Assembly (NCBI GenBank): GCA_964503625.1
Contig: CAZDAU010000004.1
Span: 39,964 to 103,963, forward strand
Direction: 5' to 3'
Source of the DNA: an uncultured Anaerolinea sp.
Lineage (GTDB): Bacteria > Chloroflexota > Anaerolineae > Anaerolineales > UBA4823
Length of the DNA stretch: 64,000 bases
Shown here: positions 1 to 64,000 of the stretch, one piece after another
How positions within the stretch are numbered: position 1 is the first letter of the stretch
Layout: each line of letters begins with the position of its first letter
Position numbers and translations under genes: made by a program
Notes under the pieces: generated by a model
Database searches by the model: none
The model's input: the letters and a program-made list of their open reading frames with translations, nothing else
What the model was told of the DNA's origin: nothing

Positions 1-2
1 TT

Positions 3-266
3 GGCGGGACAAAAACGGTTGCCTATGGCGGCACTCCTGTGATCGTGCTGCGCACCGCTGAAAGCATCCGTGCGTATTCGATGATCTGCACCCACCTCGG
101 CTGTACGGTGCAGTGGCAGGAAGCGCCTAAAGAGTTTTATTGTCCCTGCCATGATGGGCGCTTTGACCAGTTTGGTGAGGTGCTCGCCGGCCCGCCGCCG
201 GTGCCTCTGGAGCAGATCCCTGTGAGCGTGCAAGGCGAGACAGTCACGGTTGGCGAGCCGGTTTGA
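3..266 (+). CDS. Rieske [2Fe-2S] protein (5' truncated by window edge)
   Basis: CTHLGC and CPCHDG Rieske boxes plus GPPP motif; frame is open back to position 3. Confidence 0.9.
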   Translation, partial: GGTKTVAYGGTPVIVLRTAESIRAYSMICTHLGCTVQWQEAPKEFYCPCHDGRFDQFGEVLAGPPPVPLEQIPVSVQGETVTVGEPV

Positions 267-295
267 GTCCGATTGCAAGAGACGACGAGGCGCGA

Positions 296-673
296 ATGAA
301 ACATTACACGGTATTGATCCTTTTCTCTGCCCTGATTTTGCTGGCTGTGCTGGCAACCCTGGCACACCCACAAGCGGCCAGGGCACTGCCGGAATATTCC
401 GCTCAGACCAGCGAGCCCTGTGCCAGTTGCCACCTCAGCCCATCGGGAGGCGGGCCGCGCGGGCTGCGCGGCCAGGCCTGGGTGGGCAGCGGTAAGCCCG
501 GTGCGGTGCCAGCCCTGGCCGATGCCCTGGAACTGCTTGGCATCCACCTGCAGGTGGACGAGCGTGAGTACCGGGCCAGCGGGGGGCCCATCCCGCCAGC
601 CCAACCCGTGCAGGTTGATCCGGCTCAGGCGCAGGACATGCACGATCATCTGAGCAGCTTCGATGGAAATTAG
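296..673 (+). CDS. Small secreted monoheme cytochrome c
   Basis: ATG at 296 gives signal peptide MKHYTVLILF...AARA; single CASCH heme-binding motif. Confidence 0.75.
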   Translation: MKHYTVLILFSALILLAVLATLAHPQAARALPEYSAQTSEPCASCHLSPSGGGPRGLRGQAWVGSGKPGAVPALADALELLGIHLQVDEREYRASGGPIPPAQPVQVDPAQAQDMHDHLSSFDGN

Positions 674-3062
674 CGCTATGGATGCCAACTACACCTCAAA
701 CACAAAGCCGAACCTGACCCGGCGTGAGTTCATCCGGGCCGGAGCAGCCGTCACTGCCTTGGGAGCAGCGGCGCTGACCCTGGGGCAAAAAATGAACACC
801 GCACCTGCGATGGTGGAGACGTTTGAGGAAGCCGTCGTCAAGACGACCTGCGCCTTGTGCCCATCCGGCTGCGGGTTGGATGTGCGAGTGGTCAATGGAA
901 ATGCGGTGAAAGTAGAGGGCAACGCCCTGCACCCGCTCAACCAGGGCGTGTGTTGCTTGCGCGGCCAGGCATCCTTGGAAGCATTGTACAGCCCAGAACG
1001 CCTGGCCCACCCCCGCCGACAAATGGGGAAGCGGGGCAGCGGCGATTGGCAGGAGATCAGCTGGGATGAGGCCCTGGCCCTGGCTGCAGAGAAGCTCGGG
1101 GTGCTGCGCCAAGAGCGCCAGGCGCATCGCCTGGCGCTGGTGCATGGTGAGCTGCGCGGCCAGATGCGCGCCTTTGTTGGCCGCTTTCTGGAGGCTTATG
1201 GTTCGCCCAACCTGATCAGCCGGGAAAGCCTGGCCAGCCAGGCCGCCCGCCAGGCTATGTTCCTCAGCCAGGGGATCAATGGCTTGCCAGTTTACGATCT
1301 TAACAACGCCAACTATGTGATGACCTTTGGCGGCAACCTGCTGGAGACCAGCCGCAATGTGATTGTTAACCTGGAGGCGATTGCGTTTATGCGCCGCGGC
1401 CGCCCGCAGCGCGGCAAGCTGGTGGCAGCGCACCCGCGCCTCTCACTAACCGGGATCAAGGCCGACGAGTGGGTGCCCATCCGGCCCGGGACTTACGCCG
1501 CCCTGGCTCTGGGCATGGCAAACGTGATCATCAACAGCCAGCTCTACGACAAGAGCTTCGTGCATGATTTCACCTTCGGCTTTGAGGATTTTAAGGACGC
1601 CGATGGCAAGACTCACCAGGGATTCAAGAGCCTGGTGCAAGAGCAGTACGACCTGGAGCGAGTGTCGTCTATCACGGGCGTGCCTACCGAGACTATTGCC
1701 AGGCTGGCGGGTGAGTTTGCCACCAACCGCCCGGCAGTGGCCATCCTGCCTAACGAGATCAGCGAGCTTTCCAGCGGCAACAGCCTGTACACCGCCCTGG
1801 CGGTGCATGCCTTGAACGCCCTGGTTGGCTCGATCGACGTTCCGGGTGGGGTCCTGGTGCAGCGCTTCCCGGAGGTGGCCGAATGGCCCGAGTTCCAGCC
1901 AGACGAGGCGGCACAGGCGAGCCTGAGCCAACCTCGGCTGGACGGCGCAGGGTCGTCAGAGCTGCCCCTGGCAATTTCAGCTTACCAAAACCTGGATGCG
2001 GCCATCCTTTCTGGGCAACCCTACCCGCTGGAGATCTTGATTCTGCTCAACGCTGACCCGCTATTCGATGCACCCAACCATGGACAGATGCTGGCCGCCC
2101 TTAACAAAATCCCCTTCATTATCAGCTTTGCGTCCACCCTGGATGAGAGCGCGGCGATGGCTGACCTGATCCTGCCCGCCAGCACTTTCATGGAACAGTG
2201 GGGCGATGACTATATGGAGGGCGTGGGCTACGCAGGGGTCTCTTTGCGGCGGCCAGTCGTCGAACCGGTGCTGGATAATCGCAACCCAGGAGATGTGCTG
2301 TTGGAGCTGGCAGCACGGCTGGGCAGCCCGATGGCCCAGGCATTGCCCTGGAAGGATTACCAGGAAGTGGTGGCCTACCGGCTGGCCGGAGCGCCGCTGG
2401 AATGGGAGAAACTGGACGCCAATGGTTTCTGGGCCGAAATGGTGCACTTCAACGCCGAGCCGGGCAGTCCTGCCTGGGGCCGGGTAGTTGGCCGAGACCG
2501 GCTGCGCGCGCCCAAAGACGGCCGCTTTGACCTGTTCTCGCGCGAACTCTTTGCTCTGTTCGGAGGGGATCAGGCCCAGGACCTGGCCTGCCTGCCACAC
2601 TTTGAACTGCCGGCATCGCTGGATGAAAGCGCTGCAATGGCTCCGGAATACCCCTATTTGCTGATCCCAGGATCGCTGATCACCGAGTCGCAGTCCTGGC
2701 AGGGTATCTTGCCAACCCTGCAAGAATCGCTGGGGTTGCAGGGCAATGTCAAGTGGTCTAGCTGGCTAGAGATCAATCCCAAGGCTGCTGAGGCGCTGCA
2801 CCTGAAAAATGGCGACCTTGCCTGGGTGGAATCGCCGCTTGGGAAAACCCAGGTGCCGGTGCGGGTCTATCCCGGCATCTGGCCAAACGCGGTGTTCATG
2901 CCATTGGGGCAGGGGCGCCACACGATGGTGCAATGGGGACCCAAATCCCCTGAGCAGATGGTGGTAGGCAGCAACCCCAGCCGCCTGGGCCAGATCTCCA
3001 GCGAGCCAATAAGCGGCCAGGCGGTGAGCAGCCCGATTCGGGTAAAGGTGTACCGGGCCTGA
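663..3062 (+). CDS. Molybdopterin oxidoreductase-family subunit, QrcB/ActB-like, Tat-exported
   Basis: TRREFI Tat motif; CALCPSGC...C N-terminal Fe-S motif; KVEGNALHPLNQG; C-terminal molydop-binding-like domain (LEINPKAAEAL). Confidence 0.88.
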   Translation: MEISAMDANYTSNTKPNLTRREFIRAGAAVTALGAAALTLGQKMNTAPAMVETFEEAVVKTTCALCPSGCGLDVRVVNGNAVKVEGNALHPLNQGVCCLRGQASLEALYSPERLAHPRRQMGKRGSGDWQEISWDEALALAAEKLGVLRQERQAHRLALVHGELRGQMRAFVGRFLEAYGSPNLISRESLASQAARQAMFLSQGINGLPVYDLNNANYVMTFGGNLLETSRNVIVNLEAIAFMRRGRPQRGKLVAAHPRLSLTGIKADEWVPIRPGTYAALALGMANVIINSQLYDKSFVHDFTFGFEDFKDADGKTHQGFKSLVQEQYDLERVSSITGVPTETIARLAGEFATNRPAVAILPNEISELSSGNSLYTALAVHALNALVGSIDVPGGVLVQRFPEVAEWPEFQPDEAAQASLSQPRLDGAGSSELPLAISAYQNLDAAILSGQPYPLEILILLNADPLFDAPNHGQMLAALNKIPFIISFASTLDESAAMADLILPASTFMEQWGDDYMEGVGYAGVSLRRPVVEPVLDNRNPGDVLLELAARLGSPMAQALPWKDYQEVVAYRLAGAPLEWEKLDANGFWAEMVHFNAEPGSPAWGRVVGRDRLRAPKDGRFDLFSRELFALFGGDQAQDLACLPHFELPASLDESAAMAPEYPYLLIPGSLITESQSWQGILPTLQESLGLQGNVKWSSWLEINPKAAEALHLKNGDLAWVESPLGKTQVPVRVYPGIWPNAVFMPLGQGRHTMVQWGPKSPEQMVVGSNPSRLGQISSEPISGQAVSSPIRVKVYRA

Positions 3063-3093
3063 TCGATGGCCGGCCAATCTTGAGGAGGTATGG

Positions 3094-3780
3094 ATGTCAC
3101 GCTGGGGTATGGTAATCGATCTGGACAAGTGCTTTGCCTGCCAGAGCTGCACGGCAGCTTGTCGCATGGAAAATAACACGCCCGTTGCTGGCCCAGACCA
3201 GACCGACATGGGCCGGGCCATCCTGTGGAATGAGGTGCTGCCATTTATTGAAGGGGAATACCCGCTGGTGCACGCCACAATGATCCCCCGGCCATGCATG
3301 CACTGTGATAACCCGCCCTGCACCAAGGTCTGCCCGGTTAAAGCAACGTATAAAAATGAAGAGGGCATTGTGGTGGTGGACTATGACCGCTGCATCGGCT
3401 GCCGCATGTGCACCGTGGCCTGCCCCTATGAGGTGCGCTACTTCAATTGGTACCCGCCCGAATGGCCGGAGGCGCTGAAGCAGCACCTTAATCCTGACCC
3501 GGAGACGGCGCCTCGGCCCAAGGGCGTGGTGGAAAAATGCACCTTCTGCATCCAGCGATTGCGCAAAGCGCGCGAGCGCGCCGCTGCCGAGGGGCGGACT
3601 TTCCAGGCCACCGATTATATGCCTGCCTGCGTGCAGACTTGCACCGGTCACGCCCGCTACTTCGGCGACCTGGATGATCCAAACAGCCTGGTCTCAAAAC
3701 TGGCTCACAGTCCGCGGGCTTTCCGACTATTGGAAGAGCTGGGCACCGAGCCCAAAGTGTACTATCTGAAACAGGGGTAA
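3094..3780 (+). CDS. 4x[4Fe-4S] electron-transfer subunit (QrcC/NrfC/DmsB-like)
   Basis: CFACQSC, CMHCDNPPC, CIGCRMC, KCTFC...PAC motifs; GAGGAGGT RBS. Confidence 0.92.
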   Translation: MSRWGMVIDLDKCFACQSCTAACRMENNTPVAGPDQTDMGRAILWNEVLPFIEGEYPLVHATMIPRPCMHCDNPPCTKVCPVKATYKNEEGIVVVDYDRCIGCRMCTVACPYEVRYFNWYPPEWPEALKQHLNPDPETAPRPKGVVEKCTFCIQRLRKARERAAAEGRTFQATDYMPACVQTCTGHARYFGDLDDPNSLVSKLAHSPRAFRLLEELGTEPKVYYLKQG

Positions 3781-3786
3781 GCGACT

Positions 3787-5109
3787 ATGCACCTGCATAA
3801 CCAACACGAAGATACGATCCTGGCGCCCATCCGCAAGCCTTCCATCGTTGACCGGCTGATCTGGCTGTTGCTGGGAGGCCTGTTTGCGGTGGGCCTGGCT
3901 GCCTGGATACGCCAGTATGTGCTTGGCCTGGGCGTGACCGGGCTGAACCGACCGGTCTACTGGGGTGTGTACATCACCAACTTCGTCTTCTTCATCGGCC
4001 TGGCCCACTCCGGCACCTTCATTTCGGCGATCCTGCGCATCGCCGGACAGGGCTGGCGCAAGCCGCTCACCCGGGCCGCCGAGGCCATAACCGTTTTCAG
4101 CCTGCCCTTTGGTGTGGCCTCCATCCTGGCAGACATGGGGCGCCCGGAACGGGTGTTCAATGTTATCTTCTTTGGACGCTACCAATCGCCCATCCTGTGG
4201 GACTTCACCGCTGTAGGGCTATATTTTCTGTCCAGCATTGTTTTCTTTTATCTCTCATTGATGCCCGATATTGCCCTGTGCCGAGACCGGTTAACCAACT
4301 TGCCCGGTTGGCAACAGCGCATGTACAAAATCATGGCTCTGGGCTGGCAGGGGCGACCGGAGCAATATCATCGCCTGGAGCGCGTATTGGACGGCATGGC
4401 AATCTTCATGACCATGCTGGTAGTCACCGTCCACACGGTGGTTTCCTGGATGTTTGGCATGACCCTGCAGCCCGGCTGGCACACGGCGCTGATCGGGCCT
4501 TTCTTCTTGCTTGGAGCGATCCTTTCCGGGACGGCGGCGGTGGTGATCGTGCTGGCAATCCTGCGTAAGATCTATCATTTCGAGCAAATCCTGCACCTGG
4601 GATTGTTCAATTCGATCCGCAAGCTGCTGATCACCTTCACCCTGGGTTGGATTTACATGATGATCGCTGAATACCTGACCACCGGCTATGGCAACATGAA
4701 AGAAGAAATGGCAGTTTTGCTTGACAAGTTCACCGGCACCTATGCCCAGATGTTCTGGGGCATGGTGATCCTGGTGTTCGTGCTGCCCCTGATCATTCTG
4801 GTCTTTAAGGGGAAGAATCACATCGGCTGGATGGTCACGGCAGGCGTGATGATTAACATCGGCATGTGGATCGAGCGCTACATCGTGATCATCCCCAGCG
4901 AGATCAGCCCGCGCCTGATGACCGAAATGGGTCGGGGGATCTATCTGCCCACCCTGACCGAGTGGCTGATCACCCTGTCTTTCTTCAGCGGGATGATCCT
5001 GCTGTACCTCCTCTTCACCCGCTACTTCCCGATTATCCCGATCTGGGAGACTGCGGAAGAAATGCCAGAAGCGCAAACCATTGAAGGCGAATTGGCAGTT
5101 GGAGATTAG
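3787..5109 (+). CDS. NrfD/PsrC-family membrane subunit (QrcD/ActC-like)
   Basis: About 10 hydrophobic segments; WGVYITNFVFFIGLAHSGTFISAIL and DMGRP NrfD motifs. Confidence 0.9.
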   Translation: MHLHNQHEDTILAPIRKPSIVDRLIWLLLGGLFAVGLAAWIRQYVLGLGVTGLNRPVYWGVYITNFVFFIGLAHSGTFISAILRIAGQGWRKPLTRAAEAITVFSLPFGVASILADMGRPERVFNVIFFGRYQSPILWDFTAVGLYFLSSIVFFYLSLMPDIALCRDRLTNLPGWQQRMYKIMALGWQGRPEQYHRLERVLDGMAIFMTMLVVTVHTVVSWMFGMTLQPGWHTALIGPFFLLGAILSGTAAVVIVLAILRKIYHFEQILHLGLFNSIRKLLITFTLGWIYMMIAEYLTTGYGNMKEEMAVLLDKFTGTYAQMFWGMVILVFVLPLIILVFKGKNHIGWMVTAGVMINIGMWIERYIVIIPSEISPRLMTEMGRGIYLPTLTEWLITLSFFSGMILLYLLFTRYFPIIPIWETAEEMPEAQTIEGELAVGD

Positions 5110-5111
5110 GA

Positions 5112-5285
5112 ATGATGGATATTTCAAGCCTGGCTTACGCCTTTATTAATACCCCCGGTGTGGGCGGTGTTGTGATCCTGCTGGTCTTTCTGACTGCGTG
5201 CAGCATCTATTATGCCCTGACACGGTGGATCATCGCCGGCGGCGACCATCCCACGGACAGGAGTAAACAAGAGCATGAAGGCTAG
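5112..5285 (+). CDS. Unannotated 57-aa single-TM protein
   Basis: Hand translation MMDISSLAYAFINTPGVGGVVILLVFLTACSIYYALTRWIIAGGDHPTDRSKQEHEG; GGAG 7 nt upstream; fills the gap between the NrfD stop and the next start. Confidence 0.65.
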   Translation: MMDISSLAYAFINTPGVGGVVILLVFLTACSIYYALTRWIIAGGDHPTDRSKQEHEG

Positions 5286-7239
5286 AGCAATTACCCCTCC
5301 CGCCATGGTTCTCCTGCCAGTGATTCTGATTACGGTGCTGGCGTTCAGCGCATTCTTAGCAAAGGCAGCGCCGACCGAGGCCCAGAAATCCTGGCAGCCA
5401 GGAGCCAATAATCCAACGCCCATCGCCAGCAATTACTGCCTGAGCTGCCACACCCCCGGCGACTCACGCCTGGATGACCCCACAGCCTGGCAGGGAGGGA
5501 TCGCCGCGGCCAGCAACTCGCCTTGCCCAGCAATGAAAACCATCCAGGAAGAGCTATATTACACGGAGCGCTTGCTCCTGGCAATTGACCGCTACCGGTC
5601 TGACCTGCCAGGCTATGTGGACGCCAGCAGCCTGGATGGCAGGCTGGCTGCCGGGCAGCAGGGCTACCTGCGGCTGCTGGACGCGCCGGTGACCAGCCTG
5701 GACGCCTTCACCGCAGAGGCGCAATCGGTGCGCTACAAGCTTGGAAAAGTGTACAGCGGAATTCAGGCGCTGGACGAGGCGGCCAAGCGGAGGCGTGCCT
5801 TGGTGGCGGGGATCGTGGTCAGTTTGGTCCTGCTTGGCTCGTTGGTTTGGGGGTTATACAACACCCGCCACGTGCGGAAAGCGCAGCCTGTCCGCAGCCG
5901 CACGGCCATCTTGGGCGTGGCTGTTTTCTTAATCCTCGTTTTTGTTTTCTTTGCCCTGCCCTTGCTGCGCGTGCCCGCTGAAGAAGTGGTCACCGATGCC
6001 GAAGCTCAGGCGCTACAGACCACCCTGGATACCGCCCAGCGGGCGGCGACGGCCGGCGACCGATCACAGGCGCGCGCCTGGATCCTGGGCAAGGTAGCTG
6101 CAATGTGGGCGCCAATCGACCCGGACAGGGCTGAGGCAATTCTGGCGGAGGCGCAGGCGGCCTCCAAACAACAGCGCGCGAATGCCCTGGCCCTGTGGGG
6201 CGAGGCGGCTTCCGCCCAGGAAGCAGCCACTGGCGACCTGGCAAAGCTGGAGACTGCCGGGCTGATTTCCAATGAGCTCAATGCAACCCGCGCTCGAACC
6301 TGGGATCTGCGCCTGATCGCCCAGGAATGGCAGCCGATTGACCCCGGGCGGGCAGACCAGATCCTGGAAGGCGCCCTGGAAGCCTCCGCACAGGCACAGG
6401 GCATCTACCGCGATCTGGACCGGCGCGGGATTGCCGCAGCGTTTGCTGGATCGGATCTGCAGCGCGCTCTGGAGATTGCCGGGCAGATTCAGGATCCAGA
6501 GCTGCGCGCCTGGGCCTTGCGGGAGATTCGCGGGGATAGCGCCGAGCCGCAGGCGACCGCAGGCGATCCAGCTGCCCCAGAAGCCCAAACCCTGGCCCTG
6601 CTGCGCAGCGGCCTTGCAGGTGACCGGACCATCTGGCCAGCAGCCTGGGAGGCCAGCCTGGCGATCCCAGACGTTTTTGAGCGCGGGCGCGCCCAGGTGG
6701 AAATTGCCCGCGGCTGGGCAGAGAGCGAGCCAGACCAGGCTCTGATGGTTGCTCAACAAATTGAAATTCCACTGCTGCGTGATCGCGCCCTGCGTTTTGT
6801 CATCCTGAAAACGGGAGATGCGTCACTGTTCAGTCAGATCGAAAACCCCTATGATCAAGTGATGGCGCTTACCGCCCTGGGCCGCTACAGCGAAGCAGAA
6901 GCGCTTGTTGGCGACCTGAAAGAGACCTACCCGGTGGTGAAGCTGGTCCAGGCGCTGGCAAAGGTGGACCTGCAGAAAGCCCTGACCCTGGTGGACGGCC
7001 TGCAGCGTGAGGCAGATAAGGCAGAGGCATTGCGGACCCTGGCCGTGCTCAGCCGAGACCCGGCGCTTTTCGAGCGGGCCCTGGGCATGGCGCTGGCAGC
7101 CCGGGTGCGCAACGACCCGCTGGCCCCAGTCCAGGCTTCGCTGGACCTGGCGGATGCTTTTCTGATGATCGATCCTGCCCTGGCCCAACAGGCCCTGGCG
7201 CAGGCCTATGAGATTGCGCAACGGATATCGGTTAAATAA
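5275..7239 (+). CDS. Membrane-anchored monoheme cytochrome c with long Ala-rich helical-repeat domain
   Basis: N-terminal signal/anchor; CLSCH; two internal TM helices; C-terminal ~400 aa of helical repeat-like sequence. Confidence 0.7.
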   Translation: MKARAITPPAMVLLPVILITVLAFSAFLAKAAPTEAQKSWQPGANNPTPIASNYCLSCHTPGDSRLDDPTAWQGGIAAASNSPCPAMKTIQEELYYTERLLLAIDRYRSDLPGYVDASSLDGRLAAGQQGYLRLLDAPVTSLDAFTAEAQSVRYKLGKVYSGIQALDEAAKRRRALVAGIVVSLVLLGSLVWGLYNTRHVRKAQPVRSRTAILGVAVFLILVFVFFALPLLRVPAEEVVTDAEAQALQTTLDTAQRAATAGDRSQARAWILGKVAAMWAPIDPDRAEAILAEAQAASKQQRANALALWGEAASAQEAATGDLAKLETAGLISNELNATRARTWDLRLIAQEWQPIDPGRADQILEGALEASAQAQGIYRDLDRRGIAAAFAGSDLQRALEIAGQIQDPELRAWALREIRGDSAEPQATAGDPAAPEAQTLALLRSGLAGDRTIWPAAWEASLAIPDVFERGRAQVEIARGWAESEPDQALMVAQQIEIPLLRDRALRFVILKTGDASLFSQIENPYDQVMALTALGRYSEAEALVGDLKETYPVVKLVQALAKVDLQKALTLVDGLQREADKAEALRTLAVLSRDPALFERALGMALAARVRNDPLAPVQASLDLADAFLMIDPALAQQALAQAYEIAQRISVK

Positions 7240-7289
7240 AACCCAAAGGTCTCCTACGACCTTCAGGGACAGAAATATGAGGAGCCATC

Positions 7290-7931
7290 ATGGATCTTGT
7301 CAACATCACCCGCATCATCGCTTGGATCGGCCTGGCCCTCGGATGGCTCGGCATCCTGCTGCGCCTGGGCGAGATCATGCGGCGCCCTTTGAACAAAGAT
7401 TACTCTCCGCGGCGCGGCTCTGACCGCCGCGGCGTCCTTTACGCCTTCACCCTGGGCATGGCGCCCTGGGAAAAGGAGAGCACCCGCAAGCACTGGGTGG
7501 CTTACTTGCGGGGCATTTTCTTTCATGTGGGCGTGTTCACCGCTTTCGGCGTTTTTTTGGCCAGCCCGTGGCTGGAGGCGCTGCCGCCCTTTGTCACCTG
7601 GACCGCCCTGGCGCTGACCGCTGCCGGAGCCCTGTTTGGCTTCGCCGGAATCGGCATGCGCTGGATGGGCGAAAACGAGCGGGCGCTCAGCCTGCCAGAT
7701 GATTATTTTTCAGTCTTTTTGAGCTCACTTTTTACGGCCCTGGCCTGCGGCGTACTGTTTTGGCCTGGGCTGCTGGCGGTTTTCTACCTGGCAACGGCGC
7801 TCCTGTGCGTCTATATCCCCTTCGGTAAAATCCGGCATTGTGTGTATTTCTTCTATTCGAAGTTCTTCTTTGGCAAGAACTTCGGCCACCGAGGCGTGCT
7901 TGGCCCAGACAACCAGAAGGCGTTGGAGTGA
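7290..7931 (+). CDS. NarI/HmcE/DsrM-like membrane cytochrome b subunit
   Basis: FFHVG, SLPDDY and YIPFGKIRH motifs; about 5 TM segments; adjacent to a CCG-domain protein. Confidence 0.75.
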   Translation: MDLVNITRIIAWIGLALGWLGILLRLGEIMRRPLNKDYSPRRGSDRRGVLYAFTLGMAPWEKESTRKHWVAYLRGIFFHVGVFTAFGVFLASPWLEALPPFVTWTALALTAAGALFGFAGIGMRWMGENERALSLPDDYFSVFLSSLFTALACGVLFWPGLLAVFYLATALLCVYIPFGKIRHCVYFFYSKFFFGKNFGHRGVLGPDNQKALE

Positions 7932-7937
7932 ATCGAT

Positions 7938-9293
7938 ATGGCAGATGAGAAACCTACGGATGGTAAATTTGCCGCTGAACGCTATCAGCTTACCGATGAA
8001 AAAGCCAGGCTGGCGTTGGATGTGCTGCGCCAGCGGCTGAACCGCCAACTGGAAGCCTCGCTGGAGGTTTGCGTGCGATGCGGCCTGTGCGCCGACTCCT
8101 GCCATTATTATGTGGCTAACCCCAGGCCAGAATACGTGCCTGCTTACCGCGCCGAACAACTGCGGAAAATTTACCGCAAGCTGAGTGATCCGCTGAGCAA
8201 GGTTTCCCCTGGGTGGACTGGAGCCGCCGAGCTGGACCAGGAGATGGTGGAAAAATTGATCTACACCGCCTTTGGCTCATGCACCATGTGCGGGCGCTGC
8301 GTCATCAATTGCCCGGTGGGTGTGGATACCCGGCACATTGTGCGCACCGCCCGGGCAATGCTGACCGCCATCGACATGACACCGGAGGGATTGAGAGCCA
8401 CCGTCAACGTCCATCTGGAAAGCGGCAATAATATGGGCGTTGGCGAGGAAGATTACATTGAAACGGTCAAGTGGATGGAGGAAGAGCTGCAAGCTGAGCT
8501 GGATGATCCCGGATTGACCATCCCCTTCAACAAAAAGCGCGCCCACGTGGTGTACACTTTCAACCCACGGGAGGTGAAATACTTCCCCTACCTGATCCAG
8601 GCGGCGGCAAAAATCTTCACGGCTGCCGGCGAGGACTGGACATTGAGCACCGAGAACTGGGACGCCACCAACTATGGCTTGTTCTCTGGCGACGATGCCG
8701 CCGCGCGGACCATCGCTGGGAACCTGGAGAAAGCGGTGAACAACCTGGGCGCGGATGTTTTGGTGATGGCGGAGTGTGGGCATGGCTACCGCTCGCAGCG
8801 CTGGGAGGCTGAAAACTGGCTCGGCCGCAGCTATCCCTTTAAGGTCACCAGTTTTGTCGAGATGCAGGCTGAATACATCCGCCAGGGACGTTTAAAGCTT
8901 GACCCCATAGTCAATGCCAAGCGGGTGACCTACCACGACCCCTGCAACCAGGCCCGCCAAGGAGGTGTTATCCACGAGCCGCGCTATATCCTGCGCCACG
9001 TAGCTATTGATTTTGTCGAAATGGAGCCGCACGGGGTGGATAACTTCTGCTGCGGCGGTGGTGGCGGGATGCTCTCGATGAGCGAATTTGCGAAAGACCG
9101 CATTGCTGCTGGCAAGGTGAAAGCAGATCAGATCCAGGCCACCGGCGCAGAGATCGTGGCCACCTCGTGCCATAATTGCCTGGACCAGCTTGACGAAATC
9201 CGCCGGCATTATAAACTAAAGGTGAAGGTCCAGAACCTGAGCGAGCTCACCGCTGCTGCGATCGTCTGGACGAAAACCCAGGACAGAAAATAA
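7938..9293 (+). CDS. Heterodisulfide reductase-like Fe-S protein (HmcF/DsrK/TmcB-like)
   Basis: CVRCGLCADSC and CTMCGRCVINCP; CCG domain CX34CCGX37CX2C (YHDPC...FCCGGGGG...SCHNC). Confidence 0.88.
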   Translation: MADEKPTDGKFAAERYQLTDEKARLALDVLRQRLNRQLEASLEVCVRCGLCADSCHYYVANPRPEYVPAYRAEQLRKIYRKLSDPLSKVSPGWTGAAELDQEMVEKLIYTAFGSCTMCGRCVINCPVGVDTRHIVRTARAMLTAIDMTPEGLRATVNVHLESGNNMGVGEEDYIETVKWMEEELQAELDDPGLTIPFNKKRAHVVYTFNPREVKYFPYLIQAAAKIFTAAGEDWTLSTENWDATNYGLFSGDDAAARTIAGNLEKAVNNLGADVLVMAECGHGYRSQRWEAENWLGRSYPFKVTSFVEMQAEYIRQGRLKLDPIVNAKRVTYHDPCNQARQGGVIHEPRYILRHVAIDFVEMEPHGVDNFCCGGGGGMLSMSEFAKDRIAAGKVKADQIQATGAEIVATSCHNCLDQLDEIRRHYKLKVKVQNLSELTAAAIVWTKTQDRK

Positions 9294-9313
9294 CCCCAGC
9301 GTGGAGGAACTTC

Positions 9314-9514
9314 ATGTACATTATTACCATTGACATCGATAAGTGCCAGGCTTGCGGCGACTGTGTGGATAATTGCCCAAACTTGCTCTTCAGCATCACC
9401 GAAGAAGATGGCCGGAAGTACGCCATGGTCAGCGGAGACCCCGACGAATGCATCGGCTGCCTGTCGTGCGAGGCTTCCTGCAGCGAAGGGGCCATCACCG
9501 TCACTGAGCTCTAA
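9314..9514 (+). CDS. 2x[4Fe-4S] ferredoxin
   Basis: CQACGDCVDNCP and CIGCLSCEASC; GGAGG RBS. Confidence 0.92.
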   Translation: MYIITIDIDKCQACGDCVDNCPNLLFSITEEDGRKYAMVSGDPDECIGCLSCEASCSEGAITVTEL

Positions 9515-9548
9515 GCCACTGAGCCTGAGTTAACCAGCGGACGACCCG

Positions 9549-10958
9549 TTGGCCCCAGCCACCCCTCTACCCCGCCTGGTGATCGCCGCCCCACAAGGGC
9601 GCAGCGGCAAAACCACGCTCTCCTTGGGCATCTGCGCCGCGCTGGCCCGGCGCGGGTTGGATATCCAGCCATTTAAAAAAGGACCCGATTATATCGATCC
9701 TTCCTGGCTCAGCGAAGCTGCCGGGCGCGCCTGCCGCAGCCTGGATCCTTTCTTCCTGCCTGGGGCGGCGGCGTTACGGAAGGCACTCTTGAAAGGCGCC
9801 CGCCGGGGCGAGCAGGCAGCCGACCTCTGCCTGGTGGAAGGCAACCACGGCTTGTACGACTCGCTGGAAGAGGACGGCAGCGGCAGCAGTGCAGCGGTGG
9901 CCCGGATCTTGGGGGCGCCGATAATCCTGGTGGTCAATGCAGCGCGCATGTCGCGCAGCGCAGCCGCCATGGTCCACGGCTACCAGACTTTTGAGCCCGA
10001 TACCCCCATTGCAGCCGTCATCCTGAACAACGTTGCCCAGGGCCGCCACCTGGCCAAGCTGCGCCGCGCCATCGAAAGCCACTGCCGCATCCCTGTGATC
10101 GGCGCACTGCCGCGGGACGCCAACCTGACGATCCCAGACCGCCACCTGGGTCTTGTGCCACGGGGCGAGGACCCCGGCCTGCTCCCGGTCATCCAGGCTT
10201 GCCGCCAGGCTGTGGAGCGCTTTGTGGACCTGGAAGCCCTGCTGGCAATTGCGCGTTCGGCGCCCGCCTGGGAAGTCCCAGGCGAGCCGGTCGAAGCATC
10301 CAGACCTGCGCAAGGCCAGCGCAGCCAACCGGTCATCGGTGTGCTGCGTGACCAGGCCTTCTCCTTTTACTACCCGGAAAACCTGGAAGCGTTGGAAGCC
10401 TGTGGGGCGCGACTGGTGTTTATTGATGCCCTGCACACATCCCGCCTGCCCCGGGTTGACGCCCTGTATATGGGTGGAGGCTTCCCTGAGATCTTTATGG
10501 AGACTCTGAGCCAAAACACAGCCTTCCGCCAGGATGTGCGCCAGGCTGCTGAAGATGGGCTCCCGGTGTACGCCGAGTGCGGTGGCTTGATGTACCTGTC
10601 GCAGCGGATAAGATCAGCCGGTCAGCAGGCAGAGATGGCCGGCGTCCTGCCATGCGAAGTGGAGATGACACTCACCCCACAGGGGCACGGTTATGTGTTG
10701 GCCGAATGCACTGGCCAAAACCCGTTTTTTGCTGTTAACACCCGGCTGCGCGGCCATGAATTTCACAATTCACGCCTGACTGGCCTGCCAGAAGGGTGGC
10801 CAGCCGCCCTGCGGTTGGAGCGCGGGGCGGGCATCGGCGGCGGGCGGGATGGGCTGGTCTATCGCAATGTCTTTGCCAGCTACATGCACCTGCACGCTGC
10901 CGGGGCCCCTGGCTGGGCGCAAAGCCTGGTCGATGCGGCCCAGCGTTTTGCGGCCTAA
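9549..10958 (+). CDS. cbiA: Cobyrinate a,c-diamide synthase family (CbiA/CobB; DsrN-like)
   Basis: GRSGKTT, FKKGPDYID, VEGNHGLYD, AFSFYY, AECGGLMYL, GHEFH motifs. Confidence 0.9.
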   Translation: MAPATPLPRLVIAAPQGRSGKTTLSLGICAALARRGLDIQPFKKGPDYIDPSWLSEAAGRACRSLDPFFLPGAAALRKALLKGARRGEQAADLCLVEGNHGLYDSLEEDGSGSSAAVARILGAPIILVVNAARMSRSAAAMVHGYQTFEPDTPIAAVILNNVAQGRHLAKLRRAIESHCRIPVIGALPRDANLTIPDRHLGLVPRGEDPGLLPVIQACRQAVERFVDLEALLAIARSAPAWEVPGEPVEASRPAQGQRSQPVIGVLRDQAFSFYYPENLEALEACGARLVFIDALHTSRLPRVDALYMGGGFPEIFMETLSQNTAFRQDVRQAAEDGLPVYAECGGLMYLSQRIRSAGQQAEMAGVLPCEVEMTLTPQGHGYVLAECTGQNPFFAVNTRLRGHEFHNSRLTGLPEGWPAALRLERGAGIGGGRDGLVYRNVFASYMHLHAAGAPGWAQSLVDAAQRFAA

Positions 10959-11095
10959 AAGCCATCTGATGCCTCCTTTAGCTACTTGCCAAAGATTCAA
11001 TTTCACCCAGCCCATTTGCCAAATGCCGCCTTAAGACCTGATTAGAGTATTCCCAATTGATAAGAAACTTAGTAAAATAAAGTTGGAATTCATCG

Positions 11096-11136
11096 GGCTG
11101 ACCTTCGCAGCAAGATCAAGGGCAGCCTTTTTTTTT
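11096..11136 (+). terminator. Intrinsic terminator-like hairpin with T9 tail
   Basis: GGCTG-a-CCTT...AAGG-g-CAGCC followed by nine T. Confidence 0.65.
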
Positions 11137-11168
11137 CAATTGCAGGAGCGCGCACCATCAGGTGCAAT

Positions 11169-11768
11169 ATGATTTACCAAAAGGTCGTCGAATACGTTGA
11201 TATCCAGGCGCCGCGCCAGGAGGTGTTCAGCCTGATCACTCATATTGAGCGGCGCTTACAGCTCAGCCCATTGTGGGGCGTAGCCAGCCTGGAGGCCAAA
11301 AACGGTAATTACCCCCAGGTGGGCAGCACCTACAGGGTGCGCCTGGTGGAAGGCGAGCAGCCACCCTACGAAACCATCGTCACCGCTTACGAGCCTTATC
11401 AAAAATTCGCCTATTGCCTGGACGTGGACCGGCAGACAAGCGTCACCTGGACCCTGCAAGAGATCAAGATGGGCACCCGGCTGACCTATGAAGAAATGTT
11501 TTTGGTCGATGAAGAAGCAGAGCAGGACTTTATTAAGTCGGTGCGCGGTGTGGTGCACAATTGGCTGGCAAACATCCAACGCTACGCTGAACTGCGCCAG
11601 AGCAAAGCCAAGCGCCTGGCGCGCTGGCTGGTGGATCATCTGTATCTAGGCCTGCGCCCTGACCAACGGCGGGTGATCCTGACGATCTTGTTCATGCAGG
11701 CCGTGGCCGCAATCGCCTTCATCATGGCTGCCCTGGGCATGGGGCTGGTTTCCCTGTTTATTCGGTGA
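11169..11768 (+). CDS. SRPBCC/polyketide-cyclase-fold protein with C-terminal TM helix
   Basis: VDIQAPRQEVF start typical of SRPBCC; hydrophobic C-terminus. Confidence 0.6.
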   Translation: MIYQKVVEYVDIQAPRQEVFSLITHIERRLQLSPLWGVASLEAKNGNYPQVGSTYRVRLVEGEQPPYETIVTAYEPYQKFAYCLDVDRQTSVTWTLQEIKMGTRLTYEEMFLVDEEAEQDFIKSVRGVVHNWLANIQRYAELRQSKAKRLARWLVDHLYLGLRPDQRRVILTILFMQAVAAIAFIMAALGMGLVSLFIR

Positions 11769-11860
11769 TAACCATTTGATTTTTCTTATTGTGGCGTTTT
11801 CGGGCGAAAAATTTGCCCCAAAACGCCACCGATTTATCTTACCCAAAGTCTGTCAGGCAG

Positions 11861-12676
11861 CTAAGAAGGCTCGTAGCAGCACCGGAAGCCAGTATCATCA
11901 CTGCGGTGCATGGGCGCGGCCCAGCTTCGGTAGGCACAGCGATTCAGGAAGCGGCCTTCCCGCCAGGAACCGCCGCGCAACATGGCTTTATCAAAGGCGG
12001 CTTCGGTAGAATTTACCATCGAGGTACCGCCGGTTTCATGAAAGCGTGGCAGCGCCGAAAGCGTATCCAGCCGGTGTACCAGCGCCTCCCGCCCATCCTC
12101 AGGGTCGTAGGGATACGGCCGATATAGCGAAGAGACCCACTCCTGCACATTGCCCGCCAGGTCGGCCACGCCATAGGGGCTGTCGCCCTGGGGCGAGTAC
12201 TTTGTGACTGGGGTGATAGCTAGCGGCACGCTGCGGTCACGAGTCTCTTTGCCGCTGGCGTTATTGCAACGCCCAGGCTCCCACTGATTCCCCCAGGGGT
12301 ACACCCGCCCATCCGTCCCGCGGGCGGCCTTCTCCCATTCCGGCTCGGTCGGCAGGCGCACCGGCAGGCCGGTGACCTGCCTGGCCCACAGGCAAAACGC
12401 GGCCGCATCCAGGAAGTTCACCCCCACCACGGGGTGGTCGGCCTGGTCATCCGGGAACTTGCCGCCCGCCCAGAATAATGGCGCCCGGTGGCCGGTGGCC
12501 TGGATAAACAAGTGGTACTGAGCGTTTGTAACCGGATAGCGCATGATGTAGAACTCAGAAACCATCAGAATGTGCTGGGGCATCTCAGCTTCAGAGGCTT
12601 CCGGGTCTGCCTGGCGCTTGCTGCCGATGATGAATTCACCAGCCGGGATGTAAACAAAATTCAAATCTAATTGCAT
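11861..12676 (-). CDS. Formylglycine-generating enzyme (SUMF1) domain protein
   Basis: IPAGEFIIGS, YPVTNAQY, RLPTEPEWEKAARG, YPWGN, LAGNVQEW, RGGSW, TGFRC. Confidence 0.88.
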   Translation of the reverse strand: MQLDLNFVYIPAGEFIIGSKRQADPEASEAEMPQHILMVSEFYIMRYPVTNAQYHLFIQATGHRAPLFWAGGKFPDDQADHPVVGVNFLDAAAFCLWARQVTGLPVRLPTEPEWEKAARGTDGRVYPWGNQWEPGRCNNASGKETRDRSVPLAITPVTKYSPQGDSPYGVADLAGNVQEWVSSLYRPYPYDPEDGREALVHRLDTLSALPRFHETGGTSMVNSTEAAFDKAMLRGGSWREGRFLNRCAYRSWAAPMHRSDDTGFRCCYEPS

Positions 12677-12715
12677 AATTTACTCCATGGTAGAAAATTG
12701 GATGATGCTTGAGTT

Positions 12716-13375
12716 TCAGGCGATCCCGTTGGGGGTAACCCAGCCCGCCCGAGCGGCGTAACGCAGCAGATCAACACTGCTGCGCACACCAACTTTGGTC
12801 ATCAGGCTGCTCCGATGGACTGAAACCGTTTTGGGGCTGATGCCCAGAAGATGGGCAATTTCTTTATTACTCTTGCCTTCAATCAAGTAATGGAGGACCT
12901 GCATCTCACGCTGGGTTAAACTCACTTTGGGGTCCGGTTCTTTGGCCTGCGGCTGGGTCAGGTTTTCAATCACCTGACGGGTAATACTGGCTTCCAAATA
13001 GGCGCCATGCTCAAAAACCTGATGAATAGCCGTCACCACTTCCCGGCCGCCTGAACGTTTTAGCACATACCCCGACGCCCCAGCGCGCAGCATTGGCTCA
13101 ACGTACTCGTGGTCATCATGCTGCGTCAGGATCAACACGCGCACCTGTGGGAAACGAGCTTTGATTTGCCGGGTCGCCTCTAATCCATCCATCTCCGGCA
13201 TGGAGACATCCATCAGCACCAGGTCGGGCAATAAAGCCTGGACTCGTTCAATTGCTTCGCGGCCATTGGCGGCCTCGCCCACCACATGGATATCCTCCTG
13301 CCGCTCGAGCAGCGAGCGGATACCATCCCGCAAAATTGCGTGGTCATCCACCACCAAAACCCGAATATCAGCCAT
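12716..13375 (-). CDS. NarL/LuxR-family response regulator
   Basis: REC domain (VVDDH, LMDVSMP) plus LuxR HTH (LTQREMQVL...SNKEIA). Confidence 0.93.
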   Translation of the reverse strand: MADIRVLVVDDHAILRDGIRSLLERQEDIHVVGEAANGREAIERVQALLPDLVLMDVSMPEMDGLEATRQIKARFPQVRVLILTQHDDHEYVEPMLRAGASGYVLKRSGGREVVTAIHQVFEHGAYLEASITRQVIENLTQPQAKEPDPKVSLTQREMQVLHYLIEGKSNKEIAHLLGISPKTVSVHRSSLMTKVGVRSSVDLLRYAARAGWVTPNGIA

Positions 13376-16193
13376 GAGGAGCCTTCCCGTTCCCCAGCGG
13401 CACGCGAATATTTAATTGAGTGCCGCTGCCAGGGGTGGATTGGATTTCCAATTCTCCGCCCAGCAATTCCAAACGTTCCTGCATCCCTAACAGGCCCAGC
13501 CCACGCGGGTTATCTGGGGAGAGGCCCAACTCGTATGGATCAAAGCCAATGCCGTCATCTTCGACGCACACACAGACGTTTTCCGGATCCATCGCATAGG
13601 TAATGGAGACATTACGCGCCGCTGAATGGCGGGATATGTTTGAGACAGCTTCTTGCATCACCCGGAAAATTGCCGTCTCAACTTCGGGGGCCAGGCGGTG
13701 GGTCTCGCCTCGCTCTTCAAAGCGGATGCGCACACCTTTCGCCTCCAGCCGGGTTTTGGTCAGCCAACGAATCGCCGGCACCAGGCCAAGATGATCAAGC
13801 ACCGAGGGGCGCAGGTCAAAAATCAGTTTGTGCACCCCGTCCAGGGTGTGTTGGATGAGCTCGTGCATCCCATCCAGCCGCTGGCGCACGTCTTTCAAGC
13901 TACTCATCTCACGGGCTTCTTCAGAAGCAAAGAGCAGAGCCGTGAGCGACTGGCTGGTCTCGTCGTGCAACTCGCGGGCGATGCGACGGCGCTCTTCTTC
14001 CTGAGCGTTGATCGCCTTCTTAAACAGCTCACCGCGCATGCGCTCTTTGATCTGGCCTTCCTCGTACAGGCGGGCATTCTCGATGGCCACGGCGATCTGG
14101 CTGCCAATGGCTTTGAGCAACTCCTGCTCGTCGACGTCAAAATCCCGATCCTGCCGGGTGCCCACGCACATGCTGCCAAGAACGTAGCCCTTGGCTGTCA
14201 GGGGCACGTGCACCAGCGTGTTCAGCTTTTCCTGCTGCAAAGATTGCGCCCGCCGCCCGTGAAAACGGGAAAGATCAGGCACCACCACCACCCGACCATG
14301 TTCAGCCACGCCGCCGCAAGAGCCATCCAGGAGGCCGGTATCTGCGGCTACCCGAGCGGCTTCTTCCGAAAGGCCGCGGTAAGCCGTCAGGCGCATCTCT
14401 CCACCTTGCTCCTCGATCAGAAAAACTGCGCCAACGTCCACCTGGGTCAAGCGCAGAACGGCATCCAAAGCTCGTTCGAGGATATCTTCCAGCTTGAGAG
14501 ATTGGTTCACCGTGGCAGCGACCGCGTTCAGGATGGATAACTGCTGGTTGCGCCGGATGAGCGACTCTTTGATCTTCTTCTCTTCACTCACATCCCGAGT
14601 CAGCTCCACCACCCGGCTAATCTGGCCATGCAGATCGCGCAAGGGCGAGGCAGTAATTTCACGGTAAATTGGATCATGCCCAGGGCGGCCATCCAACACG
14701 TGGGTAACCCGCACCGTTTCCCCACTTTGCAAGACAACAGGGATGGGGCACTCCACATCGCCAGGAGCGCCGGGCAGCTCCGGATGACAGCCTTGATAGC
14801 AGGGCCGGCCAACAATATCCTGGATCAAGCCGGTATAATTCTGAGCAGCCCGGTTAGCCAGCTCAATACTGAAATCGGCAACTTTGATCACAATCAGCTC
14901 ATCGTCAAGGGCATCGATGATGGCGCGTAAATCATCCCGCACTGCCTGGGCCTGCAGTTGCGCCGCCAGGGCGTCCTGGGTGCGCTCCTGCACACGACGG
15001 TCCAGCTCGCGATTGAGAGAGTTAATCTCCTCAATCGAGGTCTGCAATTGCCGGCGCATTGCTTCAAAATTCTCCGCCAGGGCGCCAATTTCATCCTGCC
15101 GGCGCCGTCGCAAGGCAAACCAGCCGGTGAAGAGCTGATCCAAAGGGGTGGTCAGATCGCCGGCCTTGATCCGCTCGACCGAGTCTTTGAGCATCTGCAC
15201 GGGCTTAATCACACTGTTGGTGGTCACCAACACCAACACCATGGCACCGAGGATGCTTGCCAATCCCAGGCTAAGCGTTTGAATCAGCAGGCGGTTGACT
15301 GGCGCCATCAGCTCGCTGGCTTTTTGGCGCACCACCACCCCCCAGGGCGCCTCGGCAAGCGGGGCAAACGCCACCACCTCTTCATGCGACTCGGCCGTTT
15401 CGCCTCCGCCGCAACCCAGACAGGTCTCCACCATCGGCTCGCCAGACTGGAACATCTTTTGCAGCTCTTGCGGGGCGCTGGCGGCCAGGGCGCGCTCAGG
15501 ATGAGAGCTGATCAGCACCCTTCCCTGGGCATCGATCAGGTCCAATGTGCCGGTTTTACCGAGGTCGATTGCGCTTTGGAAAGGAGCAAGACTGGCGCTG
15601 CGAAAATTCATTGTGACCACCAGCCAGCCATCCAAATTACCGTCCGAGTCCAGGGTGGGCTGTGTGATCATTGCCAGTGGCTCACCAGCCGGCGAGATCA
15701 CAAGCCTGGGTGAAGTTTGGGATTGGGTTTTCAACAAGTCCGGGGGAAATCGTGTCAACCGGTCCCGGTCGCCGGCGCTGCTGATGATTTCCCCAGTCAC
15801 ATCCAATAAATAGATCCCCTGGCCAAACTCGGCCACGTGGCCGAGGGCATCCTGCAGGGCCGCCTGGCGCTCGGCTTCGGTCAGGCTCTGCAATGTGCTG
15901 TGCTCGGCGAACAACTCCAGGACATTGTGCACATGCCTGAATGTTGAGTCCAGGCTGGCAGCGCTCAATCGGGCAAGCTGGACTCGCTCGTTCAAGATTT
16001 GCCGGGTGGATTGGCGGGCGGCGCTGATGCCCAGGAACAGAAAAATCGCAATCAGACCCACCACGCCCACTTCCACCAGCAGGCCCATCTTGGCCCGCAG
16101 GCCCACATTATCCCAGCGCTGCTCCAGGCTGGTGGTGGTGAAACGCCGCAGCCGTTCTTTCCATTTCAAAGAGTGGTTTTCTATTGGGGTCAT
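13368..16193 (-). CDS. Sensor histidine kinase (TM-Cache-TM-HAMP-PAS-GAF-HisKA_3-HATPase)
   Basis: Two TM helices; ERRRIARELHDE H-box; QEAVSN, DDGIGF, GLGLLGM boxes. Confidence 0.92.
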   Translation of the reverse strand: MTPIENHSLKWKERLRRFTTTSLEQRWDNVGLRAKMGLLVEVGVVGLIAIFLFLGISAARQSTRQILNERVQLARLSAASLDSTFRHVHNVLELFAEHSTLQSLTEAERQAALQDALGHVAEFGQGIYLLDVTGEIISSAGDRDRLTRFPPDLLKTQSQTSPRLVISPAGEPLAMITQPTLDSDGNLDGWLVVTMNFRSASLAPFQSAIDLGKTGTLDLIDAQGRVLISSHPERALAASAPQELQKMFQSGEPMVETCLGCGGGETAESHEEVVAFAPLAEAPWGVVVRQKASELMAPVNRLLIQTLSLGLASILGAMVLVLVTTNSVIKPVQMLKDSVERIKAGDLTTPLDQLFTGWFALRRRRQDEIGALAENFEAMRRQLQTSIEEINSLNRELDRRVQERTQDALAAQLQAQAVRDDLRAIIDALDDELIVIKVADFSIELANRAAQNYTGLIQDIVGRPCYQGCHPELPGAPGDVECPIPVVLQSGETVRVTHVLDGRPGHDPIYREITASPLRDLHGQISRVVELTRDVSEEKKIKESLIRRNQQLSILNAVAATVNQSLKLEDILERALDAVLRLTQVDVGAVFLIEEQGGEMRLTAYRGLSEEAARVAADTGLLDGSCGGVAEHGRVVVVPDLSRFHGRRAQSLQQEKLNTLVHVPLTAKGYVLGSMCVGTRQDRDFDVDEQELLKAIGSQIAVAIENARLYEEGQIKERMRGELFKKAINAQEEERRRIARELHDETSQSLTALLFASEEAREMSSLKDVRQRLDGMHELIQHTLDGVHKLIFDLRPSVLDHLGLVPAIRWLTKTRLEAKGVRIRFEERGETHRLAPEVETAIFRVMQEAVSNISRHSAARNVSITYAMDPENVCVCVEDDGIGFDPYELGLSPDNPRGLGLLGMQERLELLGGELEIQSTPGSGTQLNIRVPLGNGKAPHG

Positions 16194-16228
16194 TAGCTAA
16201 CCTGTTCGACACGTAAACATTATGGAAG

Positions 16229-17314
16229 CTACAAGTCAGCAACTTTGGCCATTGGGCCAGGCCACTCGCAATAACGCGCCCGGCCGCAATGCTTGCACAC
16301 ACCCTCTTCCAGCAGTTTCTCGTAAACGCCCTCAAACTCGCCCATCAAATCATACCATTCAAAGGTGCGCCCAATCGTCACCCGCAGGGGTGTTTTGGGC
16401 ATCTTGAAAGCTTGCCGGGCCTTTGACCCATCGAAATAGAACATCTTGGATTCCAAGCGCAGGCGGTTTCCGGTGAGCGGAACCGGGCCGCTGCTCTGCG
16501 GTTGGAGTAAATCAGTCAGGCCGGCGACGAGCGAGACCTGCCAACGGGACATGACCTTGAGCTTCATCCCACAGCCGACCACATTGGCAATCGTGCGGTA
16601 GAGCTGTAAATAAGTCATATTTTCGCCAGCCAGGATGTAGCGCTCTCCGACAATGCCTTTGAGAGCCGCTTCAATGTGTCCTTGGGCAACATCGCAGATC
16701 GGGACCACATTCACCCCGCCGGGGGGAATGAGCGGCGGCACGCAGTGTTTGACCACCTCCACCACCATGCCGCTGGACACTTTGCGGATATCCCTAGGAC
16801 CAATCACCGTGGTCGGGTTAACAATCACCGCCGGCAGTCCTTTTTTGACCAGATCCAGGACAATCTTCTCGGCCAGGAACTTGCTGTGCCCGTAGACGAA
16901 ACGCTCCGGTTTGACGTTGAAAGTATAGCTCTCATCAACAATTACATCTGGGTGAATGCCCATTGCAGCGGTGGAGCTTGTGTGGACCACCCGCCCCACA
17001 CCAGACCGCAGGGCGGCTTCCATCACATTGCGGGTGCCCTCCACATTCACCCGGTACATCCAGTCAACGCCCTGCCGCCAGTAATCCACCACCCCGGCGG
17101 CGTGGAAAAGGACATCAATGCCCTGCATCGCCTGGGGGAGGGTTTCCGGCTCCAGGATGTCTCCGGTCATGTATTCAAAAGGCCCGCCTTCCAGCAAGAT
17201 CCGGTTCGCCCCAGGCCGCTCCAGGATGCGCACCTGCCAGCCATGCTCGATCAGGCGCAAGGCAATGTTCGACCCCAGGAAACCCGTGCCGCCGGTCAGG
17301 AGCGCGACCGCCAT
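16229..17314 (-). CDS. NAD-dependent epimerase/dehydratase (extended SDR, DFR/HpnA-like)
   Basis: TGGTGFLG, HAAG, HTSS, YGHSK motifs. Confidence 0.88.
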   Translation of the reverse strand: MAVALLTGGTGFLGSNIALRLIEHGWQVRILERPGANRILLEGGPFEYMTGDILEPETLPQAMQGIDVLFHAAGVVDYWRQGVDWMYRVNVEGTRNVMEAALRSGVGRVVHTSSTAAMGIHPDVIVDESYTFNVKPERFVYGHSKFLAEKIVLDLVKKGLPAVIVNPTTVIGPRDIRKVSSGMVVEVVKHCVPPLIPPGGVNVVPICDVAQGHIEAALKGIVGERYILAGENMTYLQLYRTIANVVGCGMKLKVMSRWQVSLVAGLTDLLQPQSSGPVPLTGNRLRLESKMFYFDGSKARQAFKMPKTPLRVTIGRTFEWYDLMGEFEGVYEKLLEEGVCKHCGRARYCEWPGPMAKVADL

Positions 17315-18900
17315 TTCACCAAAGCCTCCACCAGGCCTTCGACTGTGTGCTCGCCAGCGACCAGATCAACTCGGACTCCCGCCTGCTCTGCAGCGTGAGC
17401 CGTTGTTGGCCCTACACACGCTGACGTCATCCGGTCCAAGATCGCCAGCGCCTGCTCCCGCTTAACAACCGTCTCAAGCATGCCAAGCAGCCCGCGCACC
17501 GCCGAAGGGCTGAAAAAGACCACCACATCCAGCAAGCCGTTGATCAATTCCTGCATCACCTGCAAATCTGGCTCAGCTGCGGCCACGGAATATGCGATGG
17601 CTGTCTCCACAAAGGCGCCTCTGGCTTGCAAAGCCTGAACCAGGTCGGGAGGGGCGATCTCGGAACGCGGCAGAAGAACACGCTGACCGCTCAGGTCGCC
17701 CACCTCGGCGGCCCAATCCAGGCCCGTGAACCGGGAGGGGACAAAATCCACCCGCAGGTGATAGCCCGCCAGCGCCTGGGCTGTGGCCTTGCCCACCGCC
17801 CCCAGCCGCACCCCAGGCAGGATGCGCGCGTCGTAACCCTGGTCAAACATGCGTTCAAAGAAGAACTGAACTGCGTTGGCGCTGGTGAAGACGATCCAGT
17901 CGTAGGCGGGTCTCATGCCAGATGCAAGCACGCTGCCGGCCGAATGCGCCAGGCGATGAATGGCGCGATCCAGACTGGAGGGATCCACCGCCGGTACGAT
18001 GCGAGTTGCAGGCAGGTTGAGCACTTCGGCTCCCAGGTTGAAAAGACGTTCATCCAGATCATCCCGCTCCAAAGAGGCTTGCGGGCGAGTATTCAATATT
18101 CTTAAGCCCAGCAAGGGCCGCGCCTGGGGCAGGTCAAACCAACGCAGCTGGCTGCGCAGGCGGACCACTTCGCCAACAATGGTGATCGCCGGCGGCTGGA
18201 TATCCTGAGATTGCTCAACAATGTTCTCCAGCGTACCCTCCACCACCTTTTGGTGGGTTGTTGTTCCTTGTTGGATCACCGCCGCGGGAGTATCCGGCGA
18301 GCAACCGCTCTCAATCATACGCTGGACGATGGCGGGCAGGTTGGTCACTCCCATCAAGAAGACCCGGGTGCCCGCGCTCAATGCAGCGCAATCCAGCGCC
18401 CCGGCAATATCATCAATACCCTGCGAGCGGTGTCCGGTGATGATAGCAAGGCTGGCAGCCATTCCGCGTTGGGTCACCGGGATGCCCGCGTAGGCTGGCA
18501 CAGCCACAGCGCTGCTGACGCCAGGGATGACTTCAAATGGGATGCCCGCTTCGACCAGCGCTAAAGCCTCCTCGCCGCCACGCCCAAAAACAAAAGGATC
18601 GCCGCCTTTCAAGCGCACCACCACAAGCCCGGCACGGGCATGCTCAACCAGCAAGGCATTGATTTCTGCTTGAGGGATCGGGTGATGGTCGGGCTGCTTG
18701 CCCACATCGATCCAGCGCGCCTGAGGCGCATGGCGGCGCAACAACGGGCTGACCAGGCGATCAAAGACCACCACCTGGGCCTGCTGCAAACATTCCAGCC
18801 CGCGAACGGTGATCAGGCCTGGGTCACCCGGCCCAGCGCCTACCAGGTAAACCCTTCCAGAATTTCCTGTTTTTGCATGAGGGTCAGCCCAATCGTTCAA
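17296..18900 (-). CDS. cobA-hemD: Uroporphyrinogen-III C-methyltransferase / uroporphyrinogen-III synthase fusion
   Basis: VGAGPGDPGLIT, RLKGGDPFVFGRGGEE; C-terminal FTSANAV, VGKATA, FFSPSAV, CVGPTT. Confidence 0.93.
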   Translation of the reverse strand: MNDWADPHAKTGNSGRVYLVGAGPGDPGLITVRGLECLQQAQVVVFDRLVSPLLRRHAPQARWIDVGKQPDHHPIPQAEINALLVEHARAGLVVVRLKGGDPFVFGRGGEEALALVEAGIPFEVIPGVSSAVAVPAYAGIPVTQRGMAASLAIITGHRSQGIDDIAGALDCAALSAGTRVFLMGVTNLPAIVQRMIESGCSPDTPAAVIQQGTTTHQKVVEGTLENIVEQSQDIQPPAITIVGEVVRLRSQLRWFDLPQARPLLGLRILNTRPQASLERDDLDERLFNLGAEVLNLPATRIVPAVDPSSLDRAIHRLAHSAGSVLASGMRPAYDWIVFTSANAVQFFFERMFDQGYDARILPGVRLGAVGKATAQALAGYHLRVDFVPSRFTGLDWAAEVGDLSGQRVLLPRSEIAPPDLVQALQARGAFVETAIAYSVAAAEPDLQVMQELINGLLDVVVFFSPSAVRGLLGMLETVVKREQALAILDRMTSACVGPTTAHAAEQAGVRVDLVAGEHTVEGLVEALVKWRSRS

Positions 18901-19550
18901 CCACCATTCTCCACACTCGCCGATAAGATTTGTTGCGCCCTGGCACGAGCAGCCTGCTTTCCGGCAGACTTCAGGATCTCCAACAGATCGGAATCCACAA
19001 GGCGCAAAGCGGCTTCCAGGCGCGGCTCACCTGGGGCAAAGCGGGCCTGCAGCTCGGGCCTCAGCTCCGCCAGCAGGCTGGCCAGATCGCCGTATTCCGG
19101 TCCAATAAGCGCTTCCAGTTTCTCGCGCAGGCGGCGCGCCAGGGCCGGGCTGGCTCCACCGGTGGTGATGGCAACTTTGACTTCGCCGCGCTGCACAACC
19201 GCCGGGACAATGAAGTTGCTGTGCCTGGGATCATCCACCACATTGACCAGGCAGCCGCGCCGGACCGCTTCGCTCCACACCGCCCCGTTGACCGGCGGGT
19301 CATCGGTGGCAGCAATCACCAGGAACGCGTCTGCCAGGTCGCCCGCCTGGTACAACCGTGGGACCATCTCCAACCCGGCGTACAAACCAGCCAGGTGATC
19401 AAACTCAGCGCAGAACTGTGGACTGATGACGATAACCGGCGCGCCGGCCTCCAACAGCGCCTCGGCCTTGCGCGCCGCAACCTTGCCGCCGCCAATCACC
19501 ACCACCCGCCGGTTTTCCAAGCCAACCAGACAGATTGGATAAGTCTTCAC
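18897..19550 (-). CDS. Precorrin-2 dehydrogenase / sirohydrochlorin ferrochelatase (CysG-N, SirC/Met8-like)
   Basis: VVIGGGKVAARK, LVIAATDD, VNVVDDP, ITTGGASP. Confidence 0.9.
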   Translation of the reverse strand: MKTYPICLVGLENRRVVVIGGGKVAARKAEALLEAGAPVIVISPQFCAEFDHLAGLYAGLEMVPRLYQAGDLADAFLVIAATDDPPVNGAVWSEAVRRGCLVNVVDDPRHSNFIVPAVVQRGEVKVAITTGGASPALARRLREKLEALIGPEYGDLASLLAELRPELQARFAPGEPRLEAALRLVDSDLLEILKSAGKQAARARAQQILSASVENGG

Positions 19551-19778
19551 GGACTCCTTTGTACCATAGTTGTTATCTTGTCGTCAAATGATAGAAGTCA
19601 TGCTTCGTGGATTATTCTGTTCATCAACTTTCAAGTCTCACTCATCCAATCATGATCTGCTACTCATCAAATCCTTACCATAAGCTCTGGATTTCTCTAT
19701 TTGCAACTGGATTTATCGACGTTATAGTATTATTATTGTAATTAAAAACCAATCTTAACCCGAAAACGGCCGATCATC

Positions 19779-21131
19779 ATGCCTATCCAATGCCTCGGTA
19801 TCGATCACAAAAACGCCCCCATTGAACTGCGTGAAAAGTTGGCTTTTAGCGATGACCAAATCCGGATGTCGCTTTCCCGGATAAGCTGTAGCGCCGATTG
19901 TCCCAATACCAGCAAAATGCTCCAAGAGATGGTCATCCTTTCGACCTGCAACCGCACCGAATTGTACGCGGTCAGCATGGAGCCAGCCTTCGAAGAGCTG
20001 GAAGCGTTTCTGAGCGATAACTGCCGGGGTGTCTTAGGCGCAGAGTTGGATTTTGACGAAATTCGCCCCCGTCTGTTTCGCCTGACCGATCGCGAAACCG
20101 TGGAGCATTTGTTTGCTGTCGCCTGCGGCCTTGAATCGCAGGTGCTGGGAGAGCCACAAATCCTGGGGCAGGTCACGCACGCCCTGGAGCTGGCGCACGG
20201 CGTGGGCGCAGTGGGCACAATACTCACCCGGCTGTTCAAGGCCGCCATCCATGTGGGGAAGCGCGCCCACACCGAAACGCACATCAGCAAGAATCCCACT
20301 TCTATCTCATCATTGGCTGCCCGGCTGTGCGAACAAAGTGTTCGCAACCTGGCAGAGGCCCAGGTGGTCATTGTGGGCGCGGGCGAAATGGCCCAGTTGG
20401 CAGCGGAGGCTTTGCGCAAACGCGGTGCGCAGCACTTGCTGGTACTCAACCGCACCCTGGAGCGGGCTCGAACCCTGGCCGATCACTGGCAGGCATCCTA
20501 CGATACCTTTGAGAATCTGGAACAGGCCCTGCGCGGCGCGGATATTGTCATTGCATCTACCAGCGCGCCGCACCTGGTGATTCATTCCGAGATAGTCACC
20601 CGGGCAATGGTGGGCCGGAAACCGCGCCCGCTGGTGTTGGTGGATATTGCTGTGCCGCGTGATATTGATCCTGAGGTGGGCAACATCCCGCACGTGCGTC
20701 TTTATGACATTGACCATCTCAGCGCGCAGCTACAAGGCGCCCTGGCAGAGCGAGCCAGCCAGATACCGCTGGTGGAGGCCATCCTGGCTGAAGAGACCGG
20801 GCGCTTCATGGGCTTTATGGAATCGCTGGACATGCTGCCGCTGATCGCTGGACTGCACCAACAAGCCGAAGAAATGCGCAAGGCAGAGCTTCAAAAAACA
20901 CTCCGCCACATGCCCGATCTCACCGCTGAAGAGATTGCTCGAATCGATGCGCTGACGCGTGCGCTGGTCAAGAAGATGCTGCACGCCCCCACCCGGCGGC
21001 TGCGCGCCGAGTCGGCTTGCCCCCATGCCCCTCAGTACGCCACTGTGGCCCAAACGCTGTTCGATTTGCCAGGCCAGGACGTGGTGTGCCATTTTTCCGG
21101 CAAGACCTGCCCGATAACAATCGAGAATTAG
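19779..21131 (+). CDS. hemA: Glutamyl-tRNA reductase
   Basis: ILSTCNRTE, GLESQVLGEPQILGQV, GAGEMA, DIAVPRDID. Confidence 0.96.
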   Translation: MPIQCLGIDHKNAPIELREKLAFSDDQIRMSLSRISCSADCPNTSKMLQEMVILSTCNRTELYAVSMEPAFEELEAFLSDNCRGVLGAELDFDEIRPRLFRLTDRETVEHLFAVACGLESQVLGEPQILGQVTHALELAHGVGAVGTILTRLFKAAIHVGKRAHTETHISKNPTSISSLAARLCEQSVRNLAEAQVVIVGAGEMAQLAAEALRKRGAQHLLVLNRTLERARTLADHWQASYDTFENLEQALRGADIVIASTSAPHLVIHSEIVTRAMVGRKPRPLVLVDIAVPRDIDPEVGNIPHVRLYDIDHLSAQLQGALAERASQIPLVEAILAEETGRFMGFMESLDMLPLIAGLHQQAEEMRKAELQKTLRHMPDLTAEEIARIDALTRALVKKMLHAPTRRLRAESACPHAPQYATVAQTLFDLPGQDVVCHFSGKTCPITIEN

Positions 21132-21143
21132 AGAAAAAACTGA

Positions 21144-22088
21144 ATGAAGCTGATCTTTGCCACTCGTCCCTCTCAATTGGCTCGCTGGCAAACCCGCTGG
21201 GTGATTGAAGCGCTGCAGCTGGCCTGGCCCGGATTGGAGTGCGAGGAGAAGATCATCACCACCCAGGGCGATCAGATTCTGGACAAACCCCTGCCCGAAA
21301 TTGGCGGTAAGGGCCTCTTCACCCAGGAGCTGGAATCCGAATTGATTCATGGCAACGTCCACGCTGCTGTACACTCATTGAAAGATTTACCCGTAGACCT
21401 TTCGCCTGGGCTGGCAATCGGCTGCATCCCGGCGCGAGTCGAGGTTCGGGATGCGGTTGTCTCAAGCAACGGTTGGACCCTGGACGGGCTGCCCACTGGG
21501 GCGCGTCTGGGTACGTCGAGCCTGCGTCGGGCTGCCCAGGCGCTGCACCGCCGACCGGACCTGGTTGTAGAGCCGCTGCGTGGCAACATCGACACCCGCC
21601 TGCGCAAGGCCCGCGAAGGTCAATACGACGCCATCCTGCTGGCAGGTGCCGGGTTGATCCGCATGGGCTGGGAGGCGGCTGTCAGTGAATGGCTTGATTT
21701 AGAAGTCATGCTTCCTGCCCCCGGGCAGGGAGCCCTGGCTGTCCAATGCTGCGACCAGGATGCCGACACACGTCGCCTTTTGTCCGCCCTGGAAGACCCG
21801 GCTGCACGCGCGGCTGTCACGGCTGAGCGCGCCTTTCTGCAAGGCCTGGGCGGCGGCTGCTCCGTGCCAGTGGCGGCCTATGCTTGCCCAAAGGTTGGGA
21901 ACCGGGCAAATGACCAGGATTGGCAACTGATCGGACGGGTACTCTCGCCAAACGGCCGGCAGATGATCCAGGTTGAGGGGAATGGCCACGATCCGGTTGA
22001 GTTGGGGGCGCGGCTGGCTCAAAGCGCCCTGGATCAAGGCGCTGCAGCGCTGTTCAGCCTGGAGATCCCAAAGCTTAATAATCCATGA
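21144..22088 (+). CDS. hemC: Hydroxymethylbilane synthase
   Basis: TRPSQLARWQT, GGKGLFT, HSLKDLP, GTSSLRR, RGNIDTR, AERAFL..GGGC. Confidence 0.96.
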   Translation: MKLIFATRPSQLARWQTRWVIEALQLAWPGLECEEKIITTQGDQILDKPLPEIGGKGLFTQELESELIHGNVHAAVHSLKDLPVDLSPGLAIGCIPARVEVRDAVVSSNGWTLDGLPTGARLGTSSLRRAAQALHRRPDLVVEPLRGNIDTRLRKAREGQYDAILLAGAGLIRMGWEAAVSEWLDLEVMLPAPGQGALAVQCCDQDADTRRLLSALEDPAARAAVTAERAFLQGLGGGCSVPVAAYACPKVGNRANDQDWQLIGRVLSPNGRQMIQVEGNGHDPVELGARLAQSALDQGAAALFSLEIPKLNNP

Positions 22089-22119
22089 AGACTGTGGCAC
22101 AAACAAAAATCGTTAAACG

Positions 22120-23193
22120 TTGAATATGGAAATACTTATGAATCCTGAAATCGATATTTCACTTGGATCGCGTCCAACCAACCTGATTCGCCGCCCACGA
22201 CGGCTGCGGCAGAGCGCTGCGCTGCGCGCGATGGTGCGCGAAACGGAGCTGAACCAGGCCGATTTTATTTATCCGTTGTTTGTGCGCCACGCCGCAAAAA
22301 AGGGTCAAAACGACCCCATAGAAATCCGCTCCATGCCGGGCGTTTACCAGTGGCCGGTGAACCTGCTTGCCCAGGAGGCAGAGAGCATCGCCCGGCTGGG
22401 CATTCCGGCGGTCATCCTGTTTGGCATCCCAGAAGAAAAAGACCCGGTGGGGCTGGAGAATTTTGCGCCAGATGGCGTTGTTCAGCAGGCCATCCGGGCC
22501 ATCAAACAGGCTGTGCCAGAGATGGTGGTGATTACCGATGTGTGCCTGTGCGAATACACCGACCACGGGCACTGCGGTCTGTTGAACACTGGCGATAACC
22601 GCCACCCACACCTGGCGGAGGGCTATGTGTTGAATGACCCGACTCTGGAGGTGTTGGGCAAAGTGGCGGTCTCGCACACTCAGGCGGGCGCAGACATCGT
22701 TGCTCCAAGCGGGATGATGGATGGCATGGTGGCGACAATCCGTGCGGCATTGGATGGCGCCGGTTTCAAGAATACCCCCATTCTGTCTTATGCGGTCAAG
22801 TACGCATCGGGGTTCTATGGCCCGTTCCGGGATGCAGCCGAATCGCCGCCCAAATTTGGCGACCGCAAATCCCACCAGATGGACCCAGCCAACGCCCGAG
22901 AGGCGCTCAAAGAGGCCGCCTTAGACGTCGAAGAAGGCGCGGATATGCTCATGGTCAAGCCAGCGCTTCCCTACCTGGACGTGATCTATCGCCTGCGCCA
23001 GGCCCACCCAGAGCTGCCCCTGGCGGCTTACAACGTAAGCGGCGAGTACGCGATGCTCAAGGCAGCCGCAGCCAACGGCTGGCTGGATGAGCGCACCACC
23101 GTCCTGGAAGCTCTAACCGCCATCAAGCGGGCCGGGGCAGATTTGATCCTGACGTATCACGCCAAAGATGCTGCAGCCTGGCTGGCAGGGTAG
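22120..23193 (+). CDS. hemB: Porphobilinogen synthase (start may be ATG 22126 or 22138)
   Basis: [39 protein letters not shown]. Confidence 0.96.
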
Positions 23194-23220
23194 CTGTTTA
23201 TCGATATGAGGTGATATTGT

Positions 23221-24456
23221 ATGAAAGAACCCATTTCACAGGTTTTACCGGTTTCCCCACTCTCGCCCGGACTGAGCCAACCTGCCGCAGCCGAGCGCGG
23301 CTTGCACAACCAGCACATGCAGGCAGCCGATTTTGACCGCGCGCCCTTCACGATTGCCTGGGAGATCACCCGTGCTTGCGCCTTCCGATGCGTCCATTGC
23401 CGGGCCAACGCCCAGCACCAACGCCATCCAGACGAGCTGGATACGCAGGAGGCCATACAGCTGATCGACCAGATTGCCGAGTTCGGCAGCGATGGCTCAA
23501 CCAGCCCAATCCTGATCTTCACCGGCGGCGACCCGATGATGCGCCGCGACCTTTTTGAGCTGATCGCCCACGCGGCGCAAAAGGGCCTGCGCTGCTCGTT
23601 GACCCCCACTGCCACCGCCCTGCCGACCCTGGAGCGCCTGGAGAGGGCCCGCCAGGTTGGCATCCGCCGGATCGCCTTGAGCCTGGACGCGCCGACCGCG
23701 GAAATCCACGATGCCTTCCGCCAGGTGCCCGGATCCTGGGAACGCACCATGAATATCCTGCACGCTGCTCAACAGGCTGGGCTGAGCACCCAGGTGAACA
23801 CCACCGTCTCCAGGCATAACCTGCACCTGCTAAAAGACATGCCGCCCTTCATCCAAGGAGTTGGCGCAGTTCAGTGGTCTGTGTTCTTCCTGGTGCCCAC
23901 CGGCCGGGCGCAGGTGGGCTGGATGATCAGCTCGCAGGAGCATGAGCAGGTTTTCCATTGGCTTTATGATCTTTCAAAAACCTCCCCGTTCGACATCAAA
24001 GCCACAGCCGCGCCAATGTACCGCCGGGTAGCCATCCAGCGGCGCAAAGCTGAAGCTGAAGAGAGCGCAGAGACCAGCTCCTCGGCCATGCCGGTGACTT
24101 TTCAAGGCGCCGGCTTCCAGTATGCCGATGGGCTGCACCGCCCCACTCGAGGCGTCAACGACGGTAATGGTTTTTTGTTCATCAGCCATGTTGGAGATAT
24201 CCAGCCCTCGGGCTTCCTGCCCATCACCGCCGGGAATGCCCGCCAGGATCACATTGTGGAGGTCTATCGCCAATCGCAAATCTTCAAGGATCTGCGCACA
24301 CCGTCGAAGATCAAGGGCAAATGCGGGGTTTGCGAATATCGGGATGTGTGCGGCGGCCAGCGCGGGCGCGCTTATGGCGTCACTGGCGATTACATGGAAA
24401 CCGACCCGGCCTGCGCCTATACACCGGTCCAACCTTTGGAAAGGGAGCTGCCATGA
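23221..24456 (+). CDS. Radical SAM protein, AhbD/BA_1875-like, in heme operon
   Basis: WEITRACAFRCVHCRA (CX3CX2C), TGGDP; C-terminal KCGVC...CGG partial SPASM. Confidence 0.85.
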   Translation: MKEPISQVLPVSPLSPGLSQPAAAERGLHNQHMQAADFDRAPFTIAWEITRACAFRCVHCRANAQHQRHPDELDTQEAIQLIDQIAEFGSDGSTSPILIFTGGDPMMRRDLFELIAHAAQKGLRCSLTPTATALPTLERLERARQVGIRRIALSLDAPTAEIHDAFRQVPGSWERTMNILHAAQQAGLSTQVNTTVSRHNLHLLKDMPPFIQGVGAVQWSVFFLVPTGRAQVGWMISSQEHEQVFHWLYDLSKTSPFDIKATAAPMYRRVAIQRRKAEAEESAETSSSAMPVTFQGAGFQYADGLHRPTRGVNDGNGFLFISHVGDIQPSGFLPITAGNARQDHIVEVYRQSQIFKDLRTPSKIKGKCGVCEYRDVCGGQRGRAYGVTGDYMETDPACAYTPVQPLERELP

Positions 24457-25556
24457 CACTTCCGGCTCCATCCACCGGCCAGGCGGCGACGGCTGAAGCG
24501 CCGCAATCCCGTTTCCTGCGCGCCTGCCAGCGCCTGCCAGTAGACGCCACACCGGTCTGGTTCATGCGCCAGGCAGGGCGCTACATGCCCGAATACCGCG
24601 CCATCCGCGAAAAGCTGACCCTGCTGGAAATCTGCCAGCGTCCCGAGGTGGCAGCGGAGGTCACCCTCCAGCCCGTGCAAGCTTTTGGCGTGGACGCCGC
24701 GATCCTGTTTGCCGATATCCTGCTCCCGTTGATCCCCATGGGTCTGAAGCTGGAGTTCGTTAAGGGCGAAGGCCCGCTGATCCGCAACCCGGTGCGTAGC
24801 ATGGCGGACGTCCATCACCTGCGCCCGGTTGACCCCCAAACCGACCTGGGGCATGTGCTGCAGGCGATTCGCATCTTGCGCAGCGCCCTGGGTGAAACGC
24901 CGCTGATCGGTTTTTGCGGCGCACCCTTTACCGTGGCGGCCTATGCCATCGAGGGTGGGGCCACGCGGGAGTTCATCCAGATCAAGAAAATAATGTACGG
25001 CGCACCGGAAATCTTCCAGGCTTTTATGACCCGCTTGACCGATGTGCTGATCGCTTATCTCTCAGCCCAGATCCAGGCCGGCGCCCAGGCCGTGCAGGTC
25101 TTTGACTCCTGGATTGGGGCGCTCAGCCCGCAGGATTACCAACGCTACATCTTTCCACACTCCACCCGGCTGTTGAAGACCGTCGAGGCGCTGGGCACCC
25201 CGGTGATCCACTTCGGCGCGGGCACGCCCACGCTGCTGCCCTGGATGCGGCAGGCTGGTGGGACTGTTCTGGGTCTGGATTGGCGGATTCCGCTGGATGA
25301 TGGCTGGAAAACCGTGGGAAGCGACCGGGCTATCCAGGGTAACCTGGATCCAGCGGTGCTCTTTGCGCCGCTGCCCGAGTTGCGTCGACAGGTGGAAGAC
25401 GTGCTCCGCCGGGCCGGTAACAAGCCGGGTCACATATTCAACACCGGGCACGGCATCTTCCAGCACACGCCGGTGGAAAGCGTGCGCGCCGTGGTGGAAA
25501 TGGTCCACGAGCTGAGCGCCCGCCTGGACGGGTCCGTAAGGAACAACCAGCAATGA
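24453..25556 (+). CDS. hemE: Uroporphyrinogen decarboxylase
   Basis: PVWFMRQAGRYMPEY, LFADIL, QVFDSW, QGNLDP, FNTGHG; ATG 24453 overlaps upstream TGA. Confidence 0.96.
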   Translation: MTLPAPSTGQAATAEAPQSRFLRACQRLPVDATPVWFMRQAGRYMPEYRAIREKLTLLEICQRPEVAAEVTLQPVQAFGVDAAILFADILLPLIPMGLKLEFVKGEGPLIRNPVRSMADVHHLRPVDPQTDLGHVLQAIRILRSALGETPLIGFCGAPFTVAAYAIEGGATREFIQIKKIMYGAPEIFQAFMTRLTDVLIAYLSAQIQAGAQAVQVFDSWIGALSPQDYQRYIFPHSTRLLKTVEALGTPVIHFGAGTPTLLPWMRQAGGTVLGLDWRIPLDDGWKTVGSDRAIQGNLDPAVLFAPLPELRRQVEDVLRRAGNKPGHIFNTGHGIFQHTPVESVRAVVEMVHELSARLDGSVRNNQQ

Positions 25557-26965
25557 AGCACATCCTGATTATCGGTGGGGGCATCACTGGCCTGGCAGCG
25601 GCCTACTCGCTGCAAAAAAAGGCCCACGAGACCGGCCAGATGATCCACGTGACCCTCCTTGAAGCCAGCAATCAGTGGGGCGGCAAGATCAGCACCGAGC
25701 GGGTGGGGGGTTATGTCATCGAAGGCGGGCCAGACACTTTTCTGGCCACCAAGCCTTGGGGGGTGGCGCTGTGCAAGGAGCTGGGCCTGGGCGAGCGGCT
25801 GCACGGCACCAACCCCCAGCAGAAGAGCACATATGTGCTGCACCACGGGCGCTTGCATCCGCTGCCGGATGGGCTCATGATGATGATCCCCAGCCGGTTT
25901 GGGCCGATGGTGCATACCGATCTGCTTTCCTGGCCGCAAAAAGCCCGCATGGGGCTGGATTTTGTCCTGCCACCGCGGCCACCCAACGGCGATGAGAGCC
26001 TGGGCGAGTTTGTCTCCCGGCGATTGGGACGAGCTGCCTACGAAAACCTGATTGAACCGTTGATGAGCGGGATCTACGCTGGTGATGGCGACCGCCTGAG
26101 CCTGGGCGCCACCTTTCCTTACCTGCGCGACCTGGAGCTTCAATACGGCGGGCTGGCCAAGGGCGCCCTGGCAATGCGCAAAAAGCTGGCCGCCAGCCGT
26201 AGCGCAGCGCCTGGCTCTCGCTCAGCATTCCTGACCCCGCGCACAGGATTAATGGAGATCGTTGAGGCGCTGCTGGATCGCCTGACCGCTGGCGGGGCTG
26301 ACCTGCGCTTGAACTCTCCGATTTGCCGCCTCAGCCGGAAAGACGAAATGTACCAGGCCCACCTGCCGGATGGCTCAATCCTGGCAGCGCAGGGTGTGAT
26401 CCTGGCTGCGCCGGCCTACGCAGCCGGCGAAATGATCCAGGCAATTCAACCAACTCTGGCGGCGGAGTTGCTCGCAATACCCTACACCTCCACTGCCACC
26501 GTCTCGCTGGCATATTCACAGAGTGACCTGGCGCGCCCGCTGGACGGTTACGGTTATGTCATCCCGAGGCGCGAAGGGCGGCGAGCGCTGGCCTGCACCT
26601 GGACCTCCACGAAATTTCCGCACCGCGCCCCAGAGGGCCATGCCCTGGTGCGCGTGTTTGTCGGGCGCGCCGGGCAGGAGGATCAGATCCCCTGGGATGA
26701 GCCGGGCCTGCTGGCCCTGGCACAGGAGGAGCTGGCGCTGACCCTGGGAATCACAGCCAGGCCAACGCTGGCACGGGTTTTTCGCTGGGAACGGGCCATG
26801 CCGCAGTACAACCTGGGCCACCCGGAGCGGTTGGAGCGCATCGATGCGGCGCTGAGAGATCTGCCTGGCCTGGCGCTGGCGGGCAACGGCTATCGTGGCA
26901 TCGGCATCCCAGACTGCATTCGCTCCGGCGAGCTGGCCGCAACCCAGGTACTGGAGGCCATATGA
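25553..26965 (+). CDS. hemY: Protoporphyrinogen/coproporphyrinogen oxidase (HemY/CgoX)
   Basis: [39 protein letters not shown]. Confidence 0.93.
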
Positions 26966-28245
26966 ACACCGAACGATCGCGCAATTATTTTGCTCAAGCT
27001 TTGGAGCTGCTCCCAGGCGGTGTGGACTCGCCCGTGCGGGCATTCCGACCCGTGGGCGGCCAGCCGCTATTTATCGACCGCGGCGAGGCTGCCTATCTGA
27101 TCGACGTTGACGGTAACCGTTTTATCGATTACGTGCTATCCTGGGGGCCGTTGATCTTGGGCCATGCCCACCCGGCGGTTGTGGCCGCCTTGCAGGCCGC
27201 CGCTGAGCGCGGCACCAGCTATGGCGCGCCCAGTCCATTGGAAATCGAGCTGGCCAGGCGGGTGATGACCTTCATGCCGGGCATTGAGATGCTGCGCTTT
27301 GTCAACTCGGGCACCGAGGCCACAATGAGCGCTCTGCGCCTGGCCCGGGCATTCACAAAACGGGATAAGATCATCAAGTTCGAAGGCTGCTACCACGGGC
27401 ACGCCGACCTGCTGCTGGTGCAAGCCGGGTCAGGCGTCGCCACGCTGGGGCTGCCCGATTCTCCCGGTGTTCCGCCCGCCACAGCCCAGGATACACTGGT
27501 CGCTCGCTTCAACGATCTCGACTCGGTGACCGGCATCTTTGCCCGCTACCCGGAGCAGATTGCCGCGGTGATCGTTGAGCCGGTGGCGGGCAATATGGGC
27601 GTTGTCCCACCGCTGGAGGGCTTCCTGCCCGGCCTGCGCCAGATCACTGCTGATCACGGCGCGCTGTTGATCTTTGACGAGGTGATGACCGGTTTCCGAG
27701 TCCACCCCGGCGGCGCCCAGGCGCTCTATGGGGTCCAGCCCGACTTGACCACGCTGGGCAAGGTAATCGGCGGGGGCCTGCCGGTGGGCGCATACGGCGG
27801 AAAACGCCAGATCATGCAACTGATTGCCCCGGCGGGTCCGGTCTACCAGGCAGGAACGCTCTCCGGCAATCCACTGGCGATGACTGCCGGGATCGCCACC
27901 CTGGACATTCTGGCGCAGCCTGGGGTGTGGCCAAAACTGGAAGAGGCCGCGGGGCGCCTGGTGGAAGGGATCGGCCATGCGGCGCAGGAAGCGGGCGTGC
28001 CCATCGTTTCAACCTGCGTCGGCACGATGTTCACAACCTTCTTCACCAGCCAGGCGGTGCAGGATTGGCCCACGGTTAAGACCTGCGACACACAGCGGTT
28101 TGGAAAGTATTTCCAGGCGATGTTAGAAAATGGTGTTTACCTGGCCCCTTCGCAGTTCGAGGCCGGGTTCATTTCCAGCGCTCACACGCCAGATATCATC
28201 GACCAGACCCTCGAGGCAGCCAGGCGGGCCTTTCGAGCGCTATAA
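26962..28245 (+). CDS. hemL: Glutamate-1-semialdehyde 2,1-aminomutase
   Basis: [56 protein letters not shown]. Confidence 0.97.
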
Positions 28246-28340
28246 AGCTGTACGGGCAAAACCACCGCTGGCGGTCGGCTGGCGAATCCGATGACCCAAA
28301 CATCCTTGCCGGCGTCAAATGCAGTCAAGCTGGGGTTTTC

Positions 28341-29009
28341 TTATTCCTCTTTGCGGTAATCGATATGGGCAATGCCAGCCCGCAGGGCATATAAAACCGC
28401 CTGGGTGCGGTTAGAAAGCCCCAGCTTGGCCAGGATGTTGGTGACGTGCGTGCGAACCGTCCGCTCGCTCAGCACCAGGACATCGGCAATCTCCTGGTTG
28501 GTCAAACCCAGGGCCATCTGCTGCAAGATCTCCACCTCCCGATCAGTCAACGCCCCGGCGGTGCTCGTCGCCCCTTCCTCGCCCTGGATTTCTTCCACCA
28601 GCTTGCGGGCGATCTCTGGCCCCAGGACTGGCTTGTTGCGGTAGGTATCCTGGATCGCCTGGAGCAAATCTTGCGAAGAGGTGTCCTTGATTAAATACCC
28701 AATTGCGCCGGCGCGAATGGCAGAGATCACCATGTGATCCTCAGCAAAACTGGTCAGCACCAGAATACGCGCCTGCGGATAGACTTTCTTTATTTCCAGG
28801 GTAGCCTGTACGCCATCCATGCGCGGCATGACCAGGTCCAGCAGAATGACATCCGGCTGCAGGTCTTTGGCCATGTGCACCGCTTCAAGGCCGTCCCCGG
28901 CAACCCCAATCACTTTCATCCCAGGCTCGGCCGAGATCAATGCCTTTAACCCGTCCCGCACCACGGTATGGTCGTCCACAATTAAGATACAAATCGGTCT
29001 CAGCGTCAT
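28341..29009 (-). CDS. NarL/LiaR-family response regulator
   Basis: IVDDH, LLDLVMP; LTDREVEIL...TNQEIA...RTHVTNIL. Confidence 0.93.
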   Translation of the reverse strand: MTLRPICILIVDDHTVVRDGLKALISAEPGMKVIGVAGDGLEAVHMAKDLQPDVILLDLVMPRMDGVQATLEIKKVYPQARILVLTSFAEDHMVISAIRAGAIGYLIKDTSSQDLLQAIQDTYRNKPVLGPEIARKLVEEIQGEEGATSTAGALTDREVEILQQMALGLTNQEIADVLVLSERTVRTHVTNILAKLGLSNRTQAVLYALRAGIAHIDYRKEE

Positions 29010-29043
29010 TGGGTCACCTCACTGGATGGAGATCTGGTCCTAC

Positions 29044-31557
29044 TTAGCGGATGACTCGCACCGTCACCCGGGTCCCTTGCCCGGCAACGGAGTCGAGCTC
29101 AAGCTGCCCGCCAAGGGCGGCAGCGCGCTCACGCATATTGGCCAGACCCATTCCGCCGTGGGATTTGTCGGCCGGGTCAAAGCCCTGGCCGTTGTCAATG
29201 ATCTCCAGGGTCACCCGGCCATTTTCGGCCCGCAGCGTAACCCGGACGGTGGAAGCATGGGCATGCTTCAGGGTGTTGTTCAATGCTTCTTCTGCTATGC
29301 GAAATAGATTCAAGGTCAGGGTAGGATCCAGGTCTGGATCGCCCTGGACGACCAGACGGGCATCGATACCCGAACGCTTTTCCACCGCTTCCAACCGCCG
29401 CTGCAAGGCGCGGCCCAGTCCTTCATCCAGGTCATTAGAGGGGCGCAGCTCATAAACCAGCAAGCGCATTTCTTTGAGCGCCTGCTGGGCAGCCTGCTCA
29501 ATGCGGGCCAGATGCTGCTCAGCCAATGGTGCATTCCCCTGGCGAAGGACCTTCATACTGGCGCCCGAAAACAATACCTGGCTGTAGAGCAACTGGGTCA
29601 CCGAGTCGTGCAGCTCACGCGCCAGGCGCTGTCGTTCTTGAACCACCGCAGCCAGCTCGGCTTGCTGGGCCAGGCGGGCCCGCTCCACCAGGGCGCCAAT
29701 CTGGTCGGCGATCGTCATGAACAGGGTGATATCTTCTATGGTGTAGTCCAGAATCGTCTCGCCAAACAGGCTGATCAATCCCAACACCTGGCCCTTTGCC
29801 CGCAGGGGCGCTCCAATGTAAGCCCGGCTGCCCCAGCCATCCAAGCCAGCCAGCTCCACAGCGAGGCCAGGCTGGGCATACAGGTCGGGCAACACGAGTG
29901 GATTTGGCGAGCGGATCAAGTTTTGCCAGAAAGCATCCTTTACCGGCAGCTCTTGCAGGGTGGCGGCTGTCCCTGTGGGCAGGTCGCGTTGTGCAGCCAG
30001 GACCAGCATTTGTCCTTTGTCATCCAGGAAGTGAATAGCACCTGAGCGGCTTTTCATTGCCTCCAGGGTGATGGCCAGAACCTGATCAAGCAAAGGATCC
30101 AATGGTAGCGGCTCGCTGGCCACCGCGTTGATCCGGTACAGGGTAGATAGGTGTTGGGTGCGAATGGCGACCTGCTTTTCCAGGGCTTCCAGCACCACCG
30201 CTCGCCGGAGCGAGGCGCCGGCAATCTCAGCCACAGCATTAAAAAGACGGATGCTGCGGACAGTGAACCTGCGCCGAGCATCGAAGACCAGGCACAGCAA
30301 ACCAAAGACCGCCTCACCCGTCTTGAGCGGCACCAAGACGGCAGACTGACCCTGACCAAAGAGGGCTGAAAAGAAGCCGGGGATCGAGGGACTTTCGGCT
30401 GCGGCGCGCTGGAGAAATTCGGCTGTCTCTGGGATGACCAGGAGCTGTCCGCTGTGCATGGTCTTCCACAGGACATCGTTTTCAGGGTCTTGGGTCTCTT
30501 TGAATGGATCGCGATAGGGATGAGACAACCCAACCAGCCGCTCATCCAGGCTGGCTTTGACCACCAGGCGGGTGCCTGTCCGGTCTGGGGAAAGGAGCGC
30601 GCTGCGGCTGGCTTCAAAAAAACGGGTGATGTGATCCAAGATCGCCAGCAGGGTATTGGAGCCTGAGCGCTCTGCACCGCTGCTTTCTGCCTGCCCCAAG
30701 GCAAAAGAGATGGTGGAGAGCACTTCTAGCTCTTCAGTGCGGCGGTGTGATTGCTCGCTCAGCCACACCCGCTCCAGGACCTGGGCTACCTGGGAAGCAA
30801 ACATCTGCATCGTTTTTGCGTCATCCTGGCTGTAAGCGTTGGGGGTCAGGGCTCCCAGCGAGATGAAGCCCAACATTTGCTGCCCAGCCAGAAGCGGCGC
30901 GCCCAGCCAACCGCGCACCGATTGGATATCTGGCCAGCGATCGAAGCGATGGTCGCTCTGGACATCGGCCACGATCAGCGGCCGGCCGGCGCTGCGCATC
31001 TCTGCAACCAACGGGTCTTCGTCCAGGTGAATTGCAGCAGATATTTCAGCGTTGCGGTCTGCCAGGACAATGCGCTCATTTTCATCTACCAGGAATAGCC
31101 CGGCGCGGTCATAATGGATCAATCCATGCAAGTTGACCAGCAGCGCCTCCAGGGTCTGTTTCAGATCGCCAGCGCCTGCCAGGGCGGCCATCACATCGCG
31201 CATCACTTCAGCTTCCTGCCGGCGCTGGTGTTCGCCGCGGCGGTCCACCCAGAGCAATTGCAGCGCAGGCTCACCCCGATAGATCGATTGGGAGATCAGG
31301 ATATCCACACAGCCGGCAACCTGCCCCCAATTTGTTGGACAGATTCCTTCCAGCAGGACCGGTTGCTCACGCTCTGCCAGGCGCAAGGCCTGGCGCACCC
31401 GCTTGCGATCCCTGGGATGGAAGATCTTTATCAGTTCCGCGCCCAAAGCAAAATTTGGATCGCCCGCGCACATGCGGTCAGCCTGGGGATCGGCAAAGAC
31501 GATGCACCCATCCTGAACAAGGATGAAACCATACGGCGTTCCGTCTGGAATGGTCAT
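29044..31557 (-). CDS. Cytoplasmic sensor histidine kinase (PAS-like, three GAF, HisKA_3, HATPase)
   Basis: ERQRLARELHDSV; EEALNN, DNGQGF, GMGLANM; repeated GAF-like segments; no TM. Confidence 0.9.
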   Translation of the reverse strand: MTIPDGTPYGFILVQDGCIVFADPQADRMCAGDPNFALGAELIKIFHPRDRKRVRQALRLAEREQPVLLEGICPTNWGQVAGCVDILISQSIYRGEPALQLLWVDRRGEHQRRQEAEVMRDVMAALAGAGDLKQTLEALLVNLHGLIHYDRAGLFLVDENERIVLADRNAEISAAIHLDEDPLVAEMRSAGRPLIVADVQSDHRFDRWPDIQSVRGWLGAPLLAGQQMLGFISLGALTPNAYSQDDAKTMQMFASQVAQVLERVWLSEQSHRRTEELEVLSTISFALGQAESSGAERSGSNTLLAILDHITRFFEASRSALLSPDRTGTRLVVKASLDERLVGLSHPYRDPFKETQDPENDVLWKTMHSGQLLVIPETAEFLQRAAAESPSIPGFFSALFGQGQSAVLVPLKTGEAVFGLLCLVFDARRRFTVRSIRLFNAVAEIAGASLRRAVVLEALEKQVAIRTQHLSTLYRINAVASEPLPLDPLLDQVLAITLEAMKSRSGAIHFLDDKGQMLVLAAQRDLPTGTAATLQELPVKDAFWQNLIRSPNPLVLPDLYAQPGLAVELAGLDGWGSRAYIGAPLRAKGQVLGLISLFGETILDYTIEDITLFMTIADQIGALVERARLAQQAELAAVVQERQRLARELHDSVTQLLYSQVLFSGASMKVLRQGNAPLAEQHLARIEQAAQQALKEMRLLVYELRPSNDLDEGLGRALQRRLEAVEKRSGIDARLVVQGDPDLDPTLTLNLFRIAEEALNNTLKHAHASTVRVTLRAENGRVTLEIIDNGQGFDPADKSHGGMGLANMRERAAALGGQLELDSVAGQGTRVTVRVIR

Positions 31558-31581
31558 CTGCGCTCAAGCGATAAAATCAAC

Positions 31582-31626
31582 CTGGCTCACGAAGAGACAG
31601 GCAGAATGCCCATCTTCGTGAGCCAG
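31582..31626 (-). terminator. Perfect 14-bp inverted repeat, terminator-like
   Basis: CTGGCTCACGAAGA (31582-31595) / TCTTCGTGAGCCAG (31613-31626); GTTGATTTTAT follows on the minus strand. Confidence 0.6.
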
Positions 31627-31698
31627 TTACGGTCTTACCTGAGTCACACCACAGAAATGCAGCTAAATTGCGCCGCCCAAGGGGGTGTGAATGTCGTT

Positions 31699-32262
31699 TC
31701 AAGCGGCTGGGGCAGGCTCGGCGGTCTCAGCAACCGGCTCGAGGTTGCCACGGCCATTGCTTTTTTCGCCAGCCGGTCCATCCAATTTTTGCCCGGTCTT
31801 CCTGGCTGCATCGCTGTTCTTTGCCGCCTGTTGTTGAGCCTGGCGGGCGCGGCGATACGCCGGGCTGTAAACAACGATTGCCTCGACAAAGACCTGGCGC
31901 ATTCTCGGATCCTGATCCAGGCTGCCATCAATCAGTTGCGCCAGGTTAAAATCCAGGCTGTCGGCAAATTCTTCCAAGGAGCGCCGAAAGGCCCAGGCTT
32001 CAGATTCCGAGAGGCTGGAAAGCCAGGTTTTGAAATCCTGGGGAAACAGGGCTGCGCCCTGGCCAAGTGCCCAGGCGCGGAAAGCTTCCGTTTCAGCCCG
32101 GCGGTTGAAAAGCCCACGCCAGCGCTCCCCCAGCCACCCAGTCCAGCGTTTGGTGGAAGCAACGGCTCTGCCTGTTGCACCATCCAGACGCTCGCCAAAA
32201 CGGCTAGACGCCAGCAGATAGCCCAGCAGGGCAAATAAAACCAACAGACTAAGCAGGTACAT
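31699..32262 (-). CDS. Hypothetical protein with N-terminal TM helix
   Basis: GGAG 6 nt before ATG; hydrophobic N-terminus ending GYLLASSRF. Confidence 0.7.
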   Translation of the reverse strand: MYLLSLLVLFALLGYLLASSRFGERLDGATGRAVASTKRWTGWLGERWRGLFNRRAETEAFRAWALGQGAALFPQDFKTWLSSLSESEAWAFRRSLEEFADSLDFNLAQLIDGSLDQDPRMRQVFVEAIVVYSPAYRRARQAQQQAAKNSDAARKTGQKLDGPAGEKSNGRGNLEPVAETAEPAPAA

Positions 32263-32274
32263 TCCAGGCTCCGA

Positions 32275-32349
32275 TCAGGATTTGCGGCTTTTGCCCAGCA
32301 AATATCCAACCACAAGTGCAATCAGCACCAAAATGACCAGTTCAAACAT
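32275..32349 (-). CDS. 24-aa single-TM micro-protein (not in ORF track)
   Basis: MFELVILVLIALVVGYLLGKSRKS; GGAGGT 5 nt before ATG; TGTTATAAT at 32405-32397. Confidence 0.7.
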   Translation of the reverse strand: MFELVILVLIALVVGYLLGKSRKS

Positions 32350-32411
32350 ACAACACCTCCAGAGATCAAGATAGCCTATGGATTGACAACATTTGCATTA
32401 TAACACAGCCG

Positions 32412-35255
32412 TCAGGACAAGTTTTTTGCCCGAGCGTTTGCATCGCTTTCAGCCAGCAGGCCGCCATCCAGGGTGAACTTACGCCATTCCGCACTGGCCC
32501 ACAACTCCTGGCGGACCGCCTGTTCAGCCGCCAGCAGGCTGGCATAGCGAGAACCCGGCTGTTTTGCCAGCACTTCCGGCATGCCATCCTCAACGATCCT
32601 GCCGTTTTCGATCACCAGGACACGGGGAAAAGCCAGCGTCTCGCCGACATCGTGGGTGATACAGAGCAGGGTGACGCCATCCCAATGCCGGCGGGCCTGC
32701 TCCAGAAGATTGCGCCGCTTTTCACGGTCCAGGCCGCGGAAAGGCTCATCCAGGATTACCAGGCGGGCCCCAACGCGGAGCATGGCTCTTCCCAGGCGCA
32801 CGCGCTGGCCCTCGCCACCGGAAACCAGGCCGCCTCCTTCGCCCAGGGGGGTCTTCAACCCGTCAGGCAGCCGATCCAGCACATCGTACAGGTCCGCCGA
32901 TTGGATCACTTCGCTCAACGGCCGGGCTTCGCTTTGCTCCATGCCATAGCGTAAATTATCGTACAAGGAGCGGTTCCAGAGCTGCACTGCCGGGTCCACC
33001 CAGGTGGTCTGGCGGCGCAAAGACTGCAGGCTGTTTCCATCCAGGGGCTGGCCATCCACTTGGATGCTACCCTGCGATGGCCGGTGCCAGCCCAAGAGCA
33101 AGCCAACCAGGCTGGATTTGCCTGCGCCTGACGGACCGACGATGGCCAGATGCTCGCCTGGCTGGATGTTCAGATTGATCCCCTCCAGGATAACGTGCCC
33201 GCCCGCTTGCAAGGTCACTTGCTGGATATCGATGCTCACCGGGGCAGAGACGGCTGGCTGAAGCATATCTTTTTGCTTCTCTGGGCTTTGAGACTCTATC
33301 GGCTGCGCCGCCCAGGCTTCTTCCTCATCCGGCGCGGTCAGTGGCTCCAGCAAGCGCAGGACCAAGTTGCGCTGCATGGGATACTGCTGAATCAAATCTG
33401 CCAGCGACTGGCCCAGAGCTGGTAGGCTGAGAGTCCAGTAGAAGAGCAGCAGGATCTCGTTGACATCACCGCCTTTCAAGAGGTAATTGACAATTATCAA
33501 AATGGCAAAGGCAGAGTACATCAAGGCGCCCAGAGCCTGTAAAATTGAGGCCAGGTTGTAGGATTCTCGCCCTGTGCGCACCCATTCATAGAGCTGGGTC
33601 TCGTGCTGACGGCGCATGGCCCGCTCAGCGCCATGGGTGCGCACAGGCACCAGTCCAAGCAGGGCGTCCAGGTAAAAGCGGCTCAAAGCCCCCGTGTGCG
33701 TGCGCAGGCGCAGGTCGCGCTCTTCCAGCAGCGGGCGGCTGGCAAAGGACAGGCCTACGAAGAAGGCCGTGCCCAAGATCGCCAATGGCGCGCTGATCGG
33801 ATCCAGCCAGATCACCCCAATCATGGTCAGGATGAGCTGGAAACCCGTCCGCAACAGGCCCACCCCCAGGTTGGGCAACGAGCGCAGGGCGCGCAGGTCA
33901 TGAGCGCGCTGGGTCATGTCGGAAGTCAGGCGGCTGCGGAAGTAGCGATCACCCAGGCGCGGGATTTTCTCCAGGAAGGCGATCCGCAGGCGGGCCTCCA
34001 GCCGCCGGCCCATGCGCAAAACCGTGGCGCTGATCGGAAATTCCAGCAGCAGAAGCGCCAGGACAAAAGCCAGCAAAGACAGGGAAGCCAGGATCCGCTG
34101 CGAGACCAGGGTCAGGTTCTGGCCAATGCGGATCATCCCCTGGAAAAGCAACGCTTCAATCAACACGCCCAGGGTTGCCAGGAACAAGGAAAGGACCAAC
34201 AAAGCAGGCGTGAGCAGGCCATCCTGGCGCAGGGCTTTCCAGACTTCTCTTTCCGGCCGCTGGACCGGCTCCTTGAGCGCTGCTTCCAGATCGGGGGGCA
34301 GCAAGACAGCCTGCGATATGCCGGCATCTTCTTGCGGGCCAGCCATTGCCGCGGCAGGTTTGCGTCCCAAAATGCGCACAAGCACTGCGCCACGCAAAAG
34401 CAGGTGCTGCAGCGGCTCTGTGCCGCTGGCCTGGGCTTCATTCTCAATAACGGGCAAGACCGACCAATAAGCCGCCGGGATCACCAGGCTCTCTGGGGCC
34501 TGATCTTGCAGCACCGATCCCTGGCGGCTTTCAACTTCGGGGAGAGGGCCAACCAGGTTGAGGCGATAGAAACGCTCCAGCACCCGACCCGCCTCGCTGC
34601 CAGCGAGCAGGCCGCGCGCCCGCACCAGGGAGGCGGTCATGCGCGTGGCTGCGTCCAGGGTGGCCAGGGCGCGCCAGCCAGGATCTTGCAGCGCGTCTTC
34701 AATCAACCGAGAGGCTTCCTGGTCGGCGATTTTTAAATCGGCCATCCGCCGGCGCAATGGCGCCAGCAAGCCTTCCGAACCAGCCCAAGCGCGCCAATCC
34801 TGGACCGGCACCGGAAACGAATGAATGTATAACTCTTGCTGGAAACGCTTCCAGCTTGGCCAGCGCCGTCCGGTAGCCGGATCCATCACCTGCAGCCTGT
34901 TCCCCACCCGGTTCCAGACCACCAGGAAGTGGGTCAATCCACTGGGCCGCTGAACCACCACAATGGCCGGCAGAGCCTGGGCTTCATCGAGCACCAGATG
35001 GTCCGCAGGGAGCATCACCTGTTCCGCCTGCAGGCCAAGCTGGATGGCAATATCTTCAATTGTGTTGATCGAAGTGCCGTCCACATCGGTCTGGCAGGCT
35101 TCGCGCAGGCGCCCGTAGCTCACCGGGATGTTGAAACCCTCCAGCAGGGATTTAAGCGCCGCCGGCCCGCAATCCATCGCTGAGGTCTGTACTACCTCAG
35201 GGGCAAAGAAACGTTGGCCCGGAACTGGCACTTCAAGACGCATGATGTGGGTCAA
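32412..35255 (-). CDS. Peptidase C39-containing ABC exporter (PCAT)
   Basis: QTSAMDCG, THFLVV, VMDP catalytic motifs; TMD; GPSGAGKS, VSGGE, ILDEP, ITHD. Confidence 0.92.
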   Translation of the reverse strand: MTHIMRLEVPVPGQRFFAPEVVQTSAMDCGPAALKSLLEGFNIPVSYGRLREACQTDVDGTSINTIEDIAIQLGLQAEQVMLPADHLVLDEAQALPAIVVVQRPSGLTHFLVVWNRVGNRLQVMDPATGRRWPSWKRFQQELYIHSFPVPVQDWRAWAGSEGLLAPLRRRMADLKIADQEASRLIEDALQDPGWRALATLDAATRMTASLVRARGLLAGSEAGRVLERFYRLNLVGPLPEVESRQGSVLQDQAPESLVIPAAYWSVLPVIENEAQASGTEPLQHLLLRGAVLVRILGRKPAAAMAGPQEDAGISQAVLLPPDLEAALKEPVQRPEREVWKALRQDGLLTPALLVLSLFLATLGVLIEALLFQGMIRIGQNLTLVSQRILASLSLLAFVLALLLLEFPISATVLRMGRRLEARLRIAFLEKIPRLGDRYFRSRLTSDMTQRAHDLRALRSLPNLGVGLLRTGFQLILTMIGVIWLDPISAPLAILGTAFFVGLSFASRPLLEERDLRLRTHTGALSRFYLDALLGLVPVRTHGAERAMRRQHETQLYEWVRTGRESYNLASILQALGALMYSAFAILIIVNYLLKGGDVNEILLLFYWTLSLPALGQSLADLIQQYPMQRNLVLRLLEPLTAPDEEEAWAAQPIESQSPEKQKDMLQPAVSAPVSIDIQQVTLQAGGHVILEGINLNIQPGEHLAIVGPSGAGKSSLVGLLLGWHRPSQGSIQVDGQPLDGNSLQSLRRQTTWVDPAVQLWNRSLYDNLRYGMEQSEARPLSEVIQSADLYDVLDRLPDGLKTPLGEGGGLVSGGEGQRVRLGRAMLRVGARLVILDEPFRGLDREKRRNLLEQARRHWDGVTLLCITHDVGETLAFPRVLVIENGRIVEDGMPEVLAKQPGSRYASLLAAEQAVRQELWASAEWRKFTLDGGLLAESDANARAKNLS

Positions 35256-35746
35256 TCCTGGGGGTTCTGCGGACTGACAGGCAGCTGGCTGCGGTTGAGG
35301 AATTTACCCGAGGTGCGCAAAACCAGCTCTGCAGGCGTGACATATTCCACTTCCACATCCACCTGGCCGGAGATCTCGCCCTGCTGCACATCAACTGGCA
35401 GCCCGCCAGAAAGCACCATGATTTCAACTTGTTCCCCCTCCCGTGGCAAATCCCAGACCACAGCCGAAAGAGTCAGCGCGGGTTGGTCGGGTCCCTGGCT
35501 CAAGCGCAGGATGGCGGGCATTCCAGGGCGCAGGCGTGAGCGGGACTCTTTTGGGAAAGTGACCAGAATTTTTCCGTCGGCGGCCATTTCCACCGAGTTG
35601 CTGATTTCGTACAGCGTCACTTTGGCCAGGAAAAACCACAGGATCAAGGCCAGCATGATGAAGATGGCAAAAACTAAGCCAATGCGCGTGGCACGGAAAC
35701 TATCCAGGCGCAAGGCGCGCATTGAGCGAGAGAATTGAATGGACAC
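35252..35746 (-). CDS. Truncated HlyD-like membrane-fusion/adaptor protein
   Basis: One N-terminal TM; RLRPGMPA and GQVDVEVEYVTPAELVLR beta-barrel-like segments; only 164 aa; stop overlaps PCAT start. Confidence 0.6.
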   Translation of the reverse strand: MSIQFSRSMRALRLDSFRATRIGLVFAIFIMLALILWFFLAKVTLYEISNSVEMAADGKILVTFPKESRSRLRPGMPAILRLSQGPDQPALTLSAVVWDLPREGEQVEIMVLSGGLPVDVQQGEISGQVDVEVEYVTPAELVLRTSGKFLNRSQLPVSPQNPQD

Positions 35747-35766
35747 CCTAATGCTCCATGAGCCAA

Positions 35767-35862
35767 CACTACAATTTGACCAATTATAAATGAGATTTCA
35801 AAGCCACAACCGAAAGATGCGACAAATGACATAGCTAAAACCCATTCCCCCCTGCGACAAAT
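35767..35862. promoter_or_regulatory. Divergent promoter region with TATAAT (minus, 35788-35783) and two TGCGACAAAT boxes
   Basis: TGCGACAAAT at 35818 and 35853; motif set shared with 43854-43959. Confidence 0.6.
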
Positions 35863-35996
35863 TCCTCTTGTCCCTTGTCTGTGCACATGATAAGATTTCA
35901 AGAGACTGAGTGCGGGTGCGGCTTTTGCGCCCACCTGTTTTTTGACTTTCCAACCTGGCAGGTGTTGCCTGCCATTTCCAGCCTGGGACCGCTTGC

Positions 35997-38201
35997 ATGG
36001 CAGCCAGAGAGCCCAATCTTGAACAGATCGCCTGGCCGGTGACCCGTCTGGGTGAGTTAACCGAAAATCTGGCGCGTAAAGCCGGGCTGACTGCCCGGCT
36101 GGTTCAGTTGCCTCAGCCGCCCGACGGTTTGGGCTTATCCAGCGACGCGGAACTCGGCGCCTGGCTGGACAACGCCGCCGGCTACCTGGGGCTGGAAGCG
36201 GAGCCGGTGAGCGCGCAATACGCCGATCTGGACCTTTTGCTCCAGGCCGGCGGCCCGGCGATCCTGAGGCTGCCAGGCACATCTCCGACAGGCGAATCGC
36301 TCGCCGGCCCTGCTTTTGTGGCGCTGGTGCGCGGCGCATCTAACAAGGTTTCCATCCTGTGCCCAGATCTGCGCGTGCGCCGCCTGAACCTGGCAACGCT
36401 GCAGGCCTTGCTCACCCGGCCTTATGACGCTTATCTGGGGGAGCAAATTGATCAACTGCTGGTCGATGCCGATGTGCCGGCGGAACGGCTGCAGCGTGCC
36501 CGGGCGGCTGTTTTGCGCGACCAGCTCGGCCCTCTGCGGATAGAGGCGGGCTGGCTGCTGCGCCTGCCGCCCTCGGCCAGCCTGCACAACCAGTTCCACC
36601 ATGCCGGGGTTTATCGACCGGTCAGGATCATGCTGTTCATGTATTTTATCCAGCAGTTGCTCTCGGTGGCTTCCTGGTTTGTCATCGGCCGGGGAATTTT
36701 CCAGGGCCATTTTGACCTGGGTTGGCTGGCAGCCTGGGCCATCCTGTTGCTCTCATCTATTCCGGTACAAATCGTTGTCAGCGATGCCCAAAGCGAGCTC
36801 TCGATGAGCGCAGGTGCGCTGTTCAAGCAACGGCTGATCCTGGGCACCCTGAAGCTGGATCCAGAAGAAATTCGCCACCAGGGCATGGGCCAGTTTCTGA
36901 ACCGGGTGATGGAATCTGAGGCGGTGGAGATGCTGGCTCTGAGCGGCGGTTTCACTGCCCTGCTCTCATTTATTGAGCTGGGCCTGGCCGTTGTGATCCT
37001 CTTCAATGGCTCTGGCGGAGCTATCAGCGCCGCCAGCCTGGTGATCTGGGTGTTGCTCACCCTGGTGATGCTGTGGCGCTACTATCAAAACAGCCGCGAA
37101 TGGACTGAGGCCTACCGGGAGATGACCAATCACCTGGTGGAGGAGATGGTTGGCCACCGCACCCGCCTGATCCAGCAAGACCCGCGCCGCTGGCATGAAG
37201 ATGAGGATCAGGAATTGGATCGCTATCTTAAGCTCTCCGAAAGCATGGATCAAACAGGTATCGGGATCAGCTCTTTCATCACCCGGGGCTGGATCCTGGT
37301 CGGCCTGGCGGGGATTGCCCTGGCCTATGTGGCGGGCAATCCCACTCCACAATCGCTGGCGATCAGCCTGGGTGGGATGCTGCTGGCCTCGCAAGGCTTG
37401 GGCAAGCTCACCGCCGGAACACAGAGCTTATCCAGCCTGGCCAACGCCTGGCAACAGGTTGGGCCGCTGTTCAAAGCCGCTGCCCGCCCGCGCCAGTTAC
37501 CTGCCCTGGGCTTCGTCCCGCCGGCTCGCGGCCGGATGCCAGACTCATCGGCTGCAGGGCAGGTCCAGACGGCACCTGCTAACGGACAGCAAGCGTTGAT
37601 TCAGGCCAGGGATGTGAGCTTTCGCTACCGGCCGCAAGGCCGGTCGATCTTGCAGGATTGCACCTTACAGATTTACCCTGGAGATCGACTCTTGTTGGAA
37701 GGACCTTCGGGCGGCGGAAAATCCACCCTTGCGGCTGTGCTCACCGGCTTGCGAGCGCCCGAATCCGGCTCGCTTTTGCTCTGGGGCTTCGACCGCCAAT
37801 TGCTTGGCGTGGAGGAATGGCGCAAACGAGTGGTCATGGCGCCCCAATTCCAGGAAAACTACGTGTTTTCTGAGACGCTGGCGTTTAACTTGCTGATGGG
37901 GCGAGGTTGGCCACCTAAACCCGAGGACCTTGAGGAAGCCGAGAGCATTTGCCAGGAACTGGGCCTGGGCGAGGTGCTCCAGCGTATGCCCTCCGGATTC
38001 CAGCAGATGGTCGGCGAGAGCGGCTGGCAGCTTTCGCATGGCGAGCGCAGCCGGCTGTTCATTGCCCGCACCTTGCTGCAGAAAGCCGACCTGATCGTAT
38101 TGGACGAGAGCTTCGGCGCGTTGGACCCCGAGAACCTGGAGCGCGCTTTGCAGTGTGTGCTGCGACGTGCGCCAACTTTGCTGGTCATCGCACACCCATA
38201 G
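35997..38201 (+). CDS. ABC exporter with inactive C39-like domain (probable heterodimer partner)
   Basis: LGLEAEPV...PAI aligns with the C39 domain but the Cys/His/Asp motifs are absent; GPSGGGKST, LSHGE, VLDES; ends at IAHP. Confidence 0.85.
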   Translation: MAAREPNLEQIAWPVTRLGELTENLARKAGLTARLVQLPQPPDGLGLSSDAELGAWLDNAAGYLGLEAEPVSAQYADLDLLLQAGGPAILRLPGTSPTGESLAGPAFVALVRGASNKVSILCPDLRVRRLNLATLQALLTRPYDAYLGEQIDQLLVDADVPAERLQRARAAVLRDQLGPLRIEAGWLLRLPPSASLHNQFHHAGVYRPVRIMLFMYFIQQLLSVASWFVIGRGIFQGHFDLGWLAAWAILLLSSIPVQIVVSDAQSELSMSAGALFKQRLILGTLKLDPEEIRHQGMGQFLNRVMESEAVEMLALSGGFTALLSFIELGLAVVILFNGSGGAISAASLVIWVLLTLVMLWRYYQNSREWTEAYREMTNHLVEEMVGHRTRLIQQDPRRWHEDEDQELDRYLKLSESMDQTGIGISSFITRGWILVGLAGIALAYVAGNPTPQSLAISLGGMLLASQGLGKLTAGTQSLSSLANAWQQVGPLFKAAARPRQLPALGFVPPARGRMPDSSAAGQVQTAPANGQQALIQARDVSFRYRPQGRSILQDCTLQIYPGDRLLLEGPSGGGKSTLAAVLTGLRAPESGSLLLWGFDRQLLGVEEWRKRVVMAPQFQENYVFSETLAFNLLMGRGWPPKPEDLEEAESICQELGLGEVLQRMPSGFQQMVGESGWQLSHGERSRLFIARTLLQKADLIVLDESFGALDPENLERALQCVLRRAPTLLVIAHP

Positions 38202-38229
38202 ACGCGCTTACTCAGCTTGAATTGACCAC

Positions 38230-38238
38230 TGATATAAT
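38230..38238 (+). promoter_or_regulatory. Extended -10 promoter element
   Basis: TGATATAAT about 30 nt upstream of ATG 38268; AAAGGA RBS between them. Confidence 0.55.
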
Positions 38239-38267
38239 ACACAAGATTGGTAAAGGAAACTTACACG

Positions 38268-38450
38268 ATGAAAATTCGCACCGGATTGAAAGCAGGCCAG
38301 GGGTTAGGAGACACCGTTGCCGACCTGGCTCACCTGACCGGCATGGACCAGTTGGCCAGGGTATATGAACAAACCACCGGAAAAAGCTGCGGCTGCGATC
38401 AGCGCCGACAGACGCTCAACCAGCTATTTCCATTCAGACAGAGCGCTTGA
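38268..38450 (+). CDS. 60-aa peptide, candidate PCAT substrate
   Basis: MKIRTGLKAG-QGLGDTVADLAHLTGMDQLARVYEQTTGKSCGCDQRRQTLNQLFPFRQSA; own RBS and extended -10. Confidence 0.75.
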   Translation: MKIRTGLKAGQGLGDTVADLAHLTGMDQLARVYEQTTGKSCGCDQRRQTLNQLFPFRQSA

Positions 38451-38463
38451 CTGAAAACCAGGC

Positions 38464-39483
38464 ATGCCCTTTAGAAGGCTGATTTTCCTTATCTTTGTGG
38501 TTGCCCTGCTGGCCGGGTGTCAGTCTGGGTCGCAACGCAATTGCCCGGATCAGTGTATCAGTGTCAATCTGAATAGCGCCAATTTGCGCGACCAGGATTT
38601 CAGCAACGCCCAGATGATGAATGCAAATTTGACCAAGGCCAACCTGGTTGAAGCCGACCTGAGCAACGCCAACCTGACTGGCGCCACACTCTCGCAAGCA
38701 GACATGGAAAGCGCAAACCTGACCGGGGCGCGCCTGGTTGGGAGCGACCTTTCGCTGGCTAACCTGCGCAATGCCTACCTGGACCAGGCTGATCTGAGCG
38801 GCGCTGATTTGAGCGGGGTCTCGATGATCCGCGTTGACCTGACCAGGACCTTGATGAACGGCGTCCGGCTGGGCGGCGCAGAAATGATTGGCTGCAACCT
38901 GGGCGGTGTGAACCTGAACGGCGTCGAGATGTATGAAGCCAACCTGAGCGGCGCCCTGCTGAATGACAGCAGTCTGAACGGGAGTGTGCTCAGCCTGTCC
39001 AATTTTAACGGCGCCGACCTGCGCCGGGCGCGACTCTCTGGCTCGTGGATAAACCTCGGCCAACTGGTGGGCGCAAACCTGCAAAGCGCCGACCTCACCG
39101 GCAGTACCTTCTTTGGCACCAATCTGACTGGCGCTGATCTTTCCAACGCCAAACTCAACGGCGCTTTTCTGGCCGGGACAGACCTGAGTGGTGCAGACCT
39201 GCGCGGAGCGGACCTGACCGGAGCAATCCTGGAACTGCCGTATCCCCCAAATGCTCCGGCAGGCTTCTCTTATGAAAACCTGACCGGCAGCGAATTTTTA
39301 CAGGCGCTTAACCAGACCGAAATGAGCCGCATCCTGGCCGACCGACGAGTGGCTGCCCTGACCGAGGTGCGCCTGAAGCCATACCTGCATAACGCTATCC
39401 TGCAAGGCGTAATCTACGATGAGAACACGGCCTGGCCCCTGGGCTTTGATATCCCCTCTTCGGCTATCTACCAGGGAAAGTGA
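38464..39483 (+). CDS. Pentapeptide-repeat lipoprotein
   Basis: LLAGC lipobox; many A(D/N)LXX repeats; CPDQC N-cap; YDENTAWPLGF C-cap. Confidence 0.9.
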   Translation: MPFRRLIFLIFVVALLAGCQSGSQRNCPDQCISVNLNSANLRDQDFSNAQMMNANLTKANLVEADLSNANLTGATLSQADMESANLTGARLVGSDLSLANLRNAYLDQADLSGADLSGVSMIRVDLTRTLMNGVRLGGAEMIGCNLGGVNLNGVEMYEANLSGALLNDSSLNGSVLSLSNFNGADLRRARLSGSWINLGQLVGANLQSADLTGSTFFGTNLTGADLSNAKLNGAFLAGTDLSGADLRGADLTGAILELPYPPNAPAGFSYENLTGSEFLQALNQTEMSRILADRRVAALTEVRLKPYLHNAILQGVIYDENTAWPLGFDIPSSAIYQGK

Positions 39484-41315
39484 CTTTGGACATGGTTGAT
39501 AAATCACCTGCTCAGAAAAAGAAATTTGTCTGGCGTGAATGGCTTGATGAAGCCGCGGTGCTGCTGGTGGTCCTGGCAGTCATTGGCAGCATTTATCTGT
39601 TTCGCAACCTGAGCTGCCCGCCGCGCTGCACCAATGCCAACCTGACTGGCAGGGATTTCCGTGACAAACCGCTGGACGGCGCTGACTTCACCAATGCCAT
39701 CCTGAATGGCGCGGATTTCACCGGCGCATCCCTGCGCGGTGCCAAACTTAACGGGGCCGACCTGAGCGGCTCGGTCCTGGTCTCCTCAAACCTGGCTGAG
39801 GCCGATTTTACCGACGCCATCCTGTTGGGCGCTCAACTGAACGGCGCCAACCTGACCGGGGCAACCCTGCAGAACACCAACCTGAGCAGCGCCGACCTCT
39901 CCAGCGCCATTCTCAAAGATGTCGACCTGACCCAAGATGTTCAGCTCACCGCCATCCGGTTGAACAAGGCCAACCTGATCGGGGCTAAGCTGAATGGGGC
40001 CAGGCTGAGCGGGGCGCTGATCACGGATGCCAATTTAAACGGGGCCGATCTTTCCGGCGCTGAACTGAGCGGGGTGAACCTGGAAGGTTCCGAAATGTAC
40101 GGCGCCAACCTGACCAAAGCAAACTTGCTCGGTGCCACCCTGGACCGAGCAAACCTGGTGGGGGCATCCTTGCCTGGAGCCAACCTGGCCGGCGCCAGCT
40201 TTTTCAACGCTGACCTCTCCGGATCTGATCTGACCAATGCTGACCTGACCGGGATTGTAAGCACCTCCGGGTATTTCGATGGCTCGATCATGACCGGCGC
40301 AAAGCTCAACCGGGCCCGGTTTTATGGCTCCGGGTTGGCCGGGGTGGTGCTGGAAAACGCCGACCTGACGGACGCCCGCTTTGATATTTACGAGCAAAAC
40401 GGCCAAATCACGCGCACTAATCTGGATGGTTCCCTGTTAAACCGGTCCGATCTCTCCGGCAGTTACCTGGCCGGCGCAACCCTTGCCGGGGCAGATTTGA
40501 CCCAGGCAGACCTGAGCCGCAGCGACTCGGCACCGGTCACGATTGTCGACAACCGCCAGATCGGTGGGATTACCCAAACCCTGAAAGCCGTGCTCTACGG
40601 CGCTAACCTTTCTGGAGCCGATTTCCAGGCTGCCAAGCTGGCAAACGCTGATTTGCGTGGCCTGAACCTTTCCAGGGCTAACTTCCGCCATGCTGATTTA
40701 CGCGGCGCTGACCTGAGCGCCGTGAACATGTCTGGAGCCGACCTGCGAGGCGCAAACATGGCAGGCGCTGACCTGGCTAACACCGACATGCTTGGCGCCA
40801 GGCTTGCCGGGGCCAACCTTTCTGGCACCGACCTCTCGGAAGTCAACCTGGATGGCGCTGCCCTGTGGAGCAGCACGCCGGTGACATTCACCGCCGACCT
40901 GACCTACGCAGAGCTGTTTCGTTTCCTGGCGCAAAGCGATTGCTTTAATGGGGATTTTCTGGTGGCGAATAACGGCACAGTAGCCAACGTGCCGGTGCGC
41001 TTTGATGAAGATGCAGGCAGCAACTTTTACTACAGCGAGATCTGGCGCAACGCCCGCGCCTATGTCTGCGCGGCCGACCTGAGCGATACCCGAATGTGGG
41101 GAAAACGTCTCTTGCCAACCTCGCTGGCTGGCGTGAACCTCACTGGCGCCGATCTGCGCTTCACCAATCTTCAGAATGTAAAATTTCAGGAAGAAATCAA
41201 GCTGGAAGACAACCTGAGCTATCTTTTAAAGGCGAACCTGGGCAAAATCGTTTACAACAGCTTCACGTCCTGGCCGAGCGATTTCATCCCCCCAGCCTCG
41301 GCCTCTACAGAGTAG
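39480..41315 (+). CDS. TM-anchored pentapeptide-repeat protein
   Basis: N-terminal TM; CPPRC; long A(D/N)LXX tracts; YNSFTSWPSDF C-cap. Confidence 0.9.
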   Translation: MTLDMVDKSPAQKKKFVWREWLDEAAVLLVVLAVIGSIYLFRNLSCPPRCTNANLTGRDFRDKPLDGADFTNAILNGADFTGASLRGAKLNGADLSGSVLVSSNLAEADFTDAILLGAQLNGANLTGATLQNTNLSSADLSSAILKDVDLTQDVQLTAIRLNKANLIGAKLNGARLSGALITDANLNGADLSGAELSGVNLEGSEMYGANLTKANLLGATLDRANLVGASLPGANLAGASFFNADLSGSDLTNADLTGIVSTSGYFDGSIMTGAKLNRARFYGSGLAGVVLENADLTDARFDIYEQNGQITRTNLDGSLLNRSDLSGSYLAGATLAGADLTQADLSRSDSAPVTIVDNRQIGGITQTLKAVLYGANLSGADFQAAKLANADLRGLNLSRANFRHADLRGADLSAVNMSGADLRGANMAGADLANTDMLGARLAGANLSGTDLSEVNLDGAALWSSTPVTFTADLTYAELFRFLAQSDCFNGDFLVANNGTVANVPVRFDEDAGSNFYYSEIWRNARAYVCAADLSDTRMWGKRLLPTSLAGVNLTGADLRFTNLQNVKFQEEIKLEDNLSYLLKANLGKIVYNSFTSWPSDFIPPASASTE

Positions 41316-41342
41316 GCTCCCGGCCGGTCAACGGGAGGTATC

Positions 41343-42101
41343 ATGACTCAAACGATCACTGTGGCAAATCAGAAGGGCGGGGTGGGTAAGACCACAACCG
41401 CGGTCAACCTGGCGCATGGCCTGGTCTTGCAGGGTAAACGCGTCTTGCTCGTCGATCTGGACCCGCAGGGCCAGTGCGCCACGATCCTGGGATTAAAGCC
41501 CGAGCCGGGCACATTCAACCTGTTAGTGGCTGAATCCCCGTTCAAGCAAGTGACGCGCCTGACCGATCGGAAAGGTCTGCTGGTCATATTGGGAGACCGG
41601 AAGACCTCAACTGCGCAGACCGTGCTCAACGTCCAGCGCACGCCCATTTCGTTCATCCACAGCAAGCTGGTCGTCCCGGCCCAAAAGGATGGACTGGATT
41701 ACATTGTCATCGATACTTCTCCCAGTGTGGGGGAATTGCAAGAACAGGCGCTGTGGGCTGCGGATGGCGTACTGATCCCTTGCGCCGTCGATTACCTGGC
41801 GACCGATGGGGTGTACAACATTGCCCAAACCCTCAAGCGCATCCAGGAGGAGTACAAATGGCAGGGCCGTGTTCTGGGCATCTTGCCCACATTCTATGAT
41901 ACGGTTACCCGAGAGAGTAAAGCCACGTTACAGGACCTGCAAAAGCGCTTTTCCGGCGCCATGCTCAGCCCCATTCACCGTGCCACGATCCTGCGCGAAT
42001 GCGCCGTAGAGGGCAAAACAATTTTCGAGATGGCCCCCGAAAGCCGAGCTGCAAAACAATACCTGGGGCTGGTGGAACATGTCTTGAATTGGGGAGGTTA
42101 G
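41343..42101 (+). CDS. ParA/Soj-family ATPase (no parB nearby)
   Basis: NQKGGVGKTTT, VDLDPQG, IDTSP; GGGAGGT RBS. Confidence 0.9.
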   Translation: MTQTITVANQKGGVGKTTTAVNLAHGLVLQGKRVLLVDLDPQGQCATILGLKPEPGTFNLLVAESPFKQVTRLTDRKGLLVILGDRKTSTAQTVLNVQRTPISFIHSKLVVPAQKDGLDYIVIDTSPSVGELQEQALWAADGVLIPCAVDYLATDGVYNIAQTLKRIQEEYKWQGRVLGILPTFYDTVTRESKATLQDLQKRFSGAMLSPIHRATILRECAVEGKTIFEMAPESRAAKQYLGLVEHVLNWGG

Positions 42102-42130
42102 AAAGCTGATGCTATGAATATTAATGCAAT

Positions 42131-42170
42131 AAGACCAGACTATCTTAACCCAGACAGCCTGGTCTTTTAA
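42131..42170. terminator. Hairpin between convergent genes
   Basis: AAGACCAG (42131-42138) / CTGGTCTT (42159-42166) followed by TTAATTT. Confidence 0.45.
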
Positions 42171-42190
42171 TTTACCTGGTTGAGCAAAAC

Positions 42191-42475
42191 TTATTCGCTG
42201 GTTTCGGACTCTGCCTCTGAACTCTTGCGGCGGCTGGGCTGCTTCTCGGCGGGTTGCGGGCTTGCATCCACCGCTGAGCCTTCGATCACCTCGCTGGCTG
42301 GTTGCTCTTTCTTCTGACGAAAAGTCCTGCGCCACCATCCCTCGGCCTTGTCCGCCGCACCGCGGGATACATCAGCCACCTTCTCTGTTGCGCTGTCGAT
42401 CGGCTTGCTGAATCTGCTGCGCGCAACAAAATAACCAATCACCCCCGCAATTAGCAGAAGAACAAGTAATTGCAT
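42191..42475 (-). CDS. 94-aa protein with N-terminal TM helix
   Basis: AAGGAG RBS; TM ending GYFVARSRF; TGTTATAAT at 42538-42530. Confidence 0.75.
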   Translation of the reverse strand: MQLLVLLLIAGVIGYFVARSRFSKPIDSATEKVADVSRGAADKAEGWWRRTFRQKKEQPASEVIEGSAVDASPQPAEKQPSRRKSSEAESETSE

Positions 42476-42560
42476 GTTTCTCTCCTTCCAAAGCTAAACT
42501 TTGATATATTCAGGATGCTAGACGGCAGAATTATAACATACTCCTCTTTGCCAGCGCCGC

Positions 42561-43721
42561 TCAAGGGGTTGGCGAGGGGGCTATGGTGGGCGTGGGGGTG
42601 GGTGTACTGATCACAGGAGGAATGGTCAATGTGTTGGTGATAGTGCCTGTTATGGCCGTCGAGGGCGCACCCACTGTCCCCAGATCGCCGGTCAGGTCGG
42701 GCACCGACAGAATGAAGGGCGCATCGTTGGGCAGCAGCATCACCCGCAGGTTGGGCGAGAGCTTCTCAATATAGCGATACAGCAACAGCGATGGGTCACG
42801 TTGCAATGCCTGGTTGATCAACCGCAAGGCGTCGGAGTCTGCTTTGGCCTGCAGCACCGTCGCCGTAGCTTTGGCCTGGGCTTCGCGCTCGATTGCAGCT
42901 GCCCGGCCTTCAGCCTCAATCTTTTGCCGGTCGCGCTCACCCTCAGCCAGCTTGCGTATTTGCTCAGCCTGGTATTCGCGCTGGATGCGTTCTTGCTCAG
43001 CGACCTGTTTCTGCTCGATGGCAGACGAGAACGCCTGCGAGAAGGCAATATTGCGCAGCAAAAAGCGGTCTAGGATGAAGCCCTTATCCCCAAGAGCGCC
43101 TCGCAGCAGATCTTCCAGGTTAGCCTCCAGGTTCTTGCGTCGGGAGCTGTTAATCTCCTCGGCGGTGAACTGAGAGACCTCCGTGCGGATCACCCCGCGC
43201 ATCACTGGGCGGATGAAGTCTTCCACGTATCGGTTCTGCAAGTCCGTGTGCACCCGGATGACCTCGTTGGGGTCAATCCGGTAGATGATTGAGCTGTCCA
43301 GATAAACCACCTGGCCATCCGAGGTTCGGGCAGCAATCGCGTCATTCCCCGATTTCGCCCCTTCCTGGGCATCGGAGGACATGGTATAGGTCTGCCAGTA
43401 GATCGGATAGCGCACCACCCGCTCCGCCAGCGGCACAATGGCCCGCAAACCCGAGCGCAGTGGCTGTTCGCGATAACCACTGGGACTGGTGATCGAGATC
43501 ACCACCCCGGCTTCTTGCGGCTCAATGAACACCAGGCTGGCGCTGAGCATTGACAGGCCGACAGCCACCAACAGACCTACCAAAACTCGGAAGGAGAGAA
43601 AAGACCGCAAGGCCTGGCGCATCCCACCTGCCCGGTACGCATGGAGCAACACCGAAAACAGGAAGACCACAAACCAGACCCAGGCTAAGACAGCAATGAC
43701 AGCGAGCAGTTGATCCAACAT
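42561..43721 (-). CDS. SPFH/prohibitin-family membrane protein with Pro/Thr-rich tail
   Basis: Two N-terminal TMs; ARTSDGQVVYLD, LLRNIAF, AIEQKQVAEQ, coiled AE repeats. Confidence 0.88.
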   Translation of the reverse strand: MLDQLLAVIAVLAWVWFVVFLFSVLLHAYRAGGMRQALRSFLSFRVLVGLLVAVGLSMLSASLVFIEPQEAGVVISITSPSGYREQPLRSGLRAIVPLAERVVRYPIYWQTYTMSSDAQEGAKSGNDAIAARTSDGQVVYLDSSIIYRIDPNEVIRVHTDLQNRYVEDFIRPVMRGVIRTEVSQFTAEEINSSRRKNLEANLEDLLRGALGDKGFILDRFLLRNIAFSQAFSSAIEQKQVAEQERIQREYQAEQIRKLAEGERDRQKIEAEGRAAAIEREAQAKATATVLQAKADSDALRLINQALQRDPSLLLYRYIEKLSPNLRVMLLPNDAPFILSVPDLTGDLGTVGAPSTAITGTITNTLTIPPVISTPTPTPTIAPSPTP

Positions 43722-43804
43722 AGATCAATTTCCAATTCTTTTGAACGATTCGTCCGTATTTTTCCACATCAACTAGTGTTCAGTCAATGAGAAAATGATG
43801 GATT

Positions 43805-43860
43805 TGTAGTGACGGCTTTAGCCGTTACAGGCGCAAAAAACGACGAAAGTCGTCACTACA
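43805..43860 (-). promoter_or_regulatory. Structured 5' leader candidate (branched hairpin)
   Basis: 10-bp outer IR TGTAGTGACG/CGTCACTACA enclosing two 5-bp tetraloop hairpins. Confidence 0.45.
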
Positions 43861-43872
43861 GCCCATCGAAAT

Positions 43873-43959
43873 CAATTTGACTGACTACCAGTTATGTTGG
43901 TCTATTATAAATGAGTAAAACCGATTTCAACGCTGGATCGAATGAATTTGCGACAAATG
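43873..43959 (-). promoter_or_regulatory. Promoter sharing motifs with 35767-35828
   Basis: TATAAT (43909-43904), TTGAAA, ATTTG-cga-CAAAT palindrome. Confidence 0.6.
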
Positions 43960-44022
43960 TATTAAGCCGGAATGACCCGAACAGCCCTTTCTCACCCGGC
44001 CATCCCAGCCAATGCCAGGCTC

Positions 44023-45546
44023 TCAGCGTGAAAGTGGGATGCTGACCTCGCAGACTTGCTCATTAAACTCGCTGCCAGGACGCAAGACAAATGTCCATCC
44101 CTGGCCTGCCGGCGCCACATCGAAGGCCAACGCTGTACGCCATGTCTCCCCCGGCTGGATCAGATCCTGGTAGAGGTTCGAAGGCTGCTCAATGTAAAGG
44201 TAGCCGGTTGCGGCCGCATGCGGGGAATAGGTTACGATCTCACCATCCACCTCACCCTGCACAAAATAATCCTGATCCCAAATCTGGATCGGGAAGTTGC
44301 TCTGGTTTGCCAGCTCCAGGCGCAGGGTCAAAAAAGTGCCCGACGCATGGTGCTCAAACAGGTCTTTTTGGAACCGGGGCGAGTCAATCAAACGAGCGGT
44401 GAGGGCCTGGCCACAGGCGTGCGGAAAGGTGTATCCAGGACCAGGCGTTGGGCCAGCCTGGGTTGGCTCGGGGAGCGGCGTGACGGGGATGTAGGTGGCG
44501 GCTGGCGTTGGCAGGCTGGCCTGCGTAAACGCAAATTGACTGATCAGCGCATTGTAGATGTAATTTTGCCACAGGGCTACCATGTCATTGTGATGATATT
44601 CATGCGAGCGAAAAGTCTGCAAGATCATTCGCCCACCCAGACACGAAACCAGCAAACCACGATCCTGAGTCCAGGAGCGGTTGACATCGGCTAAAATGAG
44701 CGGATCCCCAGAGGGCGCACCGATGACCGGTTCAATTTGGAGCAGGTCGCCCACGTCCCCGCGCCAGAGCGGGGCAGCGTTGCGCAAGCCGGAGGCCAGA
44801 TCATTGGGCTGATTGAAAATCGGGTGGGCCGGGTCGGTCCAATAGAAGACCCTCATCTCCGGCTCATACCAGTCACTCTGCACAGCCACACCGCAGCGAG
44901 CCAGCAAGGGCCTCACCCGGCCATCTGGGGCGCTATCCAGGTCCCAGCTTTCGAGGATCACGGCTGCCCCGCGCCCCAGGTGATCATCGAGATATTCATA
45001 AAGCTCCCCGCCAAACTCGCGCTCTGCCTCCGCCGAAGCGATGATCAGATCCCACTTTTCCCCCGAAAGCAGTTGCGACTTGAACCAACCCTTGGCGCTA
45101 CCCACATCCAGGTAAAAATAACCAGCCTCATCCAGAGCCTCCTTGACCAGCCTTATCTGTCGTGAGGCCGACATGTCTTCAAAAAGCAAGATCCGGGCCG
45201 AATTCAGCAGGCGCTCTTCGGCCAGATTTGGCTCTGTCATGGTATGGGTAACGATGATCAGTGGAGTGGGGCTGGCCGCTTCAAGAGTGCCTGTCGCGTC
45301 TGGGGTGACCAACAGTTGTGCCTGAGGCGGCAATGTCTGTGAGCCAACTCCCAGGGCAATGGCAGAAACCGTCTGGGCAAGGCTGGTCTGTTGGGCATTG
45401 ACGGCTGAAGCAGTGGCCTGCAACCCATCCTGTGCAGCAAACAAGTTGCACGAGATCAGGAGCAGGACCAAACTGATAAGCCAGATAAGAAAAGCGGCGC
45501 GGTGCAATGAATAGCGATTCACGGCGAACCTGGGGCGATGTCCCAA
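44023..45546 (-). CDS. Lipoprotein of unknown function, C-terminal DUF4352-like Ig-fold segment
   Basis: LLLISCNLF lipobox; Thr/Pro-rich linkers; FLTLRLELAN...TALAFDV. Confidence 0.6.
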   Translation of the reverse strand: MGHRPRFAVNRYSLHRAAFLIWLISLVLLLISCNLFAAQDGLQATASAVNAQQTSLAQTVSAIALGVGSQTLPPQAQLLVTPDATGTLEAASPTPLIIVTHTMTEPNLAEERLLNSARILLFEDMSASRQIRLVKEALDEAGYFYLDVGSAKGWFKSQLLSGEKWDLIIASAEAEREFGGELYEYLDDHLGRGAAVILESWDLDSAPDGRVRPLLARCGVAVQSDWYEPEMRVFYWTDPAHPIFNQPNDLASGLRNAAPLWRGDVGDLLQIEPVIGAPSGDPLILADVNRSWTQDRGLLVSCLGGRMILQTFRSHEYHHNDMVALWQNYIYNALISQFAFTQASLPTPAATYIPVTPLPEPTQAGPTPGPGYTFPHACGQALTARLIDSPRFQKDLFEHHASGTFLTLRLELANQSNFPIQIWDQDYFVQGEVDGEIVTYSPHAAATGYLYIEQPSNLYQDLIQPGETWRTALAFDVAPAGQGWTFVLRPGSEFNEQVCEVSIPLSR

Positions 45547-45587
45547 CGCTTTCGATTGTAACAGATTTTATGTTATGATCAAAATCT

Positions 45588-46364
45588 ATGAATTCAAATG
45601 TGCTATCCAATTATCTGAAGTTTGCCACAGAGACTGCCTATCTGGCAGGCCGGCTGACCCTGGGATACTACCAATCCAGCCTATCCGTGGATTACAAAGC
45701 CGACGATTCACCGGTCACCATCGCTGACCGCAAGGCCGAAGAGCTGATCCGCAGCCGGATTGAAGATGCCTATCCTGGTCACGCCATTATCGGCGAAGAG
45801 TTTGGCCTGAAAGAAAGCCAGGGCGCCACGCATCGCTGGATCATTGACCCCATCGACGGCACCAAATCATTCATTCGCGGCGTCCCGTTGTATGGTGTGC
45901 TTTTGGGGCTTGAAATTGAAGGCCGGGTTGAAGTCGGCGCAGCCTATTTCCCAGCGTTGGATGAGATGATCGCCGCTGCCACCGGCGCAGGCTGCTGGTG
46001 GAATGGACGGCCAGCGCAGGTCTCTCCCATCACCGACCTGAAAAGAGCTTACTTCTCCACCACCAGCGCGCAAGCCTTTGAGAAGCATGGCCGCATCCAG
46101 ACCTTCAACCGACTGATCAGAAACTGTTACTACCAGGTTGGCTGGAGCGACGCTTACGGCTACTTGCTCGTAGCTACCGGCCGGGTGGACATTATGCTCG
46201 ATCCGGTTATGAACATATGGGACTGCGGCCCCTTCCCGCCAATCCTGAGCGAGGCAGGTGGTTATTTTGGGGATTGGAAAGGCAATCCCACCATTTATGC
46301 CCATGAGTCTCTGGCGACCACCCAGGCCTTGCTTCCTAACGTGCTCGAACTGATCAACTCGTAG
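45588..46364 (+). CDS. hisN: Inositol-monophosphatase family, histidinol-phosphatase-like
   Basis: PVTIADRKAE, IIGEE, WIIDPIDGTKSF, WDCG...EAGG. Confidence 0.75.
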   Translation: MNSNVLSNYLKFATETAYLAGRLTLGYYQSSLSVDYKADDSPVTIADRKAEELIRSRIEDAYPGHAIIGEEFGLKESQGATHRWIIDPIDGTKSFIRGVPLYGVLLGLEIEGRVEVGAAYFPALDEMIAAATGAGCWWNGRPAQVSPITDLKRAYFSTTSAQAFEKHGRIQTFNRLIRNCYYQVGWSDAYGYLLVATGRVDIMLDPVMNIWDCGPFPPILSEAGGYFGDWKGNPTIYAHESLATTQALLPNVLELINS

Positions 46365-46378
46365 AAAGTGGTAAGCCC

Positions 46379-46822
46379 ATGCCATCAAACCTGAAAGTCG
46401 CTCAAAAACCGCTGGTGCGCGCTTTTTTGGACGGCGCTCACCTGGCCCGCCTGGCCACCTGCAACCCTGCCACCCTGCAGCCGCATGTCGTGCCGGTTTG
46501 GTACGAATGGGATGGCGAGTTCATTTGGATCAGCTCGTTCGGCTCGACCCGCAAAGTGCGCGAAATCCGGAAAAACCCACGCGTTTCTTTGGTGATTGAC
46601 ACGCCTGGCGGGAGTGGCCCAGCGCCTGGCGTGGTTTTTGAAGGCCAGGCGGAGCTGATCGCCGATCCGGTCATGGGCATTGAACGCGGCGCCCGCATTT
46701 ATACTCGCTACCTGGGCCCGCAGGGTGTATTGGAAGCCGAACCGCAATCCTGGCTGCATGATCCCGAACATTTATTGATCCGGATCAATCCACAACATGT
46801 ATATGCCTGGGGCCTGGACTGA
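46379..46822 (+). CDS. Pyridoxamine 5'-phosphate oxidase-like split-barrel protein
   Basis: ARLAT...PHVVPVWY, RKVREIRKNPRVSL. Confidence 0.8.
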   Translation: MPSNLKVAQKPLVRAFLDGAHLARLATCNPATLQPHVVPVWYEWDGEFIWISSFGSTRKVREIRKNPRVSLVIDTPGGSGPAPGVVFEGQAELIADPVMGIERGARIYTRYLGPQGVLEAEPQSWLHDPEHLLIRINPQHVYAWGLD

Positions 46823-46833
46823 ACCCCCGCCCT

Positions 46834-47820
46834 TTAGAGTTTCAATTCGACGATATCTCCATCCTGGAGAACATAATCGCGCTGGACCATTTGCCCTTCG
46901 AAAGCGCTGCTGCCCCACACGCGCGCCGATTTCAGCTTCTCGTAAAAGTCGCGATGGATCTTGCGCGCCAGGTCAGACACCGTGCTGCCTTTCTTCAAAA
47001 CAAAAGGACGCTCCAGATCGGGTTCCTTCCCTGGCGGCCGGGCGTAAACTCGAATGATGCCCAGCGCCTGATAGACTCGCTCTTTGAGCAGGTCGAAATT
47101 CCTGCCGGTCATTGCAGAAACCGCGATCATCGGGCAATCCTCGCCTAGCAAGGCGCAAAACAGGTCATAGATTTCATCCTGGCTTTCGTCGTCGCACTTA
47201 TTTGCCAGAATAAGCAGGGGTAAGAATACCATCCGATCCTGGCTGGCATATCGCTCGCGGCGGTCCATCGAAGCAATTCGGTGAACCTCCAGCAACAAGA
47301 GCGTGTCTGCCAGTTGCTGCAAGGGGTCGGATTGCAAATCCACCATCACAAGGACCAGATCAGCCCGCCGGATCAGGTCAAACAGGGCAGGCTCAACAAA
47401 TTCGCGGTCCGTGGGCGGTGTATCGACCAGTTGAACCTGGATATCTTTCACCGGCATCATCCCGGGAATCGGCTTCCAGGTGGTGAAAGGCGCCGATGAA
47501 ATTTCTGGCTCAGCATGGGTCAGCGCGGCCACCAGCGTGGATTTGCCCACGTTTGTCGGTCCAATCACCACGGCCTGCCCGCCGCCTTCTTTCTCAATTT
47601 GGAATGTTGCCTGATGCGCGCTATGTTTCTTGTGCGCCTGAGCTTCCTCCTTGAGCCTGGAGAGCTGACGGCGCAAATCTGCGCGCAGCTTATCGGTGCC
47701 TTTGTGTTTCGGCACCGTACTGATCAGGTCTTCAAGGCAGGCAATTTTATCCGCCGGCGATTGTGCCTCTCGATATCGCTTATCCGCTTCAAAATATTCC
47801 GGTGGCAGGTTTGTTGGCAT
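46834..47820 (-). CDS. DRG/Obg-family GTPase with TGS domain
   Basis: PKHKGT, GPTNVGKST, PFTT, NKCD; C-terminal RVYA...LQDGDIVEL. Confidence 0.88.
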   Translation of the reverse strand: MPTNLPPEYFEADKRYREAQSPADKIACLEDLISTVPKHKGTDKLRADLRRQLSRLKEEAQAHKKHSAHQATFQIEKEGGGQAVVIGPTNVGKSTLVAALTHAEPEISSAPFTTWKPIPGMMPVKDIQVQLVDTPPTDREFVEPALFDLIRRADLVLVMVDLQSDPLQQLADTLLLLEVHRIASMDRRERYASQDRMVFLPLLILANKCDDESQDEIYDLFCALLGEDCPMIAVSAMTGRNFDLLKERVYQALGIIRVYARPPGKEPDLERPFVLKKGSTVSDLARKIHRDFYEKLKSARVWGSSAFEGQMVQRDYVLQDGDIVELKL

Positions 47821-47978
47821 CTTCGCCTTTCTTGAAATTGCTATCTCGAACCATGCCGGCGATTTAATTATACTGATATTCCAGATTGCCAGGTTAAAAA
47901 AAGCGCTGCGGTTTCATTCAACCGCAGCGACAGGATCAGTAAAGAATAGAACGTTTCATCCGCCGATATGGCGGCCTT

Positions 47979-49631
47979 TTAGCCTGGATTCGCCTCATCT
48001 GCGGCGGCTGGCTGATTCGCATCCACTTTAGCGTGCCTGGATCCCAGGGGGATAGATAGCTTTCCCAGCCGGAGCGAGCGCTTCGCATCGGCAGGAAGGC
48101 CATAATCGTAATGATAAAGTTTATAGTAACCCTTGTTGCTGCGGGGAATGCGGTTTAATACCACACCAGCAAATTTTACTCCCACGCTTTCCAGGCGCCT
48201 CAAGGCCACAATAGCTTCCGACTTACGGGTAAGGCCATATCCAACCACGATCAAAATTTCATCCACTTCGTTAGCCAGGAGGGTGGAATCGGTCACCAGC
48301 ATGGGCGGGCCATCCACAATCAGAATATCAGCGTGATCGGACAGATCGCTCAGCAGATCTCTCATGTGCTCTGATCCGATCAGATCGGCAGGGTATCCTT
48401 TGATCTCGCCAGTCGTGATCACAGAAAGATTCTTGTCTGGCATCTCATTCATACATTCCTGAAGGGTATCCTCGCCACTGAGCAGCGTACTCAGGCCTTT
48501 TTCATTGGGTAGCTTGAGGTAAGTGTGCAGACTGGGACGCCTCAAGTCGGCATCCAGTAAAATCACCTTCTTGCCACTCTTGGCCAGGGTCAGCGCCAGG
48601 TTGGATGCAACCACAGACTTGCCCTCGGTCTTGCTCACGCTGGCGACCAGGATCGATTTGAACGGGGCATCGACCTGAGCAAGGTCCAGGCTGACTTTCA
48701 AAGCCCGAAAGGCTTCCGCTACCAACGACTTCGGCTGTTCTACCACGATTGTGGCTTTATCGACTTCTTTATCGATCTCAGGGATGAAGCCGATCACAGG
48801 CAGATGTAAGGCCCGGTTTATCTCCTCAGGAGTTTCAAGCGTATCATCCAGGTATTCAATCAGGTATGCTGCCCCGGCGGAGATCAGGAATGCAATGGCA
48901 ATTGACAACAGGACAACCGTGCCCCGGTTAGGGCCAATCGGACGGTTGGGCAACCGCGCAGCCTCAAGCAAGTTTAAGCTGTTTGGAGCGCGGCCAAGCG
49001 AGCTGCTGAGCATCGTGGCGTAATTTGACTGCAGGGTGGTGAGCTTTTGTCGCAGGGTGGTGACCTCCGCCTGAGCCTGGGCAATCTGCCGAGCGCTGTT
49101 CAAGCCGCCTAGCTCATTTTCCTTCTGGGCGATTTCCTCCTGCGTATCCTTGATCTGTGCCTCCAGCAATTCCAGTTGTCCGCGAATGAACTCTTGCCGT
49201 TGTTGCTCCTGCAGATCGGGGTTAGACGGGCTTTGCTTGATGAGCTGATTGGCAAGCTCATTGGCAACCGCTTGAGCGCGGTAAGGGTCGGTATCGGTCA
49301 CTGAAATTTCAATGATCTGGCTGTTCGGCACCGCCTGGGACGTGTATTCTGGCAACCAGGCCAGGTTTAGGGCTTCCATGGTGGCCGCTCGTATGACATC
49401 GCGCGTGGCAAGGTTGGCATAGTAAGTAGCCAGTTGCTGCGCCAGCCCGAGCTCACCCCCCGAAGGGTTTGGCTCATAGACTGCCCGCCCAATCACAATA
49501 GAAGTGCGCGTCTGGTAGATCGGCGGTTGACGGCTGATTACCCAAAAGCTGGAGATTCCTGCCAGCAGACAGGCCATAAAAATCAACTTCCACCACTTAA
49601 ACAGTGGCTCAAAATATTGCTTGATCGCCAT
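47979..49631 (-). CDS. Polysaccharide co-polymerase / tyrosine autokinase (Wzc, CpsCD-like)
   Basis: Two TM segments around a coiled coil; EAFRAL, EGKS, DADLRRP; Tyr-rich tail YYKLYHYDY; start taken at MAIKQY. Confidence 0.88.
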   Translation of the reverse strand: MAIKQYFEPLFKWWKLIFMACLLAGISSFWVISRQPPIYQTRTSIVIGRAVYEPNPSGGELGLAQQLATYYANLATRDVIRAATMEALNLAWLPEYTSQAVPNSQIIEISVTDTDPYRAQAVANELANQLIKQSPSNPDLQEQQRQEFIRGQLELLEAQIKDTQEEIAQKENELGGLNSARQIAQAQAEVTTLRQKLTTLQSNYATMLSSSLGRAPNSLNLLEAARLPNRPIGPNRGTVVLLSIAIAFLISAGAAYLIEYLDDTLETPEEINRALHLPVIGFIPEIDKEVDKATIVVEQPKSLVAEAFRALKVSLDLAQVDAPFKSILVASVSKTEGKSVVASNLALTLAKSGKKVILLDADLRRPSLHTYLKLPNEKGLSTLLSGEDTLQECMNEMPDKNLSVITTGEIKGYPADLIGSEHMRDLLSDLSDHADILIVDGPPMLVTDSTLLANEVDEILIVVGYGLTRKSEAIVALRRLESVGVKFAGVVLNRIPRSNKGYYKLYHYDYGLPADAKRSLRLGKLSIPLGSRHAKVDANQPAAADEANPG

Positions 49632-49644
49632 AGACAGGTTGCCT

Positions 49645-50256
49645 TTATTCCTCCCGATTCTCACCTGTTTCCAGGTTTTGAATCAATTTCACACCGTCGT
49701 ACAGACTGCTGACAGTGTGATCTGGCTGAACAAGATGGCGGCTGAGTTCTTCACAAATATAACATTTAAAGCTGGAATAAACCAGGATATTCGTCGTACC
49801 AGCTGCCTGCCCTGCTTGCATATCCGTAATCCCGTCGCCAATAAAATATGATCGATCCAGGGCGATGCCCATCTCTGCAGATGCCTGCAACAACATACCT
49901 GGCTTCGGCTTGCGGCACTCACAAACCTGACGATATTGCCGGATCACCCCATCTGGATGATGATAGCAATAATAAACTGCATCCAGGATCGCTCCGTGAG
50001 CCGCCAGCTCAGAGCGCATGAGATGAGTCATCGCCTCCAGCAGGGCAAGTGAAAATTTTCCCTTGGCAATTCCGGGTTGATTAGAAATCACTACCGCCAG
50101 GAAACCCAACTGGTTGATCCAGCGGATTGCATCCGCTGCGCCAGGCAGCAAACGAAACTCCCGCGGGTTGGCAGGAGAATCCACCAGACCAAATTCGGTG
50201 TTGTAGACCATGGCGTTGATCACCCCGTCACGGTCCAGAAAAACGGCCCGGTTCAT
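49645..50256 (-). CDS. gmhB: D-glycero-D-manno-heptose-1,7-bisphosphate phosphatase
   Basis: FLDRDGVIN, SNQPG, CYHHP, CECRKPKPG, IGDGITD. Confidence 0.88.
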   Translation of the reverse strand: MNRAVFLDRDGVINAMVYNTEFGLVDSPANPREFRLLPGAADAIRWINQLGFLAVVISNQPGIAKGKFSLALLEAMTHLMRSELAAHGAILDAVYYCYHHPDGVIRQYRQVCECRKPKPGMLLQASAEMGIALDRSYFIGDGITDMQAGQAAGTTNILVYSSFKCYICEELSRHLVQPDHTVSSLYDGVKLIQNLETGENREE

Positions 50257-50305
50257 CCTGGCTTATTCACCTACCCCTTGTCTGATTGGGCAATGGAAGA
50301 CACTG

Positions 50306-50926
50306 CTATGCCGATTCTACCAGTTTCTTGAGGGTATTTGCAATGGCATGTTCAGCAATCAGGTGACAATCCTCTTGCTGGCAAATATTTCCAGTGGGCG
50401 TTAACACGCAGTGATCCACCATTCCTTTGAGTTTACCGCCGCTGTCCCCGGTAAGCCCAACCGTCACTGCGCCGTGCTCCCGTGCTGTTGCCACTGCCCG
50501 CAGCACATTGGGCGAATTTCCACTGGCAGAGATCGCCACAACCACATCCCCAGGGCGGATAAAATTGATCAACTGTTCGGAAAAAACATCCTCGTAGGAC
50601 GAGTCGTTCCCCCAGGCAGTCATCAATGGCACATTATCTGTGAGGGCAATCACTTTGAAGCGCGGTTTGCCCGGTGTGATCGTCAGCTTATTCAGATCGT
50701 TGGCCATGTGAGAAGCCGTTGCTGCGCTCCCGCCATTGCCGAGGACAAAGATCTGCGCTTCGCGCCGCCAGGCATCAAACAAGACCTGAGTGGCCTGCCA
50801 GAGCGTATCGCGCCGCAGCAGGCGCACGGCTTCTTCCAGCTCCACCAGATACTGATTCAGAGGGTCTTTGGATTGCGTGGTGCCTTCCACAACATCCGGC
50901 TTAACCGAACCGGGATAGTTTGTCAT
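50306..50926 (-). CDS. gmhA: Phosphoheptose isomerase
   Basis: GNGGSAATASH, TAWGND, ISASGNSPN, EDCH; AGGAG RBS before ATG 50926. Confidence 0.88.
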   Translation of the reverse strand: MTNYPGSVKPDVVEGTTQSKDPLNQYLVELEEAVRLLRRDTLWQATQVLFDAWRREAQIFVLGNGGSAATASHMANDLNKLTITPGKPRFKVIALTDNVPLMTAWGNDSSYEDVFSEQLINFIRPGDVVVAISASGNSPNVLRAVATAREHGAVTVGLTGDSGGKLKGMVDHCVLTPTGNICQQEDCHLIAEHAIANTLKKLVESA

Positions 50927-50992
50927 ATCTTTATCTCCTGTCACAAAACTACCAAGAATTAATGAGCAAGTTTACTACTGTATTACTGTAAC

Positions 50993-51970
50993 TTAGCCTT
51001 CATAACCGCCTGGGTGCCGCAAGTGCCATTGCCAGGCGCTGTTCAAAATATCCTCCAGCCTGGGATATTGCGGCTGCCAGCCCAACTCCCGGCGGATCCG
51101 CTCCGAACTAGCGATGAGCGTGGCCGGGTCGCCCGGCCGGCGATCGCGAACCACATAGGGGATCGGGCGCCCGGTCACCTGGCGGGCTGTTTCAATCACC
51201 TGCTTCACGCTGAAACCCTGGCCGTTGCCCAGGTTGTACAGGCGGCTGCCGCGGTCAAGCGCCTGCAATGCCAGGATATGGGCCTGAGCCAGATCGATCA
51301 CGTGAATATAATCGCGCACGCAGGTGCCATCCGGTGTGGGGTAATCTCCGCCGAACACCTGAATCTGAGGCAGTTGGCCCAGCGCCACCTTGAGAACCAA
51401 GGGGATCAGGTGAGTCTCCGGGTTGTGGTCCTCGCCAAAGCGCTCGCTGGCGCCGGCGGCGTTGAAATAGCGCAATGCCGCGAATTTCAAGCCCGCGGTG
51501 CGATCCAACCAGGCCAGGATCCTCTCCAACAAGTACTTGCTCTCACCATAAGGGCTTCCGGGCACAATTTGTTCATCTTCATCAATGGGCATACGAGCCG
51601 GACGGTCAAACAGGTTGGCGGTGGAGGAGAGAATAAACCGCCGCACACCATGCGCAACCGTCTCCTGAAGCAGATTTAACCCATTGGTGACGTTATCGCC
51701 AATGTATTTGAACGGCTTTTCCATCGATTCGCCCACCAGGGTGTAAGAGGCGAAGTGCATCACGGCATCGATTGGGTTCTCGTCAAACACCTGCTTGACC
51801 GCCGCGCGATCTGCCAGGTCGCCCTGGATGAATTTCGCCCGCGGGTGCACCGCCGGGCGATGGCCCTGGTAAAGATTATCAAAAACGATCACCTGTTCGC
51901 CGCGCTCAATGAGCTGCTCGGAAACAATTGACCCAATATAACCGGCTCCGCCGGTTAGCAGAATATTCAT
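50993..51970 (-). CDS. galE: UDP-glucose 4-epimerase
   Basis: [40 protein letters not shown]. Confidence 0.94.
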
Positions 51971-52025
51971 CGATTATTTCTCCATCAACGTTTGTGAAGG
52001 TTATTGGGGTCTGGAGGAAGCGCGC

Positions 52026-53003
52026 CTACCGCCGGTAGTTGAAGATCACCTTCGAGCCATCTGGCTCCAGGTTAAAGGGGACCTCTTCAAGGGAGCTCAG
52101 GGCATCTCGCACCGCTTCACGCTTTTCATAAGGGCAATAGAGCAGGAAAAAGCCACCACCGCCAGCCCCAGTTATTTTACCGCCAATTGCCCCAGCTTTG
52201 AGCGCCGCCTCATATATGGCATCAATGGTGGGGTTGCTCACCCGGCTGGCCAGTTGCTTCTTGAGTATCCAGTTTTCATGCAGCAGTTCGCCGATGATAT
52301 CCAGGTTGCCCGCCATCAGCTCTTCCCTGGCCAGACAGGCCATGTGCTTGATCTGATGAAGCAGCTTGCGGCTGTTGTGAATGTTCTCCTTCTGCTCTCC
52401 CAGAATCGAATCAGCCTGGCGAGTCATCCCGGTGTAAAAGAGGAGCAGGCTCTCATTCAGACGATTGCGCAAACGCGGCTCCAGCTCAATTCGCTCGCTG
52501 ATGACCTTGCCGTCAGGGTGAAACTCCAGAAAGCGAAAACCACCCAAAGCGCAAATGTATTGGTCTTGCAAGCCGATGGGTTTGTTCAGGCGGGTAATCT
52601 CGATATCGCAGGCTTCCTTCGCCAACTGGTGAGCAGTGACCGACTCACCCAGGTAGGTGTACATCGCGTGCAGTGCTCCTACCGTGACGGCGCTCGAGGA
52701 GGCCAGGCCAGCGCCCGCCGGGATATCGCCCATGGTGGTAACCTCGACACCTTTTTGGATACCCGTCAGGTGCATTGCCTCCCGAATCAGTTCATGTTGG
52801 ACTTCGTCAACTGAGTCAACAATCTCTGTGCGGGTGTACCCAACGCGTATCTTGGCATCAAAACGCTTTTTGATCGTCACAAAAATGTACTTGTCGATGG
52901 CAGAACTCAAAATGTTTGTCCCCCCCTCTTCCATAAAATAGGAAGGGAAATCGGTTCCGCCGCCCAAGAAACTAACCCGTAGCGGAGTCTGTACAATGAT
53001 CAT
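52026..53003 (-). CDS. hddA: D-glycero-D-manno-heptose-7-phosphate kinase (GHMP family)
   Basis: [38 protein letters not shown]. Confidence 0.85.
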
Positions 53004-53019
53004 AATGTTGGCCTCTTTG

Positions 53020-54546
53020 TTAGTAAGCCCCCCGGCTCCTGAGAACGGCTGGGATTGTTTGCACCAACAGCTGCAAATCCAGCCAGATGCTCCAGTTGCG
53101 GATATATTGCATATCCAGGCGGACCCGGTCTGCATAGGTCAAGTCGGAGCGGCCGCTCACCTGCCACAGGCCGGTGATCCCCGGCCGTACCGTGAGCAGG
53201 TTCATGCCCCACTGGTTGTATTCTTTCATCTCATCCGGGTGAATCATGCGCGGCCCTACCAACGACATTTCGTATCGCAAGACGTTGAACAGTTGCGGCA
53301 GTTCATCCAGGCTTAGTTTGCGCAGGATTGCGCCCAGGCGGGTGACGCGCGGATCCCTTTTGAGTTTTCGCTTTGTGTTCAGCTCTTTCTGAAGCTCGGC
53401 ATTATTTGCCAGGATCTGATCGCCATCCACGTACATGGTGCGAAACTTGAAGGCGTCAAACATGCGGTTGTTAACCCCCATCACCCGGCGACGGTAAATG
53501 ATTGGACCTGGCGAATCCAGCTTAACCGCAATGGCAATCAGCAGCATGAGTGGTGAGAGAAGGATGACCGCCGGGATGGTCAGCCCGTAGTCCAACAGCA
53601 ACTTCAAGAAGTTATCAAACCCTGTCAGGCGAACCTTATTCACACAAACCAGCGGCACAAAAGCAAACTCGCGCACGCGCAGCCCGGTGGTCATGATTTC
53701 ATACAACCCGGAAGACATCCGCACGCTGACTTTGTCTGACATCCCATAAGTCTGGAAAATTTCCAACAATTTATCCCGGCTGGTGATGGAGCTGCTGGCA
53801 AGGATCACCTCTTTGACGCCATAGCTCTGGATAATGCTATCCAGGTGGCTCATGTTGCCCAGGACACGCAGGCCGCGGGTGGGTACAGTATCCGGCGAGA
53901 ACTTCTTATCCACAAAACCGACAATTTGCAGGCCAGAATATTGCGGGTTTGAAAGCTGATTGGCCAGCAAGATCCCTTCATTGTTCGCGCCAATGATGAC
54001 TGCACGTGAGATAAACAATCCGTAACGGCGTAAGTAGTAGATCACCCGGCGCAACCAGAAGCGGCCACTGGCAATCATGATGAAAGACAGGCTCCAGGCC
54101 AGGATGAGCCAGCCGCGGGCGATCAAAAACATGGGTTGCAAGAAGTCGAAGATGATGACAAGCAAGATTGCAACGGTGGTAGCCCGAAAAACAAGGGCAT
54201 ATTCTTGGGGTCCGCCCAGCAACTGTTCTTTGTTGTATAGCCCCAAGATGACAAAGATCACAAACCAAAAGACGGCGATGAACAATGTCACCATCTGGTA
54301 GTACTGAATATTAGGGATGACATCCGTTTCAAAGATGGGTATTGATAAATTAAAACGAATGAAATAAGCCAGCCGGAAAGCAAAGCCCATCATCAATACA
54401 TCGTTGAAGATCAAAGCCAGGATATACCCCGCCCATTGGATTTTTTCTGGCGAGAGACTCTTCACCCAGCTTGCTTCTGATCGTTGAGCTTTTTCCCTGC
54501 GGAGTTCATCCCTGGAGAGCTGTGCCATTGATTTCGATGACTCCAT
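53020..54546 (-). CDS. Initiating polyprenyl glycosylphosphotransferase (WcaJ/WbaP-like)
   Basis: N-terminal TMs; [36 protein letters not shown]. Confidence 0.93.
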
Positions 54547-55762
54547 GATAAACCTCTTCCAATTGTGTTACAAGTCGATCCCAGGAGAAATGCCGCTCTA
54601 CATAGCGGCGCCCAGATTCGCCCACAGCCTGACGCAGGTGGGCGTTATCCAGCAGCCGGATGGCCTGATCGGCAAAATCATCCGGTTCCTGGGCAACCAG
54701 CACATCCTGGTCATGGACAACACCGGTCAGCGCAGAAACCGCCAACGGCGTCGCCACAACCGGGGTGGCGCAAGCCATGCTTTCAATGACTTTAAACTGC
54801 ATACCGGCGCCATAAGTCAACGGCGCAACTGCCACGGTAGCGCGCTGCATGTATGGGCGCAAATCCGGCACCATGCCGGTGACCTTGACGTTTGGGTGCG
54901 CAGCCATGTCTTTGATTTCTTGCGTCGGGTCCTTCCCCACAATCCAAAGCTTCACTTCTGGGTGTTTGCTCCAGATACGCGGCATGATCTGCTCAAACAG
55001 ATGGATGACCATTGAAACGTTAGCATGGTAGCTCATTTTGCCGCTCACCAAAAGGGTGGACGATTCACGTTTTTGCTGCGGATCGGGGCGAAAGTAATCC
55101 AGGTCAACACCGATCGGAAAAACCCTCAATTTCGCAGCTTTTGTGGTTGCACCCTTCAGCGAAAGCAACGCATTCTGATCCTTCTGCGAGGTGACCAGAA
55201 TGACCGGAAATTGCCTGGTCAGATCTGCTTCAAACTTCTCCGTCCGCTTTAGCTCAAGCTGGGTGATCCAGCGATAAGCCTGGCGCCTGCTCTGCACCGA
55301 TGACTGCCTGAACAAGTATGAAATACAATCAACGCTGTCCCAGACAATTGGCGGGCAGGGCTTCCCACTTCCCCCATCACCAGGCCACCAGGACCGGAGT
55401 GACAGGGCATACTTTGAACCACGCAGATGTTCAACGTGAACAACATCGATCTTTTCTTTCTGGATAGTAGCGATGATCTGCCTGGCCATTTGCGGGTTCC
55501 AACTATACCAGGCCTGTAAGGGCTGTGAAGTTGGCAGCGCTATCAGGCTATTCACCAGCGAGCGCCAGGCAGGCATCGAAAAGGCCTGGACCGAGCCACA
55601 ATATTGTTTTAACTCTTCGGCATCCCTCCTTTCTTCGTCATTGGACCAAAGCGTGATGAGATGAACCTGGTTTCCATGCTCCACCAACTTGCGAATTATG
55701 TTATAGGAGCGCGAGCGAATTAAATTCGGTACATACGGAACTACAAAAAGAATATTCATCAT
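54506..55762 (-). CDS. Glycosyltransferase family 4
   Basis: VPYVP N-terminus; GMQFKVIESMACATPVV. Confidence 0.88.
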   Translation of the reverse strand: MMNILFVVPYVPNLIRSRSYNIIRKLVEHGNQVHLITLWSNDEERRDAEELKQYCGSVQAFSMPAWRSLVNSLIALPTSQPLQAWYSWNPQMARQIIATIQKEKIDVVHVEHLRGSKYALSLRSWWPGDGGSGKPCPPIVWDSVDCISYLFRQSSVQSRRQAYRWITQLELKRTEKFEADLTRQFPVILVTSQKDQNALLSLKGATTKAAKLRVFPIGVDLDYFRPDPQQKRESSTLLVSGKMSYHANVSMVIHLFEQIMPRIWSKHPEVKLWIVGKDPTQEIKDMAAHPNVKVTGMVPDLRPYMQRATVAVAPLTYGAGMQFKVIESMACATPVVATPLAVSALTGVVHDQDVLVAQEPDDFADQAIRLLDNAHLRQAVGESGRRYVERHFSWDRLVTQLEEVYHGVIEINGTALQG

Positions 55763-55959
55763 TCACTCAACGTTGAGGCTGTCCATCCCATTCACAAACC
55801 GAATGATTGCAAAACAATAGATGCGTATAAAAAAGGGTGGGACGAACAACTATCTAATTGTAAGACGTAAATGCAAAAGAATTGTTACGAATTTGGTAGG
55901 ATTAAGAATCGTTAACGTCAAATTTACGTGATCATCTATTCTCGGCAAAAGCGCCCACC

Positions 55960-57264
55960 TCATAACCTGGACGCAAACCAGGTGGACAGGTCCGTAAAGG
56001 CCAGGCCTGCATAGATCATCAACACCGCATCCACCGGCAGGCGATAGCGCACAAGCGCCCAGGAGAGCAAATGGATGGCTGTGTAGAACAGGATAAACAG
56101 CAGCAACAGGTTCGAAGTTGAGCTAAGGCTGAAACGTTGGACCGGTGGATTTGGAATAAAAGAGCGCGCCAGCCCGTACAGCATGAACGGCAGTAGCAGG
56201 CCAAAACCGCCGGCGCGAGCGATGTTGCTGATCAGATCAGAATCTCTGGACGGCCAGAACATAAAGAACGCCGGGAAGCGGCTGATGGATAACAACACAT
56301 AGCGCCCGGGGTCCTGCTGAATAAACTTCAACCCCTCGCCCAACAGGGCCTGGTCCAGGGCAGCTTCATCCAGCCTGCGCAGATCTTTGGGGATCAAATC
56401 CAGATAGCTGCCCATCTCCGCTGGCAGGATGGGGATGAAGTGCGTCCCATAGATTGGATGATTGGCCCAGAAAAAAGCAAACCCGGCATTGGTGTTCAGC
56501 AGCACAAAGCGTTCAAAGCGCTGGTAGTTATAAAGAGTGAAAGGCAGAATTGCCAGGATTACCAATGCCCCAGAGATGAGCGTCGAGTAAACCAGCCGTG
56601 TGGTGATCCGCCAGCCATTGGCCATCCAGATCCAGAAGAACAACACCGGAATGAAAAGGAGAAACAACTGGCGCAGCAAGACTGTCAGGCTGAGAGCCAG
56701 GCCCAGCGCCAGGCTGTATAATAGAACTTGGCAGTTCATCCCCCCGGACCCGGCCCGGATTGCCTCCCGCAGCAGGATGCCAAAGCTGAGCGTTGCCAGG
56801 ATGCCCGTGATATAAAACGGCTCGGTCATGAGCGTGGCGGCGTAGTAGATAAAGTACGGGTAGATTGCGGTCAGCGCGGCGGCAAACAGCCCCACCGTTA
56901 CAGAAAACACCCGCTTGCCCAGCCAATACGCCAGGTACGGCTGCAACAGGCCCACCAGCACAGCCTGGATCAGGCGCGCAGCCAGGGGATGAGGCCCAGC
57001 CAGCCGATAGATCAAAGCCACAAAGAAGGTGTAGAGATAGCTCCAGTGGGCGGTGGGCGCGCCGGCGGCCGTAACCGGCCACCATGGCTCACCAAAGGTG
57101 AAACCGTGGCCGGCCAGCAGGCGCAAGGCCAGAGTGTGATAAGAGAGCTGGTCAGCTGTGCCGGGCAGCTCTTTCACCACATCGCCCAGGTAAAAGGCAG
57201 CAGCCACGCGCAGCAGAACTGCCAGCGCCAATGTTGCACCTAAAAGCAGGCTAGTTCTTTTCAT
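55960..57264 (-). CDS. Polytopic ArnT/PMT-like glycosyltransferase (GT-C)
   Basis: About 11 TMs; ADQLSY, TLMTEP, RYRLP motifs; start taken at MKRTS. Confidence 0.7.
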   Translation of the reverse strand: MKRTSLLLGATLALAVLLRVAAAFYLGDVVKELPGTADQLSYHTLALRLLAGHGFTFGEPWWPVTAAGAPTAHWSYLYTFFVALIYRLAGPHPLAARLIQAVLVGLLQPYLAYWLGKRVFSVTVGLFAAALTAIYPYFIYYAATLMTEPFYITGILATLSFGILLREAIRAGSGGMNCQVLLYSLALGLALSLTVLLRQLFLLFIPVLFFWIWMANGWRITTRLVYSTLISGALVILAILPFTLYNYQRFERFVLLNTNAGFAFFWANHPIYGTHFIPILPAEMGSYLDLIPKDLRRLDEAALDQALLGEGLKFIQQDPGRYVLLSISRFPAFFMFWPSRDSDLISNIARAGGFGLLLPFMLYGLARSFIPNPPVQRFSLSSTSNLLLLFILFYTAIHLLSWALVRYRLPVDAVLMIYAGLAFTDLSTWFASRL

Positions 57265-58507
57265 CCAAAGGCCTAAAAACCTGGTCCAATTTTTTGAGTA
57301 CCACGCGCCAATCGTAGGCACGCTCGGCCAATGACCGGCCATTGCGAGCCAGCCTGGCCTGCAATTCAGCATCGTCCATCAGGCGGATGACCTCGGCAGC
57401 AAAAGCATCTGCATTATCTGCCACCAGCACTTCCTGGCCATGCTGCGCGTCAATGCCTTCCAGGCCAATTGTCGTGGTCACCATGGGCATGGCCTGCGCC
57501 AGAGCTTCCAGGATGCGCACGCGCATCCCGCTGCCCGCGCGCACCGGGATGACCATCAAGGCAGCCTGCTCCAAATAGGGCTTCAGTTCTGGTACATAAC
57601 CGGTGACGGTGATTACCCCAGGATTTTCGCTCGCCATCTGCAGGAAGTCTGCCGGCGGGTTCTTTCCAACGATAGTCAGGGTCACTTCGGGTATCTGACG
57701 AGAGATGAGCGGAAAGACCTCGCTGGCAAACCAGCGAATGCCGTCGGCGTTGGGCGGGTAATGCAGGGTGCCCAGCGTGAGGATGTTGCGCGAGCCTGGC
57801 TGCCGCTGGATCGGCGCCAGGCGTTGGGTATCCACCGCGATTGGAATGACGGTGATCTTTTCAGCGCAGGCCTGCTCAGAACCGGGCGAAGTCTCACGCA
57901 CAGCGGTGAGCAGGTCATTCTGGTCAATCGAAGTCACAGCCAGAGTGTGCTCAAAATCGCGCACCAGCATGGCCTCATAACGCTTCACACGCTGCGCTTC
58001 GATGCCAGCCAAAGGCTTCAAATACCAGGGGGCATTTTGACGCATGCGCTCGACAATGGTCCAGACCGCGTTGTGGGCATCAAAAATGCGCTTTGGGTGA
58101 GGCTGGCTTTCCCCACCCTTGGGGCCACCCTTCGGGATGAGGAACTGGGTCATGGTGAGCTGGTCCGCCAGGGCATAGTCGAAGGTTTCGTTTTGCAGCA
58201 GCCCATCCACCAGGTTGCGCATCGGTGCCAGGTCATCCCGCTCAATCAAGAACGGCCGTCGGGTGAGCTGACTGTTGAACAGATAGTACACATCCTTAAA
58301 TTTGGAGCGCCGGATCGGGACAGTGTGCACCTGGGCGCACACTTGCTTCAATTCAGGAACGTGAGCCTGCTCTTCGGGTCGGACGAAAGAAGCCAGGGTG
58401 ATCTCATAGCCATGCTCTGCCAGGTAATTCAGCACATGCCAGGTTTTGATCTTGGGACCCGAATCGGGCGGATATGGAATAATCTGCGTGAGAAACAGGA
58501 TCCGCAT
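57251..58507 (-). CDS. Glycosyltransferase family 4
   Basis: PYPPDSG, PNADGIRWF, GMRVRILEALA. Confidence 0.9.
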   Translation of the reverse strand: MRILFLTQIIPYPPDSGPKIKTWHVLNYLAEHGYEITLASFVRPEEQAHVPELKQVCAQVHTVPIRRSKFKDVYYLFNSQLTRRPFLIERDDLAPMRNLVDGLLQNETFDYALADQLTMTQFLIPKGGPKGGESQPHPKRIFDAHNAVWTIVERMRQNAPWYLKPLAGIEAQRVKRYEAMLVRDFEHTLAVTSIDQNDLLTAVRETSPGSEQACAEKITVIPIAVDTQRLAPIQRQPGSRNILTLGTLHYPPNADGIRWFASEVFPLISRQIPEVTLTIVGKNPPADFLQMASENPGVITVTGYVPELKPYLEQAALMVIPVRAGSGMRVRILEALAQAMPMVTTTIGLEGIDAQHGQEVLVADNADAFAAEVIRLMDDAELQARLARNGRSLAERAYDWRVVLKKLDQVFRPLDEKN

Positions 58508-58510
58508 GAC

Positions 58511-59515
58511 TTATGAAAGCGATGTTTGCGGTTCGGTGAGCTGGATGGGCGGCAAGCGCAGGTAATCTGTTGTGCGCTGTTTGCGGGTGAAGTCATTATA
58601 AGCGCGCTGCACCTGGATTTCTTCCAGCTCCATCGACCGGGCCACTTCGGCAATAGGAACATTGTGTTCCATGGCATACCACAGCACATCCATCACCGCA
58701 AACGGCAGGCGGAAGAAGAACTCCTCCTGTGTACACGCCGCGCTGTAGGTATCGCTGGTCGGCGGGCGCTGGCGGATTTCATCTGGAACGCCCAGGTACT
58801 CCGCAAGCTGGTAAACCTGGGTCTTGAACAGGTGCACAATCGGCTGGATATCCACGCCGCCATCTCCCCATTTGACAAAGAAGCCCTGGTCATGCTCGTT
58901 CTTATTCGCCGTGCCCACCACCGCAAAGTTGCGCAACTCAGCGTGGTAATACAGCATCGCCATGCGCGTGCGCTGCTTGAAGTTGGACGCCGCTACAATC
59001 TGCGAATACTCGCGCACCGGTAGCCGGCGCGTTTTCTCCTCGCCATCAGGGGTGATAATCGTAAGCGAAAAGAAGTTAAGTGTATCTTCGTCCAGCAGGT
59101 TTTGCGGCAGCACGATCTTTGCTTTATAGCCCAAGGCTGCGTCATATTCCGGGAAAAGCCTGCGAATGGCCTCGTCGCGCCGCGGATAACAGCCAAAGCC
59201 ATCCAACACCGGCGTGATCACTTCAAGCAGCGGCTCAACGCCAAAATGCCCAGCAACCATGCGCCCCAGCCGCTCGCTCTCCGGATCCGAATCTTTTTCT
59301 GGGAGCAACAAAGCCGTCACATTCTGCGGGCCAAAGGCGCGCACGCAGAGGGCCAGAACAACCGACGAGTCAACACCGCCGCTGATGCCCAGCACCACCC
59401 CCCGCCGGTGCAGCACCTGGTGGACTTGCTGGCGCAGGAAGTGGACAATGCGCTCAACTTCCTTCTCCGGGTTGATATCAAGTGAATGTCGCGTAAATGT
59501 CATAGAGTTTATCAC
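58511..59515 (-). CDS. NadE-like ATP pyrophosphatase/amidotransferase
   Basis: GISGGVDSS, ASNFKQRTRM, GTANKNE..GFFVKWGDG, PPTSDT. Confidence 0.82.
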   Translation of the reverse strand: MINSMTFTRHSLDINPEKEVERIVHFLRQQVHQVLHRRGVVLGISGGVDSSVVLALCVRAFGPQNVTALLLPEKDSDPESERLGRMVAGHFGVEPLLEVITPVLDGFGCYPRRDEAIRRLFPEYDAALGYKAKIVLPQNLLDEDTLNFFSLTIITPDGEEKTRRLPVREYSQIVAASNFKQRTRMAMLYYHAELRNFAVVGTANKNEHDQGFFVKWGDGGVDIQPIVHLFKTQVYQLAEYLGVPDEIRQRPPTSDTYSAACTQEEFFFRLPFAVMDVLWYAMEHNVPIAEVARSMELEEIQVQRAYNDFTRKQRTTDYLRLPPIQLTEPQTSLS

Positions 59516-59516
59516 C

Positions 59517-61496
59517 TTAGTTCGTAGGTTTTGTGCATTCCCTGGTCAGCTCATCCGGCCGGGCCGGCGGCGGCATGTGGCGGCGAAAATCGACCACAAA
59601 CTGGCGCCAGACTAATTGAGTGGAAAGAACACCAGCCAGGGCCATGTCATCCGTTTCGCCAATCCGCTTGCCCTGGGACAGCTTCTGAACCATCTGCTGC
59701 ACCGCAGCCGGATGAAACAGACCGGGGGCTTCCAGGCACTCCGCTGAAAGAAGCTCGCTGACATAATCCAACGGGCCGTCCGCTCCAAAAAAGCTGCGAT
59801 GGATCGGCGCCCGGTAAGGGCGCTTGCGGCGCTGCCAGATCTCATCCGGCAGCCATTTGCTCGCCAATCGACGCAGCAAGAACTTCTCGTTCAGGCCAAA
59901 CAGCTTCACCTCCGGCGGCAGCTTGCTGCAGAACTCGACCACCCGGTAATCCAGGAAGGGGAAACGCCCCTCCACCGAGTGCGCCATCCCCACCCGGTCG
60001 CCCTGGGAGGAAAGCAGGTATTGCGGCAAGAAAATCGAAGACTCAAGGTACTGCGCCTGCCCCAGCGGACCCCAACGATCGAAATCGGCCGGGTAGAACA
60101 CCGGTTGAGCGGCGAGACGTCTGGCCAGCTCGTCCCTCAGCGCAGCCGAGAAGAAACGCTTGGCACGGCTGGTTGCCCGCCAACGCACCTGGTGGGAATA
60201 ATCGGGCGCGGCAATGTCCTTCAGCCCTGCGCCAAAGAATGAGGCCAGGTAGGCATTGCTGTTAGGCATGTGCGAGATCTCTGGGTACAGGCGGTTGAAA
60301 AGCAAGGGCCGTAGCTCTGAATCCGGTTGTTTGGCCCAAAAGCGCCTGATTTTAGCTTCTTTGTAGATGTCATAACCCGCCAGGATTTCATCGGCGCCTT
60401 CGCCAGTGAGCACGACCTTGTAATGGTTCTGGCGCACCAGCTCAGACAATTTGTACAGCGGCACCGGCGCAGTGCGCAAGATGGGGACCTCGGTGTGCCA
60501 GATCACCTCAGGGAACAGGTTGCCAATATCGATATGGCGGGTGTACACCACCTGGTGCTGGGTGCCCAGAAACTCAGCCATCTGGCGCTGGAAGGGGCTT
60601 TCGTCGAACTCTGGATCACTGAAAGAGATCGAGAATGTGTCCAATGGCGTGTCGGTGAAGTTGCGGATGATTGCGGTGATGGTGGATGAGTCCAGCCCGC
60701 CGGACAAATATGCGCCAACCGGGACATCCGCCCGCAGGCGGATGCGCGTCGCATCCACCAGCAAAGCCTCCAATTCATCCTGGTACTCCTGCAGGGTGGC
60801 ACGGCTGGTCAAATCTTCGCCGAAGTCCAACGACCAGTAGGCGTGAGAGGCAACCTGATCGCCCTGGGCAATCAGGAAGTGACCTGGAGGCACCTCAAGG
60901 ATGTTTTTGAAAACCGAACGAGGCGCCAGGGTGCTCCAGTAGGTGAATATTTGGTCCAGGGATTCGGGATCGAACTCCGCCTGAACGCCGGGATAGGCCA
61001 GCAAAGTCTTGATCTCGGAGCCAAAGATCAACTGCCCATGATGCGTGGTGTAGAATAACGGCCGGATGCCCAGCCGGTCGCGCGCCAGGAATAGCCGCTG
61101 CTGATGAGCGTCCCAGATAGCTATGGCAAATTGGCCATTGAGATGTTTCAGGCAACCTGGGCCATAATCCTCGTACAGATGCACGATGACTTCGGTATCG
61201 CTGTGGGTGGTAAAGCGATGCCCCCGGGCCTCCAGAGTTGGACGCAGCTCAACGTAATTAAAAATTTCACCATTGAAAACAATCCAGATGCTGCCATCCT
61301 CGTTACTGATCGGCTGGTCGCCACCGCTCAGATCAATGATACTCAGCCGGGCGCTTCCCAGAGCGACATCTTCATCCCGGTAGATGCCAAAGCCGTCCGG
61401 GCCGCGATGACGGATCATGGCCAACATTTGCAGCAGGACTTCCCGGTCAACCAGGTTTTTCTCAGCTTGATTGTAAACACCTATAATACCGCACAT
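59517..61496 (-). CDS. asnB: Asparagine synthetase-like amidotransferase (glutamine-hydrolysing)
   Basis: N-terminal MCGI, HRGPD, FNGEIFN, SDTEV, LSGGLDSS, SVEGRFPFLD. Confidence 0.93.
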   Translation of the reverse strand: MCGIIGVYNQAEKNLVDREVLLQMLAMIRHRGPDGFGIYRDEDVALGSARLSIIDLSGGDQPISNEDGSIWIVFNGEIFNYVELRPTLEARGHRFTTHSDTEVIVHLYEDYGPGCLKHLNGQFAIAIWDAHQQRLFLARDRLGIRPLFYTTHHGQLIFGSEIKTLLAYPGVQAEFDPESLDQIFTYWSTLAPRSVFKNILEVPPGHFLIAQGDQVASHAYWSLDFGEDLTSRATLQEYQDELEALLVDATRIRLRADVPVGAYLSGGLDSSTITAIIRNFTDTPLDTFSISFSDPEFDESPFQRQMAEFLGTQHQVVYTRHIDIGNLFPEVIWHTEVPILRTAPVPLYKLSELVRQNHYKVVLTGEGADEILAGYDIYKEAKIRRFWAKQPDSELRPLLFNRLYPEISHMPNSNAYLASFFGAGLKDIAAPDYSHQVRWRATSRAKRFFSAALRDELARRLAAQPVFYPADFDRWGPLGQAQYLESSIFLPQYLLSSQGDRVGMAHSVEGRFPFLDYRVVEFCSKLPPEVKLFGLNEKFLLRRLASKWLPDEIWQRRKRPYRAPIHRSFFGADGPLDYVSELLSAECLEAPGLFHPAAVQQMVQKLSQGKRIGETDDMALAGVLSTQLVWRQFVVDFRRHMPPPARPDELTRECTKPTN

Positions 61497-61560
61497 AACG
61501 TCTCCAGGTTCTCTGCCCCAAAGAGTGCCAGGGCGGGCATTCGGGCAGCTTGTACGCCAA

Positions 61561-63111
61561 TCACTTCAGCGGTTTTTTATCGATCTTGCCTGAAGGAGTC
61601 TTGGGCAATTCATCGCGGATTTCAACCTTTTGAGGCACCATGAAATCCTCCAAATTGGCGCGGCAGTGCGCCAGGATCTGGGCTTCGGTCAGCCTGGTCC
61701 GATCGGCCACCACAACGGCTTTGACCGCCTCGCCTAAAACCGGATCGGGGATGCCGACAACCGCCGCCTCGATGATGCCATCCAACCGGTACAGGACAGT
61801 CTCCACCTCTTTCGGCGCCACTTTTTCGCCGCGGGTTTTGATGATGTCATCCTTGCGGCCCACAAAATAGAAAAAACCTTCCTGATCCATTCGAAACAGA
61901 TCGCCGGTGTAGCACAGACGCTCGCCGGGCAGCTCACCGGGTCGATACCGTTGAGCAGTCAATACCGGGTCCTCCCAATAGCCGCGCATGACATGCCTGC
62001 CGCGAACCACCAGCTCGCCCACTTCTCCTGGTGGAAGACGGTTGCCCTGCTCATCCACCACCCAGCACTCTGTGCCCGGGATGGGGATGCCCACCGAATC
62101 GGCCCGCCGATCGAGCTCCTCGGGCGGCAGGTAAAGTGTGCGCTTGGTCTCTGTCAGGCCATACATCGAGTAGACCGTCACCCAGGGAAATTTCTCCCGC
62201 AGTTGCTGGATGTGACTGGGGGGCAGCGCCGCAGCCGTATTGGAGAGATAGCGCAGGCTGGACAGGTCAAACTCGCTTAAGTCCATTTGCAGCAGCATGG
62301 CATAGATGGTGGGTACACCAGGAAAGCCGGTAACCCGTTCATCCTGGATGCGCTTCAGGATGGCAGCAGGATAAGTAAACGAGCGCTCCAGCACCAGCGT
62401 GCCGCCAAACTTGAACACCATCAATAACTGATACAGGCCATAATCAAAGGAAAGCGGCAACATGCCAATCACAATATCCGATTCGACATTGTGCAAATAT
62501 TCGATGATCGAGCTGGCAGCAAAAACCACATTGCTGTGATCGCTCATCACGCCTTTGGGTTCGCCTGTGCTGCCAGAGGTATAGATCAGGCAAGCCAGGT
62601 CCAGGTCAATGTTCAGGCGCGGCGGACGAGTGGCAGGCGATTCGCTCTGGATCTGGCCGTAGTTCAGGAAGACAGCGCTGCTACTGGCGACGCCGGTATC
62701 CTGCTCCGCATCTCCTGGCGCCAAACCGCTCAGAACGCACACACGGACCGATGGCGCCTGCGCTAACACGGCTTTGGCCAGCTCGCGGTTGCGCCCGGAA
62801 GTCACCAATGCCGCTGCCCGGCAATTGTTTATGATGCTCACCAGCTTATCCTGCTTGGTGGTGCTGTTGATCACCACAAACACACCACCAGCCTTGAGAG
62901 TCGCAAAGATGCTGACCACGCTGGCCACCGAGTTGGGCAGGTAAATGGCAACCCGGTCGCCCCGCTTTACGCCCTGGGCGCGCAGGGCATTTGCCAGGCG
63001 GTTCGCCATTTGCTCAATCTCGGCATAGGTCAGGCGCTGGTCTTCACAGATCAGGGCGATCTTATCGGGCAGGCGGTCAGCGCTGTTTTGCAGAAAATCT
63101 TGGACCAGCAT
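61561..63111 (-). CDS. AMP-dependent ligase (acyl/aminoacyl adenylation enzyme)
   Basis: YTSGSTGEPKG, MYGLTE, YTGDL, GRKDD, KTPSGKIDK; GAGGTG RBS before ATG 63111. Confidence 0.92.
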   Translation of the reverse strand: MLVQDFLQNSADRLPDKIALICEDQRLTYAEIEQMANRLANALRAQGVKRGDRVAIYLPNSVASVVSIFATLKAGGVFVVINSTTKQDKLVSIINNCRAAALVTSGRNRELAKAVLAQAPSVRVCVLSGLAPGDAEQDTGVASSSAVFLNYGQIQSESPATRPPRLNIDLDLACLIYTSGSTGEPKGVMSDHSNVVFAASSIIEYLHNVESDIVIGMLPLSFDYGLYQLLMVFKFGGTLVLERSFTYPAAILKRIQDERVTGFPGVPTIYAMLLQMDLSEFDLSSLRYLSNTAAALPPSHIQQLREKFPWVTVYSMYGLTETKRTLYLPPEELDRRADSVGIPIPGTECWVVDEQGNRLPPGEVGELVVRGRHVMRGYWEDPVLTAQRYRPGELPGERLCYTGDLFRMDQEGFFYFVGRKDDIIKTRGEKVAPKEVETVLYRLDGIIEAAVVGIPDPVLGEAVKAVVVADRTRLTEAQILAHCRANLEDFMVPQKVEIRDELPKTPSGKIDKKPLK

Positions 63112-63172
63112 GGTCACCTCACCATTGGTCGAATCATCCAGACAGACCGGGTTAGAAACACTTCTGGGGCTC

Positions 63173-63415
63173 TTATTGCTTGCGCCGGACGTAGGCAGAA
63201 AGCCGGTTAACGGAGTCGAAATTATCTGGGATGATTTCGGTATCTTTGACCTGGATGTTGAAGTTCTCTTCAACAAAGAGAACCAGCTCCATCACCCCCT
63301 GCGAATCGATAATCCCTTCTTCAAGGAAAGATGCATCATCGCTGTATTTAAATCCATCGCTGCTGAACAGCAGGTTTTTAGCGATGTAATCTTTGATTTG
63401 TGCTTCGATAGTCAT
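63173..63415 (-). CDS. Acyl carrier protein
   Basis: 80 aa acidic protein; GIIDSQGVMELV phosphopantetheine-Ser motif. Confidence 0.9.
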   Translation of the reverse strand: MTIEAQIKDYIAKNLLFSSDGFKYSDDASFLEEGIIDSQGVMELVLFVEENFNIQVKDTEIIPDNFDSVNRLSAYVRRKQ

Positions 63416-63514
63416 CTGTCAACCTCATGAATTTGAATCATAGAATAATGGCGATTAAACCTGGCAGCCCGTTGAGCCTGCACCAGGCGAATCACTCATC
63501 CAAAGGCGCTCATT

Positions 63515-64000
63515 TCACAGTTCTGGCAGCGCCCGCAGCAGGCGCCGGTAGTTTGTGGCAATTGCCCGGTGCTTTTCACCCCGAACCGCTGGCTCCAAAT
63601 GGGCAACCAGCGCCAGGGCCAGCCGCGGCAAGCCTGTCATATAGAGGATCAGCTTATAAAGCCCAACAGTAAACGGGTCATGATATTTCCGAAAGTAGGT
63701 GACCTTGGCGCGATACAATTGAACGAACATCTCAGCCGCCATTTGACGGGTGCTCTGGCCGCCATAGTGAGTCACCTGCGCCTGCGGCACCCAATAGATC
63801 TTCCAACCATCCTGGCGGATGCGATGGCAAAGGTCAGTTTCCTCGTTGTACATAAAAAATTTCTCGTCAAACAGGCCAACCTGGTCAACAACCTGCTTTC
63901 GCAAGACCATGCAGGCCCCCAGGATGACATCCACAGTCCGTGGAATCTCCGGGTTCCAAGTCTCCATGGCATAGTAACCATCGGGGCGCACGCCAAGATG
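63515..64000 (-). CDS. Glycosyltransferase family 2 (5' truncated by window edge)
   Basis: GACMVLR, FDEKFFMYNEETDLC, VTHYGGQST. Confidence 0.88.
   Translation of the reverse strand, partial: HLGVRPDGYYAMETWNPEIPRTVDVILGACMVLRKQVVDQVGLFDEKFFMYNEETDLCHRIRQDGWKIYWVPQAQVTHYGGQSTRQMAAEMFVQLYRAKVTYFRKYHDPFTVGLYKLILYMTGLPRLALALVAHLEPAVRGEKHRAIATNYRRLLRALPEL

Follow-up and report, generated by a model that had tools for sequence, protein, structure and literature searches.

A membrane module with Rieske and ActC-like subunits encoded between dsrK and dsrN in Anaerolineae

Which respiratory system is encoded by a compact row of genes for a Rieske protein, c-type cytochromes, a molybdopterin-family subunit, an NrfD-type membrane protein and a CCG iron-sulfur protein, and with which partners would it work? 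The genes occupy positions 3-10958 of the window, the whole stretch of 64,000 nucleotides analysed here, and a preliminary description viewed them as a hybrid of Qrc-like and HmcEF/DsrMK-like modules. Dissimilatory sulfite reduction is a major and ancient respiratory process, and the genes immediately upstream place the row within a sulfite-respiration operon.

Gene order and the upstream dsr genes

Eleven genes, all located on the + strand, fill the interval:
3..266, +, Rieske protein, C-terminal 87 residues (PF00355; CTHLGC/CPCH)
296..673, +, c1, monohaem cytochrome c of 125 residues (one CxxCH; Sec signal)
663..3062, +, MoL, molybdopterin-oxidoreductase-family subunit (PF04879, PF00384, PF01568; TAT signal)
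3094..3780, +, FeS, four-cluster ferredoxin-like subunit of 228 residues (16 Cys, four motifs)
3787..5109, +, NrfD-family integral membrane subunit, ActC/DsrP-like (PF03916, 101 bits)
5112..5285, +, sTM, single-pass membrane protein of 57 residues (one TM helix; conserved ORF)
5275..7239, +, Big, 654 residues (invariant CxxCH, three TM helices, solenoid)
7290..7931, +, HmcE/TmcC-like membrane protein, probable b-type cytochrome, accessory (weak TmcC/HmcE scores)
7938..9293, +, HmcF/TmcB/DsrK-like cytoplasmic CCG iron-sulfur protein, accessory (PF02754 and Fer4_8)
9314..9514, +, 2x[4Fe-4S] ferredoxin of 66 residues (Fer4 families)
9549..10958, +, DsrN-like CobB/CbiA-family a,c-diamide synthase (TIGR00379 cobB above cut-off)

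The tight packing on one strand and the list of parts given in the preliminary description are both real, domain searches returning the correct type for each gene. The first five spacings are 29 bp, an 11-bp overlap, 31, 6 and 2 bp, while the last five are an 11-bp overlap (sTM with Big), 50, 6, 20 and 34 bp, followed by a gap of 210 bp. GC3 is 0.70-0.77 across the seven large ORFs of the region. Because the spacing is tight or overlapping and none of the intergenic gaps of 3-10958 displays a terminator-like site on the + strand, the genes are read as an operon, and the interval is best explained as the distal part of a single long dsr operon from a freshwater bacterium of the Anaerolineae (Chloroflexota). 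The sequence is present in three freshwater DNA runs, with no RNA run among the runs matched.

The public contig L084 is identical to positions 1-10673 of the window (0 mismatches) and adds 9.7 kb upstream, from a gene for a YeiH-like transporter through the start of the Rieske gene. The window thus begins in the middle of the dsr operon, and the dsr genes lie just outside its left edge. The full order is YeiH-like, dsrA, dsrB, dsrD, dsrC, dsrM, dsrK, dihaem cytochrome c, Rieske, monohaem cytochrome c, Mo-like subunit, four-cluster FeS, NrfD, 57-residue TM protein, 654-residue Big, HdrED-like pair, ferredoxin and DsrN. The four proteins of the dsr core all exceed their curated NCBIfam cut-offs: DsrA at 564 bits (cut-off 393), DsrB at 518 (341), DsrC at 122 (53.5) and DsrK at 515 (400). 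DsrC ends in ...GACKIAGLPKPTGCV and keeps both C-terminal cysteines; dsrD is also present directly upstream. For DsrM the best model is DsrM itself, at 160 bits and so under its cut-off of 300, and with PF02665 recorded the protein is probably a NarI-type dihaem cytochrome b. A search upstream for cytochrome b, as the preliminary description had proposed, therefore leads to dsrABDC, dsrM (probably of the NarI type), dsrK and a dihaem cytochrome c instead of a bc-type protein. This membrane-anchored dihaem cytochrome occupies the dsrJ position, straight after dsrK. It has two CxxCH motifs only, unlike the trihaem DsrJ with its His/Cys haem, and its similarity to the DsrJ model is faint (13.4 bits, cut-off 100, E 0.07); PDB and family searches returned nothing significant. 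Downstream in L022, where a canonical dsrJ was sought as a reference, none was found.

Subunits of the membrane module

The full Rieske gene (L084 9498-9971) encodes a product of 154-157 residues, in which an RR motif (TAT) and one TM helix predict an exported, membrane-anchored protein. The fragment in the window matches PF00355 at 51 bits. The best NCBIfam matches are b6f/bc1 Rieske models (65-71 bits, under cut-offs) and the best PDB match is a b6f-type Rieske protein (77 bits), b6f and bc Rieske proteins being the best PDB relatives. All 59 orthologues keep CTHLGC and CPCH unchanged, disulfide cysteines included. Together with the TAT signal and the TM anchor these motifs are shared with the respiratory-type Rieske proteins of bc1 and b6f complexes, as is the setting of the gene, next to cytochromes c and not far from DsrM, a probable dihaem cytochrome b. 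In contrast to those complexes, no PetB/QcrB-type cytochrome b is encoded beside the Rieske gene, every gene from YeiH to dsrN being assigned, and DsrM appears to be of the NarI type. Related loci have no recurrent unassigned gap of at least 400 bp inside the core, which leaves no place for a hidden bc-type cytochrome b gene. Gly and Phe stand where the bovine protein has Ser163 and Tyr165, and for this reason the Rieske centre is predicted to be of the low-potential type. Public records label the protein a bc1/b6f subunit. The adjacent c1 displays an invariant ALPEY...EPCxxCH...GGG motif, conserved in 59 loci, and has no Pfam, NCBIfam or PDB match; its family comprises 269 proteins, for which the only names given are 'hypothetical' or 'mono/diheme cytochrome c'.

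MoL keeps the cysteines of the FS0 [4Fe-4S] cluster and lacks the Mo-ligand Cys. This Cys is absent from all 120 homologues listed, where the position is occupied by G, A, D or N, and from 79 of the 80 related loci, L083 being the exception. The canonical DPR...PGTD reads HPR...PGTY, so that two conserved acidic residues of the motif are altered. Against known enzyme families the protein scores 308 bits against PhsA (cut-off 694), 289 against QrcB (440), 215 against ArrA, 193 against PsrA and about 60 against ActB; the AF2 model, built from a 15-sequence alignment, has a pLDDT of 49. Public names for the protein are 'selenocysteine-containing dehydrogenase' or 'molybdopterin-dependent oxidoreductase'. 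The missing ligand Cys led to the rejection of a Psr/Phs enzyme as main reading: the equivalent of PsrA Cys173 is replaced, and a PsrC-type anchor is likewise absent.

It is highly improbable that MoL is an active Mo/W enzyme, either a Psr/Phs-type reductase or an AioA-like ligand-free Mo centre passing electrons to the Rieske protein. Such activity would accord with the retention of all three molybdopterin Pfam domains, the TAT signal and the FS0 cysteines, with ArrA, PsrA and PhsA as best sequence matches, and with the NarJ/TorD-family chaperone, fused to ferredoxin, that is carried by relatives outside dsr operons. AioA itself carries an Ala where the ligand would be and has a Rieske protein as its partner subunit, and a Rieske gene near a Mo-family protein without its Mo ligand residue is a likeness between this operon and AioAB. 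A review also lists psrA/phsA/sreA for the MAG group that includes Ca. Desulfolinea. Against these points, the ligand position varies (G/A/D/N/S overall) with no Sec and no fixed Ser or Asp, the near-universal acidic motif is altered, the dsr-type operon has no chaperone gene and the membrane subunit is ActC-like rather than PsrC-like. MoL is moreover not AioA-like (32 bits, negligible), and the Rieske protein is nearer the bc/b6f type than AioB.

The FeS subunit has 16 conserved Cys in four motifs and no signal peptide of its own, and we infer that it is co-exported with MoL. Its top NCBIfam match is QrcC (269 bits, cut-off 400), followed by DsrO, which is close to but under its cut-off (192, cut-off 200), while HmcB reaches only 66 (cut-off 420). 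Among PDB structures the C-terminal half of ActB from alternative complex III (ACIII) matches best, at 183 bits over its full length. The NrfD subunit, presumed to provide the quinone/quinol site, has about 10 hydrophobic segments. DsrP is its top NCBIfam match at 104 bits (cut-off 350), HybB (59 bits) is under cut-off and QrcD scores 31 (cut-off 570). The nearest solved relative is ACIII ActC, with 198-216 bits over about 400 residues, whereas PsrC gave no match at E <= 0.01. The short sTM gene, below the 60-residue threshold of the ORF list yet conserved among relatives, is present in 37 of 44 loci and its motif G.GG...Y..L.RWI is conserved in 40; PDB and family searches gave nothing significant.

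Big consists of a signal/TM helix, an extracytoplasmic haem c domain, a TM hairpin and an all-alpha solenoid of about 410 residues, which is best explained as a large, outward-facing structure. The invariant residues C55, C58 and H59 (CxxCH) and C84 suggest that the haem c is possibly His/Cys-ligated, a form of ligation that is a hallmark of DsrJ (PMC10861901). Big is present in 44 of 44 loci and has no Pfam or NCBIfam match, homologues being found in only 167 cluster representatives among 1.84 billion. The AF2 model has a pLDDT of 89.9, and Foldseek returned generic TPR/solenoid matches only (TM-scores <= 0.26), giving no functional lead.

The HmcE-like protein has no Pfam match and scores 31.6 bits against TmcC (cut-off 240) and 24 against HmcE (cut-off 275). 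It displays at least 4 TM helices, three invariant His and a PF.KIRH motif common to DsrM, with which a profile-profile comparison (hhalign) gives a probability of only 49%. Weak matches, the common motif and gene context thus suggest a putative NarI-family protein. The CCG protein at 7938..9293 is 32% identical to the true DsrK of the operon and scores 320 bits against HmcF (cut-off 750), 291 against TmcB (735) and 272, again under cut-off, against DsrK. No more than 23 of 44 loci carry the pair, and a different DsrMK-like pair is found in some of those that lack it. The HmcEF/DsrMK-like module of the preliminary description is present, in an HmcB-F-like order, but it is accessory, and the CCG partner that defines the system is the upstream DsrMK. 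The last two genes, although inside the interval previously assigned to the hybrid, are usual dsr-cluster genes. In 41 of 44 loci the ferredoxin separates DsrN from the membrane module; DsrN, which exceeds the TIGR00379 cobB cut-off (460 bits against 261), closes the cluster in 40 of 44. Sirohaem amidation by DsrN, a CfbB/CbiA derivative (PMC10504309), would follow from the dsr context.

Distribution and relation to known complexes

The gene order recurs in about 50 species-level Chloroflexota genomes, mostly Anaerolineae, and GTDB species representatives that carry it are all labelled Chloroflexota, Anaerolineae or similar, so the guess at this lineage was right. Conservation in dozens of species-level genomes places the order far beyond chance. 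Among the 47 loci with at least 8 kb upstream, DsrAB is found in 42 and DsrK in 43. Rieske, dihaem cytochrome c and DsrK occur all together in 51 loci, are all missing from 8 and are never split.

No membrane-module subunit in the window reaches a curated cut-off for Dsr-JOP, Qrc, Hmc or Tmc. Similarity to DsrMKJOP, the complex found in sulfate reducers and sulfur oxidisers, resides in the dsr cluster with bona fide dsrABDC, dsrM and dsrK, in dsrK being followed by a membrane-anchored cytochrome c, with ferredoxin and dsrN at the end, in the outward-facing FeS subunit accompanied by a 10-TM-type NrfD subunit, and in the presumed task of linking menaquinone to DsrC-trisulfide chemistry. In contrast to DsrMKJOP, there is no trihaem DsrJ, FeS and NrfD fall short of the cut-offs for DsrO and DsrP, a further HdrED-like pair is common and five extra conserved subunits (Rieske, c1, Mo-like, sTM and Big) are encoded.

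ACIII (ActABCDEF), compared through the structures 6F0K, 6LOD, 6BTM and 8K9E, is known from Chloroflexota. Here, similarly, NrfD is nearest ActC and FeS nearest the C-terminal half of ActB, there are monohaem c subunits and a TAT-exported Mo-family subunit lacks the Mo-ligand residue. Unlike in ACIII, the Mo-like and FeS proteins are separate genes rather than fused as in ActB, MoL is nearer ArrA and PsrA than ActB and keeps the FS0 cysteines, pentahaem ActA, a second NrfD-like ActF and ActD are missing, and Rieske and DsrMK partners are present. Only one NrfD gene is encoded, and the roughly 50 loci have no pentahaem gene within 10 kb on either side.

The Desulfovibrio menaquinone reductase QrcABCD shares the order cytochrome c, Mo-like, FeS, NrfD and the separation of the Mo-like and FeS genes. 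It differs in that QrcA is hexahaem while c1 is monohaem, in that QrcC has one [3Fe-4S] cluster where FeS has 16 Cys for four cubane sites, and in that QrcB is listed without cofactors (PMC8076601) while MoL keeps the FS0 site. Of the proposed QrcBCD-like module, QrcC as top NCBIfam match for FeS stands; NrfD is nearest ActC, and the cut-offs are missed. The resemblance to Hmc and Tmc lies in the membrane protein and CCG pair, which matches HmcF, TmcB and TmcC best (320, 291 and 32 bits), and in the order FeS, NrfD, small TM, b-type membrane protein, CCG that parallels HmcB-F. The scores are far under cut-offs, however, the pair is accessory, and no multihaem cytochrome gene (16-haem HmcA, or TmcA) is present. 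The Qrc/Hmc hybrid was thus overstated, every Qrc, Hmc, Tmc, DsrO and DsrP model falling under its curated cut-off; a literal hybrid was rejected on these scores and because the HmcEF-like pair is optional. The suggestion that the arrangement may be undescribed agrees with the openly searchable literature. Searches of literature open without subscription found no description of a Rieske protein with dsr, Chloroflexi, NrfD or ACIII, and the main dsr surveys do not mention the arrangement.

On balance, the module is somewhat more probably than otherwise a DsrMK-associated, ACIII/Qrc-like replacement, in a sulfite-respiration operon, of the DsrJOP subunits known from classical sulfate reducers. 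It would alternatively be an independent ACIII/Qrc-like quinol:cytochrome c (or cytochrome c:quinone) oxidoreductase, merely co-transcribed, that feeds or drains menaquinone while DsrMK alone reduces the DsrC trisulfide, a reading which is unlikely if not markedly so. Litorilinea, Ardenticatenales and Thermoflexales MAGs carry c1-MoL-FeS-NrfD-sTM without dsr, Rieske or dihaem cytochrome c, their c1 having an extra class-I cytochrome c domain, and this unit can therefore work without DsrMK. The locus L029, which includes masked stretches, similarly has c1-MoL-FeS-NrfD-Big without upstream dsr genes. The stand-alone units, the proximity of NrfD and FeS to ActC and ActB, and the fact that DsrMK alone suffices in many organisms (PMC10861901; PMC4959651) favour independence. 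In contrast, the strict tie of Rieske and dihaem cytochrome c to DsrK, the location of the module inside the operon, between dsrK and ferredoxin/dsrN, rather than adjoining it, and the lack of counterparts of Big and Rieske in ACIII or Qrc argue for association with DsrMK.

Proposed electron path and direction

Gene content, order, conservation and co-occurrence, as observed above, are the grounds from which we infer physical association, electron path and direction. Under the DsrMK-associated reading, Rieske, c1, MoL, FeS, NrfD, sTM and Big would assemble with DsrMK into a single transmembrane complex. Menaquinol would be oxidised at a P-side site of the NrfD subunit and/or at DsrM, and electrons would pass along the FeS chain, the c haems and the Rieske centre at the outer face. 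They would cross the membrane via the DsrM b haems to the non-cubane cluster of DsrK, which would reduce the DsrC trisulfide produced by DsrAB. The proposed chain, in which extracytoplasmic carriers are joined to quinone and to cytoplasmic thiol/disulfide chemistry, holds as an idea along this presumed path. The potential of a Rieske centre normally lies far above that of menaquinone or of any plausible DsrC-trisulfide couple, so that a simple linear path via Rieske into DsrK would be uphill. The extra module would serve energy coupling, through a redox loop, proton translocation by the ActC-like subunit or quinone cycling. DsrMKJOP is a menadiol:DsrC-trisulfide oxidoreductase; what JOP contributes to it is an acknowledged enigma, for which bc1-like quinone cycling has been put forward (PMC10861901).

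A more specific form of this coupling, speculative and very unlikely, is that a new kind of bifurcating quinol-oxidation site is built from Rieske together with DsrM and/or the ActC-like subunit. Of the two electrons, one would go to Rieske and the c haems, the other via the b haems to DsrK and the DsrC trisulfide; if true, this would be a natural case of the bc1-like quinone-based bifurcation proposed, and never shown, for DsrMKJOP. Under the replacement reading itself, a whole clade of widespread Anaerolineae would have swapped the DsrJOP half for a different and richer module. Its parts (Rieske, ActC-like subunit, Mo-like scaffold) behave in known ways in other complexes, and would thereby show which functions are required next to DsrMK and offer a concrete system for quinone cycling or bifurcation. 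The apparently undescribed subunit set could bear on energy conservation by such complexes. Names in the style of bc1/b6f, 'selenocysteine-containing dehydrogenase', 'molybdopterin-dependent oxidoreductase' or psrA/phsA/sreA can, for their part, give wrong metabolic predictions for Chloroflexota MAGs.

On the direction of electron flow the evidence points both ways: DsrD argues for reduction, while a DsrE-like gene in relatives and the 'chimeric' Dsr proteins reported for Chloroflexi (PMC10504309) leave room for oxidation. A Dsr-plus-complex-III unit for sulfur oxidation or disproportionation is nevertheless decidedly unlikely. In such a unit sulfane sulfur on DsrC would feed DsrK, DsrM and the quinone pool, from which the ActC-like subunit, FeS chain, Rieske and c haems would lead to an oxidase or a nitrate/nitrite reductase. 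A Rieske centre with c-type haems is indeed typical of quinol-oxidising, acceptor-reducing chains, and 33 of the 44 related operons include the DsrE-like gene. A branching position of Chloroflexi DsrMK and DsrN beside oxidative types has been reported (PMC10504309), and the relative Ca. Desulfolinea nitratireducens (L014), from suboxic water, is reported to have oxidases and nitrate reductases (PMC8359478). The window, however, has no DsrE-like gene, and the related loci have neither DsrL nor DsrEFH. DsrD, a marker and activator of reductive DsrAB, is encoded by this operon and by those of 42 of 47 relatives, and Chloroflexota with DsrD are classed as reductive (PMC10591310).

Operon structure and the dsr genes upstream

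The region 3-10958 comprises eleven plus-strand genes separated by gaps of 2–50 bp or overlapping by 11 bp, which confirms the tight same-strand spacing noted in the preliminary description. GC3 is 0.70–0.77 in its seven large ORFs and none of the intergenic gaps contains a plus-strand terminator-like site.

Genes of the region 3-10958
3-266, plus strand, Rieske protein C-terminus
296-673, plus strand, monohaem cytochrome c (c1)
663-3062, plus strand, molybdopterin-family protein with TAT signal (MoL)
3094-3780, plus strand, 16-Cys protein (FeS)
3787-5109, plus strand, NrfD protein
5112-5285, plus strand, 57-aa single-TM ORF (sTM)
5275-7239, plus strand, 654-aa protein (Big)
7290-7931, plus strand, HmcE/TmcC-like membrane protein
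7938-9293, plus strand, CCG protein
9314-9514, plus strand, ferredoxin
9549-10958, plus strand, CobB-family amidase (DsrN)

Two public contigs are identical in sequence to part of the window, the Logan contig L001 over 4657 bases and the 50.6-kb JGI contig L084 over 10673 bases with 0 mismatches, the latter supplying 9.7 kb of upstream sequence from the window's own organism. The upstream order is a YeiH-like transporter, dsrA (564 bits, cut-off 393), dsrB (518 bits, cut-off 341), dsrD, dsrC with both C-terminal Cys, dsrM (best match the DsrM model, at 160 bits below its cut-off), dsrK (515 bits, cut-off 400), a 100-aa membrane-anchored dihaem cytochrome c (c2) and the complete Rieske gene (157 aa, RR signal). 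A bc-type cytochrome b, which the preliminary description had suggested looking for upstream, is absent from these 9.7 kb, where dsrABDC-MK and c2 are found instead. Thus, 3-10958 is the downstream portion of a longer dsr operon. The YeiH-family gene (PF03601, putative sulfate exporter family; L084 2687-3799) lies immediately 5' of dsrA, as in almost all related loci, and may encode a transporter that serves this dsr cluster specifically, for sulfite, sulfide or sulfate. A hairpin with a 10-bp stem (7242-7267), followed by a T-run on the minus strand only, lies within the 50 bp that separate Big from the HmcE-like gene; at this transition from core to accessory genes it may serve in processing or stability.

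Subunits of the membrane module

NrfD matches ActC of alternative complex III (ACIII) with 198–216 bits over about 400 residues and its NCBIfam ranking is DsrP, HybB, QrcD, scores that agree with a published classification in which ActC and DsrP group together (PMC8076601). FeS retains 16 Cys in four motifs and is covered over its whole length by the C-terminal half of ActB (183 bits), PsrB and ArrB match only its first half, and QrcC ranks above DsrO among the NCBIfam models. MoL is nearest to ArrA, PsrA and PhsA and retains the TAT signal and the FS0 cysteines, with an HPR...PGTY motif in place of DPR...PGTD. At the position where ArrA and PsrA have the Mo-ligand Cys, all 120 listed homologues carry G, A, D, N or S, and so does every locus analysed except L083, whose MoL is 40% identical. 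The missing ligand is compatible with MoL being a scaffold like QrcB or ActB; that it is a catalytic Mo enzyme of the Psr or Aio style is very unlikely. Arsenite oxidase likewise has no protein ligand to Mo, so MoL may or may not carry a cofactor.

The Rieske protein belongs to the respiratory type; its CTHLGC and CPCH motifs include the disulfide cysteines. Bovine Ser163 and Tyr165 raise the potential of the centre, as established by mutagenesis, and their replacement here by Gly and Phe suggests a low-potential centre. The dihaem c2 carries two CxxCH motifs and two conserved His, occupies the dsrJ position and matches the DsrJ model faintly (E 0.07). Across c1 and 59 orthologues the C-terminus is always Gly-Asn and there is no conserved Met or second His as candidate distal haem ligand; the only invariant candidate is the Tyr of ALPEY, otherwise the ligand would come from another subunit.

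Big belongs to a small family, 167 cluster representatives out of 1.84 billion, with CxxCH and Cys84 invariant. A confident model of Big (pLDDT 89.9) displays a haem domain followed by a TM hairpin and about 410 aa of helical solenoid, and fold comparison found no specific structural relative of the protein; the positive-inside rule predicts that its two soluble parts face outward. The CCG protein is 32% identical to the operon's true DsrK and scores highest with HmcF, and in its HmcE/TmcC-like membrane partner three His are invariant and a PF.K(I/L).H motif recurs that is also present in DsrM.

Pfam and NCBIfam support the domain types of the genes in 3-10958, and to that extent the Qrc/Hmc-like typing of the preliminary description holds; membership does not, as all Qrc, Hmc, Tmc, DsrO and DsrP models score below their curated cut-offs. 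The module would work like DsrMKJOP, ACIII and Qrc and yet belongs to none of them, the cut-offs being missed and the defining subunits absent, namely trihaem DsrJ, pentahaem ActA with ActF, and hexahaem QrcA. It similarly differs from Hmc in the absence of HmcA.

Conservation and locus classes

More than 120 MoL protein clusters exist at ≥64% identity, and all that bear an organism name come from MAGs labelled Chloroflexota, Chloroflexi or Anaerolineae. Scanning the GTDB species representatives yielded 422 related stretches, the best 80 of which were analysed. Synteny in Chloroflexota MAGs, a check proposed in the preliminary description, is evident among these, about 50 loci sharing the order YeiH-dsrABDC-MK-c2-Rieske-c1-MoL-FeS-NrfD-sTM-Big-[second HdrED-like pair]-[DsrE-like]-Fdx-DsrN-(HemA), the second pair in the window being the HmcEF-like one (7290-9293). 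No recurrent unassigned gap was found within the operon core across related loci. Among loci with at least 3.5 kb of upstream sequence, 51 have Rieske, c2 and DsrK together, 8 have none of the three and no locus has only part of the set. Downstream, the counts over 44 loci are Big 44, Fdx 41, DsrN 40, sTM 37, DsrE-like 33 and the HmcEF-like pair 23. Some loci without this pair carry a radical-SAM gene and a different DsrM-like/DsrK-like pair: in a subclade comprising L055 (16086-20087) and also L043, L050, L052, L054 and L058, Big is followed by a radical-SAM-like ORF, a 306-aa NarI-family protein (PF02665), a DsrK-like protein of 550–650 aa and then the DsrE-like gene.

A second locus class, from Litorilinea, Ardenticatenales and Thermoflexales MAGs (MoL identity 44–50%), is limited to c1, here extended by a class-I cytochrome c domain, together with MoL, FeS, an NrfD of greater length and a NarJ/TorD-ferredoxin fusion; dsr, Rieske and c2 are all absent. 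Therefore c1-MoL-FeS-NrfD is an evolutionary unit, and Rieske and c2 travel with DsrMK. An independent ACIII/Qrc-like enzyme, a reading favoured by this free-standing unit and by the ActC and ActB matches, is unlikely; association of the module with DsrMK is supported by its location within the operon and by the strict co-occurrence of Rieske and c2 with DsrK.

The chaperone domain of the fusion is joined to a 2x[4Fe-4S] ferredoxin 3' of NrfD (L064 6938-7957, L076 14756-15790, L066 5806-6840), which hints that the Mo-like subunits of these dsr-less relatives may still receive cofactor despite Asn at the ligand position. L029 (CP070811.1, Anaerolineales bin12 chromosome) belongs to the dsr-type clade, its MoL being 67% identical to that of the window, and has c1-MoL-FeS-NrfD-Big with no dsr, c2 or Rieske genes upstream; given the masked N runs in this locus, rearrangement, loss or an assembly problem may each explain the arrangement.

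Candidate function and flanking genes

DsrMKJOP is a menadiol:DsrC-trisulfide oxidoreductase, and in many organisms DsrMK alone is enough. What DsrJOP contributes has not been explained; the proposals include proton pumping and quinone cycling of the bc1 kind (PMC10861901). From sequence and synteny, we lean towards the window encoding the DsrJOP-equivalent of an enlarged DsrMK complex. The ActC-like subunit would provide the quinone site, the FeS clusters, three cytochrome c subunits and the Rieske centre would form an outer-face chain held by the MoL and Big scaffolds, and DsrM would carry electrons across the membrane to DsrK and the DsrC trisulfide. The same system run in the oxidative direction is distinctly unlikely. 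A simple linear path is disfavoured because the c1-MoL-FeS-NrfD unit also stands alone and the Rieske centre is expected to have a positive potential; a bifurcating quinol site formed by Rieske and DsrM is very doubtful.

Surveys of dsr genes report Chloroflexota with DsrD and 'chimeric' Dsr proteins, none of them mentioning a Rieske protein or Mo-like module, and a published Dehalococcoidia cluster is described with dsrABCMK, dsrD and dsrN only. A review ascribes psrA/phsA/sreA to a MAG group including Ca. Desulfolinea nitratireducens, whose operon (L014) has the architecture described here. In public annotation the Rieske protein appears as a subunit of bc1/b6f, and MoL goes by the name selenocysteine-containing dehydrogenase. 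Full-text searching of freely accessible literature found no description of a Rieske-containing dsr arrangement, in line with the earlier suspicion that it might be undescribed in this lineage. The arrangement is genuine and conserved, a variant of the Dsr membrane complex that is apparently undescribed.

HemA lies immediately 3' of dsrN in most relatives, which links haem/sirohaem supply to the operon. In the window a tetrapyrrole biosynthesis cluster occupies 17296-28245, and the other flanking genes are listed with it.

Genes downstream of the operon (strand where recorded)
11169-11768, plus strand, SRPBCC/AHSA1-like protein with C-terminal TM helix, 3' of dsrN
11861-12676, minus strand, FGE-sulfatase-domain protein, after the SRPBCC gene
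12716-16193, minus strand, first NarL/LuxR-type two-component system, adjoining the operon
17296-18900, minus strand, CobA/HemD fusion
19779-21131, HemA
21144-22088, HemC
22120-23193, HemB
23221-24456, radical-SAM protein
25553-26965, HemY-like flavin amine oxidase
26962-28245, HemL-like aminotransferase
28341-31557, minus strand, second NarL/LuxR-type two-component system
32412-35255, minus strand, ABC exporter with C39 peptidase domain
35997-38201, second ABC ATPase protein
38464-41315, two long pentapeptide-repeat proteins
50993-51970, epimerase
53020-54546, sugar transferase

The SRPBCC and FGE-sulfatase pair also lies 3' of the operon in the related locus L002, and the SRPBCC gene does so in several other close relatives (L004, L005 and L039). 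Both two-component systems combine a response regulator with a large GAF/PAS or Cache histidine kinase, and the first keeps its operon-adjacent place in L002. The genes at 32412-41315 resemble a set for exporting peptides or bacteriocins. Between 42000 and 56000 the GC content falls from about 0.60 to 0.50–0.55 and polysaccharide-type genes occur, among them the epimerase and the sugar transferase; this stretch may be a cell-envelope or exopolysaccharide island.

Follow-up and report, generated by a model that had tools for sequence, protein, structure and literature searches.

The NarI-like membrane protein encoded at positions 7290-7931 of the window (the whole 64,000-nucleotide stretch of DNA analysed here) is probably a one-heme anchor that connects the quinone pool with a cytoplasmic iron-sulfur partner, without electron transfer across the membrane. 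DsrM, TmcC, HmcE, NarI, and HdrE are treated as di-heme transmembrane wires. In NarI, H56 and H205 bind the proximal heme and H66 and H187 the distal heme, and HdrE of the methanogen HdrDE is likewise described as a di-heme cytochrome b. A first-pass annotation, aligned by eye, had noted that the protein, here called P0001, contains a histidine in each of the motifs FFHVG and KIRH but a phenylalanine at position +10 from the first and -18 from the last. These residues are all present, as H79, H183, F89, and F165. The gene pair and the codons in question are, in order:

7280..7284, plus strand: AGGAG ribosome-binding site of P0001, 5 nt upstream of the ATG, identified from the sequence
7290..7931, plus strand: NarI/TmcC-fold membrane subunit P0001, 213 amino acids, five transmembrane (TM) helices, N-terminus outside and C-terminus inside
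7491..7493, plus strand: His68 codon, where TM2 begins on the cytoplasmic side; of 116 family representatives, 100 have His and 7 have Asn
7524..7526, plus strand: His79 codon, predicted proximal heme ligand on TM2 (corresponding to NarI H56); kept in 115 of 116
7554..7565, plus strand: Phe89 to Ser92, the lost distal ligand positions of TM2; +10 in the NarI/DsrM register (Phe89, codon 7554-7556) and +13 in the TmcC/HmcE register, counted from H79
7782..7784, plus strand: Phe165 codon, the lost distal ligand of TM5 (corresponding to NarI H187; H183 -18); F/L/Y/W/M in this column
7836..7838, plus strand: His183 codon, predicted proximal heme ligand at the cytoplasmic end of TM5 (corresponding to NarI H205); kept in 116 of 116
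7887..7889, plus strand: His200 codon, in the C-terminal tail (pLDDT < 50); Arg in 70 and His in 17 of 116
7938..9293, plus strand: CCG/HdrD-type iron-sulfur protein (DsrK/HmcF/TmcB-like), with two [4Fe-4S] motifs, E-C280-G-H282, and one CCG motif

The reading frame of P0001 is stop-free when translated, and the downstream gene starts 7 nt after its stop codon. The AF2 model of the protein (mean pLDDT 75.7, pTM 0.73) contains helices at residues 3-30, 68-97, 100-126, 136-157, and 159-193. Loop 1 contains ten lysine and arginine residues, and loop 3 and the C-terminal tail are also basic, while the two short periplasmic loops contain none, a positive-inside pattern that implies the same N-out/C-in orientation as that of NarI. 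NarI chains are the top matches to the model in a Foldseek search (probability 1.0, TM 0.47-0.55), in which EtfD from M. smegmatis is ranked ninth. The model, the Foldseek matches, and the charge counts show that P0001 contains a NarI-type bundle of five transmembrane helices in the N-out/C-in orientation. At the sequence level, P0001 has no match in Pfam at E <= 0.1, PF02665 included, and its weak matches in NCBIfam are to TmcC (NF045723, 1e-7, 31.6 bits for a cut-off of 240) and HmcE (NF045716, 2e-5, 24.1 bits for a cut-off of 275), both well under the cut-offs. No match was obtained in a phmmer search of P0001 against the PDB, and a narrow family profile gave one match in that database (0.72), which was spurious. 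The neighbours of P0001 in the ESM Atlas are either unnamed or belong to clusters called “nitrate reductase gamma” that have no Pfam assignment. A more distant structural neighbour is a cluster of CitB proteins from Campylobacterota (PF27541, “citrate utilization protein B”; TM 0.72 over residues 7-202), and this likeness suggests that there are more NarI-fold anchors on cytoplasmic dehydrogenases.

P0001 contains only four histidines, at positions 68 (KHW), 79 (FFHVG), 183 (KIRH), and 200 (GHR), all of which are on the cytoplasmic side, and five methionines, at positions 1, 30, 57, 123, and 126, none of which is in the periplasmic half. The positions of the histidines relative to the ligands of the di-heme proteins were inferred from profile alignments, for which the main family profile consists of 116 full-length representatives of separate 50%-identity clusters. 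The profile aligned with hhalign to a TmcC-like protein (locus L094) over the full length (99.45%, E 4.8e-22), with H79 and H183 at the proximal pair, Ser92 at the distal histidine of TM2 (+13), and F165 at the distal histidine of TM5. The hhalign alignment to DsrM from the same genome, which serves as an internal control (92.9%, E 3.6e-7), places H79 at the first histidine of TM2, F165 at the distal histidine of TM5, and H183 at the last histidine. A profile search of the PDB retrieved only NarI chains, and these weakly (E 0.5-0.8), with H56 corresponding to H79, H66 to Leu/Phe, H187 to Phe, and H205 to H183. Since the direct hhalign alignment to NarI from E. coli is weak (43.7%), covers only TM3 and loop 3, and misses the heme helices, the mapping onto NarI rests on the PDB profile search and on the bridge via DsrM and the TmcC-like protein. 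In the joint multiple sequence alignment, NarI, four DsrM, three TmcC-like proteins, and one HmcE-like protein have four histidines each, while 14 members of the P0001 family from four phyla have the proximal pair only, with H79 and H183 in its columns and no histidine in the distal columns. The TmcC and HmcE comparators are TmcC/HmcE-like proteins that score 99-134 bits, all under the NCBIfam cut-offs; no TmcC or HmcE above the cut-off was found in 151 sampled genomes. The profile alignments to the TmcC-like protein, DsrM, and NarI in the PDB thus uphold the alignment made by eye. Its distal position on TM2 (+10) is correct in the register of NarI and DsrM, but the closest relatives, which are TmcC/HmcE-like, use +13, which corresponds to Ser92 in P0001 and is also not a histidine.

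The family to which P0001 belongs is large, with at least 955 clusters at 90% identity in a word-indexed search, the named ones of which are Anaerolineales, and at least 363 clusters at 50% identity in an exhaustive HMMER search. Its members are mostly from Chloroflexota, with some in other phyla. Among the 116 representatives, column 89 contains L/F/V/A/S, and neither this column nor column 165 contains a single histidine. Consistently, an alignment-free count anchored on the proximal motifs identified histidines in both distal windows in only one of 103 representatives. Judged from these sequences, the loss of the outer heme ligand pair is family-wide. Lone histidines are scattered over the distal windows of 13 members on TM2 and 7 members on TM5. 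We considered whether these are relics of a di-heme ancestor, but the members are neither basal nor clustered in a FastTree phylogeny, which gives no ground for such a claim. In this phylogeny, the P0001 family is the sister group of the TmcC/HmcE-like proteins, with weak support (0.36 and 0.56). The degree of conservation differs between the two sides: it amounts to 2.0-2.9 bits per column in the cytoplasmic loops and the inner halves of TM2-TM5, against 1.2-1.7 bits per column in the periplasmic halves, the least conserved parts of P0001. This is the pattern expected if all function lies on the inner side.

In all 80 genome loci, the NarI-like gene is adjoined by a gene for the CCG protein. 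Its product in the window scores 320 bits to HmcF, 291 bits to TmcB, and 271.7 bits to DsrK (cut-off 400), all of which are under the cut-offs, and it contains the motifs HDPC...CCGGG...CxxC and E-C-G-H in addition to both [4Fe-4S] motifs, all of which are common to DsrK and the TmcB-like and HmcF-like proteins. In a preprint on the structure of DsrMKJOP, catalysis was assigned to the cysteine and histidine of the E-C-G-H motif. In the PDB, the partner matches the EtfD chain 9ojn_A (E 2.6e-14). In one family member, P0173 (670 amino acids), a one-heme anchor (residues 12-205) is naturally fused to a module that contains two [4Fe-4S] motifs and a CCG motif, giving an EtfD-like single chain. It is the only anchor-CCG fusion among the 150 representatives listed; a search aimed at longer family members with fused domains recovered none, a negative result of little weight.

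The gene pair is located downstream of a series of genes for redox proteins and is followed by an amidase gene that ends the cluster:

3-266, plus strand: Rieske fragment at the edge of the window
263-673, plus strand: monoheme cytochrome c, heme motif CASCH
663-3062, plus strand: molybdopterin-family subunit
3094-3780, plus strand: 4Fe-4S protein
3787-5109, plus strand: NrfD
5112-5285, plus strand: transmembrane ORF of 57 amino acids
5275-7239, plus strand: monoheme protein of 654 amino acids, heme motif CLSCH
9549..10958, plus strand: CobB/CbiA-type amidase (DsrN-like), end of the cluster; beside the pair in 29 of 32 close loci, and downstream in 26

The cluster contains two c-type heme motifs, CASCH and CLSCH, one per protein, and no multiheme cytochrome. 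Just upstream of the window, on the same contig (C4, L003:807-3435), there is a dsrC-like gene, whose product ends with PTGCV, a gene for a four-histidine DsrM, and dsrK. This DsrM (P0271, 249 amino acids, PF02665 at 40.2 bits) has its four histidines at the +10 (TM2) and -18 (TM5) spacing and is encoded 9.3 kb upstream. A DsrM gene is located 9.4-10.4 kb upstream and on the same strand in four of five related genomes tested, including that of “Ca. Desulfolinea nitratireducens”, which indicates that the Qrc-like genes and the NarI-like/CCG pair form a block inserted between dsrMK and the DsrN-like gene.

The gene neighbourhoods in other genomes, which were rebuilt from the genome loci by ORF calling and clustering, fall into two tiers. 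The 32 loci at >= 58% identity are all of the Anaerolineae type, and here the pair is usually preceded by genes for the molybdopterin-family subunit, the 4Fe-4S protein, NrfD, and the 654-residue monoheme protein. The 48 loci at 40-50% identity are from other Chloroflexota, a few Bacteroidota, Clostridia, and one deltaproteobacterium, and lack the accompanying genes of the close loci beside the pair. No molybdopterin, iron-sulfur, or NrfD genes were found beside the pair in any of the 45 distant loci that have enough upstream sequence to be assessed, and one further distant locus, L047, has iron-sulfur and NrfD homologs about 4 kb upstream. Of these 45 loci, 43 contain a DsrE_2 gene (PF13686) directly upstream of the pair and 39 contain a gene for an ArsR-family regulator near it, and the DsrE_2 protein of the distant loci has one invariant cysteine. 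The resulting four-gene cassette of ArsR, DsrE_2, the one-heme anchor, and the CCG protein is exemplified by L039:4899-8125 and represented by 45 loci within L039-L086. A literature search for an ArsR/DsrE_2/NarI-like/CCG cassette or a one-heme TmcC/HmcE identified no description. The genome that encodes P0001 contains a single DsrE_2 gene (PF13686), which is located on another contig (C43:23313-23759, L087), apart from the anchor. In three genomes of one phylum (L093, L094, and L095), a di-heme TmcC-like protein (118-134 bits) is encoded between the small subunit of a NiFe-hydrogenase and a TmcB-like CCG protein, an arrangement that looks like a transmembrane wire from hydrogenase to cytoplasm without the TmcA cytochrome. 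The di-heme TmcC-like proteins are thus found beside a periplasmic electron source and the one-heme anchor is not, a pattern in which the second heme and the periplasmic partner are either both present or both absent.

The TmcC/HmcE-like proteins are the closest sequence relatives of P0001. They share with it the five transmembrane helices, the loop motifs KGS..G and PW.K, the motif P-x-S/G-K/R-x-x-H, and the tail motif FG.RGV, and TmcC and HmcE are also paired with a CCG protein of the TmcB/HmcF type. However, the four aligned comparators keep the distal histidines (+13 on TM2 and -18 on TM5) where P0001 has Ser92 and Phe165, they have Asn or Arg where P0001 has His68, and the Tmc and Hmc complexes include a multiheme cytochrome c (TmcA/HmcA), which the P0001 cluster lacks. 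DsrM and P0001 have the same fold, with the proximal motifs VFHV and PFSKLLH in DsrM corresponding to FFHV and PFGKIRH in P0001, and each has a DsrK-type partner, with both pairs encoded in one dsr gene cluster. However, only DsrM contains four histidines at the ligand positions and matches PF02665. The similarity in sequence to NarI (PDB 1Q16 chain C) is marginal, both the distal H66/H187 pair and the quinol site at the periplasmic side of NarI are absent from P0001, and the partner of NarI is NarH rather than a CCG protein. HdrE, compared by description only, resembles P0001 in being a membrane cytochrome b that anchors a CCG-type protein, which in the case of HdrE is a disulfide reductase.

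A single heme in this fold has been observed in EtfD from M. smegmatis (PDB 9OJN), which contains five transmembrane helices and one heme b coordinated by His78 and His241 (PMC13083937). The distances from the heme are about 7 A to a [4Fe-4S] cluster and 4-5 A to the menaquinone head group, and EtfD was overlaid on a model of HdrDE in the same paper (PMC13083937). A single inner heme that feeds quinone on a NarI-like domain is thus an arrangement that has been seen experimentally. The EtfD-type proteins, with their relatives FadF and DgcB, match P0001 at the level of the models in that they have a single TM2/TM5 histidine pair in a NarI-like domain of five transmembrane helices. At the sequence level, no match between the membrane domains of EtfD and P0001 was obtained in the PDB profile searches, and a phmmer search of the fusion protein P0173 against the PDB did not reach EtfD. 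Furthermore, EtfD is a single chain of 1042 amino acids with two CCG domains and a linear [3Fe-4S] cluster, whereas the P0001 system consists of two genes with one Pfam CCG domain, and EtfD is associated with beta-oxidation, whereas the context of P0001 is sulfur metabolism. The ETF genes are located on other contigs (C10 and C6) than P0001 (C4), which suggests that the P0001 pair is not a functional ortholog of EtfD. The single-heme concept is known from EtfD (2025-2026). The two-gene, TmcC-like, and sulfur-linked branch of P0001, however, is large, has no Pfam family, and is not described as single-heme in the literature searched.

We suggest that P0001 and the DsrK/HmcF-type CCG protein form a two-subunit module in which P0001 is the membrane anchor. 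P0001 would carry a single bis-histidine-coordinated heme b, on H79 in TM2 and H183 in TM5, in the cytoplasmic half of the membrane, and the heme site that its di-heme relatives have at the periplasmic side would be filled by hydrophobic residues. As in the mycobacterial EtfD, the heme would connect a putative quinol/quinone site with the clusters of the partner. Electrons would move from this site via the heme b and the two [4Fe-4S] clusters to a non-cubane cluster with its Cys-Gly-His site and on to a cysteine-bound sulfur substrate, or along the same path in the reverse direction. No charge would be separated at P0001, and the reaction would be electroneutral at this subunit. The most likely substrate of the partner would be a DsrC trisulfide or persulfide where the pair belongs to the dsr cluster, and a persulfide carried by DsrE_2 in the family at large. 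Physiological electron tunnelling spans gaps of about 14 A or less between cofactors. Given this limit, a lone heme in the inner leaflet cannot link the two faces of the membrane, which leaves the quinone pool as the necessary exchange partner of the module. In the cluster of the window, quinone rather than a heme wire would connect the one-heme module with the Qrc-like NrfD module. The first-pass annotation had also proposed that the single heme is on the inner side and offers no path across the membrane, a sequence-based prediction that fits the structure of EtfD, the match of the P0001 model to that structure, and the 45 of 45 assessable distant loci in which no molybdopterin, iron-sulfur, or NrfD gene lies beside the pair. 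Of the two electron sources it suggested, quinol fits the menaquinone in EtfD, but a direct input from the NrfD module is less likely.

It is unlikely that P0001 contains one heme and that electrons nevertheless cross the membrane, via a neighbour that bridges the periplasm (the 654-residue monoheme protein with its transmembrane hairpin, the 57-residue transmembrane protein, or NrfD), so that the whole cluster would be a wire like Hmc or DsrMKJOP. The order of genes in the 32 close loci (iron-sulfur protein, NrfD, small transmembrane protein, cytochrome c, NarI-like protein, and CCG protein) does parallel HmcB-F, and the cluster encodes two monoheme c proteins and a Rieske protein. However, no histidine or methionine is present in the transmembrane helices of the 654-residue protein and the 57-residue ORF, the poor conservation of the periplasmic halves of P0001 argues against a docking or cofactor site, and the same anchor is found in 45 loci without genes for periplasmic partners beside it. 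Somewhat less likely still is that P0001 binds two hemes, the second of which would be located at the cytoplasmic membrane surface and coordinated by His68 and His200, or by a non-histidine ligand or a ligand from the partner. The spacings of 11 residues between H68 and H79 and of 17 residues between H183 and H200 resemble the 10 and 18 residues in NarI, and H68 is kept in most of the representatives. However, H200 is usually an arginine and varies even within the close clade, it belongs to a tail of low model confidence outside the helix bundle, and H68 gives way to Asn or another residue in 16 of 116 representatives, unlike the near-invariant H79 and H183, which every profile alignment places at the proximal pair. 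The possibility, raised in the first-pass annotation as an outcome that would speak against its reading, that the histidines in KHW and GHR are the distal ligands thus fails, and since both residues are cytoplasmic, a second heme at this site would still not span the membrane. His68 is specific to the family: in the joint alignment, its column contains Asn in the TmcC-like proteins, Asp in DsrM, and Arg in the HmcE-like protein. As His68 can be replaced by Asn, the residue of the TmcC-like proteins, a role in hydrogen bonding fits better than one as an axial ligand; His68 is probably a hydrogen-bond partner, possibly of a heme propionate or a quinone.

The least probable explanation, and a very improbable one, is that P0001 lacks a cofactor and merely tethers the CCG protein, with its conserved histidines having a structural or interfacial role. 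P0001 has no match in Pfam and the assignment of heme to the family is predicted from sequence, which would be compatible with such a tether. However, the two retained histidines coincide with the proximal ligand pair and are conserved more strongly than the other residues of the family, although a tether would have no need of them, and the equivalent pair binds heme in the solved structure of EtfD.

The preferred reading of P0001 as a one-heme anchor leads to a broader and more tentative proposal. The pair may possibly be a widespread and undescribed quinone-linked oxidoreductase for protein-bound sulfane sulfur, the basic form of which would be the ArsR-regulated DsrE_2 cassette and which in the Anaerolineae would have been recruited into the dsr cluster beside the Qrc/ACIII-like NrfD module. 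If so, sulfite reduction in the Anaerolineae would run on two quinone-coupled modules that communicate via the quinone pool, and not on a heme wire of the DsrMKJOP type. Whether a cytochrome b anchor carries one heme or two decides whether the oxidation of quinol builds a membrane potential, and the family-wide loss of the outer site implies that the coupling in sulfur metabolism may be electroneutral and EtfD-like. One- and two-heme anchors could be separated by a sequence rule, namely a histidine at +10 or +13 on TM2 and at -18 on TM5, and surveys that score any pair of a NarI-like and an HdrD-like protein as the equivalent of DsrMK or Hmc would misread the P0001 family. For the dsrAB-bearing Anaerolineae, including “Ca. 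Desulfolinea”, the models of the energy yield of sulfite and sulfate respiration would change.

Follow-up and report, generated by a model that had tools for sequence, protein, structure and literature searches.

A CbiA-family gene that closes a long dsr gene string in an uncultured Anaerolineales bacterium is very probably dsrN

This locus raises the question of what a lone CbiA-family amidotransferase does at the end of a redox operon in an uncultured Anaerolinea sp. (Chloroflexota). The window, a 64,000-nucleotide stretch of contig CAZDAU010000004.1, had been noted in a preliminary description to hold DsrK-like, ferredoxin, CbiA-family, cobA-hemD and SirC/Met8-like genes with no dsrAB or dsrC in view. 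It was suggested there that the genome may encode dissimilatory sulfur metabolism or, alternatively, that the amidase modifies a tetrapyrrole for an unknown enzyme. The named genes were all found to be real open reading frames with strong family matches, at the positions given in Table 1. We conclude that the CbiA-family gene is very probably dsrN, encoding the siroheme amidase of the Dsr pathway in a putatively sulfite- or thiosulfate-reducing member of the Anaerolineales.

Profile matches placed dsrA-dsrB-dsrD-dsrC-dsrM-dsrK upstream on the same contig and strand (C4:34188-39437), beginning 5.8 kb and ending 527 nt ahead of window base 1, with intergenic gaps of at most about 150 nt. The reported lack of dsrAB and dsrC therefore holds for the window but is due to where the window was cut, and a search of the genome for dsrA, dsrB, dsrC and dsrD finds all four in this one gene string. 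The scores were 565 bits for dsrA (cut-off 393), 518 bits for dsrB and 515 bits for DsrK (cut-off 400), which identifies the upstream gene as a true dsrK, while dsrD, dsrC and dsrM each matched their own family and DsrC keeps both C-terminal cysteines. From dsrK the string runs uninterrupted through a 106-aa ORF, the Rieske gene, a 136-aa ORF, the Mo-oxidoreductase, FeS and NrfD genes, a 654-aa ORF, the TmcC-like and TmcB/HmcF-like genes and the ferredoxin gene to dsrN, its final enzyme gene, which lies 15.3 kb from dsrA. About 20 same-strand genes are contained in about 16.7 kb. The CbiA-family gene closes this plus-strand cluster and is followed by a 210-nt gap, the SRPBCC gene and convergent minus-strand genes. 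A promoter and terminator scan gave no convincing terminator 3' of dsrN, and an Rfam scan of the whole window gave no match, be it to a cobalamin riboswitch or to any other family.

Table 1. Positions of the genes discussed, numbered within the window unless another locus is named
Feature	Position	Strand	Remark
Rieske [2Fe-2S] protein, C-terminal part	3..266	+	truncated by window start; PF00355, 53 bits
Full Rieske gene	L004:17730-18230	+	comes after dsrK and the 106-aa ORF
136-aa protein, no family match	263..673	+	kept in Chloroflexota dsr clusters, 44-70% identity, 17 loci
Molybdopterin oxidoreductase, PhsA/QrcB-like	663..3062	+	PhsA 308 bits, QrcB 289 bits, both below cut-off
4Fe-4S subunit, QrcC/DsrO-like	3094..3780	+	QrcC 269 bits; DsrO 192 bits (cut-off 200)
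NrfD-family membrane subunit, DsrP-like	3787..5109	+	family match
654-aa protein without Pfam or NCBIfam match	5275..7239	+	kept in Chloroflexota clusters
TmcC-like membrane anchor	7290..7931	+	weak match, 31.6 bits; optional module among relatives
Second HdrD/DsrK-family protein, HmcF/TmcB-like	7938..9293	+	two 4Fe-4S motifs, one CCG domain
Ferredoxin, 66 aa, 2x[4Fe-4S]	9314..9514	+	invariably just 5' of dsrN in Chloroflexota loci
DsrN, putative siroheme amidase, CbiA/CobB-family amidotransferase (ATP and glutamine)	9549..10958	+	Pfam CbiA and GATase_3
SRPBCC/AHSA1-like protein	11169..11768	+	syntenic with dsrN in relatives
FGE-sulfatase (formylglycine-generating enzyme) family protein	11861..12676	-	family match
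LuxR-type response regulator	12716..13375	-	family match
Sensor histidine kinase, dCache-HAMP-PAS-GAF-HisKA_3	13368..16193	-	domain match
HpnA-like extended SDR	16229..17314	-	start overlaps cobA-hemD end by 19 nt
CobA-HemD fusion (uroporphyrinogen-III C-methyltransferase and uroporphyrinogen-III synthase)	17296..18900	-	family matches
SirC/Met8/CysG-N-like precorrin-2 dehydrogenase, possibly also ferrochelatase	18897..19550	-	family matches
Haem genes: hemA, hemC, hemB, AhbD-like radical SAM (TIGR04053), hemE, hemY-like, hemL	19779..28245	+	

The protein described earlier as DsrK-like was confirmed to be a CCG protein of the DsrK/HmcF/TmcB kind, but it is a second paralogue closer to HmcF and TmcB than to DsrK. 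Its identity to the upstream DsrK is about 31%, and seven related clusters lack it. Its scores were 272 bits on the DsrK model NF045796 (cut-off 400), 320 bits for HmcF and 291 bits for TmcB, the last two also being below their cut-offs. We rejected it as the canonical DsrK because it falls short of the NF045796 cut-off and the true DsrM and DsrK sit upstream.

The product of the CbiA-family gene exceeds the cut-offs of two generic models, the cobB-subfamily model TIGR00379 (460 bits) and also PRK01077 (452 bits), and since NCBIfam holds no DsrN model, naming by HMM alone would give CbiA. On the CfbB model NF033195 it reaches 440 bits (cut-off 560). It consists of a P-loop synthetase domain and a GATase_3 domain that bears the catalytic Cys and His residues, and its catalytic motifs were observed to be intact: GKT at residues 20-22, PDYID at 46-50, VEG at 96-98, ECGG with Cys344, and GHEFH at 402-406. 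Core residues common to dsr-linked and cob-linked proteins are G20, K21, T22, P46, D47, D50, E97, E343, C344, G346, H403, F405 and H406. Only three weak positions (17, 19 and 277) distinguish the two clades, and substrate specificity is therefore unreadable from the sequence.

Phylogeny places the protein with the Dsr system. Eighty relatives were fetched with their flanks and labelled by neighbouring genes within 10 kb. Dsr genes were found within that distance for 45 of them, which come from Chloroflexota, Bacillota, Acidobacteriota, Bacteroidota/Kryptoniota/Ignavibacteriota and gammaproteobacterial sulfur oxidisers, and CobQ, CbiB, CobS, CobT, CobU or CobO for 20. A single branch, with one label change, parts all 45 dsr-linked proteins, the window protein included, from all 20 cob-linked ones (SH-aLRT 99 in a quick IQ-TREE run; 1.0 in an independent FastTree). 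The window protein lies inside an 18-row Chloroflexota dsr clade, mostly labelled Anaerolineales, with a support of 100. The dsr clade excludes both Methanomassiliicoccales paralogues, in a tree whose rows include no verified CfbB (neither the archaeal rows nor the second Methanomassiliicoccales paralogues reach 560 bits). The grouping with cobalamin CbiA that the preliminary description had named as grounds against DsrN did not arise.

The distribution of the gene among genomes agrees with this placement. The CbiA homologue is the only one in the whole genome, and orthologues with at least 63% identity were found in nine genomes among 61 relatives, precisely those nine that are dsrA-positive. 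In seven of the eight dsrA-positive genomes other than the present one, a single contig bears both genes, with DsrN following dsrA downstream at a distance of 13.5-16.2 kb. CobQ, CbiC and McrA were not found in the present genome, an 85% complete Anaerolineales assembly in which absence is not proof, and CbiC is absent from all nine dsrA-positive genomes. The earlier remark that no other cobalamin-specific genes accompany the cbiA-family gene was borne out, as no cob genes were found on the dsr-bearing contig. Cobamide genes were found in the genome only as a salvage set on contig C56, made up of CobO, CobT, CobS, CobC and CobU, and the search for a complete cob pathway thus recovered salvage genes and no corrin-ring pathway.

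The direction of sulfur metabolism was considered from gene content. We infer that the organism most probably reduces sulfite or thiosulfate and not sulfate, because aprA was not found and the sat gene that is present (866 bits) is a Sat-CysC fusion. Such fusions are typical of PAPS synthesis. The aprA model, on which sulfate reducers from two Peptococcaceae genomes score 911-912 bits, found no aprA in the genome or in any of the 61 relatives; five dsrA-positive relatives of at least 95% completeness were likewise without both CbiC and aprA. A full sulfate reducer, or an oxidative pathway, whose apr/qmo or dsrEFH/dsrL genes were lost to the incomplete assembly would still accord with the presence of sat. 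We nevertheless consider this very unlikely given the aprA result in the relatives, the fused form of sat, the presence of DsrD, the lack of any DsrEFH homologue in the genome and a DsrL search that gave only a weak match (27%). The same pattern is seen for Chloroflexota in published surveys, where the DsrAB carried by Anaerolineales belongs to 'uncultured lineage 5' and is accompanied by DsrD and not by DsrL (PMC10591310).

DsrN has been described as the siroheme amidase and was reported from 1610 genomes having DsrABCMK, Chloroflexi among them (PMC10504309). Its reaction rests on Allochromatium vinosum genetics and cofactor chemistry, as far as these are summarised in that paper, and from these data, together with homology to CbiA/CobB, we infer the chemistry of the window protein. 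The N-terminal P-loop domain would activate a siroheme acetate carboxylate with ATP, and the C-terminal GATase domain (Cys344, His403/406) would hydrolyse glutamine to release ammonia. The resulting siroheme amide would then serve as the prosthetic group of DsrAB, with the convergent sirC-cobA/hemD operon likely to supply siroheme from uroporphyrinogen III.

The protein shares with the known DsrN of A. vinosum and of the Dehalococcoidia DEH-C11 dsrABCMK+D+N cluster the two-domain CbiA/CobB-type architecture and the location inside a dsr cluster. It also belongs to a common clade of dsr-linked proteins from more than eight phyla, with catalytic motifs intact, and is likewise confined to genomes with dsrAB. 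In the majority of other phyla dsrN comes straight after dsrAB(D) or dsrMKJOP, whereas here it stands at the distal end of a cluster of unusual length, past the Rieske/Mo/FeS/NrfD module and the second HdrD-like pair, with the small ferredoxin gene just before it. It is best read as the DsrN of an Anaerolineales DsrAB lineage that has been described before.

Amidation of another tetrapyrrole, or of siroheme for an enzyme other than DsrAB, would also be compatible with the unreadable specificity and the score on the CfbB model, and amidation by itself does not account for the ferredoxin gene that always precedes dsrN in Chloroflexota. The candidates here are a cofactor of the adjoining Mo/FeS/NrfD/cytochrome complex and a CfbB-like reaction on Ni-sirohydrochlorin. 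CfbB, the Ni-sirohydrochlorin a,c-diamide synthase of F430 biosynthesis, is a homologous amidase with a sirohydrochlorin-type substrate, but the window protein scores below its cut-off and comes from a bacterial genome in which McrA was not found. Furthermore, both Methanomassiliicoccales paralogues lie outside the dsr clade, and CfbB branches within archaeal CbiA, apart from DsrN, in the published phylogeny (PMC10504309). Dsr-linked orthologues were observed in many phyla with clusters lacking the Mo/Rieske module, which leaves DsrAB as the common denominator. In the whole assembly, siroheme-binding NIR_SIR domains were found in DsrA and DsrB only, and an unknown enzyme as recipient of the amidated cofactor is thus not needed. 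We therefore regard such other substrates or recipients as very improbable. Least tenable, and largely refuted already, is a CbiA/CobB of cobamide biosynthesis, the cobyrin(hydrogenobyrin)ic acid a,c-diamide synthase, which has the same fold family and ATP/glutamine chemistry, would pass the same generic models and would suit a genome that uses cobamides, but from which the window protein is separated by the strongly supported dsr/cob split, by the lack of nearby cob genes, by close orthologues that keep a constant distance from dsrA and are confined to dsrA-positive genomes, and by the failure to find CbiC or CobQ here or in the eight other dsrA-positive relatives, without which the CbiA substrate could not be made. 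With DsrN as the preferred identity, the annotation question is settled: the genome is not that of a B12 producer, nor does it house an unknown tetrapyrrole enzyme.

The cobA-hemD and SirC/Met8-like genes were found near the amidotransferase, as had been described, at 6.3-8.6 kb downstream. Haem is made through HemE/HemY, and since neither a corrin-ring pathway nor a further siroheme enzyme was found in the 85% complete genome, the siroheme branch appears to exist for DsrAB alone. SirC orthologues with at least 55% identity were observed in the same nine of the 61 relatives as dsrA. A modest addition of this analysis is that in this family the siroheme branch (SirC, CobA) tracks dsrAB perfectly, with an uncharacterised SDR accompanying it. 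It is conceivable, though doubtful, that some of the Anaerolineae with dsrAB possess a dedicated cofactor supply line for DsrAB, formed by the tail of the dsr cluster together with the neighbouring operon, in which the SDR and/or the ferredoxin would carry out a step not yet described, either on the tetrapyrrole or in its insertion. The parts concerned are ferredoxin-dsrN in the tail, joined in many relatives by a second hemA paralogue, and sirC-cobA/hemD-SDR-kinase-regulator in the operon. A look-up of the SDR in Protein Atlas returned generic SDR clusters only. The HpnA-like SDR is strongly conserved (75-85% identity) and was found solely in dsrA-carrying Anaerolineae: the 17 genomes with an orthologue are each dsrA-positive, and about 430 dsrA-negative genomes yielded none.

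All four dsrABCD genes were located on C4, the contig that holds the window (C4:39964-103963), when the genome (3.43 Mb, 104 contigs, 85% complete) was searched for them. In L004, a fetched stretch (C4:22000-40700) that overlaps the window start, a YeiH-like gene is followed on the + strand by dsrA, dsrB, dsrD, dsrC, dsrM, dsrK, a 106-aa ORF, a Rieske gene and a 136-aa ORF, and no gap exceeds about 150 nt in the gene string of about 16.7 kb from dsrA to the CbiA-family gene. Both conserved cysteines are present at the C-terminus of DsrC. The preliminary description had reported no dsrAB or dsrC in view, which is right for the window itself but not for the contig; since window base 1 lies 527 nt beyond the end of dsrK, this was an effect of the window edge. 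The genes it named were each verified by the ORF listing and Pfam/NCBIfam scans from which the window gene calls derive.

Genes of the dsr region and of the siroheme branch (plain coordinates refer to the window)
Feature	Location	Strand	Remarks
YeiH-family membrane protein gene	within L004:8741-12058 (C4:30740-34057)	+	PF03601; directly 5' of dsrA
dsrA	C4:34221-35378	+	dsrA model, 565 bits (cut-off 393)
dsrB	L004	+	518 bits; adjoins dsrA
dsrD	L004	+	PF08679
dsrC	L004	+	PF04358, 134 bits
dsrM	L004	+	
dsrK (the true one)	L004	+	515 bits (cut-off 400)
106-aa ORF	L004	+	
Rieske gene	L004	+	
136-aa ORF	L004	+	overlaps Mo-protein gene start
PhsA/QrcB-like molybdopterin protein	window, 5' of CCG-protein gene	+	
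QrcC/DsrO-like FeS protein	window, 5' of CCG-protein gene	+	
NrfD protein	window, 5' of CCG-protein gene	+	
654-aa protein	window, 5' of CCG-protein gene	+	no family match
TmcC-like membrane protein	window, 5' of CCG-protein gene	+	
HdrD/DsrK-family CCG protein	7938-9293	+	HmcF 320, TmcB 291, DsrK 272 bits, all below curated cut-offs
Ferredoxin, 66 aa	9314-9514	+	2x[4Fe-4S]
CbiA/CobB-family amidotransferase (dsrN)	9549-10958	+	TIGR00379 460 bits; CfbB model 440 bits (cut-off 560)
HpnA-like extended SDR	16229-17314	-	begins 19 nt before cobA-hemD end
cobA-hemD fusion	17296-18900	-	
SirC/Met8-like gene	18897-19550	-	

To place the CbiA-family protein, 80 genomic loci of its relatives were fetched with 10-kb flanks and labelled by their neighbouring genes, not by name. 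A tblastn search with the Dsr proteins of this genome detected dsr genes in 45 of them, spread over Chloroflexota, Bacillota, Acidobacteriota, Bacteroidota/Kryptoniota/Ignavibacteriota and gammaproteobacterial sulfur oxidisers. Flanking ORFs of the non-dsr loci were clustered and representatives scanned against Pfam, giving 20 cob-linked loci (CobT, CbiB, CobQ, CobS, CobU, CobO, CobC phosphatase and CobD aminotransferase). In an IQ-TREE tree of 80 rows (LG+C20+F+G4 PMSF, quick search), a single branch with an SH-aLRT of 99 separates 50 rows (45 dsr-linked, 5 on short contigs) from 30 (20 cob-linked, 10 without context), and each of the only two labels counted changes once against a shuffled mean of 17.5. 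FastTree gave the same split with support 1.0, also after a second Methanomassiliicoccales paralogue was added. The window protein lies on the dsr-linked side and not with cob-linked CbiA, within an 18-row Chloroflexota dsr clade (support 100, mostly Anaerolineales-labelled) where an Anaerolinea MAG, at 74-75% identity, is closest to it. It keeps the P-loop GKT (20-22), the synthetase-site motifs PDYID (46-50) and VEG (96-98), the glutaminase Cys344 (ECGG) and GHEFH (402-406), positions which we take to be the CbiA residues studied by mutagenesis; core residues of these motifs are conserved in both the dsr-linked and the cob-linked clades.

A role in cobalamin synthesis is opposed by the gene inventory as well, as no complete cob pathway was found in the 85% complete genome, which has one CbiA homologue and in which neither CobQ nor CbiC was found. 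Likewise, when Cob proteins encoded in the cob-linked Chloroflexota loci were used as tblastn queries, neither CobQ nor CbiB had a match, and the only hit was a cluster of cobamide salvage and nucleotide-loop genes (CobO, CobT, CobS, CobC phosphatase and CobU; C56:14719-18605) that includes none for ring synthesis. The organism probably obtains corrinoids by salvage. CfbB was ruled out solely by the model cut-off, which no tree row reached, by the lack of any McrA match in the genome and by a published tree that nests CfbB in archaeal CbiA, away from DsrN (PMC10504309).

The same association holds among relatives. dsrA was detected in 9 of 61 genomes from the same genus, family and order, and a DsrN orthologue of at least 63% identity is present in precisely those 9; in 7 of the 8 other dsrA-positive genomes dsrN is on the same contig, 13.5-16.2 kb 3' of dsrA. 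CbiC was found in none of the 9, and the three genomes with CbiC have CbiA-type homologues at just 38-48% identity. These 9 genomes also have SirC orthologues of at least 55% identity, in most cases 8-9 kb past dsrN, and none was found elsewhere in the family; the siroheme branch therefore tracks dsrAB in this lineage. At least 7 related MAGs show synteny between dsrN and a block of SRPBCC, FGE-family, response regulator, kinase, SDR, cobA-hemD and sirC genes.

The SDR of this block is better conserved than DsrN or SirC. Among the relatives, all 9 genomes with dsrA and no others have an orthologue (75-85% identity), as do 8 of 400 genomes at class level, giving 17 Anaerolineae genomes that are all dsrA-positive; it was found in none of about 430 dsrA-negative genomes searched and is absent from 11 other dsrA-positive genomes. 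Its neighbours in the Protein Atlas are generic SDRs only. This pattern may reflect co-transfer on a genomic island, not shared function.

The NIR_SIR siroheme-binding domain was found in DsrA and DsrB alone. Divergent from sirC are hemA, hemC, hemB, a TIGR04053/AhbD-like radical SAM gene, hemE, a hemY-like oxidase gene and hemL, so haem synthesis does not depend on siroheme here. Since neither a corrin-ring pathway nor another siroheme enzyme was found, DsrAB appears to be the only enzyme served by CobA and SirC. DsrN would then be the last tailoring step of the siroheme branch; by homology, it should activate a side-chain carboxylate with ATP and amidate it with glutamine-derived ammonia. 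From the clade, the gene linkage and work in A. vinosum (PMC10504309) we infer siroheme as its substrate. In the haem cluster (23221-26965), hemE and the hemY-like oxidase are combined with the radical SAM enzyme (TIGR04053 459 bits; AhbD 368 bits, below cut-off), which could be a coproheme decarboxylase. Because the hemE ORF as listed shares 136 nt with the radical SAM gene, hemE probably starts farther downstream.

Of the two explanations offered earlier, dissimilatory sulfur metabolism or an amidase for the tetrapyrrole of an unknown enzyme, the first is supported by dsrABDC-MK on C4 and by the position of the window protein in the dsr clade. A check for sat and aprAB was partly positive: sat is present as a bifunctional Sat-CysC (APS kinase fusion; NF004040 866 bits; C2:55375-57156, L007:1465-3246), but aprA was not found in the 85% complete genome or in any of the 61 relatives, using a model that, as a positive control, gave 911-912 bits for two sulfate-reducing Peptococcaceae. 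Sat-CysC is present though no AprA and no NIR_SIR sulfite reductase besides DsrAB were found. With queries from sulfur-oxidiser loci, DsrEFH had no match in the genome and DsrL a weak one (27%).

This is an ordinary feature that was known before. Within the Dsr pathway DsrN is an accepted accessory, reported in 1610 genomes with DsrABCMK, among them Chloroflexi (PMC10504309), a Dehalococcoidia dsr cluster with dsrD and dsrN has been described (PMC4959651), and DsrAB 'uncultured family-level lineage 5' has been assigned to Anaerolineales hosts, with DsrD but no DsrL (PMC10591310); the finding is therefore the correct recognition of a known system. The arrangement differs from the textbook one in the long respiratory-module insertion between dsrMK and dsrN and in the constant ferredoxin-dsrN pair.

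This pair is constant across related clusters, whereas the TmcC-like/TmcB-like pair (7290-9293) is an optional module: 7 clusters lack it between the ferredoxin and the 654-aa gene, and in L014 it is located 3' of dsrN (loci L013, L015, L018, L019, L024, L028, L057 and L014). A second glutamyl-tRNA reductase paralogue, 34-39% identical to the window hemA (L011 copy, TIGR01035 386 bits), is absent after dsrN from the window and L008 and lies directly 3' of dsrN in 11 related Chloroflexota clusters (L009, L011, L012, L014-L017, L019, L020, L024 and L057; at ~11.4-11.55 kb, or ~4.2 kb in L016). YeiH-like genes also lie 5' of dsrA in four loci (L031, L039, L046 and L049) from Acidobacteriota, Ignavibacteriota and Actinomycetota, and a radical SAM/SPASM maturase-like gene lies farther 5' of the YeiH-family gene here, on the opposite strand. 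Elsewhere in the genome are a second DsrC/TusE-like gene (C43:22737-23162), 36-41% identical to sulfur-oxidiser DsrC, and a third gene of the DsrK/HdrD type next to one for an FeS protein (C9:13292-15910).

Follow-up and report, generated by a model that had tools for sequence, protein, structure and literature searches.

Structure of the gene block

The locus described here raises the question of whether two ABC transporter genes, a very small HlyD-like gene and a 60-aa peptide gene form a dedicated export system, and what their neighbors might contribute to it. A first-pass annotation of the 64-kb stretch of DNA analyzed in this study (the window) had interpreted the block as a peptide-export module, and the sequence comparisons reported below support this interpretation, with cleavage and export as predicted activities. 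All elements that it had named were recovered in place, or nearly so, by ORF calls and by Pfam and NCBIfam searches. The whole block is syntenic across about 20 Anaerolineales genomes, so its arrangement is not due to chance. As had been noticed earlier, there is no modifying enzyme among the Pfam and NCBIfam domain matches of the block; the PADLOC models of anti-phage defence yielded only generic ATPase matches in it and no system-specific match.

The transporter subunits and the adaptor

The ABC1 gene (32412..35255, minus strand) encodes a C39 peptidase domain (Pfam Peptidase_C39, 3.9e-20), an insert of ~190 aa, a TMD and an NBD (ABC_membrane and ABC_tran). With a catalytic N-terminal C39 domain and the TMD and NBD of a type I exporter on one chain, ABC1 has the makeup of a PCAT, and its residues 364-897 are matched by PCAT1 chains. 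The catalytic set Q23/C29/H109/D125 is conserved in 69 homologues, in agreement with the initial description of the domain as intact. Translation of ABC1 probably begins at the ATG at 35243 (MRLEVPV...), where its homologues also start. The best NCBIfam match is the NHLP/Nif11 cassette model TIGR03796, at 197 bits far below the cut-off of 853, and no cNMP domain is found among the Pfam matches.

ABC2 (35997..38201, plus strand) consists of an inactive C39-like domain, a TMD and an NBD that ends directly after the H-loop. The first ~135 residues can be aligned with the C39 domain of ABC1 (hhalign probability 81%, E 1.2e-5), and the AF2 model of this domain (pLDDT 82) has the PCAT1 peptidase domain as its best structural match; the top Foldseek matches are 7n87, PCAT1 chains, 3b79 and 6mpz, all at weak E-values (1e-3 or weaker). 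The domain has no conserved Cys or His. By hhalign, and by Foldseek at these weak E-values, it corresponds to a CLD, a C39 fold without the catalytic Cys, as the first-pass annotation had recognized. The NBD lacks the usual C-terminal ~45 residues: the match to TIGR03797 (122 bits, far below the cut-off of 709) stops about 43 positions short of the model end. The terminal VIAHP is present in 45 of the 50 aligned homologues, four others differing in a conservative or the final residue only, and the truncation is seen in all phyla, including those without the 60-aa peptide.

The motifs of the two subunits are complementary. A degenerate ATP site is made up of the ABC1 Q-loop, which has no Gln (WVDPA), and the ABC2 signature LSHGERSR, and a consensus site of the canonical Walker and Q motifs of ABC2 and the ABC1 signature VSGGEGQR. 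This pattern is kept across 69 ABC1 and 50 ABC2 homologues, and more than 50 loci have the two genes side by side. ABC1 and ABC2 may form an obligate heterodimer, as complementary ATP sites would predict; a heterodimeric exporter had already been proposed for this locus.

The third transport gene (35252..35746, minus strand) encodes a protein of 164 aa that has no Pfam match. Related loci encode full-length adaptors (~400 aa) that match both HlyD_3 and Biotin_lipoyl_2; in phmmer comparisons with these, residues 1-58 of the short protein align to their N-terminus and residues 60-160 to their C-terminal HlyD_3 barrel. Members of the HlyD family have a TM anchor, a lipoyl domain, an alpha-hairpin and a beta-barrel, of which this protein retains only the anchor and the C-terminal barrel. 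The tiny HlyD-like gene of the first-pass annotation is borne out by this two-block alignment, from which the product is best described as a truncated HlyD derivative with the middle ~230 residues absent.

The peptide and its leader

The start of the peptide gene was assigned to the ATG at 38268, which gives 60 aa and is preceded by a conserved extended -10 box; a TTG at 38247 was rejected. The first ten residues, MKIRTGLKAG (38268..38297, plus strand), constitute the proposed export and cleavage signal and match the motif M-K-[VI]-[KR]-[TS]-x-[VIL]-K-[AS]-G found in related loci. This leader ends in AG or SG, and its hydrophobic residues are confined to -4 and -8, so that it does not follow the rule for PCAT cargo, a GG/GA/GS leader with hydrophobic residues at -4, -7 and -12 (PMC10885120). 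The structural model leaves residues 1-12 of the peptide unstructured, and in the peptide family [AS]G is followed by an indel-prone linker. Cleavage would most likely occur after Gly10.

The proposed mature peptide of 50 aa (38298..38450, plus strand) is a GLGD...TG.D..A..Y...TGK.CGC..R...LN domain. It is conserved over its entire length (~30 lineages, 62% mean column identity), with no hypervariable region, and is hydrophilic, with neither amphipathic-cationic nor hydrophobic character. The domain family comprises 1980 representative clusters, phage proteins included, and the domain is also fused N-terminally to glycosyltransferase-like proteins; because of these two contexts, its sequence relatives suggest a cytoplasmic role elsewhere. 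The N-terminal decapeptide is absent from the phage and other homologues.

Association of the leader with the transporter

A regular expression built from the N-terminus of the Anaerolineales peptides was applied to 80 related transporter loci representing many phyla; 42 of them contained matches, 106 start-codon-anchored small ORFs in all, against none in reversed-sequence controls. A PSSM yielded 206 matches in 58 of the 80 loci versus none in controls; it was trained on these same loci, whereas the regular expression and the metagenome test described below were not. By the PSSM there is no leader ORF within reach in 22 of the 80 loci, many of them short contigs. Its single match in the 64-kb window is the peptide at 38268 (26.2 bits). 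In the reverse direction, the leader DNA pattern alone was used to pick 37 metagenome contigs (minimum length 4 kb), of which 15 encode the exporter, as judged from the N-terminal domains of ABC1, ABC2 or HlyD that are specific to this family. The first-pass annotation had made its reading depend on the co-occurrence of such transporter pairs with KAG-leader peptides, and the association holds in both directions.

The tagged cargo is diverse, including tandem arrays of 15-30-aa ORFs, multi-unit precursors, and LysM (Pfam 2e-7) and glutaredoxin-like mini-proteins. Since LysM acts outside the cell, the LysM cargo counts for export. In tagged microviridin-type precursors the motif is placed precisely at the junction of the PFFARFL recognition leader with the TxKYPSDxDE core, and MvdD-type ATP-grasp genes adjoin them. 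The decapeptide appears to be a short export and cleavage tag, common to hundreds of small peptides that are encoded beside the same exporter family across many bacterial phyla.

Promoters and companion genes

The divergent promoter region (35772..35901, both strands), conserved in the related loci L001, L004 and L006, contains CTCATTTATAAT on the minus strand as a putative -10 box of the HlyD-ABC1 unit, TTGTCC-17-TGaTAAGAT on the plus strand as a putative ABC2 promoter, and two TGCGACAAAT boxes at 35818 and 35853. The peptide gene has a putative promoter of its own, as suggested earlier, with the extended -10 box TGATATAAT at 38230..38238 (plus strand); most Anaerolineales loci have this box at a distance of 25-35 nt before the ATG of the peptide gene. 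The motifs CAATTTGAC, ATTATAAATGAG, GATTTCAA and TGCGACAAATG occur in the same order at 35772-35828 and upstream of the SPFH gene (43873..43959, both strands; conserved in L001, L002 and L004), and the set is conserved in the nearest relatives. The SPFH upstream region has TATAAT at 43909-43904 (minus strand) and TGCGACAAATG at 43949. Operator-like GCGACAAAT boxes are common to three promoters, and since this box and the -10 motif are common to the transcription units, common control appears to be implied. The motifs shared by the SPFH and exporter promoters had been noticed in the first-pass annotation, which had also proposed co-regulation of the two; these conserved motifs and the synteny argue for it.

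Two pentapeptide-repeat proteins are encoded on the plus strand downstream of the peptide, both with tandem A(D/N)LXX repeats by Pfam. PRP339 (339 aa; 38464..39483; Pfam Pentapeptide 1.3e-57) is a lipoprotein with a signal peptide and a LAGC lipobox; PRP611 (611 aa; 39480..41315; 1.2e-94) is membrane-anchored, with one N-terminal TM segment after a Lys-rich stretch. The lipobox and the single TM anchor agree with the extracytoplasmic location claimed for them. The PRP genes co-occur with the peptide in 21 of 22 loci; because their phyletic pattern is the same as that of the peptide, and by synteny, the PRPs are its likeliest extracellular partners.

The next gene (41343..42101, plus strand) encodes an orphan ATPase, probably of the ParA/MinD type (AAA_31, 3e-36; CbiA), with a KGGVGKT motif, scoring 110 bits against the ParA_partition cut-off of 180; no partner gene (ParB or MinE) is found nearby. 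In L026, L028 and L032 it sits between ABC1 and ABC2. The small single-TM proteins encoded at both ends of the block, of 187 aa (31699..32262, minus strand; N-terminal TM segment) and 94 aa (42191..42475, minus strand), are indeed related: they are paralogues with 33% identity over 60 aa (BLASTP E 4e-9) and fall into one cluster present in 19 loci. The SPFH/Band-7 membrane protein (42561..43721, minus strand; Band_7 6.1e-35) has two TM segments near its N-terminus and a tail rich in Pro and Thr, and its gene is linked to the exporter in 23 loci, one of them in a Desulfovibrionaceae MAG. Judging from synteny, these companion proteins probably place or organize the exporter in the membrane. On the flank, a NarL/LuxR-type response regulator (28341..29009, minus strand; Response_reg and GerE) adjoins the block in at least 14 Anaerolineales loci, and a soluble GAF-rich histidine kinase (29044..31557, minus strand; HisKA_3/HATPase_c by Pfam) is syntenic in 14 loci. 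The kinase has cytoplasmic GAF and PAS domains and no convincing TM segment, and the pair is absent from many loci that retain the peptide.

Proposed mechanism and alternative explanations

The association of leader and exporter in both directions indicates that the window holds a dedicated export module, and we consider it likely that the block is a PCAT-type peptide-secretion module adapted to a single-membrane cell. In the proposed scheme, the 60-aa peptide would be transcribed from its own strong promoter and recognized by the exporter, a pair of ABC1 (active C39) and ABC2 (inactive C39-like) with one consensus and one degenerate ATP site, through its N-terminal tag, which has an alternating, beta-strand-like pattern instead of the usual amphipathic helix. 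The ABC1 protease would cut after Ala9-Gly10 and the 50-aa product would be pushed out, the mini-HlyD replacing the full adaptor of outer-membrane-bearing relatives. In Anaerolineales the exporter may work with the two surface PRPs, the ParA ATPase, the SPFH scaffold and the two small TM proteins.

The peptide could instead stay in the cytoplasm and assist or regulate the transporter, docking for example on the truncated ABC2, with the real cargo encoded elsewhere in the genome. This would fit the occurrence of the GLGD-CGC domain in phages and in front of glycosyltransferase-like proteins, the constant position of the peptide gene after ABC2 and the end of ABC2 at the H-loop. However, that truncation also exists where there is no peptide, the decapeptide that phage and other homologues lack is common to unrelated cargo (LysM, microviridin-type, 15-30-aa ORFs), and the 64-kb window contains no second leader ORF, so that we regard such a role as improbable. 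The homologous domains in phage proteins and enzyme fusions also speak against a class-II-bacteriocin-like weapon with self-immunity provided by the PRPs and small TM proteins. In its favor, bacteriocins are the classic export substrates of PCATs (PMC10885120), the peptide gene is served by a strong promoter of its own, and membrane proteins are co-inherited with the peptide. The full-length conservation and hydrophilic character of the core count against it, and ParA, SPFH and the kinase/regulator pair are atypical for bacteriocin loci; we doubt this explanation strongly.

Equally, there is little to recommend a cell-cell signal, perceived by the adjacent kinase and relayed by the NarL-type regulator to the GCGACAAAT boxes in a ComC/ComDE-like autoinduction loop. 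PCAT-exported pheromones are a precedent (PMC10885120, PMC7595303), and both the synteny of the kinase and regulator genes and the boxes at three promoters are consistent with it. Yet the kinase, given its cytoplasmic GAF/PAS build and the absence of a convincing TM segment, cannot directly sense an external peptide; a folded domain of 50 aa is large for a pheromone, and many peptide-bearing loci are missing the pair.

Comparison with known systems

The export module favored here resembles the NHLP/Nif11 cassette, composed of an HlyD-like protein (TIGR03794), an ABC protein with a peptidase (TIGR03796) and one without (TIGR03797) (Haft et al. 2010, PMC2887384). The window has the same set of three genes, for an adaptor, for an ABC protein with C39 and for another ABC protein without an active peptidase, and a cargo with a small-residue cleavage motif. 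In contrast, both of its ABC proteins score far below the respective cut-offs, the tag is the ten-residue KVKTxVKAG instead of NHLP/Nif11 leaders of 70 residues or more, ABC2 still has a C39-fold domain, though a dead one, but no NBD tail, and the adaptor has only 164 aa. What had been called an undescribed system is new only in its leader and its Anaerolineales companion genes; the three-gene exporter design is already known from NHLP/Nif11 (PMC2887384), and the transporter family serves microviridin-type clusters elsewhere.

With homodimeric PCATs (PCAT1, ComA, LahT and CvaB) the window shares a C39 Cys/His protease fused to an ABC exporter and a predicted cut after two small residues with a hydrophobic residue at -4. 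It differs in the putative heterodimer with one degenerate ATP site, in the ~190-aa insert between C39 and TMD in ABC1, and in a ten-residue leader without the helical -7/-12/-15 hydrophobic pattern, ComA and LahT requiring hydrophobic -7 and -12 positions (PMC10885120). All characterized double-glycine leaders are longer than this tag. HlyB/HlyD type I secretion likewise combines a CLD on an ABC exporter with an HlyD-family adaptor; the HlyB CLD binds substrate. Here, however, the CLD subunit would pair with an active C39 subunit, the signal on the cargo lies at its N-terminus and is predicted to be cleaved, and the adaptor has no lipoyl/hairpin part.

TM287/288, BmrCD and TmrAB are heterodimeric ABC exporters with one consensus and one non-canonical nucleotide-binding site, formed by complementary motifs of the two half-transporters, and the predicted degenerate site of the window is of the same kind. 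These exporters have no protease or CLD domains and no peptide processing, and we know of no counterpart among them of an NBD ending at the H-loop, as in ABC2. Microviridin (graspetide) clusters with class II precursors encode a C39 peptidase transporter and an HlyD homologue (review PMC7823629), and in L035, L046, L049 and L080 the same transporter family as in the window lies beside PFFARFL/KYPSD precursors and two MvdD-type ATP-grasp genes. The window, in contrast, has no ATP-grasp gene, PFFARFL leader or KYPSD core, its cargo being an unmodified-looking 50-aa domain. Finally, HetC of Nostoc PCC 7120, a PCAT from a filamentous organism, likewise has a substrate other than a classic bacteriocin. 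Unlike the exporter described here, in which Pfam finds no cNMP domain, HetC has a cNMP-binding domain and no adjacent adaptor (PMC10986499).

Organization and Conservation of the Exporter Locus

By ORF calling and by Pfam and NCBIfam searches, the exporter belongs to a compact gene block spanning 28.3-43.96 kb of the window. Its leftward genes encode a NarL-type response regulator (28341-29009) and a soluble GAF-rich histidine kinase (29044-31557), both assigned by Pfam/NCBIfam, a 187-aa single-TM protein (31699-32262), the exporter subunit ABC1 (32412-35255), composed of a C39 peptidase domain, a ~190-aa insert, a transmembrane domain and an NBD (nucleotide-binding domain), together with a 164-aa membrane protein, mini-HlyD (35252-35746). 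The rightward genes start from a divergent region of 250 bp and encode the partner subunit ABC2 (35997-38201), a 60-aa peptide (38268-38450), a pentapeptide-repeat lipoprotein having a signal peptide with a LAGC lipobox (38464-39483), a TM-anchored pentapeptide-repeat protein (39480-41315) and a ParA/MinD ATPase (41343-42101); genes for a 94-aa single-TM protein (42191-42475) and an SPFH protein (42561-43721) converge on them from the right. The 187-aa and 94-aa proteins are related to each other as paralogues (E 4e-9). With Pfam and NCBIfam, the block showed no gene for a LanM, radical-SAM, YcaO or ATP-grasp enzyme. Every element that the first-pass annotation had observed here was seen again, with small corrections to two gene starts: ABC1 probably begins at the ATG at 35243, and the start of the peptide was corrected to 38268.

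The family-specific N-terminal 300 residues of ABC1, scanned against one genome per GTDB species, returned at least 588 relatives, of which 80 loci (L001-L080) were kept; the window proteins were mapped onto these loci and all their ORFs were clustered. The closest public relative is the MAG 'Chloroflexi bacterium RBG_16_57_11', with protein identity of about 84-89%. The synteny check proposed in the first-pass annotation shows that the whole arrangement recurs in about 20 Anaerolineales genomes. Farther away, in other phyla, among them Acidobacteriota, Planctomycetota, Desulfobacterota, Rhodothermales and clostridial MAGs, only HlyD-ABC1-ABC2 is conserved, and ORF clustering over the 80 loci yielded no other gene conserved in distant phyla, most extra clusters being shadow ORFs. 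SPFH and ParA remain neighbours of the exporter in additional Anaerolineae loci and also in one MAG of the Desulfovibrionaceae; ParA is encoded between ABC1 and ABC2 in L026, L028 and L032.

A Ten-Residue Tag Shared by Diverse Small Proteins

The peptide opens with MKIRTGLKAG. A regular expression built from these ten residues and scanned over all 80 loci matched at start codons 106 times, in 42 of the 80 loci, and never in reversed sequences; a position-specific matrix at a threshold of >=14 bits gave 206 matches in 58/80 loci and none in controls. The window contains exactly one matrix match, the peptide itself (26.2 bits). In other phyla the same tag, with variants such as MKTKTNVKAG and MKISTNVKAG, heads many unrelated small ORFs beside the exporter. 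In the reciprocal test, a metagenome scan with the exact DNA pattern of MKVKTNVKAG, more than 120 contigs were recovered, and 15 of the 37 contigs with a length of 4 kb or more code for N-terminal domains specific to this family's ABC1, ABC2 or HlyD. The association of such transporters with KAG-type leaders, on which the first-pass annotation had made its reading depend, is thereby found in both directions.

The tagged cargo is varied. Multi-unit precursors in L039 (5234-7490) and L067 (3032-4960) contain the unit [LKVKSxVKAG][4-13-aa variable core][NHNQTxxxG], repeated up to ~9 times, and its NHNQT spacer suggests a second step of processing. These precursors, from a Blastocatellia MAG and a 'Heliomicrobium' MAG, adjoin TPR and Ser/Thr-kinase genes. 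Tagged mini-proteins with a LysM domain (Pfam, 2e-7) or a glutaredoxin-like fold also occur. Precursors with the tag placed between leader and core, that is, a PFFARYLEGQDFP recognition leader, (E/Q)VKTNVKAG and core(s) with TxKYPSDxDE, are found in L035, L046, L049 and L080. They are followed by two MvdD-type ATP-grasp genes, confirmed by Pfam in L035 and L046, and with the tag-bearing KYPSD precursors these genes identify the four loci as microviridin-type clusters (L035 14924-17987; L046 8392-8601 and 14930-17557; L049 15670-18832; L080 15064-18303). They come from Blastocatellia, Isosphaeraceae, Phycisphaeraceae and a MAG of the Clostridia.

Sets of 4-10 very small ORFs (15-36 aa) arranged in tandem, all with the leader at their start, were seen in L040 (12720-14003), L065 (15319-16098 and 8242-8326), L069 (8334-8583), L074 (8095-8429), L042 (8916-9323) and L060 (8397-9808). 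The tags in such arrays include MKVKTKVKAG followed by EGNGFDPHGQPKP, MKVKTNVKAG followed by AGGAFPSG, and MKVKSSVRSG followed by SVNWN; the tails, which are short, include xGxGxDPNG, SRIWRPxG and FRVTPWSLNIW..., and in L040 a Ser/Thr protein kinase gene directly adjoins the array.

Other Anaerolineales loci have two to five extra tagged cargo genes, either in the divergent region or on the far side of the SPFH gene (L009 261/468; L013 6914; L014 529; L017 935; L018 1605/9136; L020 496-1221; L021 171-752/9387; L023 497/9209; L025 13809/14210). They encode a ~59-aa helical family, Cys peptides with YYPDKSG repeats, LysM proteins and a glutaredoxin-like protein. The window has one cargo gene only, and the position of the extra cargo is occupied by a gene for a 507-aa protein (44023-45546).

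The window peptide itself is conserved over its full length, with the consensus MKVRTGlKAG-(1-8 variable residues)-GLGDxVAD..h.TG.D.lA..YE..TGK.CGC..R..LN. In a profile search, positions 11-58 turned out to be a widespread domain of ~48 aa, present in 1980 representative clusters at E <= 1e-3, with the pattern GLGD..TG.D..A..Y...TGK.CGC..R...LN..PY (window 38298-38450); the ten residues ahead of it occur only in the exporter-linked subfamily. Examples of homologues are L081 2980-3168, L082 2980-3150 and P0176-P0287. The domain also occurs in Microcystis phage Mel-JY01 and a Caudoviricetes genome, at the C-terminus of some 100-160-aa proteins and at the N-terminus of glycosyltransferase-like and fibre-like proteins, and no Pfam, NCBIfam or PHROG model matches it. 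The AF2 model of the peptide is of low confidence (pLDDT 56), with residues 1-12 modelled as disordered. The gene has a conserved promoter to itself, with an extended -10 (TGATATAAT), as would suit a cargo made in abundance. Searches of PHROGs, PADLOC and Rfam, together with NCBIfam/Pfam searches on leader-bearing peptides, returned no family for the leader, the core, mini-HlyD or the small TM proteins.

A Putative Heterodimeric Exporter and Its Short Adaptor

Among 69 homologues, ABC1 retains Walker A, Walker B (ILDEP) and a near-canonical signature, VSGGEGQR, and its Q-loop has no glutamine (WVDPA). Among 50 homologues of ABC2, Walker A, Walker B and the Q-loop are canonical and the signature is LSHGERSR. 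Hence, of the two composite sites, the one that pairs the ABC1 core with the ABC2 signature is non-canonical on both counts, and its counterpart is consensus. One consensus and one degenerate site is the pattern of the heterodimeric exporters TM287/288, BmrCD and TmrAB, and the complementary motifs imply that ABC1 and ABC2 form a heterodimer. ABC2 ends directly past its H-loop with VIAHP (window 38187-38201); of 50 aligned homologues, 45 have this same end, and four of the remaining five stop at that point too, with a conservative change or a different last residue (VITHQ, VIAHR twice, VIAHS). Its NBD is ~43-45 residues shorter at the C-terminus than ordinary NBDs, and we know of no precedent for an NBD lacking ~45 C-terminal residues in this way.

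The claim that ABC2 bears a dead C39-like domain is supported by several observations. Its N-terminal ~135 residues align to the ABC1 C39 domain (hhalign probability 81%, E 1.2e-5). When the AF2 model of this region (pLDDT 82) is compared with the PDB, the top hit is the PCAT1 peptidase domain, and next come other PCAT1 chains, a C39-like domain from Vibrio, and LahT, all with weak E-values that are nevertheless consistent; no Cys or His is conserved in the domain. The C39 fold was recovered only by hhalign and by AF2 with Foldseek: a sequence-profile search of the PDB with the N-terminal alignment gave nothing meaningful, and a homologue search with the same alignment gave 8 partial proteins only. 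The ~190-aa insert of ABC1 (residues ~150-345, window 32800-33400 region), which separates the C39 domain from the first TM helix, has conserved W154, R155, W157, D201, R205, Y263 and W264; in the AF2 model of ABC2 its counterpart is a shorter helical hairpin plus strand (residues 132-189).

The 164-aa adaptor has no Pfam match. Two stretches of it, residues 1-58 (tail, TM segment, first strand) and residues 60-160, align to opposite ends of the ~400-aa adaptors found in diderm relatives, and these longer proteins match HlyD_3 and Biotin_lipoyl_2; mini-HlyD is thus an HlyD without the lipoyl and alpha-hairpin part. Loss of the middle would fit a cell with no outer-membrane partner to reach, and the protein indicates how little of HlyD a single-membrane cell requires.

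Five loci have ABC1 and no ABC2 within 10 kb, namely L034 (Desulfonema magnum, NZ_CP061800.1 627140-647934) and L038, L043, L063 and L068 from Parabeggiatoa and Desulfobacterales MAGs. A short HlyD is present only in L034 among these five, no leader ORF was found in any of them, and their ABC1 proteins score nearer to the Anaerolineae proteins than acidobacterial ABC1 does.

Discussion

The most interesting property of the window exporter is its ten-residue leader. It may be that M-K-[VI]-[KR]-[TS]-x-[VIL]-K-[AS]-G is an unrecognised minimal strand-type export and cleavage signal that defines a phylum-spanning family of heterodimeric C39-ABC exporters (active C39, dead C39 and HlyD), and that in Anaerolineales the exporter is the core of a 10-12-gene membrane module with SPFH, ParA and surface pentapeptide-repeat proteins, which brings a conserved, CGC-containing domain of 50 aa to the cell surface; we give this reading an even chance of being correct. 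Cleavage of the peptide leader and export by ABC1/ABC2 is, judging from the sequences, the most likely function. Hydrophobic or small residues of the tag (V-8, T-6, V-4, A-2) alternate with basic ones (K-9, K-7, K-3), as in a strand. In contrast, ComA and LahT recognise an amphipathic helix with hydrophobic residues at -4, -7 and -12 (PMC10885120). The C39 domain of ABC1, perhaps aided by the dead domain of ABC2, would bind the tag as a strand and cut after [AS]-G. A cut at exactly this point is favoured because what follows KAG in the microviridin-type precursors is the customary short N-terminal stretch ahead of TxKYPSD, because an indel-prone linker follows AG in the window peptide, and because peptide residues 1-12 are modelled as disordered.

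Several known systems resemble the exporter in part. The NHLP/Nif11 cassette (PMC2887384) has the same three-gene design; however, the window proteins score far below the family cut-offs, on which ground NHLM membership was rejected, and the cargo is different. Orthology to HetC was also rejected, since HetC possesses a cNMP domain and lacks an adaptor in its vicinity. PADLOC did not recognise the block as a known defence system. Some microviridin clusters are known to carry a C39 peptidase transporter and an HlyD homologue (PMC7823629). The closest parallel in working is PCAT, from which the system departs in subunit composition, leader type and adaptor, and the window exporter belongs to a large and apparently uncharacterised variant of this type of secretion. 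The open-access full text that was searched contained no description of the KVKTxVKAG tag, although sequences given only in figures would escape such a search, nor of the dead-plus-live C39 pairing or the Anaerolineales companion set, and nothing relevant on SPFH/ParA/pentapeptide/ABC combinations. Overall, these results support the earlier interpretation of the block as a non-classical peptide secretion module co-regulated with membrane-scaffold proteins.

If the tag is a real export signal, it would be the shortest known leader of a protease-ABC exporter, read unlike double-glycine leaders, and a compact handle for engineered secretion. It could in that case also serve as a mining handle for secreted peptides of little-studied, mostly uncultured phyla, among them peptides of signalling size, multi-core precursors and microviridin-type protease inhibitors. 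If the broader reading is true, a tag search would give access to a large, hitherto hidden secretome made up of tiny peptides, multi-unit precursors and mini-proteins, in phyla that include Acidobacteriota, Chloroflexota and Planctomycetota. The live and dead C39 domains, the NBD ending after its H-loop and the 164-aa adaptor together make a natural system for studying the division of labour between protease-like domains.

The two pentapeptide-repeat proteins have the same phyletic pattern as the peptide, co-occurring with it in 21 of 22 loci, and are predicted to face outward. The mature peptide's likeliest partners outside the cell are therefore these two proteins, a role that we assign very tentatively. 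ParA and SPFH accompany the transporter more widely than the pentapeptide-repeat proteins do, and probably organise or position it; the conserved linkage of all these genes provides an instance in which the scaffolding of an exporter in the membrane can be put to the test.

The promoters of the mini-HlyD/ABC1, SPFH and ABC2 units have motifs in common. A minus-strand CATTTGTCGCA-N26/36-CTCATTTATAAT lies upstream of both the mini-HlyD/ABC1 and the SPFH units, and the ABC2 promoter (TTGTCC-17-TGaTAAGAT) has a TGCGACAAAT box directly adjoining its -35. The similarity noticed earlier between the SPFH upstream region and the exporter promoter thus holds, and the boxes are kept in the closest relatives. 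The adjacent NarL-type regulator is a candidate for binding the shared GCGACAAAT boxes; its neighbouring kinase is cytoplasmic, which argues against direct sensing of external peptide. A small ORF as the source of the shared upstream motifs was dropped, since the reading frames differ at the two sites. Finally, the SPFH 5' region contains an insertion of ~130 bp (window 43740-43870) that is absent from the closest relative, L001. It has two nested inverted repeats (43805-43826/43839-43860 and 43771-43787/43877-43893) and may be a structure of the 5'-UTR, or else a small element of mobile or hairpin type.
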